NCBI GenBank assembly: GCA_950097015.1
Contig: CATNEN010000033.1
Span: forward strand, 1,922,001-1,986,000
Length of the DNA: 64,000 nt
DNA from: Macrostomum hystrix
Lineage: Eukaryota; Animalia; Platyhelminthes
Direction of reading: 5' to 3'
The translations under genes and the position numbers were made by a program. The notes beneath the pieces were generated by a model, which saw nothing but the letters and a program-made list of their open reading frames with translations, was not told the DNA's origin and made no database searches. Position 1 is the first letter of the stretch. Each line of letters begins with the position of its first letter. Positions 1 to 64,000 of this stretch are shown here, one piece after another.

Positions 1-2099
1 TACTGTCAGTATCATTGTGGGCCAAGTGAAAAAGTTCCTCGCATTCCGTACAGATAGCCATTGTGGTTCATACTCTAGAAAATAGAGCTGCGACACATTT
101 ATTTCCATTTTTCTGTCTGACAGACGGTTTGAGAGCTGAGGCCCACATTTACTCAAATTGAGCACACAAAACAATAAATTTTCTGCAAACTGGCTTCTCA
201 AATTACTCGCCTGAGGAGGCCAGGTTGAGCTGTTGCGTAAGTACTTCTTAGAAAAATTTAGGGAAATCCTGCCAAGTGATCTTCAGCTTATTGCCAGTCA
301 CATAAATGCCTACAATGCCAATAAATTTAGCTGTTTTATTCGTGTAGACCCTCACTAGGCTAATGCTTAGTGTGACATGAGCTTTTTCAAACTCAATGGT
401 GCAATTTTGTGCACATCGTTGTACGAGTATAAGGCTATAGTTTTTGTGAAAATTTTCTGCGCCTGAACAGAGCCTCGCCTCGCCTCAAGGGACTTTTCCT
501 GCGATTTGTTATTTCAACTGGTCGAGTGCACTTTCCAGGGCTTGATGAATGAGATTGGAGAAATTCTTTTCATACGCCTTCGTTGCTCCGTTCAGGTGTG
601 TTGCTAATACTAATATAACCTGTATCTGGGCAGCCGCTGACTACGTCATGAATTCCCGCAATTCAAAGAACAATAAAACATATCCCGGTCATAAAGTAGA
701 AGTTAGTTCAGAGCTGCCGCATGTTCCCTTATCCCACTTTGCGAATGCGAATTTCAACCTGAAATAAACCGTCGGAGAATCGAAAAAAGCCTGCCGCAGT
801 AAGTCGGCGTCCGATTTCCGCAGGGGCAGCTGTGGCACTGCAGCAATAGGCATTGCGACAGGCATTGCGGACTGACCGACCCCCGCCACTCAGCAATGCT
901 GCAATATCCTGGGTTTGCCGCCCAGACACTGCCCTCACTGCTATCGCTGCCTTCAGTGGCAGAGGGGGAGACAGCGAATTTCTCCCTCTTTAAGTTAAAT
1001 GACAAAAAAGCTTTTCAGAAATCGGACACAGCAAACCTGCCCGCATGGTCCGCGACTTGGTTCTTACACTGCTTTATTGCGCTCCACCAGGCATGGGTCT
1101 ATTTTTAGACGGAGCGGAGGAACATTGCGGATTTTTATAGCTACTAAACTCCCAGCTAAAAGCCTTTCATGCGTCTGATATAACCTTCTTGGCTTCTTTC
1201 TTCGTCCTCTACTACTATGCGGAGCACTCGCATGCGAAGTCGTTACTCGGACAGCTCGCTACACTGGTCTCCCGAGTTAGTAGGGCCGCAGCCATCGGAC
1301 CGCAGCTGAGATAGATGTGGCGCTGTCGTCCCACTTAAGCGAGCAGGTAAATTTTTTATATTCCCAGTGCTGTTTTCTCCCCGCAGCAGCTTCGAGCTGC
1401 CTTAAACGCATGAATGCCTCGACAATCAGTGTGCGCTTGCTGCACGAAAGGCGCCTCCTCGGATGTTCTACCACCTAGGGCTGCGGTTTCATTGTAATAG
1501 TTGCACTTGTATCGCAGCTAATTGCTGCCGAACTCGATGCTAGCGACACGGCGGAGGCTCCTCTGAAAGTAGCGGCTTTTCCTCTGAAAAGCGCTGCACG
1601 CAGAAGTCGCCCCGAGGCGGGATCTGACGAGTCGTGCTTTCTATCATCCCGGCCATCCCGGGCCACGAACAGTGGCTGTGACATGTCGCAAAAGTACTCA
1701 CGCCGAAGTAAACACCAAATAAATGAGAGGCTATGTCTGCAAGTAGCACTAGCATAAGGGTGAGTGCAATGCTGACAATATTGCTGTTAGGAGCCAGGAT
1801 CCTTTGTGAGCACCCATTCGATCAGACCACGAGGCGTCTGGCCCTTGAAACCTACAGTATAACATATAGAACAGCTTCATTTGAATTTTACTTTCCAAGA
1901 AGCCTTAGGCATGGCCCAATTTATCTTAGTCAAGTGAATAAAGTAAAATTAACCATAAAATGATAGACGCCGTCTGCTTTCATACCTTAGTCTTGAAAGT
2001 CTTAGAAAATCTGATGGACGAGTCAATTTCTCAGCAGAAACGATGTCGTATTGTACAAGCTTGAACCTTGAGAGCCATTCACTCCAGCACCTCATGTTC

Positions 2100-3249
2100 T
2101 CAGGCCGGGCCCGTCTTGGCCTGGAAGTCACGCTTCATCTGGGCCAGGGCGGCGAGAAACTGATTCCGTCGAGCACAAACATCCGTCAGCGACTCCAGCG
2201 GCATCAGGGCGTCCATCTCGGCGGCCAGCCGGTCCACCTCCTCGCCCTGGAAGGTCGGCGTCGGGCCAAACGTGGCCGACACTCGAGCCACACCGGAGCC
2301 GAATCGCTGGCAGTAGTCGCGGATGCCGTTGGCGTTGGTCTGCATAACCGCGAGAGGGCCCAAGAAGCAGTAGCGCGGAGCCAGGCCGCAAGTCATCACC
2401 TGTGAAGAAGTGGAAGTAGAGGTTGCAGCCATCTAGCATGCGCTGAATTGCTGCATCTGCTCGTTGCTTAGCATTTCTTAGATAGTCTTCAACACTTCGC
2501 TAATGTGAGTCGAATGGACATTGGGGCGGGGCAGAACTAGCGAAATTTATTATTTATAAATAGCGACCATGAAAAAAACTCACCTTGTCCACGTCTTCGG
2601 CACTCATCGCTCCGCTCGACACGAGTCTCCACGCCTCGTTGATGATCGCATACTGCAATCGGTTAACAGCAAATCCGTCCAGCTCCTTGTTGATGACGAT
2701 TGGCTCTTGACCAAGCTGCAGTAGCGTCTCCTTCACCGTCTTCACCACGCTCGGGTCGGTGAACGGTGACGGAACGAGCTCGACTAGCGGCAGGAAGTAG
2801 GGCGGGTTGATAGGGTGTGCCACCAGACACCTGGCACGGCCAGCCAGCTCGCCCGTGAACACCGACGGCATGATGCAGCTGGTCGAGGAGCTCAGGATGG
2901 CGTCGGCCGGAGCCTTGGCGTCCAGCAGCTGAAAGACGTCCCGCTTCACCTGCACGTCCTCGTACACACACTCCTGCACTAGGAAGGCGCCGTCCAGAGC
3001 CGCTTCCAGCGACGCCGGCGCCGAAATCAACTGCAGCTGCTGCTCTGCTGACAGGCTGCCCCGCAGGTGGCCCGCCGTAGACAGCTCGCTCAGCTGGCTG
3101 CCGATTCGCTCGAGAGAGCGCGCCGCCTGGCCCTCCTGAGCATCGTACAGGGCGACTCGAAAGCCGGCGGACGCGAACAGCAGGGCCCACTGGCTGCCGA
3201 CCAGGCCGCTGCCGAATATGACCACTTTGCGATTGTGAGACTCCGACAT
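2100..3249 (-). CDS. CRYL1: Lambda-crystallin homolog / L-gulonate 3-dehydrogenase, 2 exons (3249-2584, 2399-2100), about 321 aa
   Basis: GSGLVG Rossmann motif, VQECVYE, LSSSTS, AHPINPPY, GFAVNRLQYA. Donor AAG|GTGAGT at 2584/2583 and acceptor CAG|GTG at 2400/2399 (phase 0) join to VMTCGLAPRYCFLGP. Length matches CRYL1. Confidence 0.93.
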
Positions 3250-4163
3250 CACTGCTGGAATGAAGAATTGAAGCGGAATAGAAGGCTGATGTGAGAAGCA
3301 GTGAAAATGCTAGAAAATAACTGCTTAAAGCTGAAACGGTAGACGTTACGCTATAAACATTTCAGCATGCGGTTTAACTATGCAAACGCCACTTTGTGAC
3401 CTGCCTGCATCATGGCATTTTCGGACAGCCTAAAATTAAAGCATGGTGTACTACTGATGGCTGATTTGTCTATTCGTGCGCCTGAGTGACCTCGTCGGGC
3501 TAAAGTTCCAGTCACAATCAACTGCTTGAGGATATAGAAGCGCTGGCAGCCAGATATTACTTGAGCAGATTGCTGCTTACCTAGACTGCTCAGCCTGTTC
3601 CGGAAGTGGAAGCCAACTCAATCCCTCTGAGTGTGTGTGCTTCGCTGGATTGCCCAAACAGGCCATGCACAGCTATACCATGCGTTGCTGACCACTCAAA
3701 CTTTATCTATCGAACCGACCATGCAGAGCCGACCTCGAGGCCCAGGCAGAGGGTGTCCGCCCAAGTGTCATTGTGCGCATGTCAAGCTGCTGATCATTTG
3801 GCCCTATACTCCATACGAACCCGACTAGTTCTACTGGCGGTGCACTGATAAGAGAAAATTTACTCAGTAGAGTAAGTCTGTGTGTTAACTAATCTTTGAA
3901 ATGAGTGGCGACAAATACTTTCAGTAGGGGGCACAGTTACACAGTTACATCGAAATTAGTACTAATCGTTAAATTACATTTCTCCATTGAACTACACTTT
4001 CTGACATTAAATTTTACTACATTTTACTCCGTCAAAGTACATTTTTCTCCTTTAAATTACATCTTTCTCCGTTAACTTACATTACGTAAAATTCCATTTT
4101 ACTCCGTTGAAGTACATTTTTCTCCGTTATATTACTGTTTACTCTGTAAGTTACATTTCATTC

Positions 4164-4540
4164 GGGGTCGGTGGCAGAGCGGTTATCGCGTTTGCCTCTC
4201 GCACCACGGTCCCTAAGTTCGATTCCACGGCGAGGCCACATTTATTTGGGGCGCAGCCGCGGAGAGAAGGCTTAAGGGCTTGTCGTGCAATTTACGCCCT
4301 CGAGGGCCAACCTCCAAGGCACAGTGAAATGTACACTGCCTGACGATGAGAAAGTCAGGGCAGATGTACACACCTGTGTGAGCGTATGCCTTCGTACAGT
4401 ATCTGTGTGCGTGTGTGCTCAGGAGTCAGCGAAATGGGCAGAATTGCCTCCTCGCTGGCTGAGGGTCTAGTGTCACTAAATGATGTGCCACTGCCCGCAG
4501 CCCACCTGCAATTATTATTATTATTATTATTATTATTTTA
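4164..4540 (+). mobile_element. tRNA-derived SINE, family 1, full copy
   Basis: A box (GGTGGCAGAGCGG), B box (GTTCGATTCC), about 370-bp body, (ATT)n tail. Near-identical copies at 8875, 12796, 45020 and 53330. Confidence 0.88.
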
Positions 4541-6444
4541 TTATTAAATTTCATTCAGTTAACTTTTATTTTTTACTCTGTCAGTTTTTTTTTAAATATT
4601 TTTGACAAGCTAAGAAGTTGCACAGATATTAATAGACGAATCATAAATTAGTTATTGGTTATTATATTAGTCCGATGCTTTAACCTGTGTTTTAAAGCGA
4701 ACCAAAAATGAAAACACTCGGAAACTGTACCGATGCGGAAAAAATGAAAGAAGAGGGAACTTTAAACGATCGTTACTGACTTTTAACATTGACCAGATAA
4801 AGTAACGTATATCGTTATTCCTTGACGCAAAAAATTGTCGATTTACTAAATTATGGCTTTTTTTATCCATAGTGCTACTTGTAGTAGAAAATCTTGCAGC
4901 CAATTTTCAATTCTTCCCCGATCACAACTCGAGGCTTGCAATCTGCTAAAAGCTGCTTGAGAGATTTATATTAGCCAGAAACTCGTTAGCCTCACTCGCT
5001 AAAACTGATAGGAAAAGTTTTACTTCGCGTGCTCGAAAACATACAGAGAAGTGCCAGGCCCGCTTTTGCACGTTTGAGATGCTAAGATTCTTACAGAAAG
5101 AGTTCTTTCCGCTGATTAGCCTCGGCGGCTGAGGATTAAGCTCTCGAACCCCACGGGGGGGGCTCGCCAACTGACCAAGCCATACCTTGCGGGCTTTCAC
5201 AGAGAACTCTCAAGCAATGCTCTCAAAGGCTTTACTATAGGAGAAGTCTGTAAATAGTGCAGTGATCAAGCACGTATGTGGATAAATAATCCTGGGAACA
5301 GTTATAAGGGAAAGAAGTGGATAGATCAGAGTTAACGTGCCGTTTCCCATTAGAGAATCATTGATTGAAGCTCAAAATCTTCGAAGAGAATTCGAAAACT
5401 TGGCGAGGATTTTTCGCAGTTTTTACATTAATAATCCATCGAAGATTGCAGACTAGATGTCTAAATATCGGGCTTTACTTTTTGTCGAAAGCGCTGACCC
5501 TTATGAAGCAAAAATTAGAGCAACCTTTGAATCGGAAAGTGTTTCGAGCTTCTCCTCAACGTCTTAGAAACCACCAAGGTCTTAGAAATTTAGCTCTGAG
5601 GTTAATATCGCCAGCGTTTATTAACAGTAGTGCATGGTGCGATCTGGTTTCAAGACAGAATATTTTAATATCCCTTATAGGCTCGATTACTCGTTCACTT
5701 TTTATACCATTCTGCACAGTTGAGGATCCCATTAATGTACACAAAAACCGTTCACCTAATAGCAGTGTGAATGAGCCTTAGGTCTATGACTTGTGTTGGA
5801 CTTCTTTAGACTTCATATTTCAAGCTCAGTCATTCAACCACTCTTTTTGTGTACTTCAATAAGAAAGATGCTTGAATCGCTGCGATCGTATTGAGTGAAC
5901 TGCAAGCCAGCTGCGTGACAACTTTTCGACTCATTTAGAGTACATGTAGCTTCCGTAGTGCCTACAAAGAAAAATAGGCCTACATGTATATATTGAGTTA
6001 CAAAGCATAGTTTGGTAAAAGCGAATTGCTCTAGGACCATGCTGTAGCAGCCGCATCGGACTGTGATTTGATCGAACGAAACTTAGGAATTTGAGATTTG
6101 AGCAATGTCAGAGAGCAGAACATTCCGACGTAGTGAAGGCTGCAATATTTAACGTTGTGTTTAAGCTGATACTCAATTTTCTTTAACTAGGAATGAACCT
6201 TCACGACAATATGCTGAGCTCAAACTGGTTCTTGTATATGGCATTATAAATTTGAAATTTTCGTTCTAAGTAATATAGAGACCCATTAAAAAATACTCAG
6301 ATGCTAGTGATCTGCCTGAGAGCGAAATTTTAATGCAGCATTCATGAGCTGCGCTTGTAGAGGGCGACGGAACTGTGGGCCAGTAAAGAATTGAAAAGTC
6401 GGGTTGAACAAGGACCCCATGAATTATGAATTCCGAATCTAAGC

Positions 6445-8750
6445 ACATTTGCATCACCCGGCCCTATACTTGCCCTATACCGCACGCCGATCTGGCATGG
6501 AGACACGTGAACTTATTCGCGACATCTACGAAGGCGGCTGCACTGTCGTACATACAGGCTTGGAGCGCTGCACTGCTGAGATTCCCGTGTTCGTTGGGAT
6601 GAGGTTTAGGCAGGCCCGGTGGACTCGCAGCGGCGGAGACGGACAAGGCTGCCCGCTGTCAGGAATCCTGTTCGTCCTGTGCATGGAACCACTACTACGT
6701 GCTTCAAGGTCGAGGACGGATATGAATTGTTTGGCAGGCGTATCTCGACCCTCGCCTATGCTGACGATGCTGCCATCCTCGCTGGCAGCAGCGAGTCGCT
6801 GGTTCGCGCGGCGGCAGCCACCGAGCGTGCAGCATCGTGGGCTGGCCTGACTATCAACCCAGGCAAGTGCGGCCATCTGACAATCAACGGCGTCTCGGTG
6901 AAGGATGACGACCTGATTCTTACGGGCGGCACAGTGCACTGCCTCTGTGCTGACGAGTGCTACGAGTACCTCTGTGTGCCAGCGGGCGCCCGCCGTTCAG
7001 CCTCCATGTCTTCGAGCAAGCTCTGCATGACCTCACCGCGCTTGCCAACAGCGAGTTGCTACCATGGTACAAGTTAGATGCCTTCTCCACCTTCATTGTG
7101 TCACGTCTACCGTTTCACCTGCGGCTCCGTGACGCTAACTGGAGGCCGCTAGGCAACGAACGTAGGCAGTTGACCGGTCAACAGAAAGCGGAACTGGGAC
7201 TTGATAAGCCTGTGTGACAACTCATCCGCCGCATCCTGTTCCTGCTGGTCGAATCAGCCATCGATTACATCTATGCCGACAAGCGCCACGGTGGTCTCGC
7301 TCATCAAGGAAGAAGGGGCCATACAGAAAATAGTTGAGGCGGTCGCCATGCTCACCCACGTAGATGCCGTACTTCACACCATTGCCTGGACCGAGCTTCG
7401 CGAGTTGGTACGCCGCCGGCTGTCTGCGTGTTGCGCCGGTCCGCCCCAGCGATGTTTCTGGTCTCCTCAACGGCGCTACGCCCCCCCCCTCCCTAGAGGG
7501 AGGACAGCCCGCCCCCTCCCTAGCGGATCCCTCACAATGGCGCCATGCTCTATCGGGCGCCACAGAGGTGCTTCGCAAGACGGGCCTCGTAGCCCGGAAG
7601 CTCCATGAGCTGGTTCGCACGTCGCACACGGCCGCCCTTCGGCAGTGCAACTCGTAGGGCCGCATCGCCACTACGGCCAGGCACATTGGCGGCCATACCT
7701 GCATGGCTTTTCCGGAGCAATGGGATGCGTGTGTATGACGGGAGATTCGTCCACCGGGCCTGCCTAAACCTCATCCCAACGAACTCGCTATACGCAAGCT
7801 GGTCGATCCTACCGCTGACGCCCGACTAACCGGAGTAGCGGATGCGCGGCGCTGACTCCGACACCCTCAGGCACGTGCTATGCGGCTGCCGGGTTTACGC
7901 CAGGCGGTGGAATGACCGCCACAACGGCATTGTCGGCGCCATTGTGGGATGCCATCCGCGACGCCAAGTCACCAACCCTGGCGCGCCCCCAGTATGCTTA
8001 GCGAAGAATCCGCATTAACACACACATGCTAAACCAGCTGCCCGCGTTACGAATAATCAGGAGGTGCTGCCCGGCTCCGGCCTGCGTCCCGACATCTGCA
8101 TCGAGGACCCGGCCAAGGGCCGCCGCCTGCTGATCGAGATCAAGTCGCCCATAGAAGTTGGCCCGGCGGCAGCGACCTTCTCGGCAAGCACCGCGCCGTC
8201 CGCGAAAGTACGCAGGGATCACAAGACAGCTGCCATGCCAACCGCCTTAGCAACGGTCTGTGTCGGCGGCCTGGGTGCATGGTTGCTGCATAACAACACT
8301 ATCCTGCGCGCCGCCGGCCTCCGCGAGCGCACCATCCGCCAGCTTCAGCGCCATCTGGCGCTCAGTTGTATTCACTGTAGCCGCAACACCTGGGAGCAGC
8401 ACTGCACTGGCTGCTTTGAATTGAAATGTGCTCTAATCTATTGTACTGCTGTCTCCTGCCTTTCCGTGCGCCCTAATAATTTGCTTTTAATTCATTTTTA
8501 CCTCGCCCCCTTGTGCATGCGTCCCCCCTTTTGCTGCCTTTTTTATCCTTGCCGCTTCTTTTAGCGCCATTTGTTCTACTGCCCGTATTCGGCATGCCTC
8601 TCTTTTTGGAAGTTGACTCCATCTTCTTTGACTCGCTCCTTTTATTGTTTGTTTTGACACTCGGCTTCTAACATATTTTTATACCTAAATATACTGCCTG
8701 ATCAGCCTGGCTGTTATTGTAAAGAGTCGAATACCACTCGACTCAATAAA
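6445..8750 (+). mobile_element. 5'-truncated, frameshifted non-LTR retrotransposon with RT and C-terminal restriction-like endonuclease (R2/NeSL/Utopia-type)
   Basis: QGCPLSGILF, LAYADD, INPGKC, FVHRACLNLIP, zinc-knuckle remnant TLRHVLCGC with RHNGIV, and RPDICI..LLIEIKSP (PD-(D/E)xK), spread over several frames. The 3' UTR ends in a hairpin plus AATAAA. Confidence 0.88.
8724..8750 (+). terminator. 3'-terminal stem-loop and polyadenylation signal of the LINE
   Basis: GAGTCGA-ATACCAC-TCGACTC (7-bp stem) directly followed by AATAAA at 8745-8750. Confidence 0.55.
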
Positions 8751-8874
8751 TTATCCCTCCAGTAAGAAAACTTGTCATACTTCGGACTATGTTTGATTTC
8801 TAAGGTGCGGCTATGGACTACTAAATACTTCGAAGTACGAGTATATACTAGTATTTAGTAGTCCCTGGGTGCGG

Positions 8875-9233
8875 GGGGTGAGTGGCAGAGCGGTTAACGC
8901 GTTTGCCTCTCGCACCACGGTCCCTAAGTTCGATTCCACGGCGGGGCCACATTTATTTGGGACGCAGCCGCGGAGAGAAGGCTTTGGGGCTTGTCGTGCA
9001 ATTTACGCCCTTGAGGGCCAACCTCCAAGGACACAGTGAAGTGTACACTGCCTGACGATGAGAAAGTCAGGGCAGATGTACACACCTGTGTGAGCGCATT
9101 CCTGCGTACGGTATCTGTGTGCGTGTGTGCTCAGGAGTCAGTGAAATGGGCAGAATTGCCTCCTCGCTGGCTGCGGGTCTAGTGTCGCCAAATGATGCGT
9201 CATTGCCCGCAGCCCTCCTGCAATTATTATTAT
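8875..9233 (+). mobile_element. tRNA-derived SINE, family 1
   Basis: Same A/B boxes, body and ATT tail as 4164-4540. Confidence 0.88.
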
Positions 9234-10252
9234 ACTGTTAAGTGCGGCTGTCAATGTACTAGCTAATGTATGCGGGGAATACAAGGAAGAGCGGATGGAT
9301 ATAGCTCAAGAAAATCGAATTACTGGCATTGTCGTATATTTCCTACAATCCGTTTGTAACGCTCTGTTGATCTGATTAAACCTGACAGTGGGGTATAAGC
9401 CCTGCTGAGGATACCAAGATAAGGAGAGCAGGGGGCAGAGAGATGAACTGAAGCTTGGACAGTACTCCCCTACGCATTCACTATATCTAAGAGCATAGAT
9501 TATAGAAAATACCACAGGCAGCTAACAACGGACCAATGCCTAGATGCACAGGATTAAGATGCATAAAAATAGCTCACACAGTGCATAGAGCTCAAACACT
9601 CACCAAAGCCGGAGATGAGAAGTCAGCGTTGAGATGAAAAAAAGAGTTGTAGCCTATAGAAAGGAAATTTGCGGAGGGCGGAGAGGGATTAAACGTGCGG
9701 CAACTGTCTGTAAGTACTTTGTTTGTTAACTCCAGTCACACACTATACGGGCCAGGCAGCCAATGCATTAACTGTATTATAGTAAGGGCTTATAAAATGT
9801 CCCATTTTGTTTTGGGGAACCGGTCGCTTTCTGAAGTTCTTGGGGTGGGGTTAGTCGCGGACTTGGGGTGCTGTGACCTTGAAACTTCAACCCCTTGCCC
9901 TTCTGTCGGAAGCGGAGGGGAGGTGGTGGGTGTGAAGCGTCTCAATGTACAGTTTTCTAAACTGGGTTAGAAAAAATTTCAAAACGAAAGGGCGGGCCTG
10001 CCAATGGAGGAGAGGTGGAGGTGGCTGAATCGACAGCCAATAGATAAACAGGAGCTCCACCTGACTGAGGCCTCCTCTCTATGCTGTGTGTGCTGCTATT
10101 GCTTAGTATATATTTTGTGCGCCAAGCTGCAAGTCCTCATCATTCCATGATATCAGCGTGCTCATTGTAAAGCTAGTTAACCCCCGAACTAACAAGGAAC
10201 CTAGAGAACAAAGCTGATAAATAAAAAGCGGACAAAAATCAGCTCAAGCGGA

Positions 10253-11962
10253 ATGGCAGCAAGTTTTCTTCCCCGCATCGCTGGCCGGCGCCTCCTGCAC
10301 GGCGTACCGGACCTGCCACAGAACCGGGTGGCCATTCTGGGCGCCTGCGGTGCGCTTGGCCAGCCTCTGGCCCTGATGCTGAAACGGTCGGCGTTCGTGT
10401 CCGAACTGGCGCTCTACGACTCGCGCGACACTCGCGGCCTCTGCGCCGATCTCGGACACATTTCAACCAAGGCCCACGTCAGCGGCTACCAGGGCCAGCG
10501 GCAGTTAGCCGACTGTCTGCGCAATTGCAGCCTGGTTGTGATGCTGGCCGGCCGGCCCAGACAGCCCGGCATGCGGCGCTCCGACCTGTTTGACCTGAAC
10601 GCCGGCACAGTGGCCGAGCTGACCTCGGCAGTGGCCAGGCACTGTCCACAGGCGCAGCTGTGCCTGCTGACCAGCCCGTTGAATAGCAACGTGCCGCTAG
10701 CAGCGGAGATCCTGCGCCGCTACGGTGCGCACGACCCGAGACGGCTGTTCGGGATTACGGCCATAGACTCCGTGCGGGCCAACATACTCCTGGCAAAGAG
10801 GACCGGTGAGCCCATCGCTTAGTTGACAATTTAAATGTTTTGTTTTAATTGCATCTGTGTTTTGGCGCCAATTACTTCAATAAATTTCTTAGTCCTACAA
10901 GTTAGCTGTGTGCCTTGCGTTGGTAGTATAACTACCATCCCCCCAGACAATTTCTTGTGCTGCACCCGATCGGAGCAACGCGAGAACACTAAACTCAAGA
11001 ATACGGGCCAGATTTTTGTTGCGCATCTTCTGAAATAACAATCAAGTCGCCAGCCCTTCATACTGTCGATTATATATATTCAACGGTTCTGGTCGAAGGT
11101 CATGATTTTTCCCATGAGAGCTAGTGTTCGATCCGTATCTCGTAGCACCCCTATGGGCCTATACACAAACTTGCACTGTGGCCTTGCCAGCCTTCAAACT
11201 TTATCAGCACGCCACCCGAATGTGCCTGCATAATCTCCAACTTCGGTAGTCACCGAACTTTATCTAGACGGAGCTGCTGAAAGTTGTCAGGGGGAGGGAA
11301 TCTCCCCCTCTTGGTAAAAAAACGGGCGGCAAAACGGCTTAGTAAAACGGCCCGGCATACTGTTAAGCTGATGCCGGGCAAAAAGTAACTGGAAAACTGG
11401 GCCTTCAAACTTGGCCTGGGTCTAAAATTGGGAGTGCATGGAATAACATGAATCAGATGCTCAACGCACAAACACTCGTCGCCCAGGCGCACCGCTGGAA
11501 AAGGTCAGCGTGCCAGTCGTCGGCGGGCACAGCGGCGCCACCCTGGTGCCCGTGTTCAGTCGCACAGAGCCTCACTGCAGGCTATCCAGCAGAGAACTGG
11601 ACTCCATGACCCAGGAGGTGCGCGGCGCCGCCGACGCTGTCCTGTCGGCCAAGGCAGGTGCCGGCTCCGCCTCGCTGTCAGTGGCGGCTGCGGCGCACGG
11701 CTTCGTGCACTCGCTGCTGTGCGCCATGGACGGCCGGCAGAATGTGGTGGAGTCGGCCTATGTAGAGTCGGACGCGGTGGATGGCGCCACCTTCTGCTCC
11801 AATCCACTGCTGCTGGGCCAGGAAGGCGTTGAGCAGAATCTGGGCGTCGGCCAGCTGTCGGAGTCCGAGGCCGAGCTCATGCTGGCTGCGGTTCAAGAGC
11901 TGTCTGACCAGATCGACCAAGGTCGGCGATTCGCTCGGGCTTGGAAGCCGCCGACCAACTGA
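10253..11962 (+). CDS. MDH2: Mitochondrial malate dehydrogenase, divergent paralog, 2 exons (10253-10805, 11487-11962)
   Basis: Arg-rich presequence, GACGALGQPL, AGRPRQPGMRRSDLF, GITAIDSVRA, VPVVGGHSG, AKAGAGSASLS. Phase-1 intron G|GTGAG..CCCAG|GC. Confidence 0.9.
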
Positions 11963-12795
11963 GGTTCGTTCGTTCCATGCGCATTTTTTAAGTGTTTGCT
12001 GTCACAGAGCAGTGAGGCATCACGTGTACAACGTCAGGAATGCTGCAAGGCCCTGGGCCATTGCCGGCTGGTTTCGAACACAAAGTTTGTGTGTTTTCAG
12101 GTGACGCGTTGTCTGGATGACTATTTTATTAGCTTTTGATTATGATTTTGCGGATTGATTCCACTATGGGTTTCGGGTTTTAGTTACTATTTATTTAGTT
12201 CCACCCGCACCATATCAATGTGATATCGCTTTCGCAATGTGTTTATTACTTGCACTCTGTATATTAACCCTGCCTCGTAACTTCAAGTAAGTAAAGTTTT
12301 AGGGGTCATTGTTGCGACCCGAAATTGTACCTGGTATTTTACCGCGAGACTCGAACTCATGACCTTCGCAAGTATCATAATCCACCCGGCTGATCTGCCC
12401 TCCCTAAATGGGTCATGAACAGAAGCAAATCGAATTCTCATACAGTACTTACTCCTATCAAATTCTCAGGCTTCTGTTCATGGCTCAAATGCTTTTAAAA
12501 AACTGTTTTATTAGATTAAAATCCGGCTCATTGTAAATAGTGCAATTCCGTTAACGTATTTTATTCGGCGGTTTAAATTGCAGTAGTTGTGTAGTCAGTA
12601 GATCCAAGTGCTCTAGCAGACGGTTTGTTCCAGTAGCAACTGGTCTGAGATAATGCAGCCAATTGAAATGGCACGAGTTCTGTTGCTTCTTTATCTGCCT
12701 GTTTACCCTAAAGGCAGCAACTGTTTGATTAACGAGTAGAGTACGTTACTTATTGTGCTAGTCATAAATAGTCATATATCGTACACACGATGATA

Positions 12796-13161
12796 AAAAT
12801 AATAATAATAATTGCAGGAGGGCTGCGGGCAATGACACATAGTTTGGTGACACTAGACCCGCAGCCAGCGAGGAGGCAATTCTGCCCATTTCGCTGACTC
12901 CTGAGCACACACGCACACAGATACTGTACGCAGGCATACGCTCACACAGGTGTGTACATCTGCCCTGACTTTCTCATCGTCAGGCAGTGTACACTCGAAC
13001 TGTGCCTTGGAGGTTGGCCCTCAATGGCGTAAATTGCACGACAAGCCCCCAAGCCTTCTCTCCGCGGCTGCGCCCCAAATAAATGTGGCCTCGCCGTGGA
13101 ATCGAACTTAGGGACTGAGGTGCGAGTGGCAAACGCGATAACCGCTCTGCCACCGACCCCC
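12796..13161 (-). mobile_element. tRNA-derived SINE, family 1, with 14-bp target-site duplication
   Basis: Reverse-complement copy flanked by TACACACGATGATA at 12782-12795 and 13162-13175. Confidence 0.92.
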
Positions 13162-13489
13162 TACACACGATGATAGTTCAAAGCAATTGGTAATAGCAAA
13201 AACTCGTCCGCCAATTAGCAAACTATTTTGCTTGGATTGTATGTCACACTTTTGCTTTGATACTTGCCTGAAAAACATGCTTCATTAGCCTCACTCCATA
13301 AAGTACACGGCTTAAAGCTTCATCTAACGGATTACCTGCCTTGCAGCTAGCGAATCACAAATTTCCTGACTTCTAACTTCTATTCTTTCTTTGCCTTAGA
13401 GTCTCTGCGTTGCTTCTAAGCCAGCAAATTTTAGTGTGGAGTTTTCTTCTGAACATTTTACTTATAGTAGGAAAGCATGCGTAATTTAT

Positions 13490-14280
13490 TGTGATGATGG
13501 GGCTCGAGGGCTCCATCCCCACGGGGCGCCCCACGGACCCGGGCTCGCATACTGACCCTGGCTACGGTCGTCCCCACCGACTCGCGTACGACACAGAGTC
13601 GGTTGGGCTAGGCAGATCGAGCGTACGACGCACGACGGCCTCCAGCGAGCGTACGACGCACACTGGTTGAGGTGGGGATCGGCGTACGACGCTCCACTTC
13701 CTCTAAGGTGCCTAAAGCTAGCCCGCAAAGGACAAACGCGTAGTCGAAGGCTTACCAACCAGAAGTTCGCACAGTCGCGCGGCGCAGGCAGGGCCGGATG
13801 ACCGGAAGTCAAACCCGTATATTGTTACTCAGTCGAGTAGTGTGACTCAGGCTGGGCAGCGTTCCCGTAGAGGGGGGGCCAGGCAGTCGTGATTTTAGGT
13901 GTCGTACGTAGTTGGCTTGAGGGGGGCCGGCGGTGGCAGAGGCTAGGGTCCAGCGCTCCACAATAAATAGCACCGCGGCGGGGGGAGAGCCCGGGGCTAA
14001 AGCCCCACCCCCGAGGGGCCAGGGCAGACCCAAAACCCCCAAAAAACACGGCCCGCCAATCAGCGCAGCGCACGGCATAAATAACTAGGGGGGAGGGAGG
14101 GTGCATCAACCGGTGTAAGCCGGCCGAGTGAACAACAACAGGGGGAGAGGCGCAGGGTCGAAATGGCCCAGCCAATCAGCGCGGCGCAGGCCGAGATAAA
14201 GAATAAACAGCCAAGTGCGGGGGGGTGCAGCGCACTCACACAAGGTGCACTGGGCACTTTCATTCAGCCCAGTCACCACA
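13490..14280. mobile_element. Solo LTR (probably Ty3/Gypsy-type)
   Basis: Starts TGTGATGA and ends TCACCACA (7/8 inverted termini, TG..CA). 4-bp TSD TTAT at 13486-13489 and 14281-14284. GC-rich interior with two GCCAATCAGCG boxes and AATAAA. Confidence 0.7.
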
Positions 14281-14606
14281 TTATATTGACGAGAAATATG
14301 CCTATGGGTTCTCTTAGTACGAGCATGATTGAATTCTTATTTGATAAATTCTGGGAATCGGCAAAAAGCTTCCTGGTTTAGAATCAAGTTTTAATGCTTT
14401 AGTAAATCTGTATACGGATTTATCGGACTTATTTCGGAATAGTGGCATACGAATATCACACAGTTTTAATTTTATATATTCTAATAGTACTACTCTCATC
14501 GAGCAGTGTGGCATTTTATTTATAAACAAAAATATACGAGTTAACAATACTAGGAGTGCACGCAAGTTCTCAGCAAGATTCACCGCAGAACAAGTGCTGC
14601 TGACAG

Positions 14607-16227
14607 TCAGCCCTGGCCAGAGTCTTGCCCAGCCTCAGAAACTGCAGCCGAGACGGGAAATTTCGGCTCCTGTTTGTCCTCCTGTTTCCAGAAACTCCCT
14701 GACAAACGCTGAGTAGCTTCAAAATCGCCATTCCTCGACTCTAAGAGGCTTCGCGCCAAGCACATCAGCCGCGCGAGGCGCTCGGTAGTGATTCGCTCAG
14801 CCTCCTGGTCCTGTTGCTGCGGATTTGTCTTGTCCTGCAGCCGCTGTTCCCTGCCATCAGGTGGCACCAGGCCGCCTCGCAGCGGTCCCTGCAGATGGGC
14901 CAGCCGGTCCCGGATGCGGCCTTTGTCTTCGACGCTGAGGACTCGCCTGCCGCCAGTGCCGACGGTGGCGCAGGCTGCCTCAAGGTGTTGTCGTAGACGC
15001 GAGCTCAACTCGTGCGCTTCCAGTACGCATCGGTAGGAGCGCATTCGCTCCTCGAAGCTGTCCCCTTCGGCATCGCCGACTGTGTCATTGTCACCAGCTT
15101 CGTCATTTATACCGCTTGACACGACAGCCGTATCTTCAGCTACTGCTGTCTTTTTTTCACGGTCAATGTTGGTCGGAGCGCCGTTGCACGAGAGCCCCAG
15201 GCCGGAGTCGCTGCCCCAAAGACGCTCTTCATTGGAGCGCGCAGCGGCAGCTGCTGCTGCTTCCAGCATCGAGGAGCCGGCTCCGCTCTGAGAATCACTT
15301 CCCCCAGCGTCGCCTTCGTTGTCACTGTCTAGCAGGGCTCGTACTGCTCGGCTCAAGCTGCTTGCCTCCAGCTTCGACGGAGACGGCGGCGCTGATTGAC
15401 GGACTTGTCTACTGCTGACACCGGCGTAAGTGTGATTGAATTTGTACATGTCGGCTCTGGACGAGGACCCCGCTGATGCAGCCACGGCTTCGGCCTTTGC
15501 CAACTTCTCAGCTCGTTGACGCTCCTCGTAGCGATCGCGGAGTTGCTGGCGCCAGCGTCGTTCGAGATGCTCGTGCATACTTGGCCACAGGCTCTGGAGG
15601 TCTACTGCAAGAGCGAGTGGAATTTCTGCTGCTCAGATACAATCCTCGATTTTAAAATAGCTATTTAAATTGAACATTGCCTAATCGATCAAGTGTAAAT
15701 ACGACGCTAAAACATGGTCCTGTGTCTTACCGCGTGGCCTGTAAATCAACTTAGCATATATAGAGCTTACGTTTAGCTGGTGAAGAGTAGCACGGCTCCG
15801 TGTAGCCCATCTTTCGGTCGACATCTTGCAGAATGCAGCGCGTCTTGACGCTTACGGGACTCCTAGCGAAGTTTTGTCCTCTGGTCCCGCTGCCGCAGAG
15901 TAAATCCCAAGCGTCAGTTTCAGTGTTCTTCGGTAGCCGCGCACCAAGAACCTGACCCTCTGTTGCTGCCGAGATCGTCGCAGAAGTCCGCTCTTGTTCG
16001 AAGCGATCAATGTAGCTCTCTAATTGCTCGGATGCCGATTTGAATTGCGTCTGCTGTCGACTAGAGGTAGGGTAGATGCTGCTAGATGTGGCTGTGGTGG
16101 CACGCGCTGCCGGACCAGGACAACGCAATTCCAGGTGACTGCTGCTGCCCCACTGCGGCGCTCTCGTTCGGTAGGATGACGGGATCTCAAGCGGCGAGTG
16201 ATGATGGCAGCAGCCTCGGAGTTCCAT
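14607..16227 (-). CDS. Uncharacterised low-complexity/coiled-coil protein, at least 2 exons (16227?-15771, 15604-14607)
   Basis: Two long GC-rich ORFs joined by phase-1 intron C|GTAAGC..TTGCAG|TA. No recognisable domain. The 5' start is uncertain. Confidence 0.55.
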
Positions 16228-18182
16228 CGGTTGAAAGCCTCCACTGTTTACTTTTCAACTTTCACCACAGTAACAGCCAACTCGAGCAGTATTAGAGCGG
16301 CTGCGGCAGGTCCGCGAGAGAATTAAAAGTTTTAAGGCGCAGAAGAGCGAGAGGGAGAGAGAGCGCGTGTGTGGTATTTCACGGCTATTAAAACTGTCTC
16401 CTGGGGTAAATGCCCATACAAGCTGGGAGCGAGAGTATAGAAAGAAAAGAGGCTAGACAGCTTCGACGGCGGATTGGCATAGTAGAGAAGAGACTGGGGA
16501 GCACCAGGGCTGCCTGGCTTCTGATTGATGGCATTTGCGTGCTTTCCAGTGTTTGTGTGTGCAGCCCCAGCCAACCCCCGCCTGCCAGCACTGATGAGCT
16601 GCAGAGCTAATACCGCCTCACCTGTGCTGCGCGCAGGTGGGGTGGGGTCAGAGGGCCCGACAGTTGAACGTGACTGAGCTGGGGTTGCCATTCTCTCTCC
16701 TGTTTGACCCTCCCCCACCCTGCGTGCCTCTTCAATTCTTTGCTTGGCTTTGCTGGCAAGCCAAACAAACAGCGCGGGCTTCAGTTGGCAAACTTTCCTG
16801 CCCCAGCCGAGCCGCGTTGGGGTCGCGCATTTTCAGTACTCCGCAGTCGCTTTTACCGAACAGTTTTGTGCTGCCCAAATTGGAACATCGGTGCGGCGAA
16901 TGCGCGGCCGAATGCATGTTCGACCCGCCTCTATGGTGAAGACTCGAACTTCTGCTCACCTGCCGACACGGCACGCAGGCTGCAAGAATTTTTCAGCACT
17001 GCTCTGAAGTGTCTGTGCACCGCTCCTAAGATTTATTCAAAATCATTTCTTATATTTTAAGAGCCAAAAGTCCGTTTCTTTGATAAAACGTGTCAAGTGG
17101 GTTGTAATGGGATTAGCAAGGGACACACTGCACCTTGTTAATTAATCATTTGAGCGAAAATATCGCTGCATTGAGAACTTAACTCATCAGCAATTCAGAT
17201 GGGAGAGGAGTTTAAGAGGCCGAGGCTCTGAGTTGAGTTTGTTTCAATTTTGAGACCGCCCGCTGTGAACGTGCTGCGGGCATTTAGCTTTTATTTATGC
17301 CTTTTAGAATAAAATGAAGGCATGAGCAGTGGCCGGGCATTATGAATATTGCTATGCAGGTTAGCAGACCGCCACAGTGAGGCACAATGCGCAATTGAAA
17401 ATAGCAGCTAAGCTATAGACAGTGGCGGCTCCATTGGGTCTCAGCTTGTGGCGACTCTGGCTTGATCTGAGCATATTTGCGGGCCACTCCGTCCTCGAGC
17501 TTGTTTTGATGCCGAGCTCTTCACATACGTGTAACGCCTAATCCCTTATAATCCGAGCAAGAATGCTGCTCATTGTCCGCCGCTGCGAAAGACGATGGGG
17601 CCGAGCAGGGGGCTACAAGAGACAAGACATTCTACATAATACAAAGCCATCTTTTCATTCGCATCTCAATGTGCAAAATTGACACAATGTCTTATATTTC
17701 CTGTTCGAAGCTTGTGCATTTTGTATTTTAATGAAATAAACAACTACTGTGCTTTCTACTCAAAATGAAAAGTTCTTACGATGAGCAGATAACAAAGACA
17801 ACGAATCTGGATTTCGAAATTTTACCACCATGCCGTGTGAAGTCAATTCATATAATATTGTTCAACTGGCCTTTTTTACAAGGACAACTTGGAATTACGT
17901 ATATAAGTAGTATCTACGAGAGTTAAGTAGTCCTTGCTTTAACAAAATAATTTTACCGTCGCGTATTTTCTCGCTTCGGTGAAGTTTTTCAGGGTGTCTG
18001 AGCTTAGAATACTCGTATTATTTAGAACTAAAAGTATAATAATTATGCAAGGGCCCGGAAATCTGGCTTAGGAAAAGAAGATGCGAAACAGGAATTTTTC
18101 CTTGAGAAAAGACAATAAAAAAGTCAATTCACTACTATCATGAGTAGTGCACTCTGCAAAAATATACATCAGTCGAGTGCAG

Positions 18183-20084
18183 CTAATATGCCGGCGTCTG
18201 TGGTGGCTCCGGCGAATTGACGGGATTTCTCGGCTGTGCCCAGGTGTCTTCGGCCTGTTCACGTAGGGCCGACACGGCAGACGATGGTTGGCGCTGTTGC
18301 GAATACGAAAATTGCTGCTGCTGCTGCTGCTGCTGATGCTGAGTGGCCCGGCAGCCGCGATGACGCGGCAGCGCGGCCGAAACTCGCAGGCACTCGCCGG
18401 CCGTAGCGTCCGGCAAAGTGTCCATCGATAGTTGCCAATTTTGCGGTACAGGTGACACGGCGGCAGACGCTGCTGTCCCGGATGCCGTTCTGCGACGGTA
18501 GCTGACGGCAGTTCGACTCCTCCTGGCGGTGGCAAGCGACTCTCTGCCGCCAGCGGTGGTCGAGGCCGCCCCGGTGGAGACTGAGCGACTATAAAATCCA
18601 CTCCCGCCGACGACTGCTGCGGCCGAATGAACCAGAAGATCTGGGAGGAGAAACGATGGCGGCGGTGGTGTGGGCGGCAGCAGTGGTGTGCGTCGAGGCG
18701 GCTGCAGTCGCCGTCTCTGGCGATGCGCACTCTCCGGTGCGGCGGCGACCGAGAACGCAAAGGCACCGGCAAAGACGGAGGAGAAAATCGACGCCGACTG
18801 TTCTGAGGTGGCGGCAGCAGCGAATGCTGTGGAGACGGACGGCGAGGTCGCAGACCGATGCGAGGCAACGAAGAAGCAGGGCGCTGCGGCGGAGTTCGCG
18901 GCTGCGTCAACAATGCCGGAAGGCACTCTGTGTCCGCGCAGGTAGCCGATCGAAGGCGGAATGTGTCCCCGGCGTCGGCGCATGATGTCCACATCGCGGG
19001 CCATCTGGGCCAGCTGGTGGCTGCTGGGTGAGAGTGGCCGCTGCTCCCAGCGATGGAGGCGACGGCGCGCCGGTGACAGAGCTGGCTCCGCGCTCGCTGA
19101 TAGGGAGTTTGAGGGCGGGCGGCTGGTGTGGACCGTTTGACAGCTGAAAGATAACTCAGCATACGAAGACGAAAAACTGTAGAATTTACGAAAAAAATCG
19201 TAAAATCTCATGTTCATTAGCTTGGCTTAATTCCCCAATCCTAGTCTTAGAGTTACTCGATAGAATTAGTGCAAAGGCTATAGAATTTAGTCACAATGAC
19301 GGCATATCCCGTACAGTGAAATAAATCTATCAAACAATGGAACCTGCATGGACCCGAATTAACTGACTGGATAGCCTTAAAACCGAATTATGCAAAGACT
19401 AACAGAATGCGAGTCAATTGTCATAAATTATCTTAAACCGCTCCCTTTGCATTCCATAATTCTCTCAGAAAGACAGTAATTGAGCTTGACCTGAGCAGTT
19501 TGGGATCCGACCAGAAGCAATAGAGTCTAATCTACGGATATGTAAATTTACTGAGTATTCTCAAGGTAGGACAGCAGACAGGCGCTCACTCGGATGAAGC
19601 CAATCCAGGTCTATGCAGCTTTGGAGTAGGCAGTGCAGGAAAACTCCTATCGGACTCGTCTGAGCAGCTCAGGGGTCCGGAAGCCGTCGCGGTGCAGTGC
19701 GGGCCTTTTGGCAGCTGGGCTGCAGGGGGGCTCCTTCTAAGTCTTTTATGGCCTTCTTCTAAGCAGCGCATTGTCGGAGGGAGTGGGGTAGGCGAGCCGA
19801 TGGCTTCCGGGCCGCTGGGTGAGGAGATCCCGCAGATGGGGCAGTCGGCTGCCAGTGTCTCCGCCACGTTGTATCGTTCTATAGCAACAACAATGGCGTT
19901 TGGAGGGGGTAGGCATTCAGATCGCTTTTGAGCAGTATGGGACAGGATGGCATGCCAGCTCAGGCTCGGGAGAATGCCACGAGGAGTCACAGAGATGGAG
20001 CGGAACACAGCTGGTGGGGGTGAGAAGCAGCGTGTGCTGAGAACGAGCTCCAATCCCGTGCCGTGAGCATTCCATATTTCATGC
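18183..20084 (-). CDS. Uncharacterised Ser/Pro/Ala/Gln-rich protein, exons about 20084-19590 and 19143-18183, 5' end not identified
   Basis: Phase-2 intron GA|GTGAGC..TTTCAG|C joins the 19586-20053 and 18183-19217 ORFs. No in-frame ATG at the top of the first ORF, and a possible acceptor at 20085 suggests further upstream exons. Confidence 0.45.
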
Positions 20085-20209
20085 CTGTACTAATAATGCT
20101 CACTAAAATTTTCCGGGAAAATTGCAGACTGATAAAAAGCGTCGAAGACACGTTTTTGGAGATTAGCGAATTCGGAGAAAAACGGAAAAACGGAAATCTG
20201 TGAAAAACG

Positions 20210-23200
20210 GAGATTGGTGAATTCTGAGATTGGGAATTCTGAGTTTAGGAATTCGGAGATTGGGAATTCGGAGATTGGGAATTCGGAGATTGGGAATTCG
20301 GAGATTGGTGAATTCTGAGATTGGAAATTCTGAGATTGGGAATTCTGAGTTTAGGAATTCGGAGATTGGGAATTCGGAGATTGGTGAATTCGGAGATTGG
20401 GAATTCGGAGATTGGGAATTCGGAGATTGGGAATTCTGAGTATAGGAATTCGGAGATTGGGAATTCTGAGTTTAGGAATTCGGAGATTGGGAATTCTGAG
20501 TTTAGGAATTCGGAGATTGGGAATTCTGAGTATAGGAATTCGGAGATTGGGAATTCGGAGATTGGGAATTCGGAGATTGGGAATTCGGAGATTGGGAATT
20601 CTGAGTTTAGGAATTCGGAGATTGGGAATTCTGAGTATAGGAATTCGAAGATTGGGAATTCGGAGATTGGGAATTCGGAGATTGGGAATTCTGAGTATAG
20701 GAATTCGAAGATTGGGAATTCGGAGATTGGGAATTCGGAGATTGGTGAATTCGGAGATTGGGAATTCGGAGATTGGTGAATTCGGAGATTGGTGAATTCG
20801 GAGATTGGTGAATTCGGAGATTGGTGAATTCGGAGATTGGTGAATTCGGAGATTGGTGAATTCGGAGATTGGGAATTCTGAGTTTAGGAATTCGGAGATT
20901 GGGAATTCTGAGTTTAGGAATTCGGAGATTGGGAATTCTGAGTTTAGGAATTCGGAGATTGGGAATTCTGAGTTTAGGAATTAGGAGATTGGGAATTCTG
21001 AGTATAGGAATTCGGAGATTGGGAATTCGGAGATTGGTGAATTCGGAGATTGGGAATTCGGAGATTGGGAATTCGGAGATTGGGAATTCTGAGTATAGGA
21101 ATTTGGAGATTGGGAATTCTGAGTTTAGAAATTCGGAGATTGGGAATTCTGAGTTTAGGAATTCGGAGATTGGGAATTCTGAGTTTAGGAATTCGGAGAT
21201 TGGGAATTCTGAGTTTAGGAATTCGGAGATTGGGAATTCTGAGTTTAGGAATTAGGAGATTGGGAATTCTGAGTATAGGAATTCGGAGATTGGGAATTCG
21301 GAGATTGGTGAATTCGGAGATTGGGAATTCGGAGATTGGGAATTCGGAGATTGGGAATTCTGAGTATAGGAATTCGGAGATTGGGAATTCGGAGATTGGG
21401 AATTCGGAGATTGGGAATTCGGAGATTGGGAATTCTGAGTTTAGGAATTCGGAGATTGGGAATTCTGAGTATAGGAATTCGAAGATTGGGAATTCGGAGA
21501 TTGGGACTTCGGAGATTGGGAATTCTGAGTATAGGAATTCGAAGATTGGGAATTCGGAGATTGGGAATTCGGAGATTGGTGAATTCGGAGATTGGGAATT
21601 CTGAGTTTAGGAATTCGGAGATTGGGAATTCTGAGTTTAGGAATTCGGAGATTGGGAATTCTGAGTTTAGGAATTCGGAGATTGGGAATTCTGAGTTTAG
21701 GAATTCGGAGATTGGGAATTCTGAGTTTAGGAATTCGGAGATTGGGAATTCTGAGTATAGGAATTCGAAGATTGGGAATTCGGAGATTGGGAATTCGGAG
21801 ATTGGGAATTCTGAGTATAGGAATTCGAAGATTGGGAATTCGGAGATTGGGAATTCGGAGATTGGTGAATTCGGAGATTGGGAATTCTGAGTTTAGGAAT
21901 TCGGAGATTGGGAATTCTGAGTTTAGGAATTCGGAGATTGGGAATTCTGAGTTTAGGAATTCGGAGATTGGGAATTCTGAGTTTAGGAATTCGGAGATTG
22001 GGAATTCTGAGTTTAGGAATTCGGAGATTGGGAATTCTGAGTTTAGGAATTCGGAGATTGGGAATTCTGAGTATAGGAATTCGGAGATTGGGAATTCGGA
22101 GATTGGTGAATTCGGAGATTGGGAATTCGGAGATTGGGAATTCGGAGATTGGGAATTCTGAGTATAGGAATTTGGAGATTGGGAATTCTGAGTTTAGAAA
22201 TTCGGAGATTGGGAATTCGGAGATTGGGAATTCTGAGTTTAGGAATTCGGAGATTGGGAATTCTGAGTTTAGGAATTCGGATATTGGGAATTCTGAGTTT
22301 AGGAATTCGGAGATTGGGAATTCTGAGTTTAGGAATTCGGAGATTGGGAATTCTGAGTATAGGAATTCGGAGATTGGGAATTCTGAGTTTAGGAATTCGG
22401 AGATTGGGAATTCGGAGATTGGGAATTCTGAGTTTAGGAATTCGGAGATTGGGAATTCTGAGTATAGGAATTCGAAGTTTAGGAATTCGGAGATTGGGAA
22501 TTCTGAGTATAGGAATTCGAAGATTGGGAATTCGGAGATTGGGAATTCGGAGATTGGTGAATTCGGAGATTGGGAATTCTGAGTTTAGGAATTCGGAGAT
22601 TGGGAATTCTGAGTTTAGGAATTCGGAGATTGGGAATTCTGAGTTTAGGAATTCGGAGATTGGGAATTCGGAGATTGGGAATTCTGAGTATGGGAATTCG
22701 GAGATTGGTGAATTCGGAGATTGGGAATTCGGAGATTGGTGAATTCGGAGATTGGGAATTCTGAGTTTAGGAATTCGGAGATTGGGAATTCTGAGTTTAG
22801 GAATTCGGAGATTGGGAATTCTGAGTTTAGGAATTCGGAGATTGGGAATTCTGAGTTTAGGAATTCGGAGATTGGGAATTCTGAGTTTAGGAATTCGGAG
22901 ATTGGGAATTCTGAGTATAGGAATTCGAAGATTGGGAATTCGGAGATTGGGAATTCGGAGATTGGGAATTCTGAGTATAGGAATTCGAAGATTGGGAATT
23001 CGGAGATTGGGAATTCGGAGATTGGTGAATTCGGAGATTGGGAATTCTGAGTTTAGGAATTCGGAGATTGGGAATTCTGAGTTTAGGAATTCGGAGATTG
23101 GGAATTCTGAGTTTAGGAATTCGGAGATTGGGAATTCTGAGTTTAGGAATTCGGAGATTGGGAATTCTGAGTTTAGGAATTCGGAGATTGGGAATTCTGA

Positions 23201-26200
23201 GTTTAGGAATTCGGAGATTGGGAATTCTGAGTATAGGAATTCGGAGATTGGGAATTCGGAGATTGGTGAATTCGGAGATTGGGAATTCGGAGATTGGGAA
23301 TTCGGAGATTGGGAATTCTGAGTATAGGAATTTGGAGATTGGGAATTCTGAGTTTAGAAATTCGGAGATTGGGAATTCGGAGATTGGGAATTCTGAGTTT
23401 AGGAATTCGGAGATTGGGAATTCTGAGTTTAGGAATTCGGATATTGGGAATTCTGAGTTTAGGAATTCGGAGATTGGGAATTCTGAGTTTAGGAATTCGG
23501 AGATTGGGAATTCTGAGTATAGGAATTCGGAGATTGGGAATTCTGAGTTTAGGAATTCGGAGATTGGGAATTCGGAGATTGGGAATTCTGAGTTTAGGAA
23601 TTCGGAGATTGGGAATTCTGAGTATAGGAATTCGAAGATTGGGAATTCGGAGATTGGGAATTCGGAGATTGGGAATTCTGAGTATAGGAATTCGAAGATT
23701 GGGAATTCGGAGATTGGGAATTCGGAGATTGGTGAATTCGGAGATTGGGAATTCGGAGATTGGTGAATTCGGAGATTGGTGAATTCGGAGATTGGTGAAT
23801 TCGGAGATTGGTGAATTCGGAGATTGGTGAATTCGGAGATTGGTGAATTCGGAGATTGGGAATTCTGAGTTTAGGAATTCGGAGATTGGGAATTCTGAGT
23901 TTAGGAATTCGGAGATTGGGAATTCTGAGTTTAGGAATTCGGAGATTGGGAATTCTGAGTTTAGGAATTAGGAGATTGGGAATTCTGAGTATAGGAATTC
24001 GGAGATTGGGAATTCGGAGATTGGTGAATTCGGAGATTGGGAATTCGGAGATTGGGAATTCGGAGATTGGGAATTCTGAGTATAGGAATTTGGAGATTGG
24101 GAATTCTGAGTTTAGAAATTCGGAGATTGGGAATTCTGAGTTTAGGAATTCGGAGATTGGGAATTCTGAGTTTAGGAATTCGGAGATTGGGAATTCTGAG
24201 TTTAGGAATTCGGAGATTGGGAATTCTGAGTTTAGGAATTAGGAGATTGGGAATTCTGAGTATAGGAATTCGGAGATTGGGAATTCGGAGATTGGTGAAT
24301 TCGGAGATTGGGAATTCGGAGATTGGGAATTCGGAGATTGGGAATTCTGAGTATAGGAATTCGGAGATTGGGAATTCGGAGATTGGGAATTCGGAGATTG
24401 GGAATTCGGAGATTGGGAATTCTGAGTTTAGGAATTCGGAGATTGGGAATTCTGAGTATAGGAATTCGAAGATTGGGAATTCGGAGATTGGGACTTCGGA
24501 GATTGGGAATTCTGAGTATAGGAATTCGAAGATTGGGAATTCGGAGATTGGGAATTCGGAGATTGGTGAATTCGGAGATTGGGAATTCTGAGTTTAGGAA
24601 TTCGGAGATTGGGAATTCTGAGTTTAGGAATTCGGAGATTGGGAATTCTGAGTTTAGGAATTCGGAGATTGGGAATTCTGAGTTTAGGAATTCGGAGATT
24701 GGGAATTCTGAGTTTAGGAATTCGGAGATTGGGAATTCTGAGTATAGGAATTCGAAGATTGGGAATTCGGAGATTGGGAATTCGGAGATTGGGAATTCTG
24801 AGTATAGGAATTCGAAGATTGGGAATTCGGAGATTGGGAATTCGGAGATTGGTGAATTCGGAGATTGGGAATTCTGAGTTTAGGAATTCGGAGATTGGGA
24901 ATTCTGAGTTTAGGAATTCGGAGATTGGGAATTCTGAGTTTAGGAATTCGGAGATTGGGAATTCTGAGTTTAGGAATTCGGAGATTGGGAATTCTGAGTT
25001 TAGGAATTCGGAGATTGGGAATTCTGAGTTTAGGAATTCGGAGATTGGGAATTCTGAGTATAGGAATTCGGAGATTGGGAATTCGGAGATTGGTGAATTC
25101 GGAGATTGGGAATTCGGAGATTGGGAATTCGGAGATTGGGAATTCTGAGTATAGGAATTTGGAGATTGGGAATTCTGAGTTTAGAAATTCGGAGATTGGG
25201 AATTCGGAGATTGGGAATTCTGAGTTTAGGAATTCGGAGATTGGGAATTCTGAGTTTAGGAATTCGGATATTGGGAATTCTGAGTTTAGGAATTCGGAGA
25301 TTGGGAATTCTGAGTTTAGGAATTCGGAGATTGGGAATTCTGAGTATAGGAATTCGGAGATTGGGAATTCTGAGTTTAGGAATTCGGAGATTGGGAATTC
25401 GGAGATTGGGAATTCTGAGTTTAGGAATTCGGAGATTGGGAATTCTGAGTATAGGAATTCGAAGTTTAGGAATTCGGAGATTGGGAATTCTGAGTATAGG
25501 AATTCGAAGATTGGGAATTCGGAGATTGGGAATTCGGAGATTGGTGAATTCGGAGATTGGGAATTCTGAGTTTAGGAATTCGGAGATTGGGAATTCTGAG
25601 TTTAGGAATTCGGAGATTGGGAATTCTGAGTTTAGGAATTCGGAGATTGGGAATTCGGAGATTGGGAATTCTGAGTATGGGAATTCGGAGATTGGTGAAT
25701 TCGGAGATTGGGAATTCGGAGATTGGTGAATTCGGAGATTGGGAATTCTGAGTTTAGGAATTCGGAGATTGGGAATTCTGAGTTTAGGAATTCGGAGATT
25801 GGGAATTCTGAGTTTAGGAATTCGGAGATTGGGAATTCTGAGTTTAGGAATTCGGAGATTGGGAATTCTGAGTTTAGGAATTCGGAGATTGGGAATTCTG
25901 AGTATAGGAATTCGAAGATTGGGAATTCGGAGATTGGGAATTCGGAGATTGGGAATTCTGAGTATAGGAATTCGAAGATTGGGAATTCGGAGATTGGGAA
26001 TTCGGAGATTGGTGAATTCGGAGATTGGGAATTCTGAGTTTAGGAATTCGGAGATTGGGAATTCTGAGTTTAGGAATTCGGAGATTGGGAATTCTGAGTT
26101 TAGGAATTCGGAGATTGGGAATTCTGAGTTTAGGAATTCGGAGATTGGGAATTCTGAGTTTAGGAATTCGGAGATTGGGAATTCTGAGTTTAGGAATTCG

Positions 26201-27500
26201 GAGATTGGGAATTCTGAGTATAGGAATTCGGAGATTGGGAATTCGGAGATTGGTGAATTCGGAGATTGGGAATTCGGAGATTGGGAATTCGGAGATTGGG
26301 AATTCTGAGTATAGGAATTTGGAGATTGGGAATTCTGAGTTTAGAAATTCGGAGATTGGGAATTCGGAGATTGGGAATTCTGAGTTTAGGAATTCGGAGA
26401 TTGGGAATTCTGAGTTTAGGAATTCGGATATTGGGAATTCTGAGTTTAGGAATTCGGAGATTGGGAATTCTGAGTTTAGGAATTCGGAGATTGGGAATTC
26501 TGAGTATAGGAATTCGGAGATTGGGAATTCTGAGTTTAGGAATTCGGAGATTGGGAATTCGGAGATTGGGAATTCTGAGTTTAGGAATTCGGAGATTGGG
26601 AATTCTGAGTATAGGAATTCGAAGTTTAGGAATTCGGAGATTGGGAATTCTGAGTATAGGAATTCGAAGATTGGGAATTCGGAGATTGGGAATTCGGAGA
26701 TTGGTGAATTCGGAGATTGGGAATTCTGAGTTTAGGAATTCGGAGATTGGGAATTCTGAGTTTAGGAATTCGGAGATTGGGAATTCTGAGTTTAGGAATT
26801 CGGAGATTGGGAATTCGGAGATTGGGAACTCTGAGTTTAGGAATTCGGAGATTAGTGAATTCGGAGATTGGGAATTCGGGAATTCGGAGACTGGGAATTC
26901 GGAGATTGGGAATTCGGGAATTCGGAGATTGGGAATTCGGAGATTGGGAATTCGGAGATTGGGAATTCTGAGTTTAGGAATTCAGAGATTGGGAATTCTG
27001 AGTATAGAAATTCGGAGATTGGGAATTCGGAGATTGGTGAATTCGGAGATTGGGAATTCGGAGATTGGGAATTCTGAGTTTAGGAACTCGGAGATTGGGA
27101 ATTCTGAGTTTAGGAATTCGGAGATTGGGAATTCGGAGATTGGTGAATTCGGAGATTGGGAACTCTGAGTTTAGGAATTCGGAGATTAGTGAATTCGGAG
27201 ATTGGGAATTCGGGAATTCGGAGACTGGGAATTCGGAGATTGGGAATTCGGGAATTCGGAGATTGGGAATTCGGAGATTGGGAATTCTGAGTTTAGGAAT
27301 TCGGAGATTGGGAATTCGGAGATTGGTGAATTCGGAGATTGGGAATTCGGAGATTGGGAATTCTGAGTTTAGGAATTCAGAGATTGGGAATTCTGAGTTT
27401 AGGAATTCAGAGATTGGGAATTCTGAGTTTAGGAATTCAGAGATTGGTGAATTCGGAGATTGGGAATTCGGGAATTCGGAGACTGGGGAATTCTGAGATT
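20210..27500 (+). repeat. 7.3-kb satellite of 15-bp monomers (GGGAATTCGGAGATT and variants) with higher-order repeats
   Basis: Monomer variants GGGAATTCTGAGTTTA/GTATA and GGTGAATTC. Identical ORF-track patterns recur at offsets of 286, 1160 and 2987 bp. Confidence 0.98.
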
Positions 27501-27861
27501 ATTCGCATGATAATTTGGAGCTAGCAGCTTTTAGTTTGTGAATCTGGCGGCTTGATGAATTTCAAACTTCTTTCAGAGTCTTTCAGTGTGAAAGTGACCC
27601 GCACATTGTGCCCCTTGAGTAGTGTACATGAAGTTCGCCTGAGTCATGCAAGCACTGCTAGCCAATTGTGGGTCGACAGAACAGAGCACTGCACAATGGC
27701 AATTCGCACTCAAACAATAAAAATGACAGTCTCTATTCAAAGAGACGAGTCCAATGCCAGACCAACTCAACAGCCGGCCACACTTGGTTTTGCAAAAATC
27801 TTCTTTCGCGGCGCATCCAACAACATTCAGTGCTTCCTTTCGAATGAAATTTTGTTAGAAA

Positions 27862-30800
27862 ATGACTGCAAACAGCAGAGGCAATTTGCTTCTCCTAGTT
27901 CTGGTCCAGATTTCCAACTGCTTCTGTTGGGCAGGTAAATGTGATTAACATTCTACTGCATGCTTTTTAATCATCACTAGAAGGTGAGCTCTTTAGTTCT
28001 CGAGTGAGTTCATGAGTTAATAATTGAGTCATTGAGCTATATCTATTTCGTTTTCCAGTTTGTTTCTGTTGCAAGGCGGTTCGTAGCCTGATGATTAGAC
28101 TCAGAAGGTTGGGGGTTCGATTCCCGACTCCACTGGAACAAGTTGAGTCGTTAAGCAAGAAGCTTAACCTTTAGCAATTCACCCAGCTGTTAAATGGGTG
28201 CAAGCATTAGCTGGGGTGGGTTTGGCGTCCCCCCAGTCCATGGACTGAACAGCCGTACGCAGCCTTCAGATGCGCCGCACGATAGCTGCGACTGTGCTGT
28301 CGGCTGCACATCTGGCCCAGTTTGGGCAGGTGTGATCAATTATGATAATTATTATTTTTTTTGTAGCAGACCCTTGGCCGCCGTTCGGTTTTATGTGCAA
28401 CAGCAGTGAGACATTGCACATCATCTGGCCTGTTCGATCCAATGAAAGCAGCGGCAATGCTGGCAGAAATGCTGGATTTCGGGTCTGTCTAAGCTATTAC
28501 AACAGCTATGCCGATCACTGGCACCTCATTGTACTAACCAGCTCAACCATGGTGAGGGCTTGTTTTGTTTGCAGTTTGTCAGAGACTTGCGAGATCCCGT
28601 AAAATGATACTCGAAAAACGAGCTGCTGTAGATCTATGAGGTGGAAGCTGTAGATCAATGAGGAGGAAGCTGTAGATCTATGAGGTGGAAGCTGTAGATC
28701 AATGAGGAGGAAGCTGTAGATCAATGAGGTGGAAGTTGTAGATCAATGAGGAGGAAGCTGTAGATCTATGAGGAGGAAGCTGTAGATCAATGAGGAGGAA
28801 GCTGTAGATCTATGAGGTGGAAGCTGTAGATCAATGAGGAGGAAGCTGTAGATCAATGAGGAGGAAGCTGTAGATCAATGAGGAGGAAGCTGTAGATCTA
28901 TGAGGAGGAAGCTGTAGATCAATGAGGAGGAAGCTGTAGATAAATGAGGTGGAAGCTGTAGATCAATGAGGAGGAAGCTGTAGATCAATGAGGAGGAAGC
29001 GGTAGATCTATGAGGAGGAAGCTGTAGATAAATGAGGTGCAAGCTGTAGATCAATGAGGTGGAAGCTGTAGATCAATGAGGAGGAAGCTGTAGATCAATG
29101 AGGTGGAAGTTGTAGATCAATGAGGAGGAAGCTGTAGATCAATGAGGAGGAAGCTGTAGATCAATGAGGAGGAAGCTGTAGATCTATGAGGTGGAAGCTG
29201 TAGATCAATGAGGAGGAAGCTGTAGATCAATGAGGAGAAAGCTGTAGATCAATGAGGAGGAAGCTGTAGATCAATGAGGTGGAAGCTGTAGATCAATGAG
29301 GAGGAAGCTGTAGATCAATGAGGAGGAAGCTGTAGATCAATGAGGAGGAAGCTGTAGATCAATGAGGAGGAAGCGGTAGATCTATGAGGAGGAAGCTGTA
29401 GATCAATGAGGTGGAAGCTGTAGATCAATGAGGAGGAAGCTGTAGATCAATGAGGTGGAAGCTGTAGATCAATGAGGAGGAAGCTGTAGATCAATGAGGA
29501 GGAAGCTGTAGATCAATGAGGTGGAAGCTGTAGATCAATGAGGAGGAAGCTGTAGATCTATGAGGAGGAAGCTGTAGATCTATGAGGAGGAAGCTGTAGA
29601 TCAATGAGGAGGAAGCTGTAGATCTATGAGGAGGAAGCTGTAGATCAATGAGGAGGAAGCTGTAGATCTATGAGGAGGAAGCTGTAGATCAATGAGGAGG
29701 AAGCTGTAGATTTATGAGGAGGAAGCTGTAGATCTATGAGGAGGTCCAATTAGTTAAGAATCCACTAGAATACATTAGTGAGGTGCAACATTTCTGCTTT
29801 GCTGCTTGCTTCAAGTAACCATGCTGATACTTCAGTCTACTTTAAGTTCATTGAATGGAACGCTGCAGCATGTGGCATTCAAGATCCCGTCAGAGTACAT
29901 GCGGTGCCAGTTCTTTTACAGCTGGAAGGTTAGTCCAACTGTCGATGTACTTTTGAGTATTAGATGTACAAGGGGTGCGCTCTCTGTAACTACTGTAAAT
30001 ACCGCTTGTACTTAAATCGCAGATCCAGCCGATTACACCGAAACAAATTCCTTCTTTGCTTCGCTCACCTGCTGGTGATTCGACAGAAAACTGTGCGACT
30101 TCCACACCTGCGCAGCAGTGCGAAATCGAACGTGGGTTTGCCTTAACCTTTTATAAACTGCTGTCTAAGTACACTAATTTCCCATTTTCCTCCACAGCAT
30201 TTTCTTCTTCTTCACCACCGCATTCCCTTCTTCCTCACCGCATTCCCCTCTTCCTCACCACCGCATTCCCTTCTTCCTCGCCACCGCATTCCCTTCTTCC
30301 TCACCACCGCATTCCCTTCTTCCTCGCCACCGCATTCCCTTCTTCCTCGCCACCGCATTCCCCTCTTCCTCACTACCGCATTCCCTTCTTCCTCGCCATC
30401 GCATTCCCCTCTTCCTCACCACCGCATTCCTTTCTTCCTCGCCACCGCATTCCCCTATTCCTTACCACCGCATTCCCTTCTTCCTCGCCACCGCATTCCC
30501 CTATTCCTCACGGCATTCCCTTCTTCCTCGCCACCGCATTCCCCTATTCCTTACCACCGCATTCCCTTCTGCCTCACCACCGCATTTCCCTCTTCCTCAC
30601 CATCGCATTTCCCTCTTCCTCACCGCATTCCCTTCATCCTCGCCACCGCATTCCCCTCTTCCTCACTACCGCATTCCCTTCTTCCTCGCCATCGCATTCC
30701 CCTCTTCCTCCCCGCATTCCCTTCATCCTCGCCACCGCATTCCCCTCTTCCTCACTACCGCATTCCCTTCTTCCTCGCCATCGCATTCCCCCTCTTCCTC

Positions 30801-32564
30801 ACCACCGCATTCCCTTCTTCCTCACCACCGCATTCCCTTCTTCCTCACCACCGTATTCCGCTCTTCCTCACCACCGCATTCCCTTCTTCCTCGCCACCGC
30901 ATTCCCCTCTTCCTCACTACCGCATTCCCTTCTTCCTCGCCATCGCATTCCCCTCTTCCTCATCACCGCATTCCCTTCTTCCTCACCACCGCATTCTCTT
31001 CTTCCTCACCACCGTATTCCGCTCTTCCTCACCACCGCATTCCCTTCTTCCTCGCCACCGCATTCCCCTATTCCTCACGGCATTTCCTTCTTCCTCGCCA
31101 CCGCATTCCCCTATTCCTTACCACCGCATTCCCTTCTTCCTCGCCACCGCATTCCCCTATTCCTTACCACCGCATTCCCTTCTGCCTCACCACCGCATTT
31201 CCCTCTTCCTCACCATCGCATTTCCCTCTTCCTCACCGCATTCCCTTCATCCTCGCCACCGCATTCCCCTCTTCCTCACTACCGCATTCCCTTCTTCCTC
31301 GCCATCGCATTCCCCTCTTCCTCCCCGCATTCCCTTCATCCTCGCCACCGCATTCCCCTCTTCCTCACTACCGCATTCCCTTCTTCCTCGCCATCGCATT
31401 CCCCTCTTCCTCACCACCGCATTCCCTTCTTCCTCACCACCGCATTCCCTTCTTCCTCACCACCGTATTCCGCTCTTCCTCACCACCGCATTCCCTTCTT
31501 CCTCGCCACCGCATTCCCCTCTTCCTCACTACCGCATTCCCTTCTTCCTCGCCATCGCATTCCCCTCTTCCTCATCACCGCATTCCCTTCTTCCTCACCA
31601 CCGCATTCTCTTCTTCCTCACCACCGTATTCCGCTCTTCCTCACCACCGCATTCCCTTCTTCCTCGCCACCGCATTCCCCTATTCCTCACCACCGCATTC
31701 CCTTTTTCCTCGCCACCGCATTCCCCTATTCCTCACCACCGCATTCCCTTCTTCCTCGCCACCGCATTCCCCTCTTCCTCACTACCGCATTCCCCTATTC
31801 CTCACCACCGCATTCCCTTCTTCCTCGCCACCGCATTCCCCTCTTCCTCACTACCGCATTCCCCTATTCCTCACCACCGCATTCCCTTCTTCCTCACCAC
31901 CGTATTCCCCTCTTCCTCACCACCGCATTCCCCTCTACACCTCCTCCCGATTTGGTTCCTTGTTACGAGTACATGTTTATCCCTGCGGCTCTTTTCCCAT
32001 TCATTCCGGCCATCTTAATTCAGTCGCTACATTTTTATCCGCCTTAACCCTCCTCTGCCGAATCGGCACGCAGTGGGCAGGCACAGGGGCTGCCCAGGCT
32101 GGCGTCCATCGCAGAGCAATACCCTGGACTGCCAGCCCGACCTGTCGGATCGCTCGGCTGCCAGCTACAGCTCTCTATTTGGTCGATTGTGCCGCAGTCG
32201 CAGTGCCAGCACCGTGGCTTGGTTTGCTCCAGTCGCAGCCGTGGCAGGCTGCATTCTGATAGCAGCTGCTGGGCTAGCCCTGGCTCGCGTGTTGGCAAGG
32301 CGAGAATCGAAGCGAATCAGCAAGCGCATTGCTAATGCATCACGGCCTACTGACGCTGCTAATAGCTCAGTGACCTCGCCCGCGTCCATCTTCAACCTGC
32401 TCTCTGACGGGGCCAAACTGCGCAGAGTTGTTGAGAATTACATCTGGAGAAGTCCACAGTTCATGATGAAACCGCTGCAGCAGCGGCTGGAGCAGCAGAG
32501 AACTACAAGATTTTCTTTTTTGCTGACTAATCCTGACACGGGCGAACTCTTAATGCAAGTTTGA
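27862..32564 (+). CDS. Orphan type I membrane protein, 5 exons (27862-27934, 28367-28551, 29836-29928, 30023-30131, 32074-32564), about 316 aa
   Basis: All four introns are GT..AG with compatible phases (1,0,0,1). Signal peptide MTANSRGNLLLLVLVQISNCFCWA, Cys-containing ectodomain, TM segment AVAGCILIAAAGLALARVL, cytoplasmic tail ending ..ELLMQV. Confidence 0.7.
28075..28358 (+). mobile_element. tRNA-derived SINE, family 2 (CORE-like central domain), in intron 1 of the membrane-protein gene
   Basis: B box GGTTCGATTCC, then GCAAG..CTTAAC..CACCCAGCTGTTAAATGGG resembling the CORE-SINE domain, internal palindrome CAGTCCATGGACTG, ATT tail. Other copies at 45225, 50620 and 54064. Confidence 0.75.
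28625..29745 (+). repeat. Intronic 22-bp minisatellite (GAGGAGGAAGCTGTAGATCAAT), about 50 copies
   Basis: Directly visible tandem array inside intron 2 of the 27862-32564 gene. Confidence 0.97.
30190..31940 (+). repeat. Intronic ~23-bp pyrimidine-rich minisatellite (ACCACCGCATTCCCTTCTTCCTC) with ~610-bp higher-order repeat
   Basis: Tandem array inside intron 4. Variant CCGTATTCCGCTC recurs near 30851/31463 and 31014/31624. Confidence 0.96.
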
Positions 32565-33272
32565 GCATTCTCGATTGTTTTTAAACACTTCTATAGCCTT
32601 TATTTGCACAATTTTTGCACCTTTGATTCTACAGCATAAAAATGGAGTTGCGATTTATACTTATAGTGAGAACAACCCGAATGTGCAAAAAATGTAGCAA
32701 ATGCAACGATGCAACAATAATGCAACAAATAATGGTATGCAGTGAATTGTATATATTTATGTCAGGCAATAGTCTAGTGGCCCTTAATCCCACCGGCGTG
32801 CTACGTAAGCCCTAAACTTAAAGCGCAGAATCTTTGACATCCGTCGTATTTAACTGAAAATTTTATTTTCCTTTTTTTAATATTGTGCACCTTTTCGGAT
32901 TGAAAAAACTGTGTTACAATTAAATAGTGTCACACTTAACATAACAAGCACGTCTTCTAACAGAATATTACAGCTATATTTTGTAAAATATAAGTTTTAA
33001 TAATCTGTAACTGTAATCTGTAATATTCTCTTCTATGCATCTTCTCACAACTAATAGTTCTGTCTATGGAGCTGTGTTGCCTCATAATTTCAAGGGCGCC
33101 ACAAGCATGATCCATAGACTAAAGTAGCGGGCACGGAATGCATTCCTGCCCGCGTCTAAATCATTCCTTCCCGGCACTTTAGTCCATGGAAAACTGAGAT
33201 TTTACTCTATTTTTTTAAGAAGCCGAGAGAATTCGGAGGGAGAGAATATAATTCAGGAGCGTTAACCTGAAA

Positions 33273-34065
33273 ATGATTAACTTTCAAAGAATTGCCACTG
33301 GCGATATTAGTGGCTTGGATAGTGCTGAGTTGGAGTGCGCCGAGGCGACGATCGATCAGTGGTCGGGACTGCCAATCCTGGACCTCAATGAGGTGGAGAC
33401 AAATCTGACGGATCTACGGGATCCGGAAGTTTCGTATCGTGACTTGGATGTGCAAGAGCTAGAGGACATCAAACGGCTTGAGCAATCGTCCAAGTCACCA
33501 TCCACCGTAGCGACTACTAAGAATCACGTTGATCGGTTAAAGAAATTTCTTCGAGAGAAAAACCTGCCTGACGACATCGAGAGCATGCCATTGCGCTACT
33601 TAGACGGCTATCTTCGCCTATGGTATGTTAGTCTGCGAGCGAATCCTGCGCTTGGAACGAAGACCTATGCACCGGATACGATTCGTGGCTTTCGGGCAAG
33701 CATTCAGCGATTTGTAAAGGAGACACGTGCCATTGATGTCATTGGCAACGAAGTATTCCGGCTGAGCAACGAAACCTATTCGTGTGTTCTGCGCCTTAGT
33801 TGGCCAGCTACGAGAGTGAACTTCGGGCGAACAGCCTGGATTCAGCGCGATCACGGATTCCGACATGGCCCTTCTGAAATAATATTTCACTGGACGGGAT
33901 CCAGTGCGGCTTCAGGATGAAGTGTTTTTTAATATCGTCTACCATTTCGGATTTCGAGGTCGTGAATGGATTAGGGATATGAAGTTGTCTTCACTGCAAT
34001 TCTCTGTGGTCAATAATGTGAGGTGCATTGACATGATCCAAACTGGTCGGGAGACGATTCTAATG
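33273..34065 (+). pseudogene. Crypton-type (DUF3504-like) tyrosine recombinase, fragment 1: N-terminus to first catalytic Arg
   Basis: KSPSTVATTKNHVDRLKKFLREK..YLDGYLRLWY..YAPDTIRGFRASIQRF, then after a frameshift and two stops RLQDEVFFNIVYHFGFRGREW. The C-terminal half is missing. Confidence 0.8.
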
Positions 34066-34313
34066 GCCGTGCGGCTCGCGAAATCATGGGACAACAAATT
34101 CCGCAATTAATTAGATTTATTTTACGAGCGAATTTCATATAGAACCAGCAAAAACTTCAGTACCAACAACTAAAAACCTTTCCATTCACTTCACTCACTG
34201 CTCGGCTTAAAAATATACTTCAAGAAATACAAATATCAACTTCAACAAAGCAAACCTTCACTCCAAATTTACAATTGTTTCTAACATAGTAAATGTACAG
34301 TCTGTCTGATCGC

Positions 34314-35195
34314 TCACTTCTTGGGGGTGATGTTGAAGGTACAATTTTCGTACTTGCAGTTGGCAAAGAAATTAGGTGCTTCGCCAACTGGATTGCTAAT
34401 AGCGATCATGCAGCTTGAGACAGAATTCGCACCAGAATCAGTGGCAGAAGCAGCTGATGTAGTACTGCAAGCGAGCGCTGGGTGGCCAACCGGCTGAGTA
34501 AAGGATGGTAAAGCCAATCGACGACTCATGGCTTGAGAAAGTTCCACTTTCTTCGAAAACTTGATTCTCTTGGTGTAACGATCTACACTCTCAGCCCGCT
34601 TGTGTCCCGTTACGACTTGAATGTCGGATGTGCTTACACCATCCTCAAACAGGTTTGACAACAGATGCTCGAATGTAATGGTTTGTATGACTGCGGCTGC
34701 CAAGTCCGGCTAGATCACAAAGCCGCTTCATGAAATCATTCAGTGAATTCTTACCTAGCACGAGTGTCTTGTGGTACCAGTAGCCATCGTTGTCAGCACG
34801 ATTCAGTGGCTTCGGCCAGAGACATTCAACGCCAGGTGGAATGGTAGATAGGTAGAATTCAACGGCACAATCGACCAAATAGAGAGCTGTAGCTGGCAGC
34901 CGAGCGACGCTGGGTCGCCTGGAGTCTCCACCAGGACTATGCACTTGGATGTCAATGGGTTGTCGGCCGACACAGTCTTCTCAACAGATGACTTGATGAG
35001 ATCGACGTACCTCACACCATAAAACTCGCAAATCTTCACGTCGTTATTTGTCAGTCCACGAAGCCATTCCTGCCGCGAATTCCGAATCCGTAGCACAATT
35101 TGAACAGCACCTCCATCTGTAGCCTATTTGGAGTAGACCGATCAAAGTAACGCGCGTTGGCGATTGAAATCAGCGTCTTCAATAGTATACCGACT
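34314..35195 (-). pseudogene. Crypton-type tyrosine recombinase, fragment 2: catalytic half, several frameshifts
   Basis: YFDRSTPNRLQMEVLF..GIRGR, WYHKTLVLGKNSL, TNHYIRAS (HxxR), VTGHK..VDRY, C-terminal NCTFN. Confidence 0.82.
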
Positions 35196-35203
35196 CGATA
35201 TTT

Positions 35204-36028
35204 ATGTCACTATCTTGGAGCACACACGAATTGGAGCCTGAAGATTTGGCGTTGTTGCATGCGTACTTTGACCGGAGCTCGCCACAGAAACTGCAACAGG
35301 AAGTCTTCTTTGTCCTGAGCTCGCACTTTGCCTTTCGTGGACGTGAATGGAATCGAGCGCTTGAGAAAAAAGATGTCATTCTGCGGGAATCCACCGGAGG
35401 TATGACGTGCGTTGACTTGCAGAAAGAAAAGAAAGAAAAGTGTGTGTCCGCCGATGCCCCTCGGTCCAATCGGGAGATTGGGATTTTTCCTGTGCAAGAC
35501 AAATCTGTGTGCCCAGTTGAAGGGATCAAACTGTATCTTTCGAAGCTTCCATCTGAGAACGGCTCTCTGTTTCCCAGGCCTGCCGTCAAGTGGCAGAATG
35601 GAGCATGGTATTGCCCAAAGGATGTATTGCGCAAGAACACATTGGCCAGCATGATGAAGACAATCTCGAAAGCGGCCAGGCTCTCGCGGGACTACACCAA
35701 CCATTCGATCCGCGCAACAACCATAACAAACCTGTCCTCTGCTAGATTCAGTGCCGAAGTGATTCAAACCATCTCTGGGCACAAAAAGGTGGATAGTGTT
35801 GTCCGTTATACAAAGCGGACAACGGTGGCCCAGAAGCGCGCATTGTCTTCGGCTATCACAGATAGTCTACATGCCTCTACGTCGAGCGTGGTCAGTCATC
35901 AAGCACAAGCACTCTGCGAAAAGTCATCCAGCGTTCCAACTGCCGTCACAACTATTGGCCTGCCTGATAAATCCGGCCCGACGATCGTCTTGGAGAAGAA
36001 CGGGGCTAAATGTTACGTTTATATGTGA
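35204..36028 (+). CDS. Crypton-type tyrosine recombinase, fragment 3: uninterrupted catalytic domain lacking the N-terminal domain (274 aa)
   Basis: One open frame with FRGREW (R), CPV, WY, NHSIRAT (HxxR), SGHK (H) and VVRY (Y). Confidence 0.85.
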   Translation: MSLSWSTHELEPEDLALLHAYFDRSSPQKLQQEVFFVLSSHFAFRGREWNRALEKKDVILRESTGGMTCVDLQKEKKEKCVSADAPRSNREIGIFPVQDKSVCPVEGIKLYLSKLPSENGSLFPRPAVKWQNGAWYCPKDVLRKNTLASMMKTISKAARLSRDYTNHSIRATTITNLSSARFSAEVIQTISGHKKVDSVVRYTKRTTVAQKRALSSAITDSLHASTSSVVSHQAQALCEKSSSVPTAVTTIGLPDKSGPTIVLEKNGAKCYVYM

Positions 36029-36182
36029 GTGCAAAAAGGTCGCTTTGCGAAATTAGACTTTGGCTCTGGACTCTAACTGCTTTGCTTGATGTTTTGTTTA
36101 TTTTGTTGAAATACGTTGAAATACACAATAATCCATTATCGGCCCAACTTTTCGGGCCAAAATGACATCGTCTATGGCAATA

Positions 36183-36818
36183 ATCGAATATCAGCCCGAT
36201 AGCCACGTAGTCATGGTACAATTGCACAATATTTGGGTGTAGTAGAAACGCTTTTCTTCTGATCCAGTGCCTTGACAAGCATCGCCTTGTAGGTTCTGTC
36301 AAATGAAACAAATTGATCGTTGCCTATTATCTTCAGATCACGCTTCTCCAGAAAGTACCGATGCATTGATGCACGGAAGCAAACCAAACTGCTGAAAGCA
36401 TAGGTCTTTCCATCGGCAGTCTTCAGTTGGACGAAGAACAGCCGCAAGTACGAGCACAGCTGTACCTAATTGGCATGCTCTCGATGTTGGTTGGCAGTCT
36501 CTCATCTGCTAAAAACGTTTTAAACCTTTGAATGTGTTGTTCCGTCTGCTTGGTGGTAGACTGACGCTTGCTGTCCTCCTCCACCTGTTGTAGACACTCT
36601 TGTTCATTAGAGGTCAACTCACGCAGCAGAGAAATGTCTCCAACCTTAGATGGATCACGGAGTTCCTCGTCGATGAAGTTCTCTTGATTCGCAGTAAGAC
36701 CCGTCCACTGCCCGATTGGGGTAGAATCCTCGCGGTTTACAAGACGGGTGACAAAATCCAGCTCTCCGGCAGTCAAACCGCTTATTTCGTTTTCGCGAAT
36801 CCAATCGTAGCGCAGCAT
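36183..36818 (-). pseudogene. Crypton-type tyrosine recombinase, fragment 4: N-terminal half, two frameshifts
   Basis: SKRQSTTKQTEQHIQRFKTFL..NIESMPIRY / LRLFFVQLKTADGKTYAFSSLVCFRASMHRYF..IIGNDQF / AIVP-DYVAIGLIFD is homologous to fragment 1. It stops at the GTCTATGGCAATAA motif near 36180. Confidence 0.8.
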
Positions 36819-39176
36819 AGCTCGAAATACAAAAACAAGAAAGCAATAGTAAAGAAAATCTCAGCACGCATGCAAGCTAATATAATATTTAAATTAGACT
36901 CTCTCTGCTCTTCCTCGAGAAATTTCTTGCTTTTATTTGTCTATGGTTAGAATATGTCTATGGCATAGTCTATGTCTATGGCCCCTGCACCCCAAATTAG
37001 CTAAACCAAACTATACAGTACGCAGAAATATAGTTAAAGTCGCTTGTATGAGTTTTTACCATAGACATTGACAGCGGGCGCGACAGTGGGCACGAAATGA
37101 AGTCAATGCATTGAATTGAAGGCGTTTTTGCCATAGACAGTTGCAGCGGGCGCATAATTTCATTTCGTGACCGCTGCTGGGGCTGGCTCTGTTATGCTAT
37201 AATAATCACCTATAATAATATGGATAGGCTGCTTAGGGCAGAAATTAGCGAAACGGTCGAGGCGCGTAGCATATTACTCGTACGCTTTGATACTCGGAAT
37301 TTGAGTCTAATTAAAGCATGGATTGACATTTCCGACATGTTAAAAAGAAAGAAGGCGAAACATGTTTAGTAATAAAGAGAGCAAAAAGAGCTCACTGTTG
37401 AATTATAAATATGATAAAAGACACATAGAACTATATTTTAAGTCTTCGAATCTCACAAACCAATTTTACAGATAGTCATATTTAGTTAGGTCTGATTCAA
37501 TCCGGAAAAGTTATTTTCGCACAAATTTGAAACAGATGTAGGGTACAAAAAGGCTTCTGAAACTCAATGTACTTAGCTTAACTTATACTTAACTTACGTA
37601 TATGGTAAAGTGGGTGCTTGCCTGGGCATAAAATTACAAATACTACTAATACCAATCCTAATCCGAATCCTAATATTAATTCACAGTACTATTGGTCCGC
37701 ACAAATATAACTAGGCCTATTGACATAACTCTTTAGCTCCAATAAATATAGGCCTGCATTGTTATAAAATATAAAATAAACTGTCCTAATTTTTTACATT
37801 AATAAATCAATGAATATGTAATAATTTTTTGTTATAGGGTAAACATATAAATCTTAGTGGTGCTGCATGTTAAAGTTGGAAATTGAAATGGATTGTGTGG
37901 CATAAAAATGTTTTTTTATCTGAGTCAAGAAATAGTTCTGTACAAAATAGTATAGTTATAGATTCCAAATGTTTATAGCTAAATAGCACTTAAAGCAATC
38001 CTGAAGATTCCCACATTATTTTTTATACACTTTTACAGACATTCCAACCATAGAATCATGGTTGGGCCACTAACTATCAAACAAGCTGAACTGAACTTTT
38101 TAATCTAAAAGTTGGATATAATTTTGCATCCTGTATCTGTTTTTAGAATGCTGTTTCTAGACCAAGATGCACTGTGGCCAACCCAAGTTTGCCAATAGCC
38201 TACCTTCCCTTGTCTGTAGCAAAACAGTTTTATTTAGGTAATAAAATATGTTCTTTATTATCAAATGTTTCTTGTATTTTTATGCTGTTTGCATTTTAAA
38301 TTTTCCTATATTGTTCTTTTAATTTCCTAATGCAATTTTTGCATACTCATTTAAAGCACATTTAAGGATGTGCTTTTCACTTTCAATGCACAAAATCAGA
38401 GTTGAACTGGTGAGATCAAATAGGCAAATATAGGCTGCTATGAAATAGAATCAATTGTGAGCACTGCCTTATGTCCTATCAAAAGTGGGCTAGTTGAGAC
38501 TATCTAGATGGTGTCTGTTGGATCTATACTTGTTGCCAACAATGGTCAATTATGTGCAGTTCCTTCTTCTAAGGCAGTCACATGACACTTGTTCAGTTGA
38601 TTGACATGATATATTTCTGGTGAACTAATAGCTCCTTGTCCACAATGGTTGAAGTTGAAAAGGCACTATATAGTTATTATATTTCTAATTGTTTGAGTAT
38701 ATTCTTAATTCAATGGTGCATGAAAAATAAGAATATTTAGGTCTGTTTTATATTTTTAGCCCCTTTACTCTGACTAGATATATATGGACTTAATTGGGAT
38801 CCTGTATTTATTGTTTGAATTGGTCCAATTACATTATGTTGTAGTCTATTGTGAATTTTATGCAGTCTGTGTAATTCACCAACAATCATATCTAAAATTA
38901 AACATTTAATTTAGTTTCAGTACCTAATGTCAATTGTCAATCACAGTATGGTGGAATTGTTGTTAAGTTCTAGTTATTAAATAAATTGATCATATTCTGG
39001 CCAGTACTGGGTCAGGTTTTTTCACCTTAAATCGAGATAAAAACGACTCAGTCTTACTAAGAAACTGGGTACATTTGCCCAGCTTATTGTTGCTGAACCT
39101 AATCTAATAACCACTTTGCACTTGCGAAACTTTCAGCATTCATCAGACTTTGCAGCCTTCTAAGCTGTGGCCGCTA

Positions 39177-42100
39177 ATGGCCATGGAAGCCTCACCTGCT
39201 GCAGCATCAAAGGCTCCCATCTTGTACCGCATTGTGCAGCCCTTCATTCCCAGCGATGAGGAAGTGGCTGCCGGCTTCATCTCTGTGCCAGAGCCTGGCG
39301 CTCAGTTAGCTTACCTAGCAACCAGTACGCTGCCCGGCACCTTCCGAGTGCAGTACCGCGATAGGGAGGGCCTCGTGCCAACCAGGTGTCTGCAACAGGT
39401 GCTGCCTCCAGCCGGCCCCGGCACCTGTAATCCCGGTAGGTGCTGAATGATCCATTCTTTGCGAGAGGCTCACGGGGACTCGTTCGTCTATCTCCTTTCC
39501 TCTTTGAAGTCTTTGTCCGTTGGTCTCCCTTCCTCTTTGAAGTCTTCGTCCGTATATCTCCCTTCCTCTTTGAGGTCCTTCTCCATCTATCTCCCTCTCT
39601 GAGGTCTTTGTCCGTCTATCTCCTTTCCTTCTTAAGGTCTTTGTTCGGCAATCTTCCTTCTTTTTGTCTTGGTTTGTGTCTTTCTCATTCTCCGCCTCTC
39701 TACTCTGTTTGAAGTCTTTCAATTTGAGTTGTCTCCCCTCCTCTAGTCATGGAAATAAAGTATATATCTAATTCTAGAATTTCGGATTAGCTTGTCGCCA
39801 AAGTATCAAAGTTCTCAGGTTATTTAAAAGTCTATGTCTATCTTCGATTCCTCCAGGCGCCCTCTCAATCGACGGTCATCAGTCAGATGTCGAAGCGGCA
39901 GCCGCAGCGGCCAGCATTCGCAGGCGGCACCAAATTTCCTCGCCACAGCCGGCCGTATTCGTGTCCGGCCCTCGTTACTGCACTCTGTGCGGCGACTACC
40001 TGTGGCACTGCCGGGCCTCCCAGTGCGCCGCCTGCAAGCGAGTTTTCCACTTGACTTGCGCCGCGGCCTCTGCCAACGGTGACAACAACGAGCAAAGCGA
40101 ATTTGACGGCTTTGACGCGCTTGCCGGCTGCGACGGCTCGGCTCCACCGTCAGACGATGCGCACTTTCTGTACCTGCACCAGGCGCCTGCGCCAATCGAG
40201 GCCTGGACCAGCCGCATGGTGCTGGAGTGGCTGTGCGCAGCCAATCTGAGCCGATTTCTTGACGTTTGCTGCAAATACCTAGGCCAGAAAGGATTTCCAG
40301 GTTTGTGGACTGCATTGAATTTCTGATCTGTTGTCAACCAGGAAATCAGAATGGGATCTGTTGTCAATCAGAATGGGATCTGTTGTCAATCAGAGTGGGA
40401 TCTGTTGTCAATCAGAGTGGGATCTGTTGTCAATCAGAATGAGATATGTTGTCACTTGTCAATCAGAGTGGGATCTGTTGTCAATCAGAGTGGGATTTGT
40501 TGTCAATCAGATTGGGATCTGTTGTAAATGAGTATGGAATCTGCAGTCAATCAGAGTGGGATCTGTTGTAAATGAGTATGGGATCTGTTGTCAATCAGAG
40601 TGGGATCTGTGGTAAATGAGTATGGAATCTGCAGTCAATCAGAGTGGGATCTGTTGTAAATGAGTATGGGATCTGTTGTCAATCAGAGTGGGATCTGTCG
40701 TAAATGAGTATGGAATCTGCAGTCAATCAGAGTGGGATCTGTTGTAAATGAGTATGGGATCTGTTGTCAATCAGAGACTCAGAGTGGGATCTGTTGTAAA
40801 TGAGTATGGGATCTGTTGCCAATCAGAGTGGGATCTGTCGAAGCGGCTGTTGTAAATGAGTATGGGATCTGTTGTCAATCAGAGTGGGATCTGTTGTAAA
40901 TGAGTATGGAATCTGCAGTCAATCAGAGTGGGATCTGTTGTAAATGAGTATGGGATCTGTTGTCAATCAGAGACTCAGAGTGGGATCTGTTGTAAATGAG
41001 TATGGGATCTGTTGTCAATCAGAGTGGGATCTGTCGAAGCGGCTGTTGTAAATGAGTATGGAATCTGCAGTCAATCAGAGTGGGATCTGTTGTAAATGAG
41101 TATGGAATCTGCAGTCAATCAGAGTGGGATCTGCTGTAAATGAGTATGGAATCTGCAGTCAATCAGGGTGGGATCTGCTGTAAATGAGTATGGAATCTGC
41201 AGTCAATCAGGGTGGGATCTGCTGTAAATGAGTATGGAATCTGCAGTCAATCAGGGTGGGATCTGCTGTAAATGAGTATGGAATCTGCAGTCAATCAGAG
41301 TGGGATCTGCTGTAAATGAGTATGGAATCTGCAGTCAATCAGAGTGGGATCTGTTGTCAATCAGAGTGGGATCTGTTGTAAATGAGTATGGAATCTGCAG
41401 TCAATCAGAGTGGGATCTGCTGTAAATGAGTATGGAATCTGCAGTCAATCAGGGTGGGATCTGCTGTAAATGAGTATGGAATCTGCAGTCAATCAGAGTG
41501 GGATCTGCTGTCGATACGACTCAGATGGGTTGCTAAGTTGGTTGAGATGATTTGACTGGCACCCAGGTGGCTCCTGTCTTCGGGGCATCACCGACCAAGT
41601 CCTGACCGATGATTGGCGGTTGAGTGACGCGCCTCACAGGTGGGCCATCAGCGAAGCTCTCAAGCAGCTCATTGATGGTGTCGAAGGCGGCAGCTTCGGT
41701 GACTGGCCGGCCTTGGACTCGGCCGCCGCCTGGCGACTCGTTCCGGAGGGCCGCGGCCGGCACCAGCTGCGGCTGTCAAGCTTTGCCGAGCATCGGACCA
41801 GCTGCTCAGCCTGCGGCCTGCGGCTGCTTGGCATCTATCAGCAGGGCCTGCAGTGCTGCCGCTGCGGCGCGATTCTGCATCGCCACTGCGCCAGATTTCA
41901 ACCTCGCCAAAAACGCGGCGAGGACGACGACTGCTGCAGGCCGGCTGTGCCAGCCGTGCTGCCGTCGATTGTATTCGGCTTGTCTATTGAAGAACAGGTA
42001 CTCTGGAAGTTTGTTCGCTATTGCTGTGGTTAGGGCTACTAGTGCTGACCCCTAACTCCAAACTCTCAGGTTGCCGCAGGTGAGCGACAGTTGCCGGACG

Positions 42101-45100
42101 AATCAGACCGGCGCAACTTGGACAACTACGCCGAGACCTACAATGTGTACGACAGTCTGGCGGCTGGCACCGCCGATTCGGCCACTGACGAGCCGACATC
42201 CCCTGAGGCTGCCAGCCACCTGGTGCCCTACATTGTGCGCCTGTGCACCTACACAGTTGAGCGGGAGAGCCTGACCAGCGTCCGCTCCCTGCTGCAGTTC
42301 TATAGGTATCGGCGCACCGCTTCTGATGTGGAAGCTCTTCGCGCCGACTTCGGCAACGGAGTCGACGCAGCTACGCGCGGCAAACTTGACGGCAAGCTGG
42401 CAGCCCAGCTGTTGAAGCTCTGGCTGCAGGAGCTGCCGACCTCACTGCTGCCCAGTCACAACTTTGACAGGTCAGTTTCACCTTGGGTGGGATTTTGAGA
42501 CTATTCGGGTCACTTTCTAGCCTTAGATGTTGAAACTAAGGCGTCACCTTCTGGCACAGGACATTGAGGCTAATGACTGGCTTTCTATTCCAGGATGTTG
42601 AGGTCAACATTTGGCTTTCTATTCCAGGATGTTGAGGTCAACATTTGGCTTTCTATTCCAGGATGTTGAGGCCAATTATTGAGGTTTCGAGTCTCTATTA
42701 TGATTGAGATTTTAAAGTGTGGCAGATAGGAACAATCAAAGACGGTGATTAAAGCATTTTATTCCTTAACTAATCTGGCCTCAGATTCGTTCGCGTGATG
42801 GACCTGCCGGCCAGACAGCTGCCTCAGCAGGCCATCGAGTTCCGCCGCCTCCTAGCCGAAGCGCCTGTGCATCACCGGGCCACCCTGCAGCACCTGATGT
42901 GCCACTTTGTCCAACTGTTTCGCAAGGTACGCGCGCCAGATCCGCAGCAATTCATCGCCTGGTCTCGAGTGTTTGGCCAGCTGCTGCTGCGGCCAACCTG
43001 GTCCCGAGTAACCGGACTTGTGGCCGGGGACCACGCCAGGCCCTGCGTTGTGCCGCTGCACGATGTGGCCAAAGGCGTGCTGTCACACGGCCGCTGGGGC
43101 TGCGTGCTGCCCTCCTTTCTGAGGCTCAGCGATCCGTCTCAGGTGAGATTGCACTGGATTGTAGATTGTGCTCCAGAGATGCCCAGAATTCACCGCTAAC
43201 ATTGATCCACAGTGATCGAAAGATGCCCAGAATTCTAAAAAATCGATTGGCTAACCTTCCCAGATCCTCAAAGTCGACGGCTAACCATCCCAGATCCCCA
43301 AAGTCGACGGCTAACCTTCCCAGATCCTCAAAGTCGACGGTTAACCTACCCAGATCCTAAAAGTCGATGGCTAACCTTCCCAGATCCTCAAAGTCGACGG
43401 CAAACCTTCCCAGATCCTCGAAACTCACTGCTAACGTTTTCAGATCCCAGAATTCGACTGCCAACCTTCCCAGATACTAAAATTCGACTGCCAACCTTCC
43501 CAGATCCCCAAAATTCGACTGCCAACCTTCCCAGATCCCCAAAATGTGCTTGCAACCTTCCCAGATCCCCAAAATGTACTTGCAACCTTCACAGATCCCC
43601 AAAATCTAATGCCTACATTCTCAGATCCTCAGAGCCAACGGCCAACCAGGTCCCAAGAACAAAATGATTACACTTGACGCCAACTCTTGTACCCGTGGAA
43701 TGTCCCGCAGGTTGACCACATTTCGATGTCCGAACAGCCCTGGTACTGGGGCGACATCTCCAAGTCGGAGGTGCAGGCGGTGCTGGCCAATCGGCCGGAC
43801 GGCTCATTCCTGGTGCGCAACGCGGCTAATATGAGCGGCGGCTACACCCTGACGCTGAAGAAGGACGGCGAGAACAAGCTGATCCGCATTTATCCGCGCT
43901 ACAAAACCAACAACAGGCTGACCTACGGCTTCTCGGAGCGGGCTACTGAGTTTTTCACGGTGGCCCAGGTGATCAATTACTACACTTACAAGTCGCTGAG
44001 AGAGTACAACGAGAATCTGGACGTGCTGCTACTCTATCCGATTAGCAAATTCGCCGGCGGGCCAGAGATTTCCTCCGCCGCGCCGCAAGGAAATGCCGAA
44101 GAGGTTCGTCTAGACGTCCTTGTTGTCTGTGCTTCTTGTTTATTACGCAGTGATTGGCCTAATATTTAAAAGTTTGAGATGACCCGCTGATGGCCACGTG
44201 GAGAGTTTGAGATGACCCGCTGATGGTCATATGGATAGAGTTTGAGATGACCCGCTGATGGTCATATGGATAGAGTTTGAGATGACCCGCTGATGGTCAT
44301 ATGATAGAGTTTGAGATGACCCGCTGATGGTCATATGGATAGAGTTTGAGATGATCCGCTGATGGTCATATGGATAGAGTTTGAGATGATCCGCTGATGG
44401 TCATATGGATAGAGTTTGAGATGACCCGCTGATGGTCATATGGATAGAGTTTGAGATGACCCGTTGATGGTCAAATGGATAGAGTTTGAGATGATCCGTT
44501 GATGGTCATATGGATAGAGTTTGAGATGACCCGTTGATGGTCATATGGATAGAGTTTGAGATGACCCGCTGATGGTCATATGGATAGAGTTTGAGATGAC
44601 CCGTTGATGGTCATATGGATAGAGTTTGAGATGAACCTGCTGGGGAACCCCACTAATCCATCCTGTCTGACTCTTACCCGCCGCGGCATTTTTGCAGGCA
44701 CGCCAGGAACTGCTCACACTCTACCAGGAAATGGGCCGAGAAATCTCTGAGTCCATGGTGAAGATGGATGAGCATGCTGCCACGATTTCGACTCTGAAAG
44801 ATCAGCAGCTGGAGGCTGAGCGCGGCTCCAAGTGCTACTCTCAGGTTGTTCTCACCCTGTCTAACAACATTGTCAAGATGGACGGGCTAATTGATCGTGG
44901 GACCGCGGTTGAGGACCAGATGAGAACCAATCGAAGTCTGCAGGTGAGAGAGGCGAGAAATTCGCTTTTGTCGCTTCGACCGAATCTTCCCATTTTCATC
45001 AATTGCAGCACAATCAAAATGCAGCCAGCGGGGAGGCAATTCTGCCCTATTCCGCTGAGCACACACGCACATGGGCATGTTGCATAGTCACTGACACAGG

Positions 45101-46133
45101 TGTACATCTGCCCTAGCTTTCCCATCGTCAGGCAGTGTACACTCACTGCGTCATGAGGCTTGACGATATGCGTGTTCTCTCCTCCCCTCTCGCCATCTCT
45201 CAGCGGCTGCAAATCAAATCAACCCCGTGTACAGTTTTTCAGTCCATGGACTGGGGGCGGCATACCCACACGAATTGCTAACCCAGCTAATGCTAGTAAC
45301 CATGTTACAATTAAACAATGAACTGAAGCAATGATGCAGATTGTTTAGCGTTTGAGCTGAGATTCGAACTCTGAACCTTATCACTGAGCATTCCTAATCC
45401 TGATTATTTTCCTCTCTAACGGGAAAATCTCCCCAACCCGCCGCTCGCAACGCAGGAGAACCGGCTGCAGATGTACCGCTCCCGTCAGGAGGCGGCCGAG
45501 AAGGAGGCGCAGCGGATCCGGCACGACAGCCAGGTGTTGCAGGCGGAGGTGCGCACAATGCGAGCCGACGTCCGGGCCATCCAGGAGAAGCGCATCCGCC
45601 TGAAGGCCATCCTAATGACCCTCTACGGTGTGTCCCGCGAGACCATTGACGCTGAGGACGGCGCCATCCCGGGCGCGAACTTCTCCAGCTACCGGGCGGA
45701 CAGCATCGAGCAGCTCTCCCTGGCCGAAGACCTAACGGCGCCTCCGCAGGCCTCGCCGTGGGATCCGGCCGACTGGCTGGACCGGCAGATCACCAAGGCC
45801 GACCCGCTGCTCCGCCGGCTGGACCCGGCCCCAATCGGCACCTTCCTGATTCACGCGTCCCGCTCCGGCGGCCAGGAGAGTCTAGTACTGTCCGTGCGCA
45901 GTCCGTGCGGAGTTCGATTCTGCAAGATCTTCATGGAGCTGGGCCAGGGCCAGCAGCAGACTGGTCGCTGCGGCTTCGATTCGACAAATCCAACTGCCTT
46001 TTCTAGCCTGGAGAGTCTGGTCGCTTATTATCGAATGAATTCACTTGGCAAACACAATCGCGACATGGACACCTGCCTGTTCCTGCCCCTGAAACAACTG
46101 CCGCCCGACCGAGGCACCGACATCTACATCTGA
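39177..46133 (+). CDS. PIK3R1: PI3K regulatory subunit p85-like: SH3-C1-SAM-C1-RhoGAP-nSH2-iSH2-cSH2, 8 exons (39177-39435, 39857-40300, 41567-41997, 42070-42470, 42785-43142, 43711-44103, 44698-44943, 45456-46133), about 1069 aa
   Basis: nSH2 QPWYWGDISKSEV..DGSFLVRNA..YTLTLKKDGENKLIRI is typical of p85. RhoGAP KLWLQELP, two Cys/His C1 patterns, SAM WTSRMVLEWL. All splice phases are compatible and the total of 3210 nt is in frame. The start codon is tentative. Confidence 0.88.
39483..39720 (+). repeat. Intronic degenerate 33-bp minisatellite (p85 intron 1)
   Basis: CGTCTATCTCCTTTCCTCTTTGAAGTCTTTGTC-like units at 39485, 39518, 39551 and onward. Confidence 0.85.
40325..41510 (+). repeat. Intronic 22-bp minisatellite maturing into 44-bp dimers (p85 intron 2)
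   Basis: AATCAGAGTGGGATCTGTTGTC alternating with AAATGAGTATGGAATCTGCAGTC. Confidence 0.96.
42579..42675 (+). repeat. Intronic 34-bp repeat, about 3 copies (p85 intron 4)
   Basis: GGCTTTCTATTCCAGGATGTTGAGGTCAACATTT at 42579, 42613 and 42647. Confidence 0.9.
43245..43650 (+). repeat. Intronic 30/31-bp minisatellite (p85 intron 5)
   Basis: CCAGATCCTCAAAGTCGACGGCTAACCTTC units. Confidence 0.93.
44170..44635 (+). repeat. Intronic 35-bp minisatellite (p85 intron 6)
   Basis: GAGTTTGAGATGACCCGCTGATGGTCATATGGATA, about 13 copies. Confidence 0.95.
45020..45390 (-). mobile_element. Adjacent partial SINE family 1 (about 45020-45145) and family 2 (about 45225-45390) in p85 intron 7
   Basis: GAGGCAATTCTGCCC..CACAGGTGTACATCTGCCC (family 1) and CAGTCCATGGACTGGGG..CCCAGCTAATGCT (family 2). 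Confidence 0.75.
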
Positions 46134-46189
46134 CCGGCGCCTTTTTCTTGGGCTGTCAACTCTGACACATCATTTGCGGATTTAGATGT

Positions 46190-46742
46190 TTAAGATATTT
46201 GATTCGTGTTTTTGAGCTTGCAAATGAATTTTGCCATAGACAGCTTGGGTGTGGACATATTTGATTCGTGTTATTGAGCTGGCAAATGAATTTTACCATA
46301 GACAGCTTGCGTGTGGACATATTTGATTCGTGTTATTGAGCTGGCAAAAGAATTTTACCATAGACAGCTTGCGTGTGGACATATTTGATTCGTGTTATTG
46401 AGCTGGCAAATGAATTTTACCATAGACAGCTTGCGTGTGGACATATTTGATTCGTGTTATTGAGCTGGCAAATGAATTTTACCATAGACAGCTTGCGTGT
46501 GGACATATTTGATTCGTGTTATTGAGCTGGCAAATGAATTTTACCATAGACAGCTTGCGTGTGGACATATTTGATTCGTGTTATTGAGCTGGCAAATGAA
46601 TTTTACCATAGACAGCTTGCGTGTGGACATATTTGATTCGTGTTATTGAGCTGGCAAATGAATTTTACCATAGACAGCTTGCGTGTGGACATATTTGATT
46701 CGTGTTATTGAGCTGGCAAAAGAATTTTGCCGTAGACAGCTT
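46190..46742 (+). repeat. 62-bp minisatellite, about 9 copies, just 3' of the p85 stop
   Basis: CATATTTGATTCGTGTTATTGAGCTGGCAAATGAATTTTACCATAGACAGCTTGCGTGTGGA. GATTCGTG recurs at 46201, 46263, 46325 and onward. Confidence 0.96.
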
Positions 46743-48768
46743 AGCTGTTTTATTTATTTTATTTAAGACATTTTATTTATGTTCTTGAGAGGCCTAAATA
46801 TTTCAGGCCATAGAGAGCCTGAGGTTCTAAACAGTTGCTTCCTGATCCAGCGAGCTTCTGTATTCTTACCGTCAGTCGCCGCCCAATGGTCAGCTAATAT
46901 GATTTTTTGATTTACCATTGTCGTCCATTAATTTGTAGGCAATTCCAATTCTTTCATCTGAGACATTTTGTCAGGTCGCAGATCATAACTGTTTTCTCTG
47001 GAACCGCCTCTACCTGTGGTACTTACTATTAAACTGCATGCAGCGTGTACTGTACACACTATTCTCATTTCGCGTACTTCAGGGGCCGTTTCGACCATAG
47101 ACGCTGGGCGTTTTTTAATTTGATCTTTATTGACCTACTCATACCCCAAAGCTCACAATCTCATTGACAAGAGGCGCTGAAGTTTTCAATGATTAAACTA
47201 TTTTATATTGTAAATTTCTAAGCTTTTGTAATCGTGAATGACACATTTAGATTACCTGCACTCCTCTATATTGTTTTTCAAATGCTTATACTTGTGTCCC
47301 CTGCCAGTCCCACGCACTACTACTGATCAGTGTTGTTAGCAGTAGTATAAATGCGCAAAAATTAGATCTTGTTTATTAATAATTTATTATTTGCAGAGAT
47401 TAGACGTTTAGACGGAGTATTGACTAACTATTCAGTGGACTTTATATTATATTCTTGCTACATTGATCCAGTTTTTTTCTGTTTTAATTTGCTCATTTAA
47501 ATACGGTATTGCTATTATCATTTCTTAATTATTCATCTGTGCATGCATTGTCAGTTACCACTATGTCTCACAAATACACGCGATGTGTACTAATAACGCA
47601 AGAAGATTAAAGCCACAGGCTTATTGATATAAATGTTGGCGGTAACATTATTTTAAATTCATGCGAAATTTATATGAACGCGCGCACTAAAGTCTAAGGC
47701 TTTTAATCAGTGTTCGTCAGTTAATTCGGTTTTGAGAATAGGATTCTAATTATTTGGACATTGCTTGATTTTTCATAAGAACGTGGTTTTGCAGATTTAA
47801 TGATTTAGTCTGCAATCTCGCAACCAATAAATATAGTTTAAATAAAAAATATATACTTAAAGGGTATAGCCTCATTTCACTAAATCCTCATGAGATAAGA
47901 AGCATTAGCTGAGGTGCAGCTAGGCAGCAGTACGCTAGCTGCTAATGCAATTCGCAGGACGAAAAGAAACCTGCAAGTGCATTCTTTGTTCACTACCAGC
48001 CTTGAGGTAGATCGGGTCACCTGACAGAGGTCTGCCTCTCAATTTCCGACAGCTAAGCGCACGAACTACAGTCCACAGTACATAGTCGAGCCTTCCCAGC
48101 CAACATAGAATCATTCTGCTAGTATACTTGTATAGCGATTCTCTCACCGCCCTGAGCCACTGCATGCTATTTGGCTGTCACCCTTAGTCTCTCTTTCCCT
48201 CCCTTCAAACTAATCGTTCATGCAAGTACAGACAGGTCACTAAAGTGCAACGGACTGTTTAAGGGCACGCGCCGCAGAACGCTCTCGCAGATAAGAAGTT
48301 TGGGTTTGGCTTAAAAATATTCTACAAATGTACACTAGCCTAGAGGGACAGAGTTTGTGCCTGCCTATGTAAAGCCCCACCGTCTCTTACCCCCCGTCCC
48401 CCAGTGCACACGACGCACCGGGGTAAGAGAAAAAAGGCCGGCCCAGTTTTCCATTCACAAACAGAAACGCACTGGCAAAGCTGTCTAGGAGGAGGAGGCC
48501 GCCTGTGTACATTCGGTGCATAGAAAAGCACACGCCTAGACTCCAGCCTAAATGCTTGTTTCTCCCTCTCAGTTCAGCGACTAGAACAGACCGGCCCTCG
48601 CACCCTGTCATTTTCTTTTCTCCCATCTCCTCTCGCCTCATCATCTTCTCATTGCCATTATCTCATTAATTCCTTTTTTGTTTCTTGTGCTTCTCAAGTT
48701 CTCGCCCATCGCCGCCATTTTAAATCTATATCCAACACGAGTTCAGTAATCACAAGAAGACTGCATAA

Positions 48769-50351
48769 ATGTCCAGCAGCCGCGTTCGTAAAGCATCCGA
48801 GTCACCGGTGGAGAATGGCATCGCCGTGTCGCCAGGCGTGCCCTGCTGTCTGCACGCTGAGCCCGACCCCAGTAAGCCCGGCCACGCGCTCAATGGTTGC
48901 CTAGACCCTGGCGACCTGATGATTGATCCGGATGAGCCCGGGGACGCCGTCAAGCTGGTGTGCTCCAGCCCGCACTGCTGTCACAGTAAGCATACCGAAC
49001 GAATTCCCGAGTGGAACAAAATCCTTAAAAGTATTTTACATGCTGTTTTTCTCCCTGGAGAAAGACCATAGGGTGCATTTCAAATACCCACTGCTTCACT
49101 GCTGCTCCCAAACCGAATGACCGATTTTCGTGAAAGTGCACCATATGAATCTAAATTTCCCGCCCGTTTTCTGGATTTGCATGGCGACTGGCTGAATATT
49201 TTAGGAGATACAGAAAAAAATTGGTACTTTAAATACCCCCTGGTCTTTCTACTTTTGAGTAAGAAGTGGCAATCGGATCCGCAACCCCGCGCCAATTAGG
49301 CTTGTGGGCCCACGCCGACTGCTTCAGCCGCTGGGAGCGGGTCCTGCTCTCTGCCGCCAAGCTCCGCGCACCCGGCGTTCTGGGCAAGATCCGCTGTCCC
49401 TGCGGCCGCGGCCAGATCAGCCGGGACACCCGGCAGTCTCCGCCGCAGCTCATCGCGGCCGGGGTGCGCAAGCGCCAGACCAACGGCCTGCAGGTGGCCG
49501 GCGGCTCCTCCTACAGCCCCACCGACATTCTTAGCCGGCGCTTCCGCCACCTCAGCAACTCATCGAATCAGAGCGGCAACTTCAGCTTGAGCCCGCCGCA
49601 GACCGACGGCGGCTGTGGCCCCTCGCTTCCCTTCTCATCGCCCGCCTACGCCGCCTCCGCCGCCGCCACAGTGTTCGCCCCTTCGCCCGGCTCTGGTTAC
49701 AATCGCGGCAACATCTTTCGCCGGCGTAGCGACAACTACGAGAGCCTCAAAGCTCTGCCGCGCTGGAAGCAAAACAAATTCCACATTGTCACCGAGGACG
49801 ACAGCTCGACGGAGAATGACGACTTAAAGTCGCTGGTGCTGACCACCCTGACTGCCTGCCGCTGTCCCGATGTGCCCTGCGTCCTCTGCTCCCGCTGGAT
49901 GCCCGTCTACGACCACTTCCCGCTGGTTGACGGCACCTTCTTTCTCAGCCCGCTCCGGCACACCCCGGAGAGTCCGGCCTGCGGCAAGGGCTTCCTTCAC
50001 GCCGTCTGCATGCACTGCGCCTGCGTGTCCACCCTGCACAGCCGCTGCCGCTTCTGCCAGCGAGTCTGGGACGGCTCCCACCTGCTCATTGGCGGGGTCT
50101 ACCTGTTCGATGTGTTCGCCTGCTGCCCGTGCTGTCCGGACCGCCTGACCTGCGCCAACTGTCGAAGGCCGGCTGTGAAGGACACCGCCGAGCTGCCCAG
50201 TGCCTTCTCTCACTTCAGCCAGCCGGCCGCCTGCGCGCACTGCAGGGCGCAGGACTTCCACTTTGTGAAGCCGGCGCAGCACATTTTCAGGCAGGTGGGC
50301 GGGGCGGCGGCTGCTGCTGCAAGCACCGGGGCTGGCCCAGCGTCCTTCTAG
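48769..50351 (+). CDS. HECA: Headcase protein homolog, 2 exons (48769-48985, 49300-50351), about 422 aa
   Basis: DAVKLVCSSPHC, HADCFSRWE, CPCGRG, CVLC..VYDHFPLVDGTFFLSP, HAVCMHC, WDGSHLLIGGVYLFDVFA..CC, DFHFVK. Phase-1 intron A|GTAAGC..ATTAG|GC. Confidence 0.9.
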
Positions 50352-50619
50352 GGGCGGGCGGCGAAATGAAGAATGTGAAGAATGCGATATTCGTTTTATG
50401 ATTTCTTTTTTACCTCCACACCTTCTGCTCTCTGCGTCATCACTATCAGGATGGGCGGTCAGCAGCGTGCATTGCTGACCGGTCTGTGCAAGCCTTATTT
50501 TATTGTGGAGTAGTAGAAATAATATTTAAAAGTGTGGGAACCGATGGTTCACTAAGTTTCTAGGAAACTTGCCATCGAAACAGGTTTGAGCAGAATATCA
50601 ATGGCTTGCAAGTGCAATA

Positions 50620-50770
50620 ATTTATAATAATAATTTATTACACCTGCCCCATTCGGTAGTTAAGTGTCTTGCTTGTTAAATGGACACACTGGACACAAAT
50701 TGTTCCAGTGGAGTCAGGAATCGAACCCCCGGCGTGATTCCGACGCTCTAACCACTAGGCTACAACCTCA
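50620..50770 (-). mobile_element. Internally deleted SINE family 2 copy
   Basis: AATAATAAT..CACCTGCCC..GTTAAGTGTCTTGCTTGTTAAATGGACACACTGGACACAAATTGTTCCAGTGGAGTCAGGAATCGAACC matches 54064-54380. Confidence 0.75.
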
Positions 50771-52032
50771 GTTGCGATTGCAGCAGTTGTAATGTGTTTA
50801 TATTGTGCGATATTGTGTTGTTTCCGTTTAGTCTGTGTTGTGTACATCTGTGCATGAAATGTAACTATTTAAACGGATGGCCTCCCTCAACCTTCACTCA
50901 CAAAGTGTTCTCTATTTTATGGCATAAGTGAAGATCGCATTCAGAATTGTTCCTTATGTCTTACCGCAGAGCTAATTAAACCTACTTAGACTAATTAATG
51001 ATCAATGTAATAGATTGGATTTTATCATATTGTCTCGAGTTTTCACATTTTCCTAATACAGCACCACAATTGAACATTTTACTTTTACTTATCTGGTTAT
51101 TAATTCCATTTTCTTCTAGCAGAAGGCCCTACCATCCGCTGTACACACTAATTCACTTCTCATCTCAGATTTGTAAAATTCTTTACCTATACTGCTTCAT
51201 GAGTGGCATCTATTTTTATCGGTACTTGCTTCAAGCTGGTACATGCAAAAGCAGAAGTCTTTGCCCAGTTTTCTTGACTTCAGATCATTTTTTTATCCCT
51301 TCTGAAAATCGAGTTCCATGTTGAGGTCAAACAAGGTCAATATTGCTGCAGTACATATTCCCGTGTAGACACAATTGTCTGTAAGCAAGCCGATGCTTGT
51401 GATCACCATAGCAACCACCACTGCTTTGCACCTGCCTGCTGCAGCCCCAACCATCCGCTTGGCTTTTGTTCGCTGCTAAAGTACATAACGAATCGCGGAT
51501 GGCGCTGAAGGTAAATCACTTTTTTTCCGGAGTTGTAAAGCTAATGCTAACTTTTATGACTTGTTGCTATGGTATTCGTTCTTTAAGAAAGTTAATTCGA
51601 CATTTTCTATTAGTTCAGATATTCTAATGGGATTACTGGTTGATTCTGTCACTTCATTTCGGCCATTAGTTAAAGCGAAATCAACTTGACAACGGAGTTC
51701 AATCTAGCAACCGCTGCACTTCCAGAATGCTTGATTTAAAAAGATATCAAGAAAAAAGTATACTTTTTGTAAAAAATTGGTCAGTTCATTATACGAGTAA
51801 ATTCGTATTTAGCGATCAAAGCAATTGGTTCAAAAATAGTTTAGTACGAATTAGAAGTTCTAAACATGGCGTCTGGAGTTGAAAGGCTCAATGAGTGGCA
51901 TGAATATTTTTATCAATCGCCAAAAAATTGAGCCTTAAACTACCCAAAAAAGAGCGGGCGCAGTTTTCCCTGAAAGTGCCATGTTTAGAGCTCCAACAGT
52001 TGGTTTAAATTATTTATTGCAAAAAATCATGC

Positions 52033-52270
52033 ACCAAGTCGTTCACGCACCAATTAGACAACAATTGGCTGGAAATTATTCTCAATGGACGCTAATTGGC
52101 TGGAAATTAACAAACTGGCGTACATTGACTTATTCTCACTCGATGCTAATTGGCTGGAAATTAACAAACTGGCGTACATTGACTTATTCTCACTCGACGC
52201 TAATTGGCTCGAAATTAACAAACTGGCTTACATTGACTTATTCTCACTCGACGCTAATTGGCTGCTAATT
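52033..52270 (+). repeat. 54-bp tandem repeat, 3-4 copies, each with TAATTGGCT
   Basis: GCTAATTGGC at 52091, 52145, 52199 and 52253. Confidence 0.9.
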
Positions 52271-52384
52271 TAATTAAGAGTGCAGTCTATATAATATTAT
52301 GCGATTGTACATCCTAAAACCAGTATTATTGGCTGCTATAAATTCCAGAATCCAGACGCACAATCCTATGTTGTGGGCTCATTG

Positions 52385-55194
52385 TCAGTAGGGTCGAACA
52401 AACTCCGGCAATCCGACAAGCCTATCCAGGACTTCCACCCGGGAGCCGGTCAGCAACTGGTAGCCGTCGCCGTCCCACCGCGGCAGCAGCACAACGAGGC
52501 CGTCGAAGCCGTGGCTGGGCACGGCGAAGCGAACTGGCCTGCCCCAGCCGAAGTCGGCCTCGTAGATGGGAAAGTGCACCCAGGATGTGAAGGCCAGATC
52601 GTTGGAGAACATGCGGAAGTCGGGCAAAACTCTTGACCGATCTGGCCTGGAGGCCAGCCACCGCAGGATGGAGCGCAGATACTCCGGCGCCGAGCCTCTG
52701 GACACCGAAGCCCGCACTCGGCGAGCCAGCGCCGCCAGGCTCAGACTGTCGACTATCTCGCCGACCGCCAGCTGTTCGGCGATGTAAAAATTGGCATTGC
52801 CGGCGAAGTCGGCTGGCAGTGACAGGCGTTGTCGAGCGTTGCAGGCCATGGCGAACTTGCTGGGGGTCTCCGCTGGGAGCTGCTTGGCCTTGGTGAAGCA
52901 GCGCCATAGCAAGGCCACCAGGCAGTCGTTTGTGGTGCATTGAACTGCGGTCTGCTGAAGGGCGGTTGCAGGACGGGGGTTTAGGGCACAGTTATTCAGA
53001 ACAATTGTCAGTGTCCTTGGAAGCGCGGGCTTGTAGCCCAGTGGTCTAGACTTCTGACCGAGAGGTCGGGAGCTCAAATCTCGGCCCAGTGGTGACAATG
53101 TGTGTCCCTGTACAAGAGACTATTATACCCTATAAGTACTTCAGGACTTGCTGGGTTAGAAATTTCGGTCAGTGTGGCGGCCTGCTTAGTCCACGGACTT
53201 TGTCCACTTCCAAAGGCTAGCCGTATGCAGATGTGCCACTGGCGGTATCTATGGCTTCTTTCTATCTACCAATATAACATTTTTTGCAGGAGGGCTGAGG
53301 GCACTGGCGCATCATTTGGTGATAATGGACCCGCAGCTAATGAGGAGGCAATTCTGCCCATTCCGCTGACTCCTGACTGCTAAGCACACACGCACACAGA
53401 TCTGTACGCAGGCATTCGCTCACACAGGTGTGTACATCTGCTCTGCTCACATCGTCAGGCAGTGCACACTCTGATGGACTCTGATGGACATCAATATCGC
53501 CTTTAGGGTGGGCCATAAAGGGCGTAAATTGTACGACAAACCACCAAGTTTTCTCTCCGCGGCTGCGCCACACATGTGGCCCCATCGCGGAATCGAGCTC
53601 AGGGACCTACCCGCCCGGCGCCGTCCGCATTGACGCCGGCCTTCAACTTGGCCAGGAAATCAGCGCTCAGGTGAAACTGTCGGGCCGCAAACTGCGGCGC
53701 CTGCGTGATGGGCAGCTTGGATTCTTGCTGATTGTCGCTAGCTGCCTTCGGAGGCTCCGGTTCCATATAGGCGTACTCCAGGCCCTGATGGTCCCAACTC
53801 GGCTCTCGCCCGTCGGAACTGAGCAGCGACCGGTCACGGGCCACAGGTGGCGGCGTCGGCGAATTTCTTTGCCGAATGCCGCGGCAGATGGCGGCCCACC
53901 GGTTGACGAAGCCGAATGCTCCGTCGCCATCGGTGACATTGTGGTGCAGGAGAACCCCAACAGCCACTGAGCCATCAGACAAACGAGTGAGCTTGACCTG
54001 TCAATTGAGTCATTCCTGTTTGTAAGTTTCACAACTGTTACGAAAGATATATATATAAAAGTTAATAATAATAATAAAACTAATTGATTACACCTGCCCC
54101 AATTGGGCCAGATGTGCAGCCGATAGAACAGCCGCAGCTATTGCGTGGCGCATCTCAAGTCTGTGTACAGCTTTTCAGTCCATGGACTGGGGGGACGCCA
54201 CACCCACTCTCAATTACCCCAGCTAATGCTGGTACCCATTTAACAGCTGGGTGAACTGAAGCAATGCAGAGTTAAGTGTCTTGCTTGTTAAATGGACACA
54301 CTGGACACAAATTGTTCCAGCGGAGTCAGGAATCGAACCCACGGCCTTCAAGTCATGAGTCCGACAAGAGTCCAACCTCTGTTGATAACACTTGTTAATC
54401 TCAGATTTTCAAGTCGTCTTTGGCAATTTGTACTTGCTCTGTTTGCCAACATGTCCCATCACCAACTTGGTCAAATCCCAACCATGTCGACATCATGAGC
54501 CCCTCGTCATTGCCACTTCCCATTTACTCTCGCCTTCGCCATTCTCCTCACTCTCGCCTTCGCCATTCTCCTCCCTCTCGCCTTCGCCATTCTCCTCACT
54601 CTCGCCTTCGCCATTCTCCTCACTCTCGCCTTCGCCATTCTCCTCACTCTCGCCTTCGCCATTCTCCTCACTCTCGCCTTCGCCATTATCCTTACTCTCG
54701 CTATCGCCATTCTCCTCTCTCTCCCCGTCGCCATCCGCAACTTCCTTCGCCACCCGAGAAGCCAGCCCCCCTCTCCGCACCTTGCAGACGAACTGGCCGC
54801 AATCGGCCGGGCTGCCGTCGAGCAGCTCAGCCGGCAGCCGCATGGGATCGAAGTCCGCCGCCTCCAAGTCGGCCAATGAGAAATCGGCGCTGGCTGTCAC
54901 GAAGCGGTAGCCGGCGTTCTCAGCCACCAGGACGCAGTCGCCAGAGTGGTTGCGCCGCAGCCGGTAGCTTAGGTCGGGAAAGTCGCTCATCGCCCGCTTC
55001 AGGCCGTCAGCCAGCAGGTCAAACGGCATGAAGTCTTCGCTGCCGTCGGCATTCTTGAACACGTAGACAGCGGTGATGTAGCAGGCTGGCATGACTGAGT
55101 CGATGGGCGAAAGCTGGATCTCCGGCGGGTCGACTGCCGACCACTTCGACAGGTCTGGGTGCACAATGTCCGCTGTCTCATCAGTGACAAGCAT
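52385..55194 (-). CDS. BAHD-family (Transferase, PF02458-type) acyl-CoA-dependent acyltransferase, 3 exons (55194-54781, 53997-53611, 52954/52951-52385), about 456 aa
   Basis: LSPIDSVMP..Y, L..GLKRAMSDFPDL, VKLTRLSDGSVAVGVLLHHNVTDG (HxxxD), FHLSADFLAKLK, TTNDCLVALLWRC, NARQRL..FAGNA, FTSW..DFGWGRP. Both introns are GT..AG, phase 0, and the spliced frame is intact. Confidence 0.9.
53330..53597 (-). mobile_element. SINE family 1, 3'-truncated diverged copy in BAHD intron 2
   Basis: GAGGAGGCAATTCTGCCCATTCCGCTGACTCC..CTCTCCGCGGCTGCGCC..GGAATCGAGC matches family 1. Confidence 0.82.
54064..54380 (-). mobile_element. SINE family 2 (CORE-like) in BAHD intron 1
   Basis: On the minus strand: GGGTTCGATTCC B box, GCAAGACACTTAACTCTGCATTGCTTCAGTTCACCCAGCTGTTAAATGGGTACC, ATT tail. 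Confidence 0.82.
54519..54720 (+). repeat. Intronic 24-bp minisatellite (CTCGCCTTCGCCATTCTCCTCACT), about 8 copies, in BAHD intron 1
   Basis: Tandem array starting about 60 bp after the exon-1 donor at 54780. Confidence 0.93.
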
Positions 55195-55473
55195 GGCAGC
55201 TGCAGTAAGTCGAATAGAAATATTCGAATAGCTGCTGATGCCTGGCGAGTCTTCCATGTGTAATTTGTAAGCAATAATTAAAGCAAAATATTTTCCTATA
55301 TTTCCTATTTATTCATATTTCCTATTTTCCTATTTTCCTATTTATAATTTATTAGTAAATAAAACGCCTTACAAAAATACTTCATAAGAAAAAATTAATT
55401 TGCAAACTGAAATTTGACAGTTTTCTGATGGTTTAAACTAGTTTAATTAATTTTTTGTTGTTAATATACAAAA

Positions 55474-57892
55474 CTAGCTTTTTTTGCCCGTTGTTTTTGG
55501 GGCAGAAATTTAAAGCAAAGCAGTAAGCAATTCACGTCTCTGTATTAACTTTATAGTGAAGGTCACCATTTATTTATTTACTGCATGAATGAAAAGTGAA
55601 GAGTTTGTTTAAGGGCGTACTGGCTCTGACAGCCAGTCAACGTCAGCATATCGAACCATCAGGTTCGGGTAAACTTTTGCCTTGAGCTCCTGCACTGACT
55701 GCACAATGGTTCCGATTGTAGCGATCGATGACTGCCCATTCTCTGTGCTAATCTCCAGCAGACCATTGCCGATTCGCAATAGATTGGCAGAGAACTCATG
55801 AGCTGTTTCGTCTCCTTGAATTGTAGCTCTCATGTTTGTTCGTAGGTGCAACTTCACAACCGATGGCCACAGGTGAGATGATTTTAGGAAAGCATTAATC
55901 TCATCAGCAGGAGTGCCTCGCGGAATCACAGGCAGCGTCTGTCTAAAGTCTCCAGACAGCAGCAGAGTGACACCACCCATCAGTTGATTGCTATTGCGCA
56001 GGTCTTTCAAAGTTAAGTTGAGTGCTTCAAATGCCAGTTTGTGGGACATGGTACACTCATCCCAGACGATAAGCTTGCAAGCCTGAAGCACTCTGGCAGT
56101 GCCTGTGTTTTTCTTGATGTTGCACAGCGGATTCTCCGCTCAAGACAGATCAAGCGGCAACTTCAGTGCTGAGTGGGCAGTGCGACCGCCTGGCAGCAAG
56201 GTGGCTGTAATTCCAGAGGAAGCTACAGCAATGGCAACGTCGCCTCGTTGCCTGACCTTTGCCAGAAGGAGGTTGATTAGAAATTTTTTTCCTGTGCCAC
56301 CTGGAGCATCAAGGAAAACCATGCCACCAACGTTGTTGTTGACTCTGCGCAATAGCTCGCGGTACGCCTCTAGCTGCTCAGGCATGAGTCGGGGCTCATT
56401 CTCCTCTATGAACTGTCCCAGCTGCTCCTGGTCATCCAGCTCTTCCAGCAGTCCCAGTCGCTGACATGCTTCATGAAAAGTTTGGCAGGTATGGCCTTCC
56501 ACCGTTCTAATGTGTCTAAATGACGTCGGACCAATCACGGTGTGTAGCAGGTAGTAGCATTCACTGTGGTTTGGGTGCACCGTGTACTCTGGCTAATGCA
56601 TCAGTCTGTCGTATTTCAGGATGGCCTGGAACTGCAGCGCCTTGAACCCGCCGCTTCCATCCTTTCGAAGAGGCGTTCCATGTGTAATAGGCAGGCACCT
56701 GGTGGTACAGCAAAGTCCTGGCAAAGGGGTCTTCAGCGCACAACTTGAAGAAAGCAGTAAGAGTAGTGTCCTGTGGCCTTTGAGCACGCTGCTGGATGTT
56801 CTCCTCCGTAAAGTATACTCTCTGACCGTTTTCCAAGTGCACACTGAGGTGCATGACAGTTGGGTGGCGTTCATGAATAGAGAATCCGAAGATTCGCCAC
56901 ATTGCCTCGTTAGAGCTGATACCTTCCGCTCTTGAAGCGATTGACTTCGTCAAATTCGTTTACTATGCCTCCAGGTCCCTCAATGTTGAACACTGCTTGG
57001 TCGCTACCCTTGTTCACGTACTTGCAAATGTACTTGATTGATTTAACAGAGTTGCAGTACTCAACGTTGATGTGTGGATTGAACACCTTGGACAGTAGCG
57101 GGCAGTAGGGAACGACCCATCTGTTGTCCAGATCGATCTCTTCATTCCCATGGCTGCATAGAATAATGCGAGTGGTAAAGCCGCCATCCTCTCGTGATCT
57201 CCGTCGATACAGCGGATAACCGTCTTGTATTTTAGCAAAGCACTGTACGCCAGCCTCTCTCTTTCTTCTATCCCAGGCTGGCTGGAGAGAAATATTGACC
57301 GGAGAGCCCTGCGCACTGGGACGCCACCGCACTCACCACACTCAGTCTCAGTGCTGCTTGGGGGCCAGTAGACAATCTAGGGGTTTGGGCTGTGTACATT
57401 CACGGCTTGAAATGCAATGTACAGTCTGGGGCTTCGGCGCCCGGGGAAGGGAGGGGGTGGCTGTATTAAAATTTGGCCCGCAGAGTGGCGGAGGGGAGTT
57501 GGGGTGGCTGTCCTCGGAAAACAAAAAGTGACTCACTTTGAGATGATGCAGCTTTGCTCTGGATTGAGTAGAGATGTTCAAAATTGACAGCATTGTTGGA
57601 AAACATGTAAAGTGTAAGTGGATCAAATTTGGAGAAAATCTGACAAAGTGGGGCGACGATATGTCGAATTGAGTGATTTTTTGACGATTTTTGAGCAGTT
57701 TTTTGCACTTTTGAGCAGGAAGGAAATGATTTTTCGGGAATTTGAGTAGCCTATTGCACTCAGCGTAGGTGGTTTTAGGTATGTGCAAAGTTTGGTGCGA
57801 TTTGGTTGAGCGGTTTCGGCGTCTATAAAGACAAAAGGTTGCACACAGACAGACAGACAGACAGACAGAGTTTTCACTTTTATATATATAGA
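55474..57892 (-). mobile_element. Helitron derivative B: both termini plus frameshifted Rep motif 3 and the N-terminal part of the PIF1-like helicase
   Basis: 5' end TCTATATATATAAAAAGTG..(TGTC)n at 57892 and 3' end ..CAACGGGC..GCTAG|T at 55474. GYPLYRRR, NRWVVPY, HINVE, SIKYICKYVNKG, EAMWRIFGF, LDAPGGTGK, GGRTAHS, IVWDE, GDFRQTLPV. Confidence 0.92.
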
Positions 57893-59644
57893 CTAGCTTT
57901 TTTGCCCGTTGTTTTTGGGGCAGAAATTTAAAGCAAAGCAGCAAGCAATTCACGTCTCTGTATTAACTTTATAGTAAAGGTCACCATTTATTTATTTACT
58001 GCATTAATGAAAAGTGAAGAGTTTGTTTAAGGGCGTTTTAAGTAAAAAAATAAGTGAAAAGTTTGTCCAAACAGCCCCCTCTTGATTACTTCTTTAGAAA
58101 CATGTCTCTTAGCCACTCCTCTATACAGTCAGTGGCAGATCCAGGAATTTTGTTTTGGGGCAGTCTGTCAGGGGAGCGCCATGAGAATCACAGAGGGGGT
58201 GCCAGCAGCCGAAAAAGGGCGCCAGGAGCCAAGAAAGGCGCCAGCGGCTGAAAAACGGGAGCCAGCGGCTGAAAAAGGGGCGCCAGCGGCCGAAAAGGGG
58301 CGCAAGTGCTGCGACTGGCGCCCCTGGTGGGGGCATCTTATTCCCATGATTAAAATTTAGGGGGGCGACTGCCCCCCCCGCCCCCCCCTAAATCTGCCTC
58401 TGTATACAGTATGCATGTGCACGCGTATACATAAGGAAAATAGCCATGGCACAACAATAACAATGTCAAAGAAACAAAATTAAACTGTTTCAGAGTTCAG
58501 AGTTAGACAGGTCAAGGTCAATTCGTGACTACTTTTCTATTAATTGCTTGCGAGTCACCTCAAGGCCTGGGGATACACCACATTCTTCGTTCTTCCCCTT
58601 GGTGCGAAAATGAATAGGCCAGCTGGAGTTCCAACACGGGAGCAGGCGACATAAAGCTGCCCATGCGAGAAGCAAGGAGTCTCCAGGTTGATGCCAGCCA
58701 CCTTCAGCGACTGTCCCTGAGCCTTGTTAATAGTCATCGCAAAGCACACTCTCACAGGGAACTGCAGTCGCTTGAACTGAAATGGCAGGTCCGTGGGGAT
58801 AATTGGAATCCGGGGAACGAACACAGACTCTCCTCTGCCAGATCCAGTCATTATCGTGGCCTCAATCACGTGTGGGAAGAGCCGCCTGACTATCAGTCTG
58901 GTGCCGTTACACAGCCTTGGCGCATTCAGGTTGCGGAGGAGCATAATTGGTGCCCCAACTTTCAGCTGCAAGTTGTGCGATGGAGTTCCAGGAGGATCTA
59001 GAGAGTTCAGAAACTCAACAGGATACTCCACAGCGGTGTCATCAGTCAACGTTGTATCAATTGACTTGTAGGTGAAAACTGCACCTGGCAACTCCTGAAG
59101 CAGTTGGTAGTTAATTTCGTTGGCGGCATCATTTCTAGGACACAGAATTGCCCTCTCTGACAGCCAGTCAACGTCAGCATATCGAACCATCAGGTTCGGG
59201 TAAACTTTTGCCTTGAGCTCCTGCACTGACTGCACAATGTTTCCGATTGTAGCGATCGATGACTGCCCATCCTCGGTGTTAATCTCCAGCAGACCATTGC
59301 CGATTCGCAATAGATTGGCAGAGAACTCATGAGCTGTTTCGTCTCCTTGAATTGTAGCTCTCATGTTTGTTCGTAGGTGCAACTTCACAACCGATGGCCA
59401 CAGGTGAGATGATTTTAGGCAAGCATTAATCTCATCAGCAGGAGTGCCACGCGGAATCACAGGCAGCGTCTGTCTAAAGTCTCCAGACAGCAGCAGAGTG
59501 ACACCGCCCATCAGTTGATCGCCAGCCTCTCTCTTTCTTCTATCCCAGGCTGGCTGGAGAGAAATATCAACCGGAGAGCCCTGCGCACTGGGACGCCACC
59601 GCACTCACCGCACTCAGTCTCAGTGCTGTTTGGGGGCCAGTAGA
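57893..59644 (-). mobile_element. Helitron derivative A: C-terminal half of the helicase and 3' terminus, 5' terminus not seen
   Basis: GDFRQTLPV, AILCPRND, LCNGTRL, FPVRVCFAMTINKAQGQSL, FSHGQLYVACSRV. Its 3' block is nearly identical to 55474-55615 and ends in CTAG at 57893. Confidence 0.92.
58130..58402. mobile_element. hAT-type MITE inserted in the Helitron A 3' UTR
   Basis: Imperfect TIRs CAGTGGCAGAT / ATCTGCCTCTG, 8-bp TSD TATACAGT (58122-58129 and 58403-58410), internal GGCGCCAGCGGCTGAAAAA-like repeats. Confidence 0.85.
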
Positions 59645-61654
59645 CCATCTAACGGCCGCCGGCTAGCCGACACTTCCACTAGTCAAAAAATACTCGGCTA
59701 GCCGGGTGATTCCACGTGGACCCACGGGGGGCTAGCCTTACTGGCGGTGGCCTTGGGGGAATTGCATTCCTAACCCACGTGCATGTAGTAAGAAACTATA
59801 TAAATAACTTATTTCCAAACATATAGGGAAGCCATTTTTACGGCGTAGTGTAGAATAACTTCGACTAAGTAGCTCAATGAGATACATGAGATACATACAT
59901 GACAAGGCCATTTTTCAAAAGAAACCAAACTAGAATCCTTGTCCCTAGAACTCAAAGAACTCGATATGGAAAACTCTTGCATAATGAATTATAGCTTTTT
60001 GGCTAGAACGGCAAGAACTATATACAAAACAGGCATATATGCATTTTAGAAATGAAATAGATGACAGATTAATAGAAAGGAGGAATGAAAAGAAAAAATG
60101 ACAAAAAGTGAAAAAGTTTTATTTCGTCAATTACAAAAATCAGTAGTGGTTGGTAATCGAGCTAGGGACCTTCCGCATGCGAGGATTCAGCGCTACTCAA
60201 CAATCTACACAGACTTGATAGAAGTGAAGGGAAAAAATGTTATTATACTGGCTGGTAGAAAGCCCAACTTAAAAGTTCTTTATCGTTCTTAATCGTTCTT
60301 TCATTCTTATTTATTCTATACCGTAACAGTTGAACCTAAAATCTGTAATTTAGAAGATACAAGAGAGAATAAGTATACAATTATAAATATAGGAATGAAT
60401 AAGTAGAAGCTAGGTATGTAAGTATGCATAATTTAAAAATTTGGCGCGTTCCGATGCACAAGATTGAGATTCTAAATAGAGGAAGAGGGACTGTGTTTCG
60501 TACATTAATAAGATAATAGTTTGGTATCTTATCTCCCTCCCGAGTTCCGGCCAACAAATGAATTAGTAATGAATTTCGATTGCTAGGGACCATTGAAAGG
60601 TTACACGATCGATCATAACCAATTGTGAATTATTTGATATTTTTTTGTTTTCTGCAATCTAAATTCGAAATTTATTCATATACATTCTGTTTTTATTAAA
60701 CGTTGCTTCATTTTGTGTTCATATGTGTTTATTTTGGTACGTCCCAATTCCTTCACGCAAACTAAACTCCCGGACGATAAAATGTTACGTAAACACGTTA
60801 AAACAAAACAAACGCTAAAAACAAAACGTAGAATTAGTAAAAAATCTCATTTTATTGCACAAAAATTAAAATTGCTTTAACAGTTTTTAGTTACAGACAA
60901 GCGCTTTATTGACTTAAAATTTAAATTTTAAATTACAGTTTTTGCGGTTGTTTTATTCCTATCCAATATTCTATCCTATTCTATTGTAGTATAACTGGGT
61001 TTGAATGCCGCGAATTTAAACAGTTTTACTACAGCAATTTAACGTCTTCAGTTTACACGCCGCGCCGCGCCTTACACTTACAATCGATTGCAGCGCGCTT
61101 TTCAAACTGGTGCGATTATATTTTAATTAGACAACGATTAAAATAATTTATAATTAATATTTGCATTATTTTCAAGGGTCATAAAAGTAGAAATTAATAA
61201 CATAATAATGTTATTTGCAATCGCTATAGTTACTGTATAGCAACAATTAAATATTTAGCGCAATTTTAAAAGAACATTTCCAGCCGCACTACACTATGCT
61301 ATCCTAAACCGATTAGGTTACTTGTGTTAATTATCTACTGATACTACTAGGCCTACTAGATAATAGATCTATTCTTAAATCTTTAATTTATTTTGAAGTC
61401 TCAGTCAAAAGCATTGCGATTTTTTTGTCGCAGCGCATTTTTATTGCAAAATAGTAAATATAAAGTTTCTAATTAATTTAGATTAAATCGTCAAATTAGC
61501 TATTTGTTAAGGTAAGTATGACCGTCAGTGCTTTCTATTCACTCATATTTTCCTTAAATATGTTGCCCGTAGTTGTATAGACAACTAATATAATTAATAA
61601 TTTTTTATTAACCATGCTTCCAGGGCCTAGCTGTGTCCCATAGGAAGTGCTTAT

Positions 61655-61760
61655 TCACATGGTCCTATGCTGATAATTTCAATTTTATCCACGTGGTCCT
61701 ATGCTGATAATTTCAATTTTATCCACGTGGTCCTATGCTTATAATTTCAATTTTATCCAT
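61655..61760 (+). repeat. 34-bp tandem repeat, about 3 copies, containing CACGTG
   Basis: ATCCACGTGGTCCTATGCTGATAATTTCAATTTT units. Confidence 0.85.
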
Positions 61761-63144
61761 ATGAATCCATGCTCAAAATTTATGCTTATCTGCTGGTGTT
61801 TTGTTTTGCAATCAGTCCTAAAAACAGACTGGCTGGCTGCCTACATCGATCACCCTCAAACTGCAGCCAATTAAACCTGCCACAGAAAATGAATTCCACT
61901 GAGCAATGTAGAGAGCCTGGCACTTGCTGTCACAGCTAAGACCTGTGATTTCCTTTGGCAAATCAAAATCCCTCTGGGCTTTAAGACAGACAGACCCATC
62001 AATTGAAAAGGCAAGAATCTCATAACTTTAGTCTCCATGTAAAACGGAACAAAAAGGGAGCCTCACAGTGATATCACCTGCACAATTCTCTCTCACTAGC
62101 TGGCCTGAAGAATCAGCAACAAAAGTTTTAGTGTTGGAGCACAATGCAATAAATCTAGGATTGCCTAGACTTTCCAGCTCACCAGACTGGAATAAACATA
62201 ATCCAACAATCATATGTACAAAAACATTCAAGACACAATAGTTTTGATGACTATAGTTGGTTGTAGTGTCTCAAACAAACTTTTCTTGTACAACACTTAA
62301 GCATGCAGATAACGCCTATGCCATATCTATCCATAGTGTGGATCATGTAGTGCAGACAAGAATTTTCCTGTGTGTATTTTCAGAAGTGGCATGCAGTGGT
62401 GTACAAATTGGTCAGTGGCCTGCATAATGCACACTACATAATTACACTGGCATGGCAATGTTGCCAATGCATTTATGCATGCAGCAAAAAACATATTCAA
62501 CTTTTTTTTAAATCTATTGTATATTAACAGTATAAATAGAGAAACAAAAATTAACATTTGTCTCCACTTGATTTGTGTTGCCTATGGATGAGTTAGCTCT
62601 ATGTAGCAATGTATGCAGTGCGCTGCACGTGGCCTACATCTTGAATGTGCATTGACTTCCAAGTTGCAGGTACTGCTTGACTGTTTTCACCTGCCTGTGA
62701 CCAGTCACTTTACAGATATTGGCATTTGAGTAACCAACATCAGAAAACTCCTTGCAGAGCTATTGCTGCGGCTGCCTCATGGAATGGTTGGAGCAGCAAA
62801 TCAAACATGTCGACACCGGTGACGCCCATCTGAAGTGGTCCCAGACCCTCTGACTTGGCCACCAGCTGGAACACGTCCATGGCGGCAAGAAGGTCGCTGC
62901 TGTTAGCGGCCTGATTATGCGAACATCCGATGGGATTCCAATTGCTCTAACAGACATTTGACATTGTTCTAAAATAAGAAAATGCAATGAAATTTACAGA
63001 ATTTTATCATGTAGTCTAAAAATTTACTGCAACATGCTAACAAAATATGTGTTAAATTATATTCACCTCATTGAAATTGGAAGGAAATCCATGGAAGTAA
63101 AGACGAAAATTTTCAAAGTCGTTTCTGAAATATTTGTTTTTATA

Positions 63145-64000
63145 CGTAGGGTGTCCCAGAATTAGCGGGAAAAATCGATGCACAGGCAAACTGGTGCAAC
63201 ATAGTTTATTGAAACTTACGTCACTGATATATAAACATTCAGCAGTTCTAATGCTTTTTAAATCAAGTAAATATGTCAACTCATTAAAAAGTTTTAGCTA
63301 AAATTAGAACAAGGGGTAAGGGGTAGAGTTACACCAAGTCAAGGCCAGCGGAATCGGTCACGCAGCATCGCCATTGCTGACCTACTTCTTTGACTTAGCG
63401 GCAGGGAGCCTCCATGACAGACGCAGCGAGGAGGCGGCCGGTGCCGCCCATATCGCTAACCCCTGGCAGCATCGCCATCGCCGTCGACTGACGACTTTTC
63501 GACGAAGTCCCCCTTAGCTCGCAGCACTTAGTCCATCGCGTGAGAAGCGCATTGATGGCATCTGCATAAGCTCGACGCGGAATTTCGTGCAGCAGAACCC
63601 GCCTGAATTCACCTTCCAAGTTGTCGCGATGGTCAAAGATGCGCCCCCGCAGGTGCTTCTTTAACTGAGGGAAAATTGCGTAGTCGCAAGGAGCTAAGTC
63701 TGGTGAGTAGGGTGGGTGCGCAAGCAGATCAAAATTGAGTTCGTTGATACGATCAAGCGTTTTCTTGGCCGTGTGAGGTCGAGCGTTGTCGTGCAACAGG
63801 AGGTGAGGCTTCATCGCAGCCCTGCGCTTGTTGCGGATGTCTGATTTCATCTTAGTCAGCGTCTCCGTGTACCGGTCCGAGTTAACCGTGCTGTTAGGCC
63901 CAAGGAAGTCGATGGTCAGGGTTAGACCCAGAAGGGTCAGGTCAACCTTCTTGATCGAAGAAAAGGGTCAGCATGATCTTCTTGCAGTGCTGGTCTCGCT
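63145..64000 (-). mobile_element. Mariner (DD34D) transposon, 3' part with decayed transposase, continuing beyond the window
   Basis: TVNSDRY, LLHDNARPH, HPPYSPDLAPCD with exactly 34 residues between D2 and D3. TIR-like end TA-GGGTGTCCCAGAATTAGC near 63147. Confidence 0.9.

Follow-up and report, generated by a model that had tools for sequence, protein, structure and literature searches.

The four tyrosine recombinase (YR) pieces in the window (the whole 64-kb stretch of Macrostomum hystrix DNA that was analysed) are very probably a pile-up of three Crypton DNA transposons with one DUF3504-type YR each, in which a copy called C is nested in another, BD, and a third, A, lies alongside. Read from left to right, A, BD and C give the order N-terminal part (+), C-terminal half (-), C-terminal half (+), N-terminal half (-) without forming a functional unit. 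A multi-recombinase unit at the locus is not supported, and with this the candidate for an undescribed multi-recombinase system is removed, the pattern being ordinary transposon nesting. All three are inactive copies, as there are stops or frameshifts in A and BD and the N-terminal domain is absent from C.

The four pieces, A to D, are homologous and lie at 33.1-37.2 kb, and all were present in the order and orientation that the preliminary description had given for Crypton-type recombinases. By tblastn, A and D share 35-39% of their amino acids (E 3e-21) and B and C share 41-57% (E 7e-23), while the tail of A is 37% identical to C over 70 residues and 42% identical to B over 33 residues. When numbered along P0005, a full-length homologue of 471 aa, A covers residues 1 to about 257-270, B runs from residue ~190/198 to the end, C from residue 189 to the end, and D covers residues 1-189. 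The observation that three pieces break at nearly the same protein position therefore held for B, C and D (all at about residue 189-198). It had also been stated that all four overlap at the (I/L)xxxD..YFD linker, which was not borne out, as D stops at KYCAI just before the linker and does not overlap with B; in five reference proteins, too, the end of D and the start of B meet without overlap.

B (34317-35179, minus strand; placed by frames, tblastn and the X10 contig) is the C-terminal, catalytic half, and D (36219-36818, minus strand; placed by tblastn, frames and contigs) the N-terminal half with a QRICH1-like domain region, of one old, frameshifted Crypton gene, BD, which occupies about 34.06-37.19 kb on the minus strand. 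They had been counted among four distinct paralogs. A single contig of depth 8 from a related organism, organism B (X10, 1147 bp; run type guessed as DNA, orthology of the site assumed), covers 34434-35179 and goes straight on at 36219-36623, skipping 1039 nt, and therefore B and D are two halves of one gene. Four letters at this joint are ambiguous, corresponding to the CAAT present at both borders. The D frame of the window, read across the joint, gives KYCAI-EDADF, in agreement with the pattern I-E-x-x-D-[LM] of the family. In trees, D and C each grouped with P0001, and a position of B within that clade was not rejected (p-AU 0.30), which is compatible with BD as a single gene.

The other parts of BD could be assigned on both sides of this gene. 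The AT-rich spacer at 34055-34316 is most likely its 3' flank on the minus strand, including the stop codon, since contigs link 34204 with the coding part of B at a depth of ~89 in X1, level with the B and D contigs. The spacer contains CAATTG at 34272, the only other such site in BD besides the insertion site of C. B has at least three frameshifts, which were confirmed by X1 contigs without gaps, and a 45-bp foreign patch at 34863-34907, with its HxxR and GH..RY motifs still readable; in spite of the frameshifts, BD retains IRGR, NHYIR and GHKRAESVDRY. D has a single frameshift, at 36460, and its frame enters the inserted C element and stops there (..KYCAI VP*). The QRICH1 domain is present in the relatives P0009 and P0016. 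The 5' leader of BD (36819-37185, minus strand), recognised by its motifs, repeats and fold, has GTCTATGG/CCATAGAC motifs at five places, a 38-nt sequence that is repeated directly (37044-37081 and 37116-37153) and a long hairpin at 37084-37176 (fold z = -3.1).

C, which runs on the strand opposite to BD, is inserted in it and represents a younger Crypton family that has other, full-length copies elsewhere; this 1039-bp insertion (35180-36218, plus strand) was delimited by the organism B joint, family contigs and Pfam. It is bordered by the direct repeat CAAT at 35180-35183 and 36219-36222, of which the uninterrupted form keeps one copy, and such a repeat bounding C is the known signature of Crypton integration. 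C entered at the palindrome CAATTG in the BD codons KYCAI|E, which belong to the linker that connects the N-terminal domain with the catalytic one. The repeat is followed by 46 nt (35184-35229) in which the ATG at 35204 lies, then by the YR from residue 189 onwards (35230-36025), complete in its catalytic residues. The 3' flank (36029-36218) includes a weak hairpin at 36141-36158 and GTCTATGG at 36170-36177, 41 nt before the end of the element, which terminates in ...GGTACAAT; an X6 contig stops at 36222. In Pfam, C scored 34.2 bits against DUF3504 (PF12012; cut-off 29.7) and 35.7 bits against Phage_integrase (PF00589; cut-off 27.1, E 9.8e-9). Its first catalytic Arg is in FRGREW, and its NHSIR and GH..RY align with HQLR and GH..IY of the XerC-like 4a8e. 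Full-length relatives have PF12012, some of them together with a QRICH1 domain. The C-family contigs, in four of four runs, diverge from the window exactly at 35230 and continue as ..GGYRA|LEPEDL into the N-terminal part, therefore full-length copies of C exist.

Cryptons have terminal direct repeats of 4-6 bp as recombination substrates, and deletion derivatives of them arise (PMC3212892). For one active Crypton with the end CACCG, the target is CAYCG; it is excised cleanly, and it leaves behind truncated copies, and rearrangements, at sites that resemble the target (PMC9977147). C probably arrived by the usual Crypton route, in which the recombinase exchanges strands between a short core, located at the element end or at a circle junction, and a target with an identical tetranucleotide. 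The leader and the N-terminal half of C would have been lost after arrival, or before. Against this reading, the cut of C coincides with the point homologous to its landing site in BD, for which nesting gives no explanation, as it gives none for the 46-nt stretch. This stretch was considered as filler from nearby sequence and rejected, as shared 7-mers were at chance level (13% of shuffles). Inverted-repeat arms at a putative circle junction (..AGTCATGGTA CAAT AGTATACCGACT..) were likewise rejected, their score being equalled by 13% of shuffles.

A is an internal fragment of another, third Crypton family (33069-34054, plus strand; placed by tblastn and contigs), cut at both ends and lying tail-to-tail with the 3' flank of BD. 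It has a 204-nt leader with CCATAGAC at 33112-33119 and a palindrome at 33127-33153 (fold z = -4.1). Its YR gene, starting with the ATG at 33273, reaches about residue 257 and takes in the N-terminal domain and the first part of the catalytic domain, where the first Arg, in FRGREW, is the sole catalytic residue left. The copy is dead, as it has one extra nucleotide, at 33802, and is interrupted by stop codons at 33817 and 33880; the A-family contigs read CGA and CAA in place of the TGA and TAA of the window, and the extra nucleotide is missing from them. They extend differently from the window before 33069 (X1) and past 34054 (X1, X2 and X10). Homology of A past 34054, which in some references reaches 34107, was weak and unlike the family contigs, and was taken as chance. 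At the left border, a GTCTATGG motif lies at 33062-33069 (plus strand), only its last letter, 33069, being within the A-family contig match; 33069 is the first position matching these contigs, and contigs have loose ends there. Among the contigs listed, none bridged the junctions 33068/33069 and 34054/34055.

A and C are both 97-98% like the contigs of their families, which go on as ordinary full-length genes past the break points in the window (C in four of four runs, A in three of them) and in several runs part from the window where the pieces end. In X1, contig depth, which is a rough guide and not copy number, was ~71-89 for B and D, 380-440 for A, ~790 for C and ~3900 for the 3' end module of C. 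The A- and C-family contigs are 5-10 times deeper than those of B and D, again without this being copy number, and the BD contigs have the lowest depth in the stretch. The missing halves of A and C were not found in the 64-kb window when it was searched for the continuing 30-mers from the contigs. No GTCTATGG was found in the contigs of relatives, therefore the motif is specific to the lineage of this genome.

The YR pieces and their short flanks occupy 33.07-37.19 kb, the remaining ORFs of which had no Pfam match. DIRS and Ngaro recombinases are without DUF3504 similarity, and the reverse transcriptase or RNase H that stands beside the recombinase in those elements had no match and no room in 33.07-37.19 kb. 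An Rfam search of 30-41 kb gave nothing, and self-alignment of the region against the window brought up nothing beyond a repeat of 45 bp and the 8-nt motif.

It is possible, though unlikely, that the YR of this clade works at a CAAT/ATTG core which lies within the conserved A-[I/L]-E codons of Crypton recombinase genes, so that Cryptons enter or break there preferentially; this would be an addition to nested insertion, not a replacement for it. The entry point of C in BD is GCA ATT G(AA), and the cut in C lies at GC(A TTG) GAG; these positions are homologous to within 1 nt and have one tetranucleotide in common. A match of position is expected by chance at ~0.2-1%. An active Crypton recombines its own end with target-like sites in cis, producing inversions and truncated copies (PMC9977147), and in relatives from other organisms a second Crypton YR gene is often 1 kb or less away. 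However, this is a single case, singled out by an earlier reader for the coincidence itself, and BD without the insert offers 23 CAAT/ATTG sites and two CAATTG. The cuts of A are elsewhere than the KYxA[I/L]E linker, the partial homologues of other organisms show no recurrent start at the linker, neighbouring Crypton genes in relatives sit beside genes and not inside them, and the 46-nt stretch between the core and the cut of C is unlike a clean site-specific event. The proposal that Cryptons target one another stands in a weak form, in so far as one Crypton is inside the YR gene of another and Crypton genes of relatives in other organisms often adjoin further Crypton genes, and a real site preference is at most a possibility. 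That the recombinase recognises this core as held by the conserved linker codons, and that Cryptons home into and cut each other there, is rather improbable. If true, it would give transposons an inbuilt means to disable resident competitors and would explain Crypton pile-ups. The locus thereby offers a hint, open to testing, of possible recombinase action at sites within Crypton genes.

A chimeric join of repeat copies during assembly is very improbable. Further copies of the A and C families elsewhere invite misjoins, and the borders at 33069 and 34054 are unbridged, but short-read contigs of X1 and X2 bridge both 35179/35180 and 36218/36219 with 0-2 differences (an X2 contig at 36169-36578 spans the latter) and also confirm the frameshifts of B and D. 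The source sample may itself be X1.

In RIT elements (recombinase in trio), inverted repeats enclose three intact genes, which share one orientation, represent three fixed subfamilies and are mobile as a unit. A composite element of this kind, in which the four genes would be one mobile unit reduced by deletions, had been proposed, and is hardly credible here. The closeness of several YR genes is shared with the bacterial trios, and both outer borders have similar leaders, GTCTATGG motifs and hairpins in inverted orientation. However, the outer leaders are unalignable past the 8-nt motif, and no alignable or shared terminal repeats were found. An insertion has divided a single gene into B and D, full-length single genes of the A and C families apparently stand beside other neighbours elsewhere, and the window lacks the missing halves. 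Unlike RIT, the locus consists of three unrelated broken insertions in mixed orientation, each apparently present on its own elsewhere.

A single gene made of D and C, its C-terminal half inverted when the linker site recombined with the 3' end, would explain why the last residue of D is exactly where C begins, why the 3' flank of C adjoins D and why both group with P0001, but it is just as hard to credit and is ruled out by the contigs: upstream of 35230 the C-family contigs read GGYRA, in DNA quite unlike the ..TTPKYCA of D, the depth of D is ~1/10 of that of C, organism B joins D to B, the flanking CAAT is direct and not inverted, and no contig has the flipped form. Nor did any contig show the opposite orientation at 35180 or 36218 that an invertible, shufflon-like switch would give, although rare forms can escape contigs.

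The three elements resemble those of CryptonA type. Each has a single YR gene, which is similar to DUF3504 and Phage_integrase and QRICH1-like in its N-terminal region, while reverse transcriptase and long terminal repeats are absent; a short direct repeat at the insertion borders and deletion derivatives are further shared features (PMC3212892). A border repeat equal to the target was found for C, as CAAT. Unlike catalogued CryptonA, the families found here are uncatalogued, with unnamed best protein matches of at most 47% identity, and their ends have reiterated GTCTATGG motifs and hairpins. The flatworm phylum is not in the list of Kojima and Jurka from 2011 (PMC3212892), and uncatalogued Crypton families are reported here from a flatworm genome. 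CryptonF-1_cRei of Chlamydomonas, from group F, was the first Crypton seen moving (PMC9977147). The locus is like it in that the element end equals the target motif (CACCG/CAYCG there, CAAT here), the empty site retains one motif copy, and truncated copies or rearrangements occur at target-like sites. It belongs to another Crypton group, and everything about it is read from static sequence and contigs, whereas the activity of CryptonF-1_cRei was watched (PMC9977147). The ends of animal Cryptons are difficult to delimit, and few cases like this one are available, in which the insertion is clean, the core is the 4-bp CAAT and there is an apparent empty site.

By ORF listing and self-tblastn, four tyrosine recombinase pieces were found at 33.1-37.2 kb. 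Piece A (33273-34107, plus strand) is an N-terminal part, piece B (35179-34317, minus strand) a C-terminal part spread over four frames, piece C (35204-36028, plus strand) an open C-terminal part of 274 aa, and piece D (36818-36220, minus strand) an N-terminal part with one frameshift. In self-tblastn, identity was 35-39% between A and D and 41-57% between B and C. Piece C was above the Pfam cut-offs for both DUF3504 and Phage_integrase, and its HxxR and GH..Y motifs aligned with their counterparts in a XerC-like recombinase. A word search retrieved 27 relatives (best identity 47%), several of them full-length proteins of 450-478 aa with the same two domains, and a QRICH1 domain was matched in the N-terminal part of two. 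The preliminary description of four homologous, Crypton-type pieces was thereby borne out. The locus is not a multi-recombinase system; it consists of three ordinary Crypton copies, all dead, one nested in another and one adjoining, and the alternating order simply results from this nesting and adjacency. The Crypton families at this locus are uncatalogued, and no paper on Cryptons in Macrostomum was found.

Contigs from four public sequencing runs were placed on 32900-37300: X1 and X2 (organism A), X6 (organism A, a separate study) and X10 (organism B). A 1147-bp organism B contig covers 34434-35179 and resumes with the next letter at 36219-36623, the joint omitting 1039 nt with four ambiguous letters, CAAT, found at both 35180-35183 and 36219-36222. 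In this contig B and D adjoin directly and are therefore halves of one minus-strand gene (BD), rather than two of four distinct recombinases as had been claimed. The stretch 35180-36218, bearing C on the opposite strand, is an insertion with a 4-bp direct repeat at its borders; the insertion, these borders and the apparent empty site are observed facts. In the window sequence, the frame of D read across the joint gives KYCAI-EDADF, matching the family pattern I-E-x-x-D-[LM], with a frameshift a few codons downstream. The insertion site is a CAATTG palindrome, of which BD has just two. The B/C and C/D junctions are spanned by X1 and X2 contigs, in which the frameshifts of B and D are also present, without gaps. 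Among the matches listed, no contig bridges the border at 33069 or that at 34054. The ends of the 1039-nt gap do not resemble those of an intron, GT..AG being absent on both strands at all five possible cuts.

The tree results are compatible with BD being one gene that shares a clade with the C family. D clustered with the relative P0001 in the N-terminal tree (SH-aLRT 87) and C did so in the C-terminal tree (SH-aLRT 97), where B was a long branch placed elsewhere; grouping B with P0001 and C was not rejected by the AU test (p = 0.30). A was placed in a different clade.

A and C come from families other than that of BD. Piece C was matched at about 98% by contigs from all four runs, which part from the window exactly at 35230, continuing ..GGYRA-LEPEDL across this point. 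They read on past 35230, so there are full-length C-family genes elsewhere, and their DNA upstream of it is dissimilar to that of D. A-family contigs match 33069-34054 at 97-98% and extend beyond both ends, unlike the window; the extra nt at 33802 of the window copy is missing from them, and the window stops at 33817 (TGA) and 33880 (TAA) are CGA and CAA. The 30-mers continuing both families beyond the breaks are absent throughout the 64-kb window, so the missing halves of A and C have not moved nearby. In X1, contigs on B and D had a depth of about 71-89, those on A 380-440 and those on C about 790, against about 3900 for the final 90 nt of C; these values serve only as a rough guide, since contig depth does not measure copy number. 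The 3'-terminal ~90 nt of the C element (36134-36280: hairpin, GTCTATGG, ..CCCGATAGCC..), at ~50x the X1 contig depth of B/D, seem to be a 3' module common to many elements.

When mapped on full-length references (P0005 numbering), A and D start at residue 1, A running to about 257-270 and D to 189; B and C reach the end, B from about 190/198 and C from 189. D ends in ..TTPKYCAI, and the homology of C begins at (E)LEPEDL. On this mapping three breaks do fall at one position, as first described; the overlap of all four pieces at the linker does not hold for D and B. The cut in C is the ATTG of GC(A TTG) GAG and its entry point into BD the ATTG of GCA (ATT G)AA, the two being homologous within 1 nt. 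The chance of this coincidence is about 0.2-1%, for a finding selected for this very feature. A recombinase acting on CAAT/ATTG cores would make both the cut and the entry into BD likelier. The cuts of A fall elsewhere, and none of the partial homologues elsewhere begins at the linker cut point.

Crypton borders bear 4-6 bp direct repeats, deletion derivatives are known, and integration is thought to proceed by recombinase exchange of a short core, located at the element end, with an identical target (PMC3212892). An active Chlamydomonas Crypton (terminus CACCG, target CAYCG) excises cleanly and, at sites resembling its target, generates truncated copies and inversions (PMC9977147). The C element, located at CAAT, terminates in ..GGTACAAT, and a short, high-depth X6 contig stops at 36222, consistent with the border of a repeat at that position. 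C most likely entered BD by recombinase-mediated exchange, its leader and N-terminal half presumably being lost before or after insertion. The ATG of the "intact" C ORF lies in the 46 nt at 35184-35229, for which two structural ideas were no better than shuffles.

Contigs from other organisms that carry the relative P0004 frequently include a second gene for a Crypton recombinase no more than 1 kb away, tandem or convergent, and therefore Crypton clustering seems general. These neighbours lie beside genes and not inside them. In four metagenome and Logan contigs with P0004, a different second Crypton recombinase gene was 0.5-0.8 kb away, lying upstream and tandem in three of them (L001, L003, L005) and downstream and convergent in the fourth (L002).

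The window contains 18 copies of GTCTATGG (1.4 expected), with hairpins alongside; the motif is present in the leader of A, in that of BD and 41 nt short of the 3' end of C, and absent from the relatives' contigs from other organisms. A 62-bp tandem repeat at 46195-46742 (8.8 copies; also 47095) has a unit containing TTTTACCATAGACAG, the same module as BD's leader, with 15 nt identical to 37126-37140, and appears to be a satellite derived from a Crypton end module. An X1 contig links 37147 and 37261 on opposite strands, suggesting a fold-back or inverted variant at the outer edge of the BD leader.

X1 and X2 contigs also connect 34233 to 34666 via 9 other letters (CATGACAAC). The X2 contig diverges from the window past 34094 and 34812, running there into sequence containing TGTCTATGG; the joint is a deletion allele or a second, rearranged B-like copy. 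A 45-bp stretch is found, inverted and 100% identical, at 34863-34907, where it breaks the B frame between ..ETPGDPA and DCAVEF, and 2.7 kb away at 32150-32194, inside an ORF (32073-32564) resembling a small membrane protein. An X6 contig contains the stretch as it stands at 32150, including the flanks of that copy, and in the dead B gene the stretch looks like a short patch copied in by templated repair.

Directly upstream, 20208-31936 holds three long satellite arrays, with 481 copies of a 15-bp unit (GC skew about 0.68), 51 of a 22-bp unit and 77 of a 23-bp unit; the 23-bp array gives a spurious 663-aa ORF. A weak additional recombinase fragment lies at 62664-62792 (minus strand), matching residues 357-396 of the relative P0007 (37%, E 2e-4).

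Follow-up and report, generated by a model that had tools for sequence, protein, structure and literature searches.

An intact, spliced BAHD-type acyltransferase gene in the flatworm Macrostomum hystrix, probably acquired from a non-animal eukaryote

The window analysed here is a 64,000-nucleotide stretch of the genome of M. hystrix. A coding sequence on its minus strand spans exactly positions 52385-55194; translation of the window gave three exons with one terminal stop, encoding a protein of 456 amino acids. The features of the gene and of its neighbourhood were as follows.

41620-46133 (approximate), plus strand: p85-like C1-RhoGAP-SH2-SH2 gene; C1_1, RhoGAP and two SH2 matches on successive exon ORFs
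49266-50351, plus strand: Headcase (HECA) gene; PF16002, E = 1.8e-57; convergent with the BAHD gene
52234-52384, minus strand: 3' UTR of about 151 nt, to the end of the spliced contig; ATTAAA signal at 52274-52269, 35 nt upstream of that end
52385-52954, minus strand: exon 3, amino acids 268-456 plus the stop at 52387-52385; holds DFGWG; PF02458, E = 1e-22, 80.5 bits, profile positions 250-416; transcript contig piece 52234-52954
52541-52555, minus strand: DFGWG motif, amino acids 401-405, aligned with the DFGWG of HCTs
52955-53610, minus strand: intron 2, 656 nt, phase 0, GT..AG with a tandem CAGCAG acceptor; 656-nt skip in the transcripts of runs X4 and X5
53020-53300, unstranded: dispersed host repeat in intron 2; 30 other matches, 69-95% identical, spread over many contigs of this genome
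53611-53997, minus strand: exon 2, amino acids 139-267; holds HxxxD; PF02458, E = 2e-9, 36.8 bits, profile positions 136-212; transcript contig piece 53611-53995
53929-53943, minus strand: HxxxD motif, HNVTD, amino acids 157-161, within HHNVTDG (amino acids 156-162)
53998-54780, minus strand: intron 1, 783 nt, phase 0, GT..AG; 783-nt skip in the transcripts of X4 and X5
54085-54365, unstranded: dispersed SINE-like host repeat in intron 1, about 281 bp; a first look across the genome gave 4,306 or more candidates
54526-54734, unstranded: minisatellite in intron 1, 24 bp x 8.7 copies, 93% matches (Tandem Repeats Finder)
54781-55194, minus strand: exon 1, amino acids 1-138, ATG at 55194, GT donor; PF02458, E = 4e-13, 49.1 bits, profile positions 3-111; transcript contig piece 54779-55200

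A 1551-nt transcript contig from the public runs X4 and X5 joined the three exons precisely at the predicted GT-AG junctions; both expression and splicing, for which the initial annotation had proposed an RNA-seq check, were thus observed. At the joint in the transcript, the ends of intron 1 read CT..AC on the plus strand. The context of the start codon was the same in Macrostomum lignano. The transcript contig began with 23 letters that did not align, located immediately 5' to an AG at 55201-55200. As a guess, the transcript perhaps receives a spliced leader by trans-splicing.

The two spliceosomal introns, together with the host repeats and the minisatellite that had been described in them, were all located. 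Forty copies of the intron 1 repeat were scored, and the 39 found outside the gene were 88-89% identical and spread over many contigs; in RNA-type runs, the contig depth over this repeat was also very high. The 24-bp minisatellite, which prolongs the exon 1 ORF in frame, was missing from the spliced contig. No tRNA gene was detected in the introns by ARAGORN, and the Rfam search yielded only a sub-threshold miRNA match. Since no tRNA head was detected, the name "SINE" is based on copy number and dispersal.

BAHD acyltransferases are typical of plants, fungi and amoebae, and much of the specialised metabolism of plants and fungi depends on them. Each of the three exons, searched separately, exceeded the gathering score of PF02458 (22.7 bits), and together they tiled profile positions 3-416 out of 434. 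With both catalytic signatures mapped on an uninterrupted spliced ORF, the gene is intact, as first described. In a 30-row alignment of the family, H157 and D161 were nearly invariant (at least 90%), as were G405 and G407 (numbering of the M. lignano ortholog). The AlphaFold model of this ortholog (P0001), which was used as a proxy and shares 73-75% amino-acid identity with the window protein, had a pLDDT of 91.4 and a pTM of 0.90. When it was compared with the PDB, the top 50 matches were all members of the BAHD family, the best being HCTs (TM 0.8-0.85, E = 1e-35), with the top match at TM 0.81/0.85. Through this ortholog, the flatworm protein is predicted to have the two-domain chloramphenicol-acetyltransferase-like fold. 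By analogy with plant HCT-like enzymes, His157 of the HxxxD motif would act as a general base, and the acyl group would be moved from an acyl-CoA thioester to a small-molecule acceptor, at a hydroxyl or an amine. The enzyme is probably cytosolic.

Plant HCTs (BAHD clade V; PDB 4KE4, 5FAL, and 5KJT) were the best matches in the PDB, both by sequence (E = 1e-22 with exon 3 alone) and by the fold of the ortholog model. They have PF02458, HxxxD, and DFGWG in common with the flatworm protein, as well as the Thr and Trp of the "TSW" segment that precedes DFGWG. However, the two are only 24-28% identical, the flatworm gene does not fall within the plant sequences, and its host is an animal. In the phmmer alignment, chain position 371 of 4KE4, counted in the printed alignment, was aligned with a Pro at residue 111 of exon 3. 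We take R371 of SbHCT, equivalent to R356 of AtHCT, to be the arginine "handle" that holds the carboxylate of shikimate or quinate. The acceptor of the flatworm enzyme, as predicted from its sequence, is not shikimate-like. The fungal trichothecene 3-O-acetyltransferase TRI101 (PDB 2RKV, 3B2S, and 2ZBA) belongs to the same superfamily (E = 2e-10 on exon 3) and has the same fold (TM about 0.77), but is much farther from the flatworm protein than are HCT-like proteins, and PF22664 (TRI-like_N) had no match on the window protein.

The gene was found to be single-copy in a search of the 220-Mb genome, which settles the paralog count that had been called for. It lies about 1.97 Mb into its contig, between Headcase and Helitron remnants, and the two animal genes reported beside it, Headcase and the p85-like gene, were both recovered. 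Its GC3 was 0.775, versus 0.78-0.85 in neighbouring genes. The order of the p85-like gene, Headcase, and the BAHD gene was conserved in the independent assembly of M. lignano: on contig NIVC01000280.1, Headcase adjoins the BAHD gene in the same orientation and a gene encoding a 1089-aa C1/RhoGAP/SH2 protein occupies the matching place. Intron 1 had an identical position in the two species, and the homologous intron 2 of M. lignano was off by one codon. Comparison of the two coding sequences gave a dN of 0.175, a dS of 1.07, and a dN/dS of 0.16; the gene is under purifying selection. The presence of an ortholog in M. lignano, the common introns, the conserved gene order, and the dN/dS ratio therefore indicate that the gene is old, integrated, and selected, and is not a contaminant. 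With a dS of about 1, its acquisition would predate the split between the lineages of M. hystrix and M. lignano.

To look for homologs outside Macrostomum, we scanned 1.84 billion representative proteins; 150 matches were listed, and the origin was looked up for 30 of these, including the top 19. After M. lignano (E = 2e-99) came Basidiobolus (3e-36), a plant, Amoebozoa, and environmental sequences. Among the 30 matches looked up, about half of which were environmental and without a name, none was recorded as animal except that of M. lignano, and the nearest named matches outside Macrostomum belonged to Basidiobolus, Glomeromycota, Amoebozoa, and plants. The absence from other animals is thus defined by protein databases and these 30 labelled matches. 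Homologs were also present in several early-diverging fungal phyla, in Pigoraptor (Holozoa), and in the oomycete Phytophthora. Over their full length, the proteins of Basidiobolus, Riccia, and Rhizophagus were 36%, 32%, and 30% identical to the flatworm protein, respectively. Word-index searches with the M. lignano ortholog, exon 3, and the Basidiobolus protein returned 4, 3, and 10 matches, respectively, with no further animals, and the first two yielded no relatives closer than those already listed; these searches were insensitive, that with the M. lignano ortholog missing even Basidiobolus. Bacterial and archaeal genomes gave 65 pattern matches, none of which was confirmed by tblastn, a weak negative result for a bacterial donor. 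On the contigs of environmental homologs, we observed eukaryotic neighbours, namely a dynein heavy chain beside P0017 and a homeodomain beside P0008; the contig of P0009 was compact and gene-dense.

Among the labelled sequences, the closest non-Macrostomum proteins were the "transferases" of Basidiobolus meristosporus and B. ranarum (ORX94943.1 and its homolog; full-length identities of 36% and 32%, E = 1e-80), which are similar in length to the flatworm protein. The Basidiobolus gene is intronless and encodes DFGYG, whereas the flatworm gene has two introns and encodes DFGWG.

The phylogeny that the initial annotation had proposed gave a divided answer. In quick trees, Macrostomum was sister to Basidiobolus (SH-aLRT 84-95), and the trees set it among Basidiobolus, Glomeromycota, and Ceratiomyxa/Physarum. 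In the careful trees, this sister relation dissolved into a polytomy made up of fungal and amoebozoan sequences; Macrostomum stood apart in it on a long branch of length 1.2, and a single donor was not supported. Basidiobolus was also the best labelled match for most of the unlabelled environmental sequences; its closeness to the flatworm may therefore merely reflect a short branch. In AU tests, neither a grouping of Macrostomum with the holozoan Pigoraptor (p = 0.215) nor one with plants (p = 0.263) was rejected. The C20 mixture tree placed Macrostomum outside a clade containing Pigoraptor and plants, with a support of 98/93.

Overall, the proposal that this gene is a candidate for horizontal transfer is retained as the best explanation, given that M. 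lignano was the only animal among the 30 labelled matches; it is unproven, in view of the polytomy and of the two groupings left standing by the AU tests. We infer a foreign origin and regard it as probable that an early ancestor of Macrostomum received the gene from a non-animal eukaryote by horizontal transfer. The candidate donors are fungi of an early-diverging lineage and amoebozoan-like microbes. After its transfer, the gene would have acquired spliceosomal introns and come to match the host in codon usage, and would then have been kept by purifying selection. Taken as a whole, transfer included, the reading of this locus as a functional, single-copy gene for a PF02458/BAHD-type acyl-CoA-dependent acyltransferase, with its activity predicted from sequence, likewise appears probable and is the best explanation that we can offer.

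Ancient vertical inheritance, in which an old eukaryotic family was kept by Macrostomum and lost in all other sampled animals, appears unlikely, but is the most serious alternative. It would agree with the occurrence of homologs in Amoebozoa, several early-diverging fungal phyla, Pigoraptor, Phytophthora, and plants, with the AU result for Pigoraptor, and with the fully native appearance of the gene (introns, host GC3, and conserved synteny). However, by our estimate, the gene would have to have been lost independently many times among animals, versus one gain; moreover, Macrostomum was the sole animal among the labelled matches, and the C20 tree placed it outside the clade of Pigoraptor and plants. 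The Pigoraptor sequence presumably comes from the transcriptome of a predator grown with its prey, so that its own origin is unsure, which also weighs against vertical descent.

The capture of a land-plant BAHD gene by the worm, of the whitefly BtPMaT1 type, seems improbable. The closest solved structures are those of plant HCTs, but the content of the PDB is biased toward plants; a position as sister to the sampled plant clade was not rejected by the AU test, but Macrostomum was nested inside plants in no tree, and the C20 tree excluded it from the clade containing plants at 98/93. Furthermore, identity to plants (32%) was lower than to Basidiobolus (36%), and the arginine handle of HCTs is replaced by a proline in the flatworm protein. 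This alternative does have a precedent, as the whitefly is the only well-known case of the BAHD family in animals; PMC9599486 describes BtPMaT1 and BtPMaT2 as plant-like phenolic glucoside malonyltransferases acquired from plants (Xia et al. 2021, cited in PMC9599486). The parallel with the whitefly, already drawn in the initial annotation, holds in that a BAHD gene resides, is expressed, and is conserved in an animal genome. Beyond this, it is only a loose analogy: the whitefly genes are plant-derived, whereas the flatworm gene is ancient, more fungus- or amoeba-like, and not nested in land-plant BAHDs, and its host is a flatworm and not a herbivorous insect.

Contamination or an assembly artefact, i.e., a gene of a fungus or protist present in the culture, was rejected: only the non-animal affinity of the protein would suggest it, and it is refuted by the position of the gene deep in its contig between Headcase and Helitron remnants, by introns carrying host repeats in thousands of copies, by its host-like GC3, and by the three-gene neighbourhood also found in the independent M. 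lignano assembly.

A role in detoxification is pure conjecture. It is conceivable, although we consider it a long shot, that the enzyme belongs to a small acquired pathway that makes N-acylated polyamines (e.g., acyl-cadaverine, phenolamide-like), with a bacterial-type lysine/ornithine decarboxylase. Such compounds are otherwise known to be made by plants and fungi, whose HCT-like BAHDs, among them the hydroxycinnamoyl transferases for agmatine and spermidine, were among the closest structural relatives. RNAi and transgenesis exist for M. lignano, which would make the role of the gene directly testable.

In the literature, we found no report of flatworm BAHD genes, of relevant horizontal gene transfer in Macrostomum, or of the M. 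lignano locus Mlig030323. Macrostomum, flatworms, and BAHD likewise go unmentioned in the main text of the 2026 compendium on metazoan horizontal gene transfer. In the literature consulted, whiteflies, which took their BAHD genes from plants, are the sole animals reported to have them (PMC9599486). The flatworm gene would be a second case, independent of the first, much older, and unlike plant genes. It would be a well-documented addition to the sparse record of gene transfer from eukaryotes to animals. If this reading is true, animals have recruited the BAHD family more than once, here in a genus of laboratory models.

The BAHD gene on the minus strand of the window consists of three open segments, joined by two canonical phase-0 GT..AG introns. 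The spliced coding sequence (1371 nt) encodes 456 aa, with a single stop at its end, and is organized as follows:

55194-54781, minus strand: exon 1, open segment, GT..AG joining
53997-53611, minus strand: exon 2, open segment, GT..AG joining
52954-52385, minus strand: exon 3, open segment, terminal stop
53943-53929, minus strand: HxxxD motif, present as HNVTD (aa 157-161)
52555-52541, minus strand: DFGWG motif, present (aa 401-405)

Every exon separately matched PF02458 ('Transferase', BAHD family) with a score above the curated cut-off (E-values 4e-13, 2e-9 and 1e-22); combined, the three matches tiled profile positions 3-416 of 434. The intact spliced BAHD reading frame at 52385-55194 proposed in the initial annotation, with both HxxxD and DFGWG, was borne out to the base. 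A 254-aa mechanical ORF at 54493-55257 (minus strand), which starts from an upstream in-frame ATG at 55257 and reads through past the donor, also exists; the spliced contig contained neither extension. The exon-1 frame is open across the donor into a 24-bp minisatellite, where it reads GEGESEEN-type repeats. In the family alignment (A2, columns around 440), DFGWG was present in its canonical form in Macrostomum, whereas DFGYG took its place in Basidiobolus, Rhizophagus and P0013 (an environmental sequence).

Of the words sampled from the 2810-nt BAHD stretch, about 0.46 were present in four public sequencing runs from one 2020 study (X4-X7), a share near the exon fraction of 0.49. One 1551-nt contig in each of X4 and X5 aligned, within the compared region 52200-55400, as 52234-52954, 53611-53995 and 54779-55200, with five mismatches in total. 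The joints omitted 656 and 783 nt, whose ends read CT..AC on the plus strand, that is, GT..AG on the gene strand. An intron-less joined form of the gene exists in these Logan contigs (run library type not on record) and is best read as mRNA; the predicted exon junctions were recovered in both runs. An ATTAAA signal was located at 52274-52269, and the transcript contig stopped 35 nt downstream. At its 5' end, the contig carried 23 letters that did not align; they directly precede an AG at 55201-55200 (CAG, acceptor-like), 6 nt before the ATG. These letters may represent a spliced leader, because SL trans-splicing is frequent among Macrostomum genes (PMC10468722). A tandem repeat with a 54-bp unit (52076-52264; 3.5 copies, 94% matches) overlapped the last ~30 nt of the transcript 3' end (52234).

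The host is a macrostomid flatworm, an animal. The best protein match was the M. lignano 'Transferase' A0A1I8JM83 / PAA49264.1, whose identity was 79% for exon 3 and 73-75% for the complete protein. A search of 220,453,370 bases (42 contigs) yielded the BAHD gene, ~1.97 Mb into its contig, as the sole PF02458 locus found in the genome. Intron 1 contained a repeat of ~281 bp (first-look candidates genome-wide: at least 4,306; the 39 other copies scored were 88-89% identical), as well as the 24-bp minisatellite; intron 2 contained a different dispersed repeat. GC3 of the coding sequence (0.775) was close to that of neighbouring host genes (0.78-0.85), and the introns had a GC content of about 50%. 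Headcase (PF16002, E 2e-57) was found downstream in convergent orientation and, beyond it, a C1-RhoGAP-SH2-SH2 (p85-like) gene. Both the repeat-bearing introns and the HECA and p85 neighbours of the initial annotation were recovered.

Other features of the window were also recorded. In both the p85-like neighbour (41620-46133, plus strand) and its M. lignano counterpart, a C1 domain precedes RhoGAP and the SH2 pair, which is unusual for a p85-like architecture. PIF1-like helicase fragments (PF05970, PF21530) at 55609-56091 and 58555-59604, both on the minus strand and directly upstream of the BAHD gene, are probably Helitron remnants. The stretch at 20000-28000 (plus strand) combined an extreme GC skew, between +0.63 and +0.68, with overlapping ORFs of ~189-234 aa recurring at ~2,987-bp spacing, and looks like a large tandem array. 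A 663-aa mechanical ORF at 30056-32047 (plus strand), within a 2-kb block of strongly negative GC skew (-0.73) and an AT skew of -0.40, is probably low-complexity or repeat sequence. Exons of 3-hydroxyacyl-CoA dehydrogenase and lactate/malate dehydrogenase and a DDE_3 transposase fragment were observed at 2554-3252 (minus strand), 10253-10822 (plus strand) and 63395-63850 (minus strand).

On M. lignano contig NIVC01000280.1 (L004), Headcase and a 1089-aa C1/RhoGAP/SH2 gene neighbour the ortholog, and gene order and orientation match those of the window. The position of intron 1 is exactly common to both genes; intron 2 of the ortholog is one codon off, with a tandem CAGCAG acceptor at the window site. 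A third intron (115 nt, phase 2, within FINR|W, L004:11332-11446) is found in the ortholog only, and an intron was therefore gained or lost within the genus. The codon alignment gave dN 0.175, dS 1.07 (near saturation) and dN/dS 0.16. The gene is therefore older than the divergence of M. hystrix and M. lignano, and purifying selection has acted on it ever since. Each of these species falls in one of the two major clades within Macrostomum. Several BAHD copies in M. lignano fit the known genome duplication of that species (PMC10468722), rather than a family expansion.

A phmmer scan of 1.84 billion representatives with exon 3 ranked M. lignano first (E 2e-99), then Basidiobolus meristosporus (2.9e-36; 44% on exon 3), followed by Turnera (plant), Phalansterium (Amoebozoa), Riccia (liverwort) and environmental sequences. 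Occurrence in other animals was judged indirectly, from protein databases including NCBI, UniRef and EukProt; records were examined for 30 matches, including all of the top 19. Among these 30, part of which are nameless metagenome- or SRA-derived sequences, no animal other than M. lignano was recorded. The named taxa were fungi (Basidiobolus, Dentiscutata), Amoebozoa (Ceratiomyxa, Physarum, Phalansterium, Balamuthia), the oomycete Phytophthora, the holozoan protist Pigoraptor, and plants; some nameless matches had a eukaryotic contig context, with dynein or a homeodomain adjoining. A separate word-index search found a homolog in Martensiomyces (Kickxellomycotina). Full-length identity to the window protein was 36% for Basidiobolus (E 1e-80), whose gene is without introns, 32% for Riccia, 31% for Pigoraptor and 30% for Rhizophagus. 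The closeness of Basidiobolus may be a short-branch effect, because most unlabelled environmental sequences likewise had it as their top match among labelled proteins.

Quick ML trees placed the Macrostomum pair as sister to Basidiobolus (SH-aLRT 84, then 95). This grouping was lost in both careful searches (LG+G4, and an LG+C20 mixture with B. ranarum and Rhizophagus added), where Macrostomum formed a long isolated branch of ~1.2 changes per site within a polytomy; the lineages joining it there were Basidiobolus, Glomeromycota, Ceratiomyxa+Physarum and a clade of TRI-like sequences that is probably fungal. The trees thus suggest that the gene falls among microbial eukaryotes, outside land plants, and name no donor.

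Horizontal transfer from a non-animal eukaryote is the probable origin, and one gain in the Macrostomum stem would account for the observed distribution. The transfer proposed initially was partly supported: no other animal was recorded among the 30 examined matches and the gene is host-integrated, but the phylogeny gave no donor and AU tests left holozoan and plant groupings standing. Vertical retention of an ancient gene is considerably less likely. The trees taken alone are compatible with it, and Macrostomum + Pigoraptor remained acceptable under the AU test (LG+G4; delta lnL 27.9, p 0.215), but vertical retention needs independent losses in many animal lineages, among them the remaining rhabditophoran flatworms and spiralian phyla, ecdysozoans, deuterostomes, cnidarians, placozoans, sponges and ctenophores, and probably also in choanoflagellates. 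A specifically plant donor is improbable: Macrostomum + plants was not rejected either (LG+G4, delta lnL 21.2, p 0.263), but the C20 tree kept Macrostomum outside the clade of plants, Pigoraptor, Balamuthia and Phytophthora (98/93). Contamination can be dismissed, given the host repeats in the introns, the host-like GC3 and the same neighbourhood in M. lignano; the gene is old and maintained.

The M. lignano ortholog was modelled by AlphaFold2 as a proxy for the spliced window protein, with the three window exons included in the alignment (pLDDT 91.4, pTM 0.90). The closest PDB folds were HCTs (TM 0.81/0.85, E 1e-35); agmatine and spermidine hydroxycinnamoyl transferases, COSY and TRI101 ranked next. 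By sequence, the nearest solved structures were plant hydroxycinnamoyl-CoA:shikimate transferases (E 1e-22, exon 3 alone). In alignment with sorghum HCT, the Thr and Trp of 'TSW' and DFGWG were kept, whereas the shikimate-carboxylate arginine (R371, counted in the alignment) was proline in the worm. Alignment and model thus point to a catalytically competent-looking BAHD from the HCT-like part of the family, and one predicted not to be a shikimate ester synthase. By inspection, no obvious signal peptide was seen at the N-terminus, which fits a cytosolic enzyme.

Whitefly BtPMaT genes, as summarised from Xia et al. 2021 in PMC9599486, are the precedent for BAHD enzymes in animals. Whitefly and worm genes have the family, host integration and expression in common. 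In contrast, the worm gene occurs in a free-living flatworm, is not nested in plants and arose before M. hystrix and M. lignano diverged (dS about 1). Our literature searches found no published description of the Macrostomum gene, and the M. lignano proteins carry only the automatic UniProt label 'Transferase'. It is best described as a BAHD acyltransferase that an animal has probably gained by horizontal transfer. Its catalytic apparatus is intact, the BAHD fold is confident, and the gene is expressed and under purifying selection. The enzyme would use acyl-CoA to acylate a small molecule at an O or N position, and His157 is the putative general base. A tie to polyamine acylation is a lead only; the enzyme may serve dietary-phenolic detoxification or endogenous ester/amide synthesis, with neither favoured.
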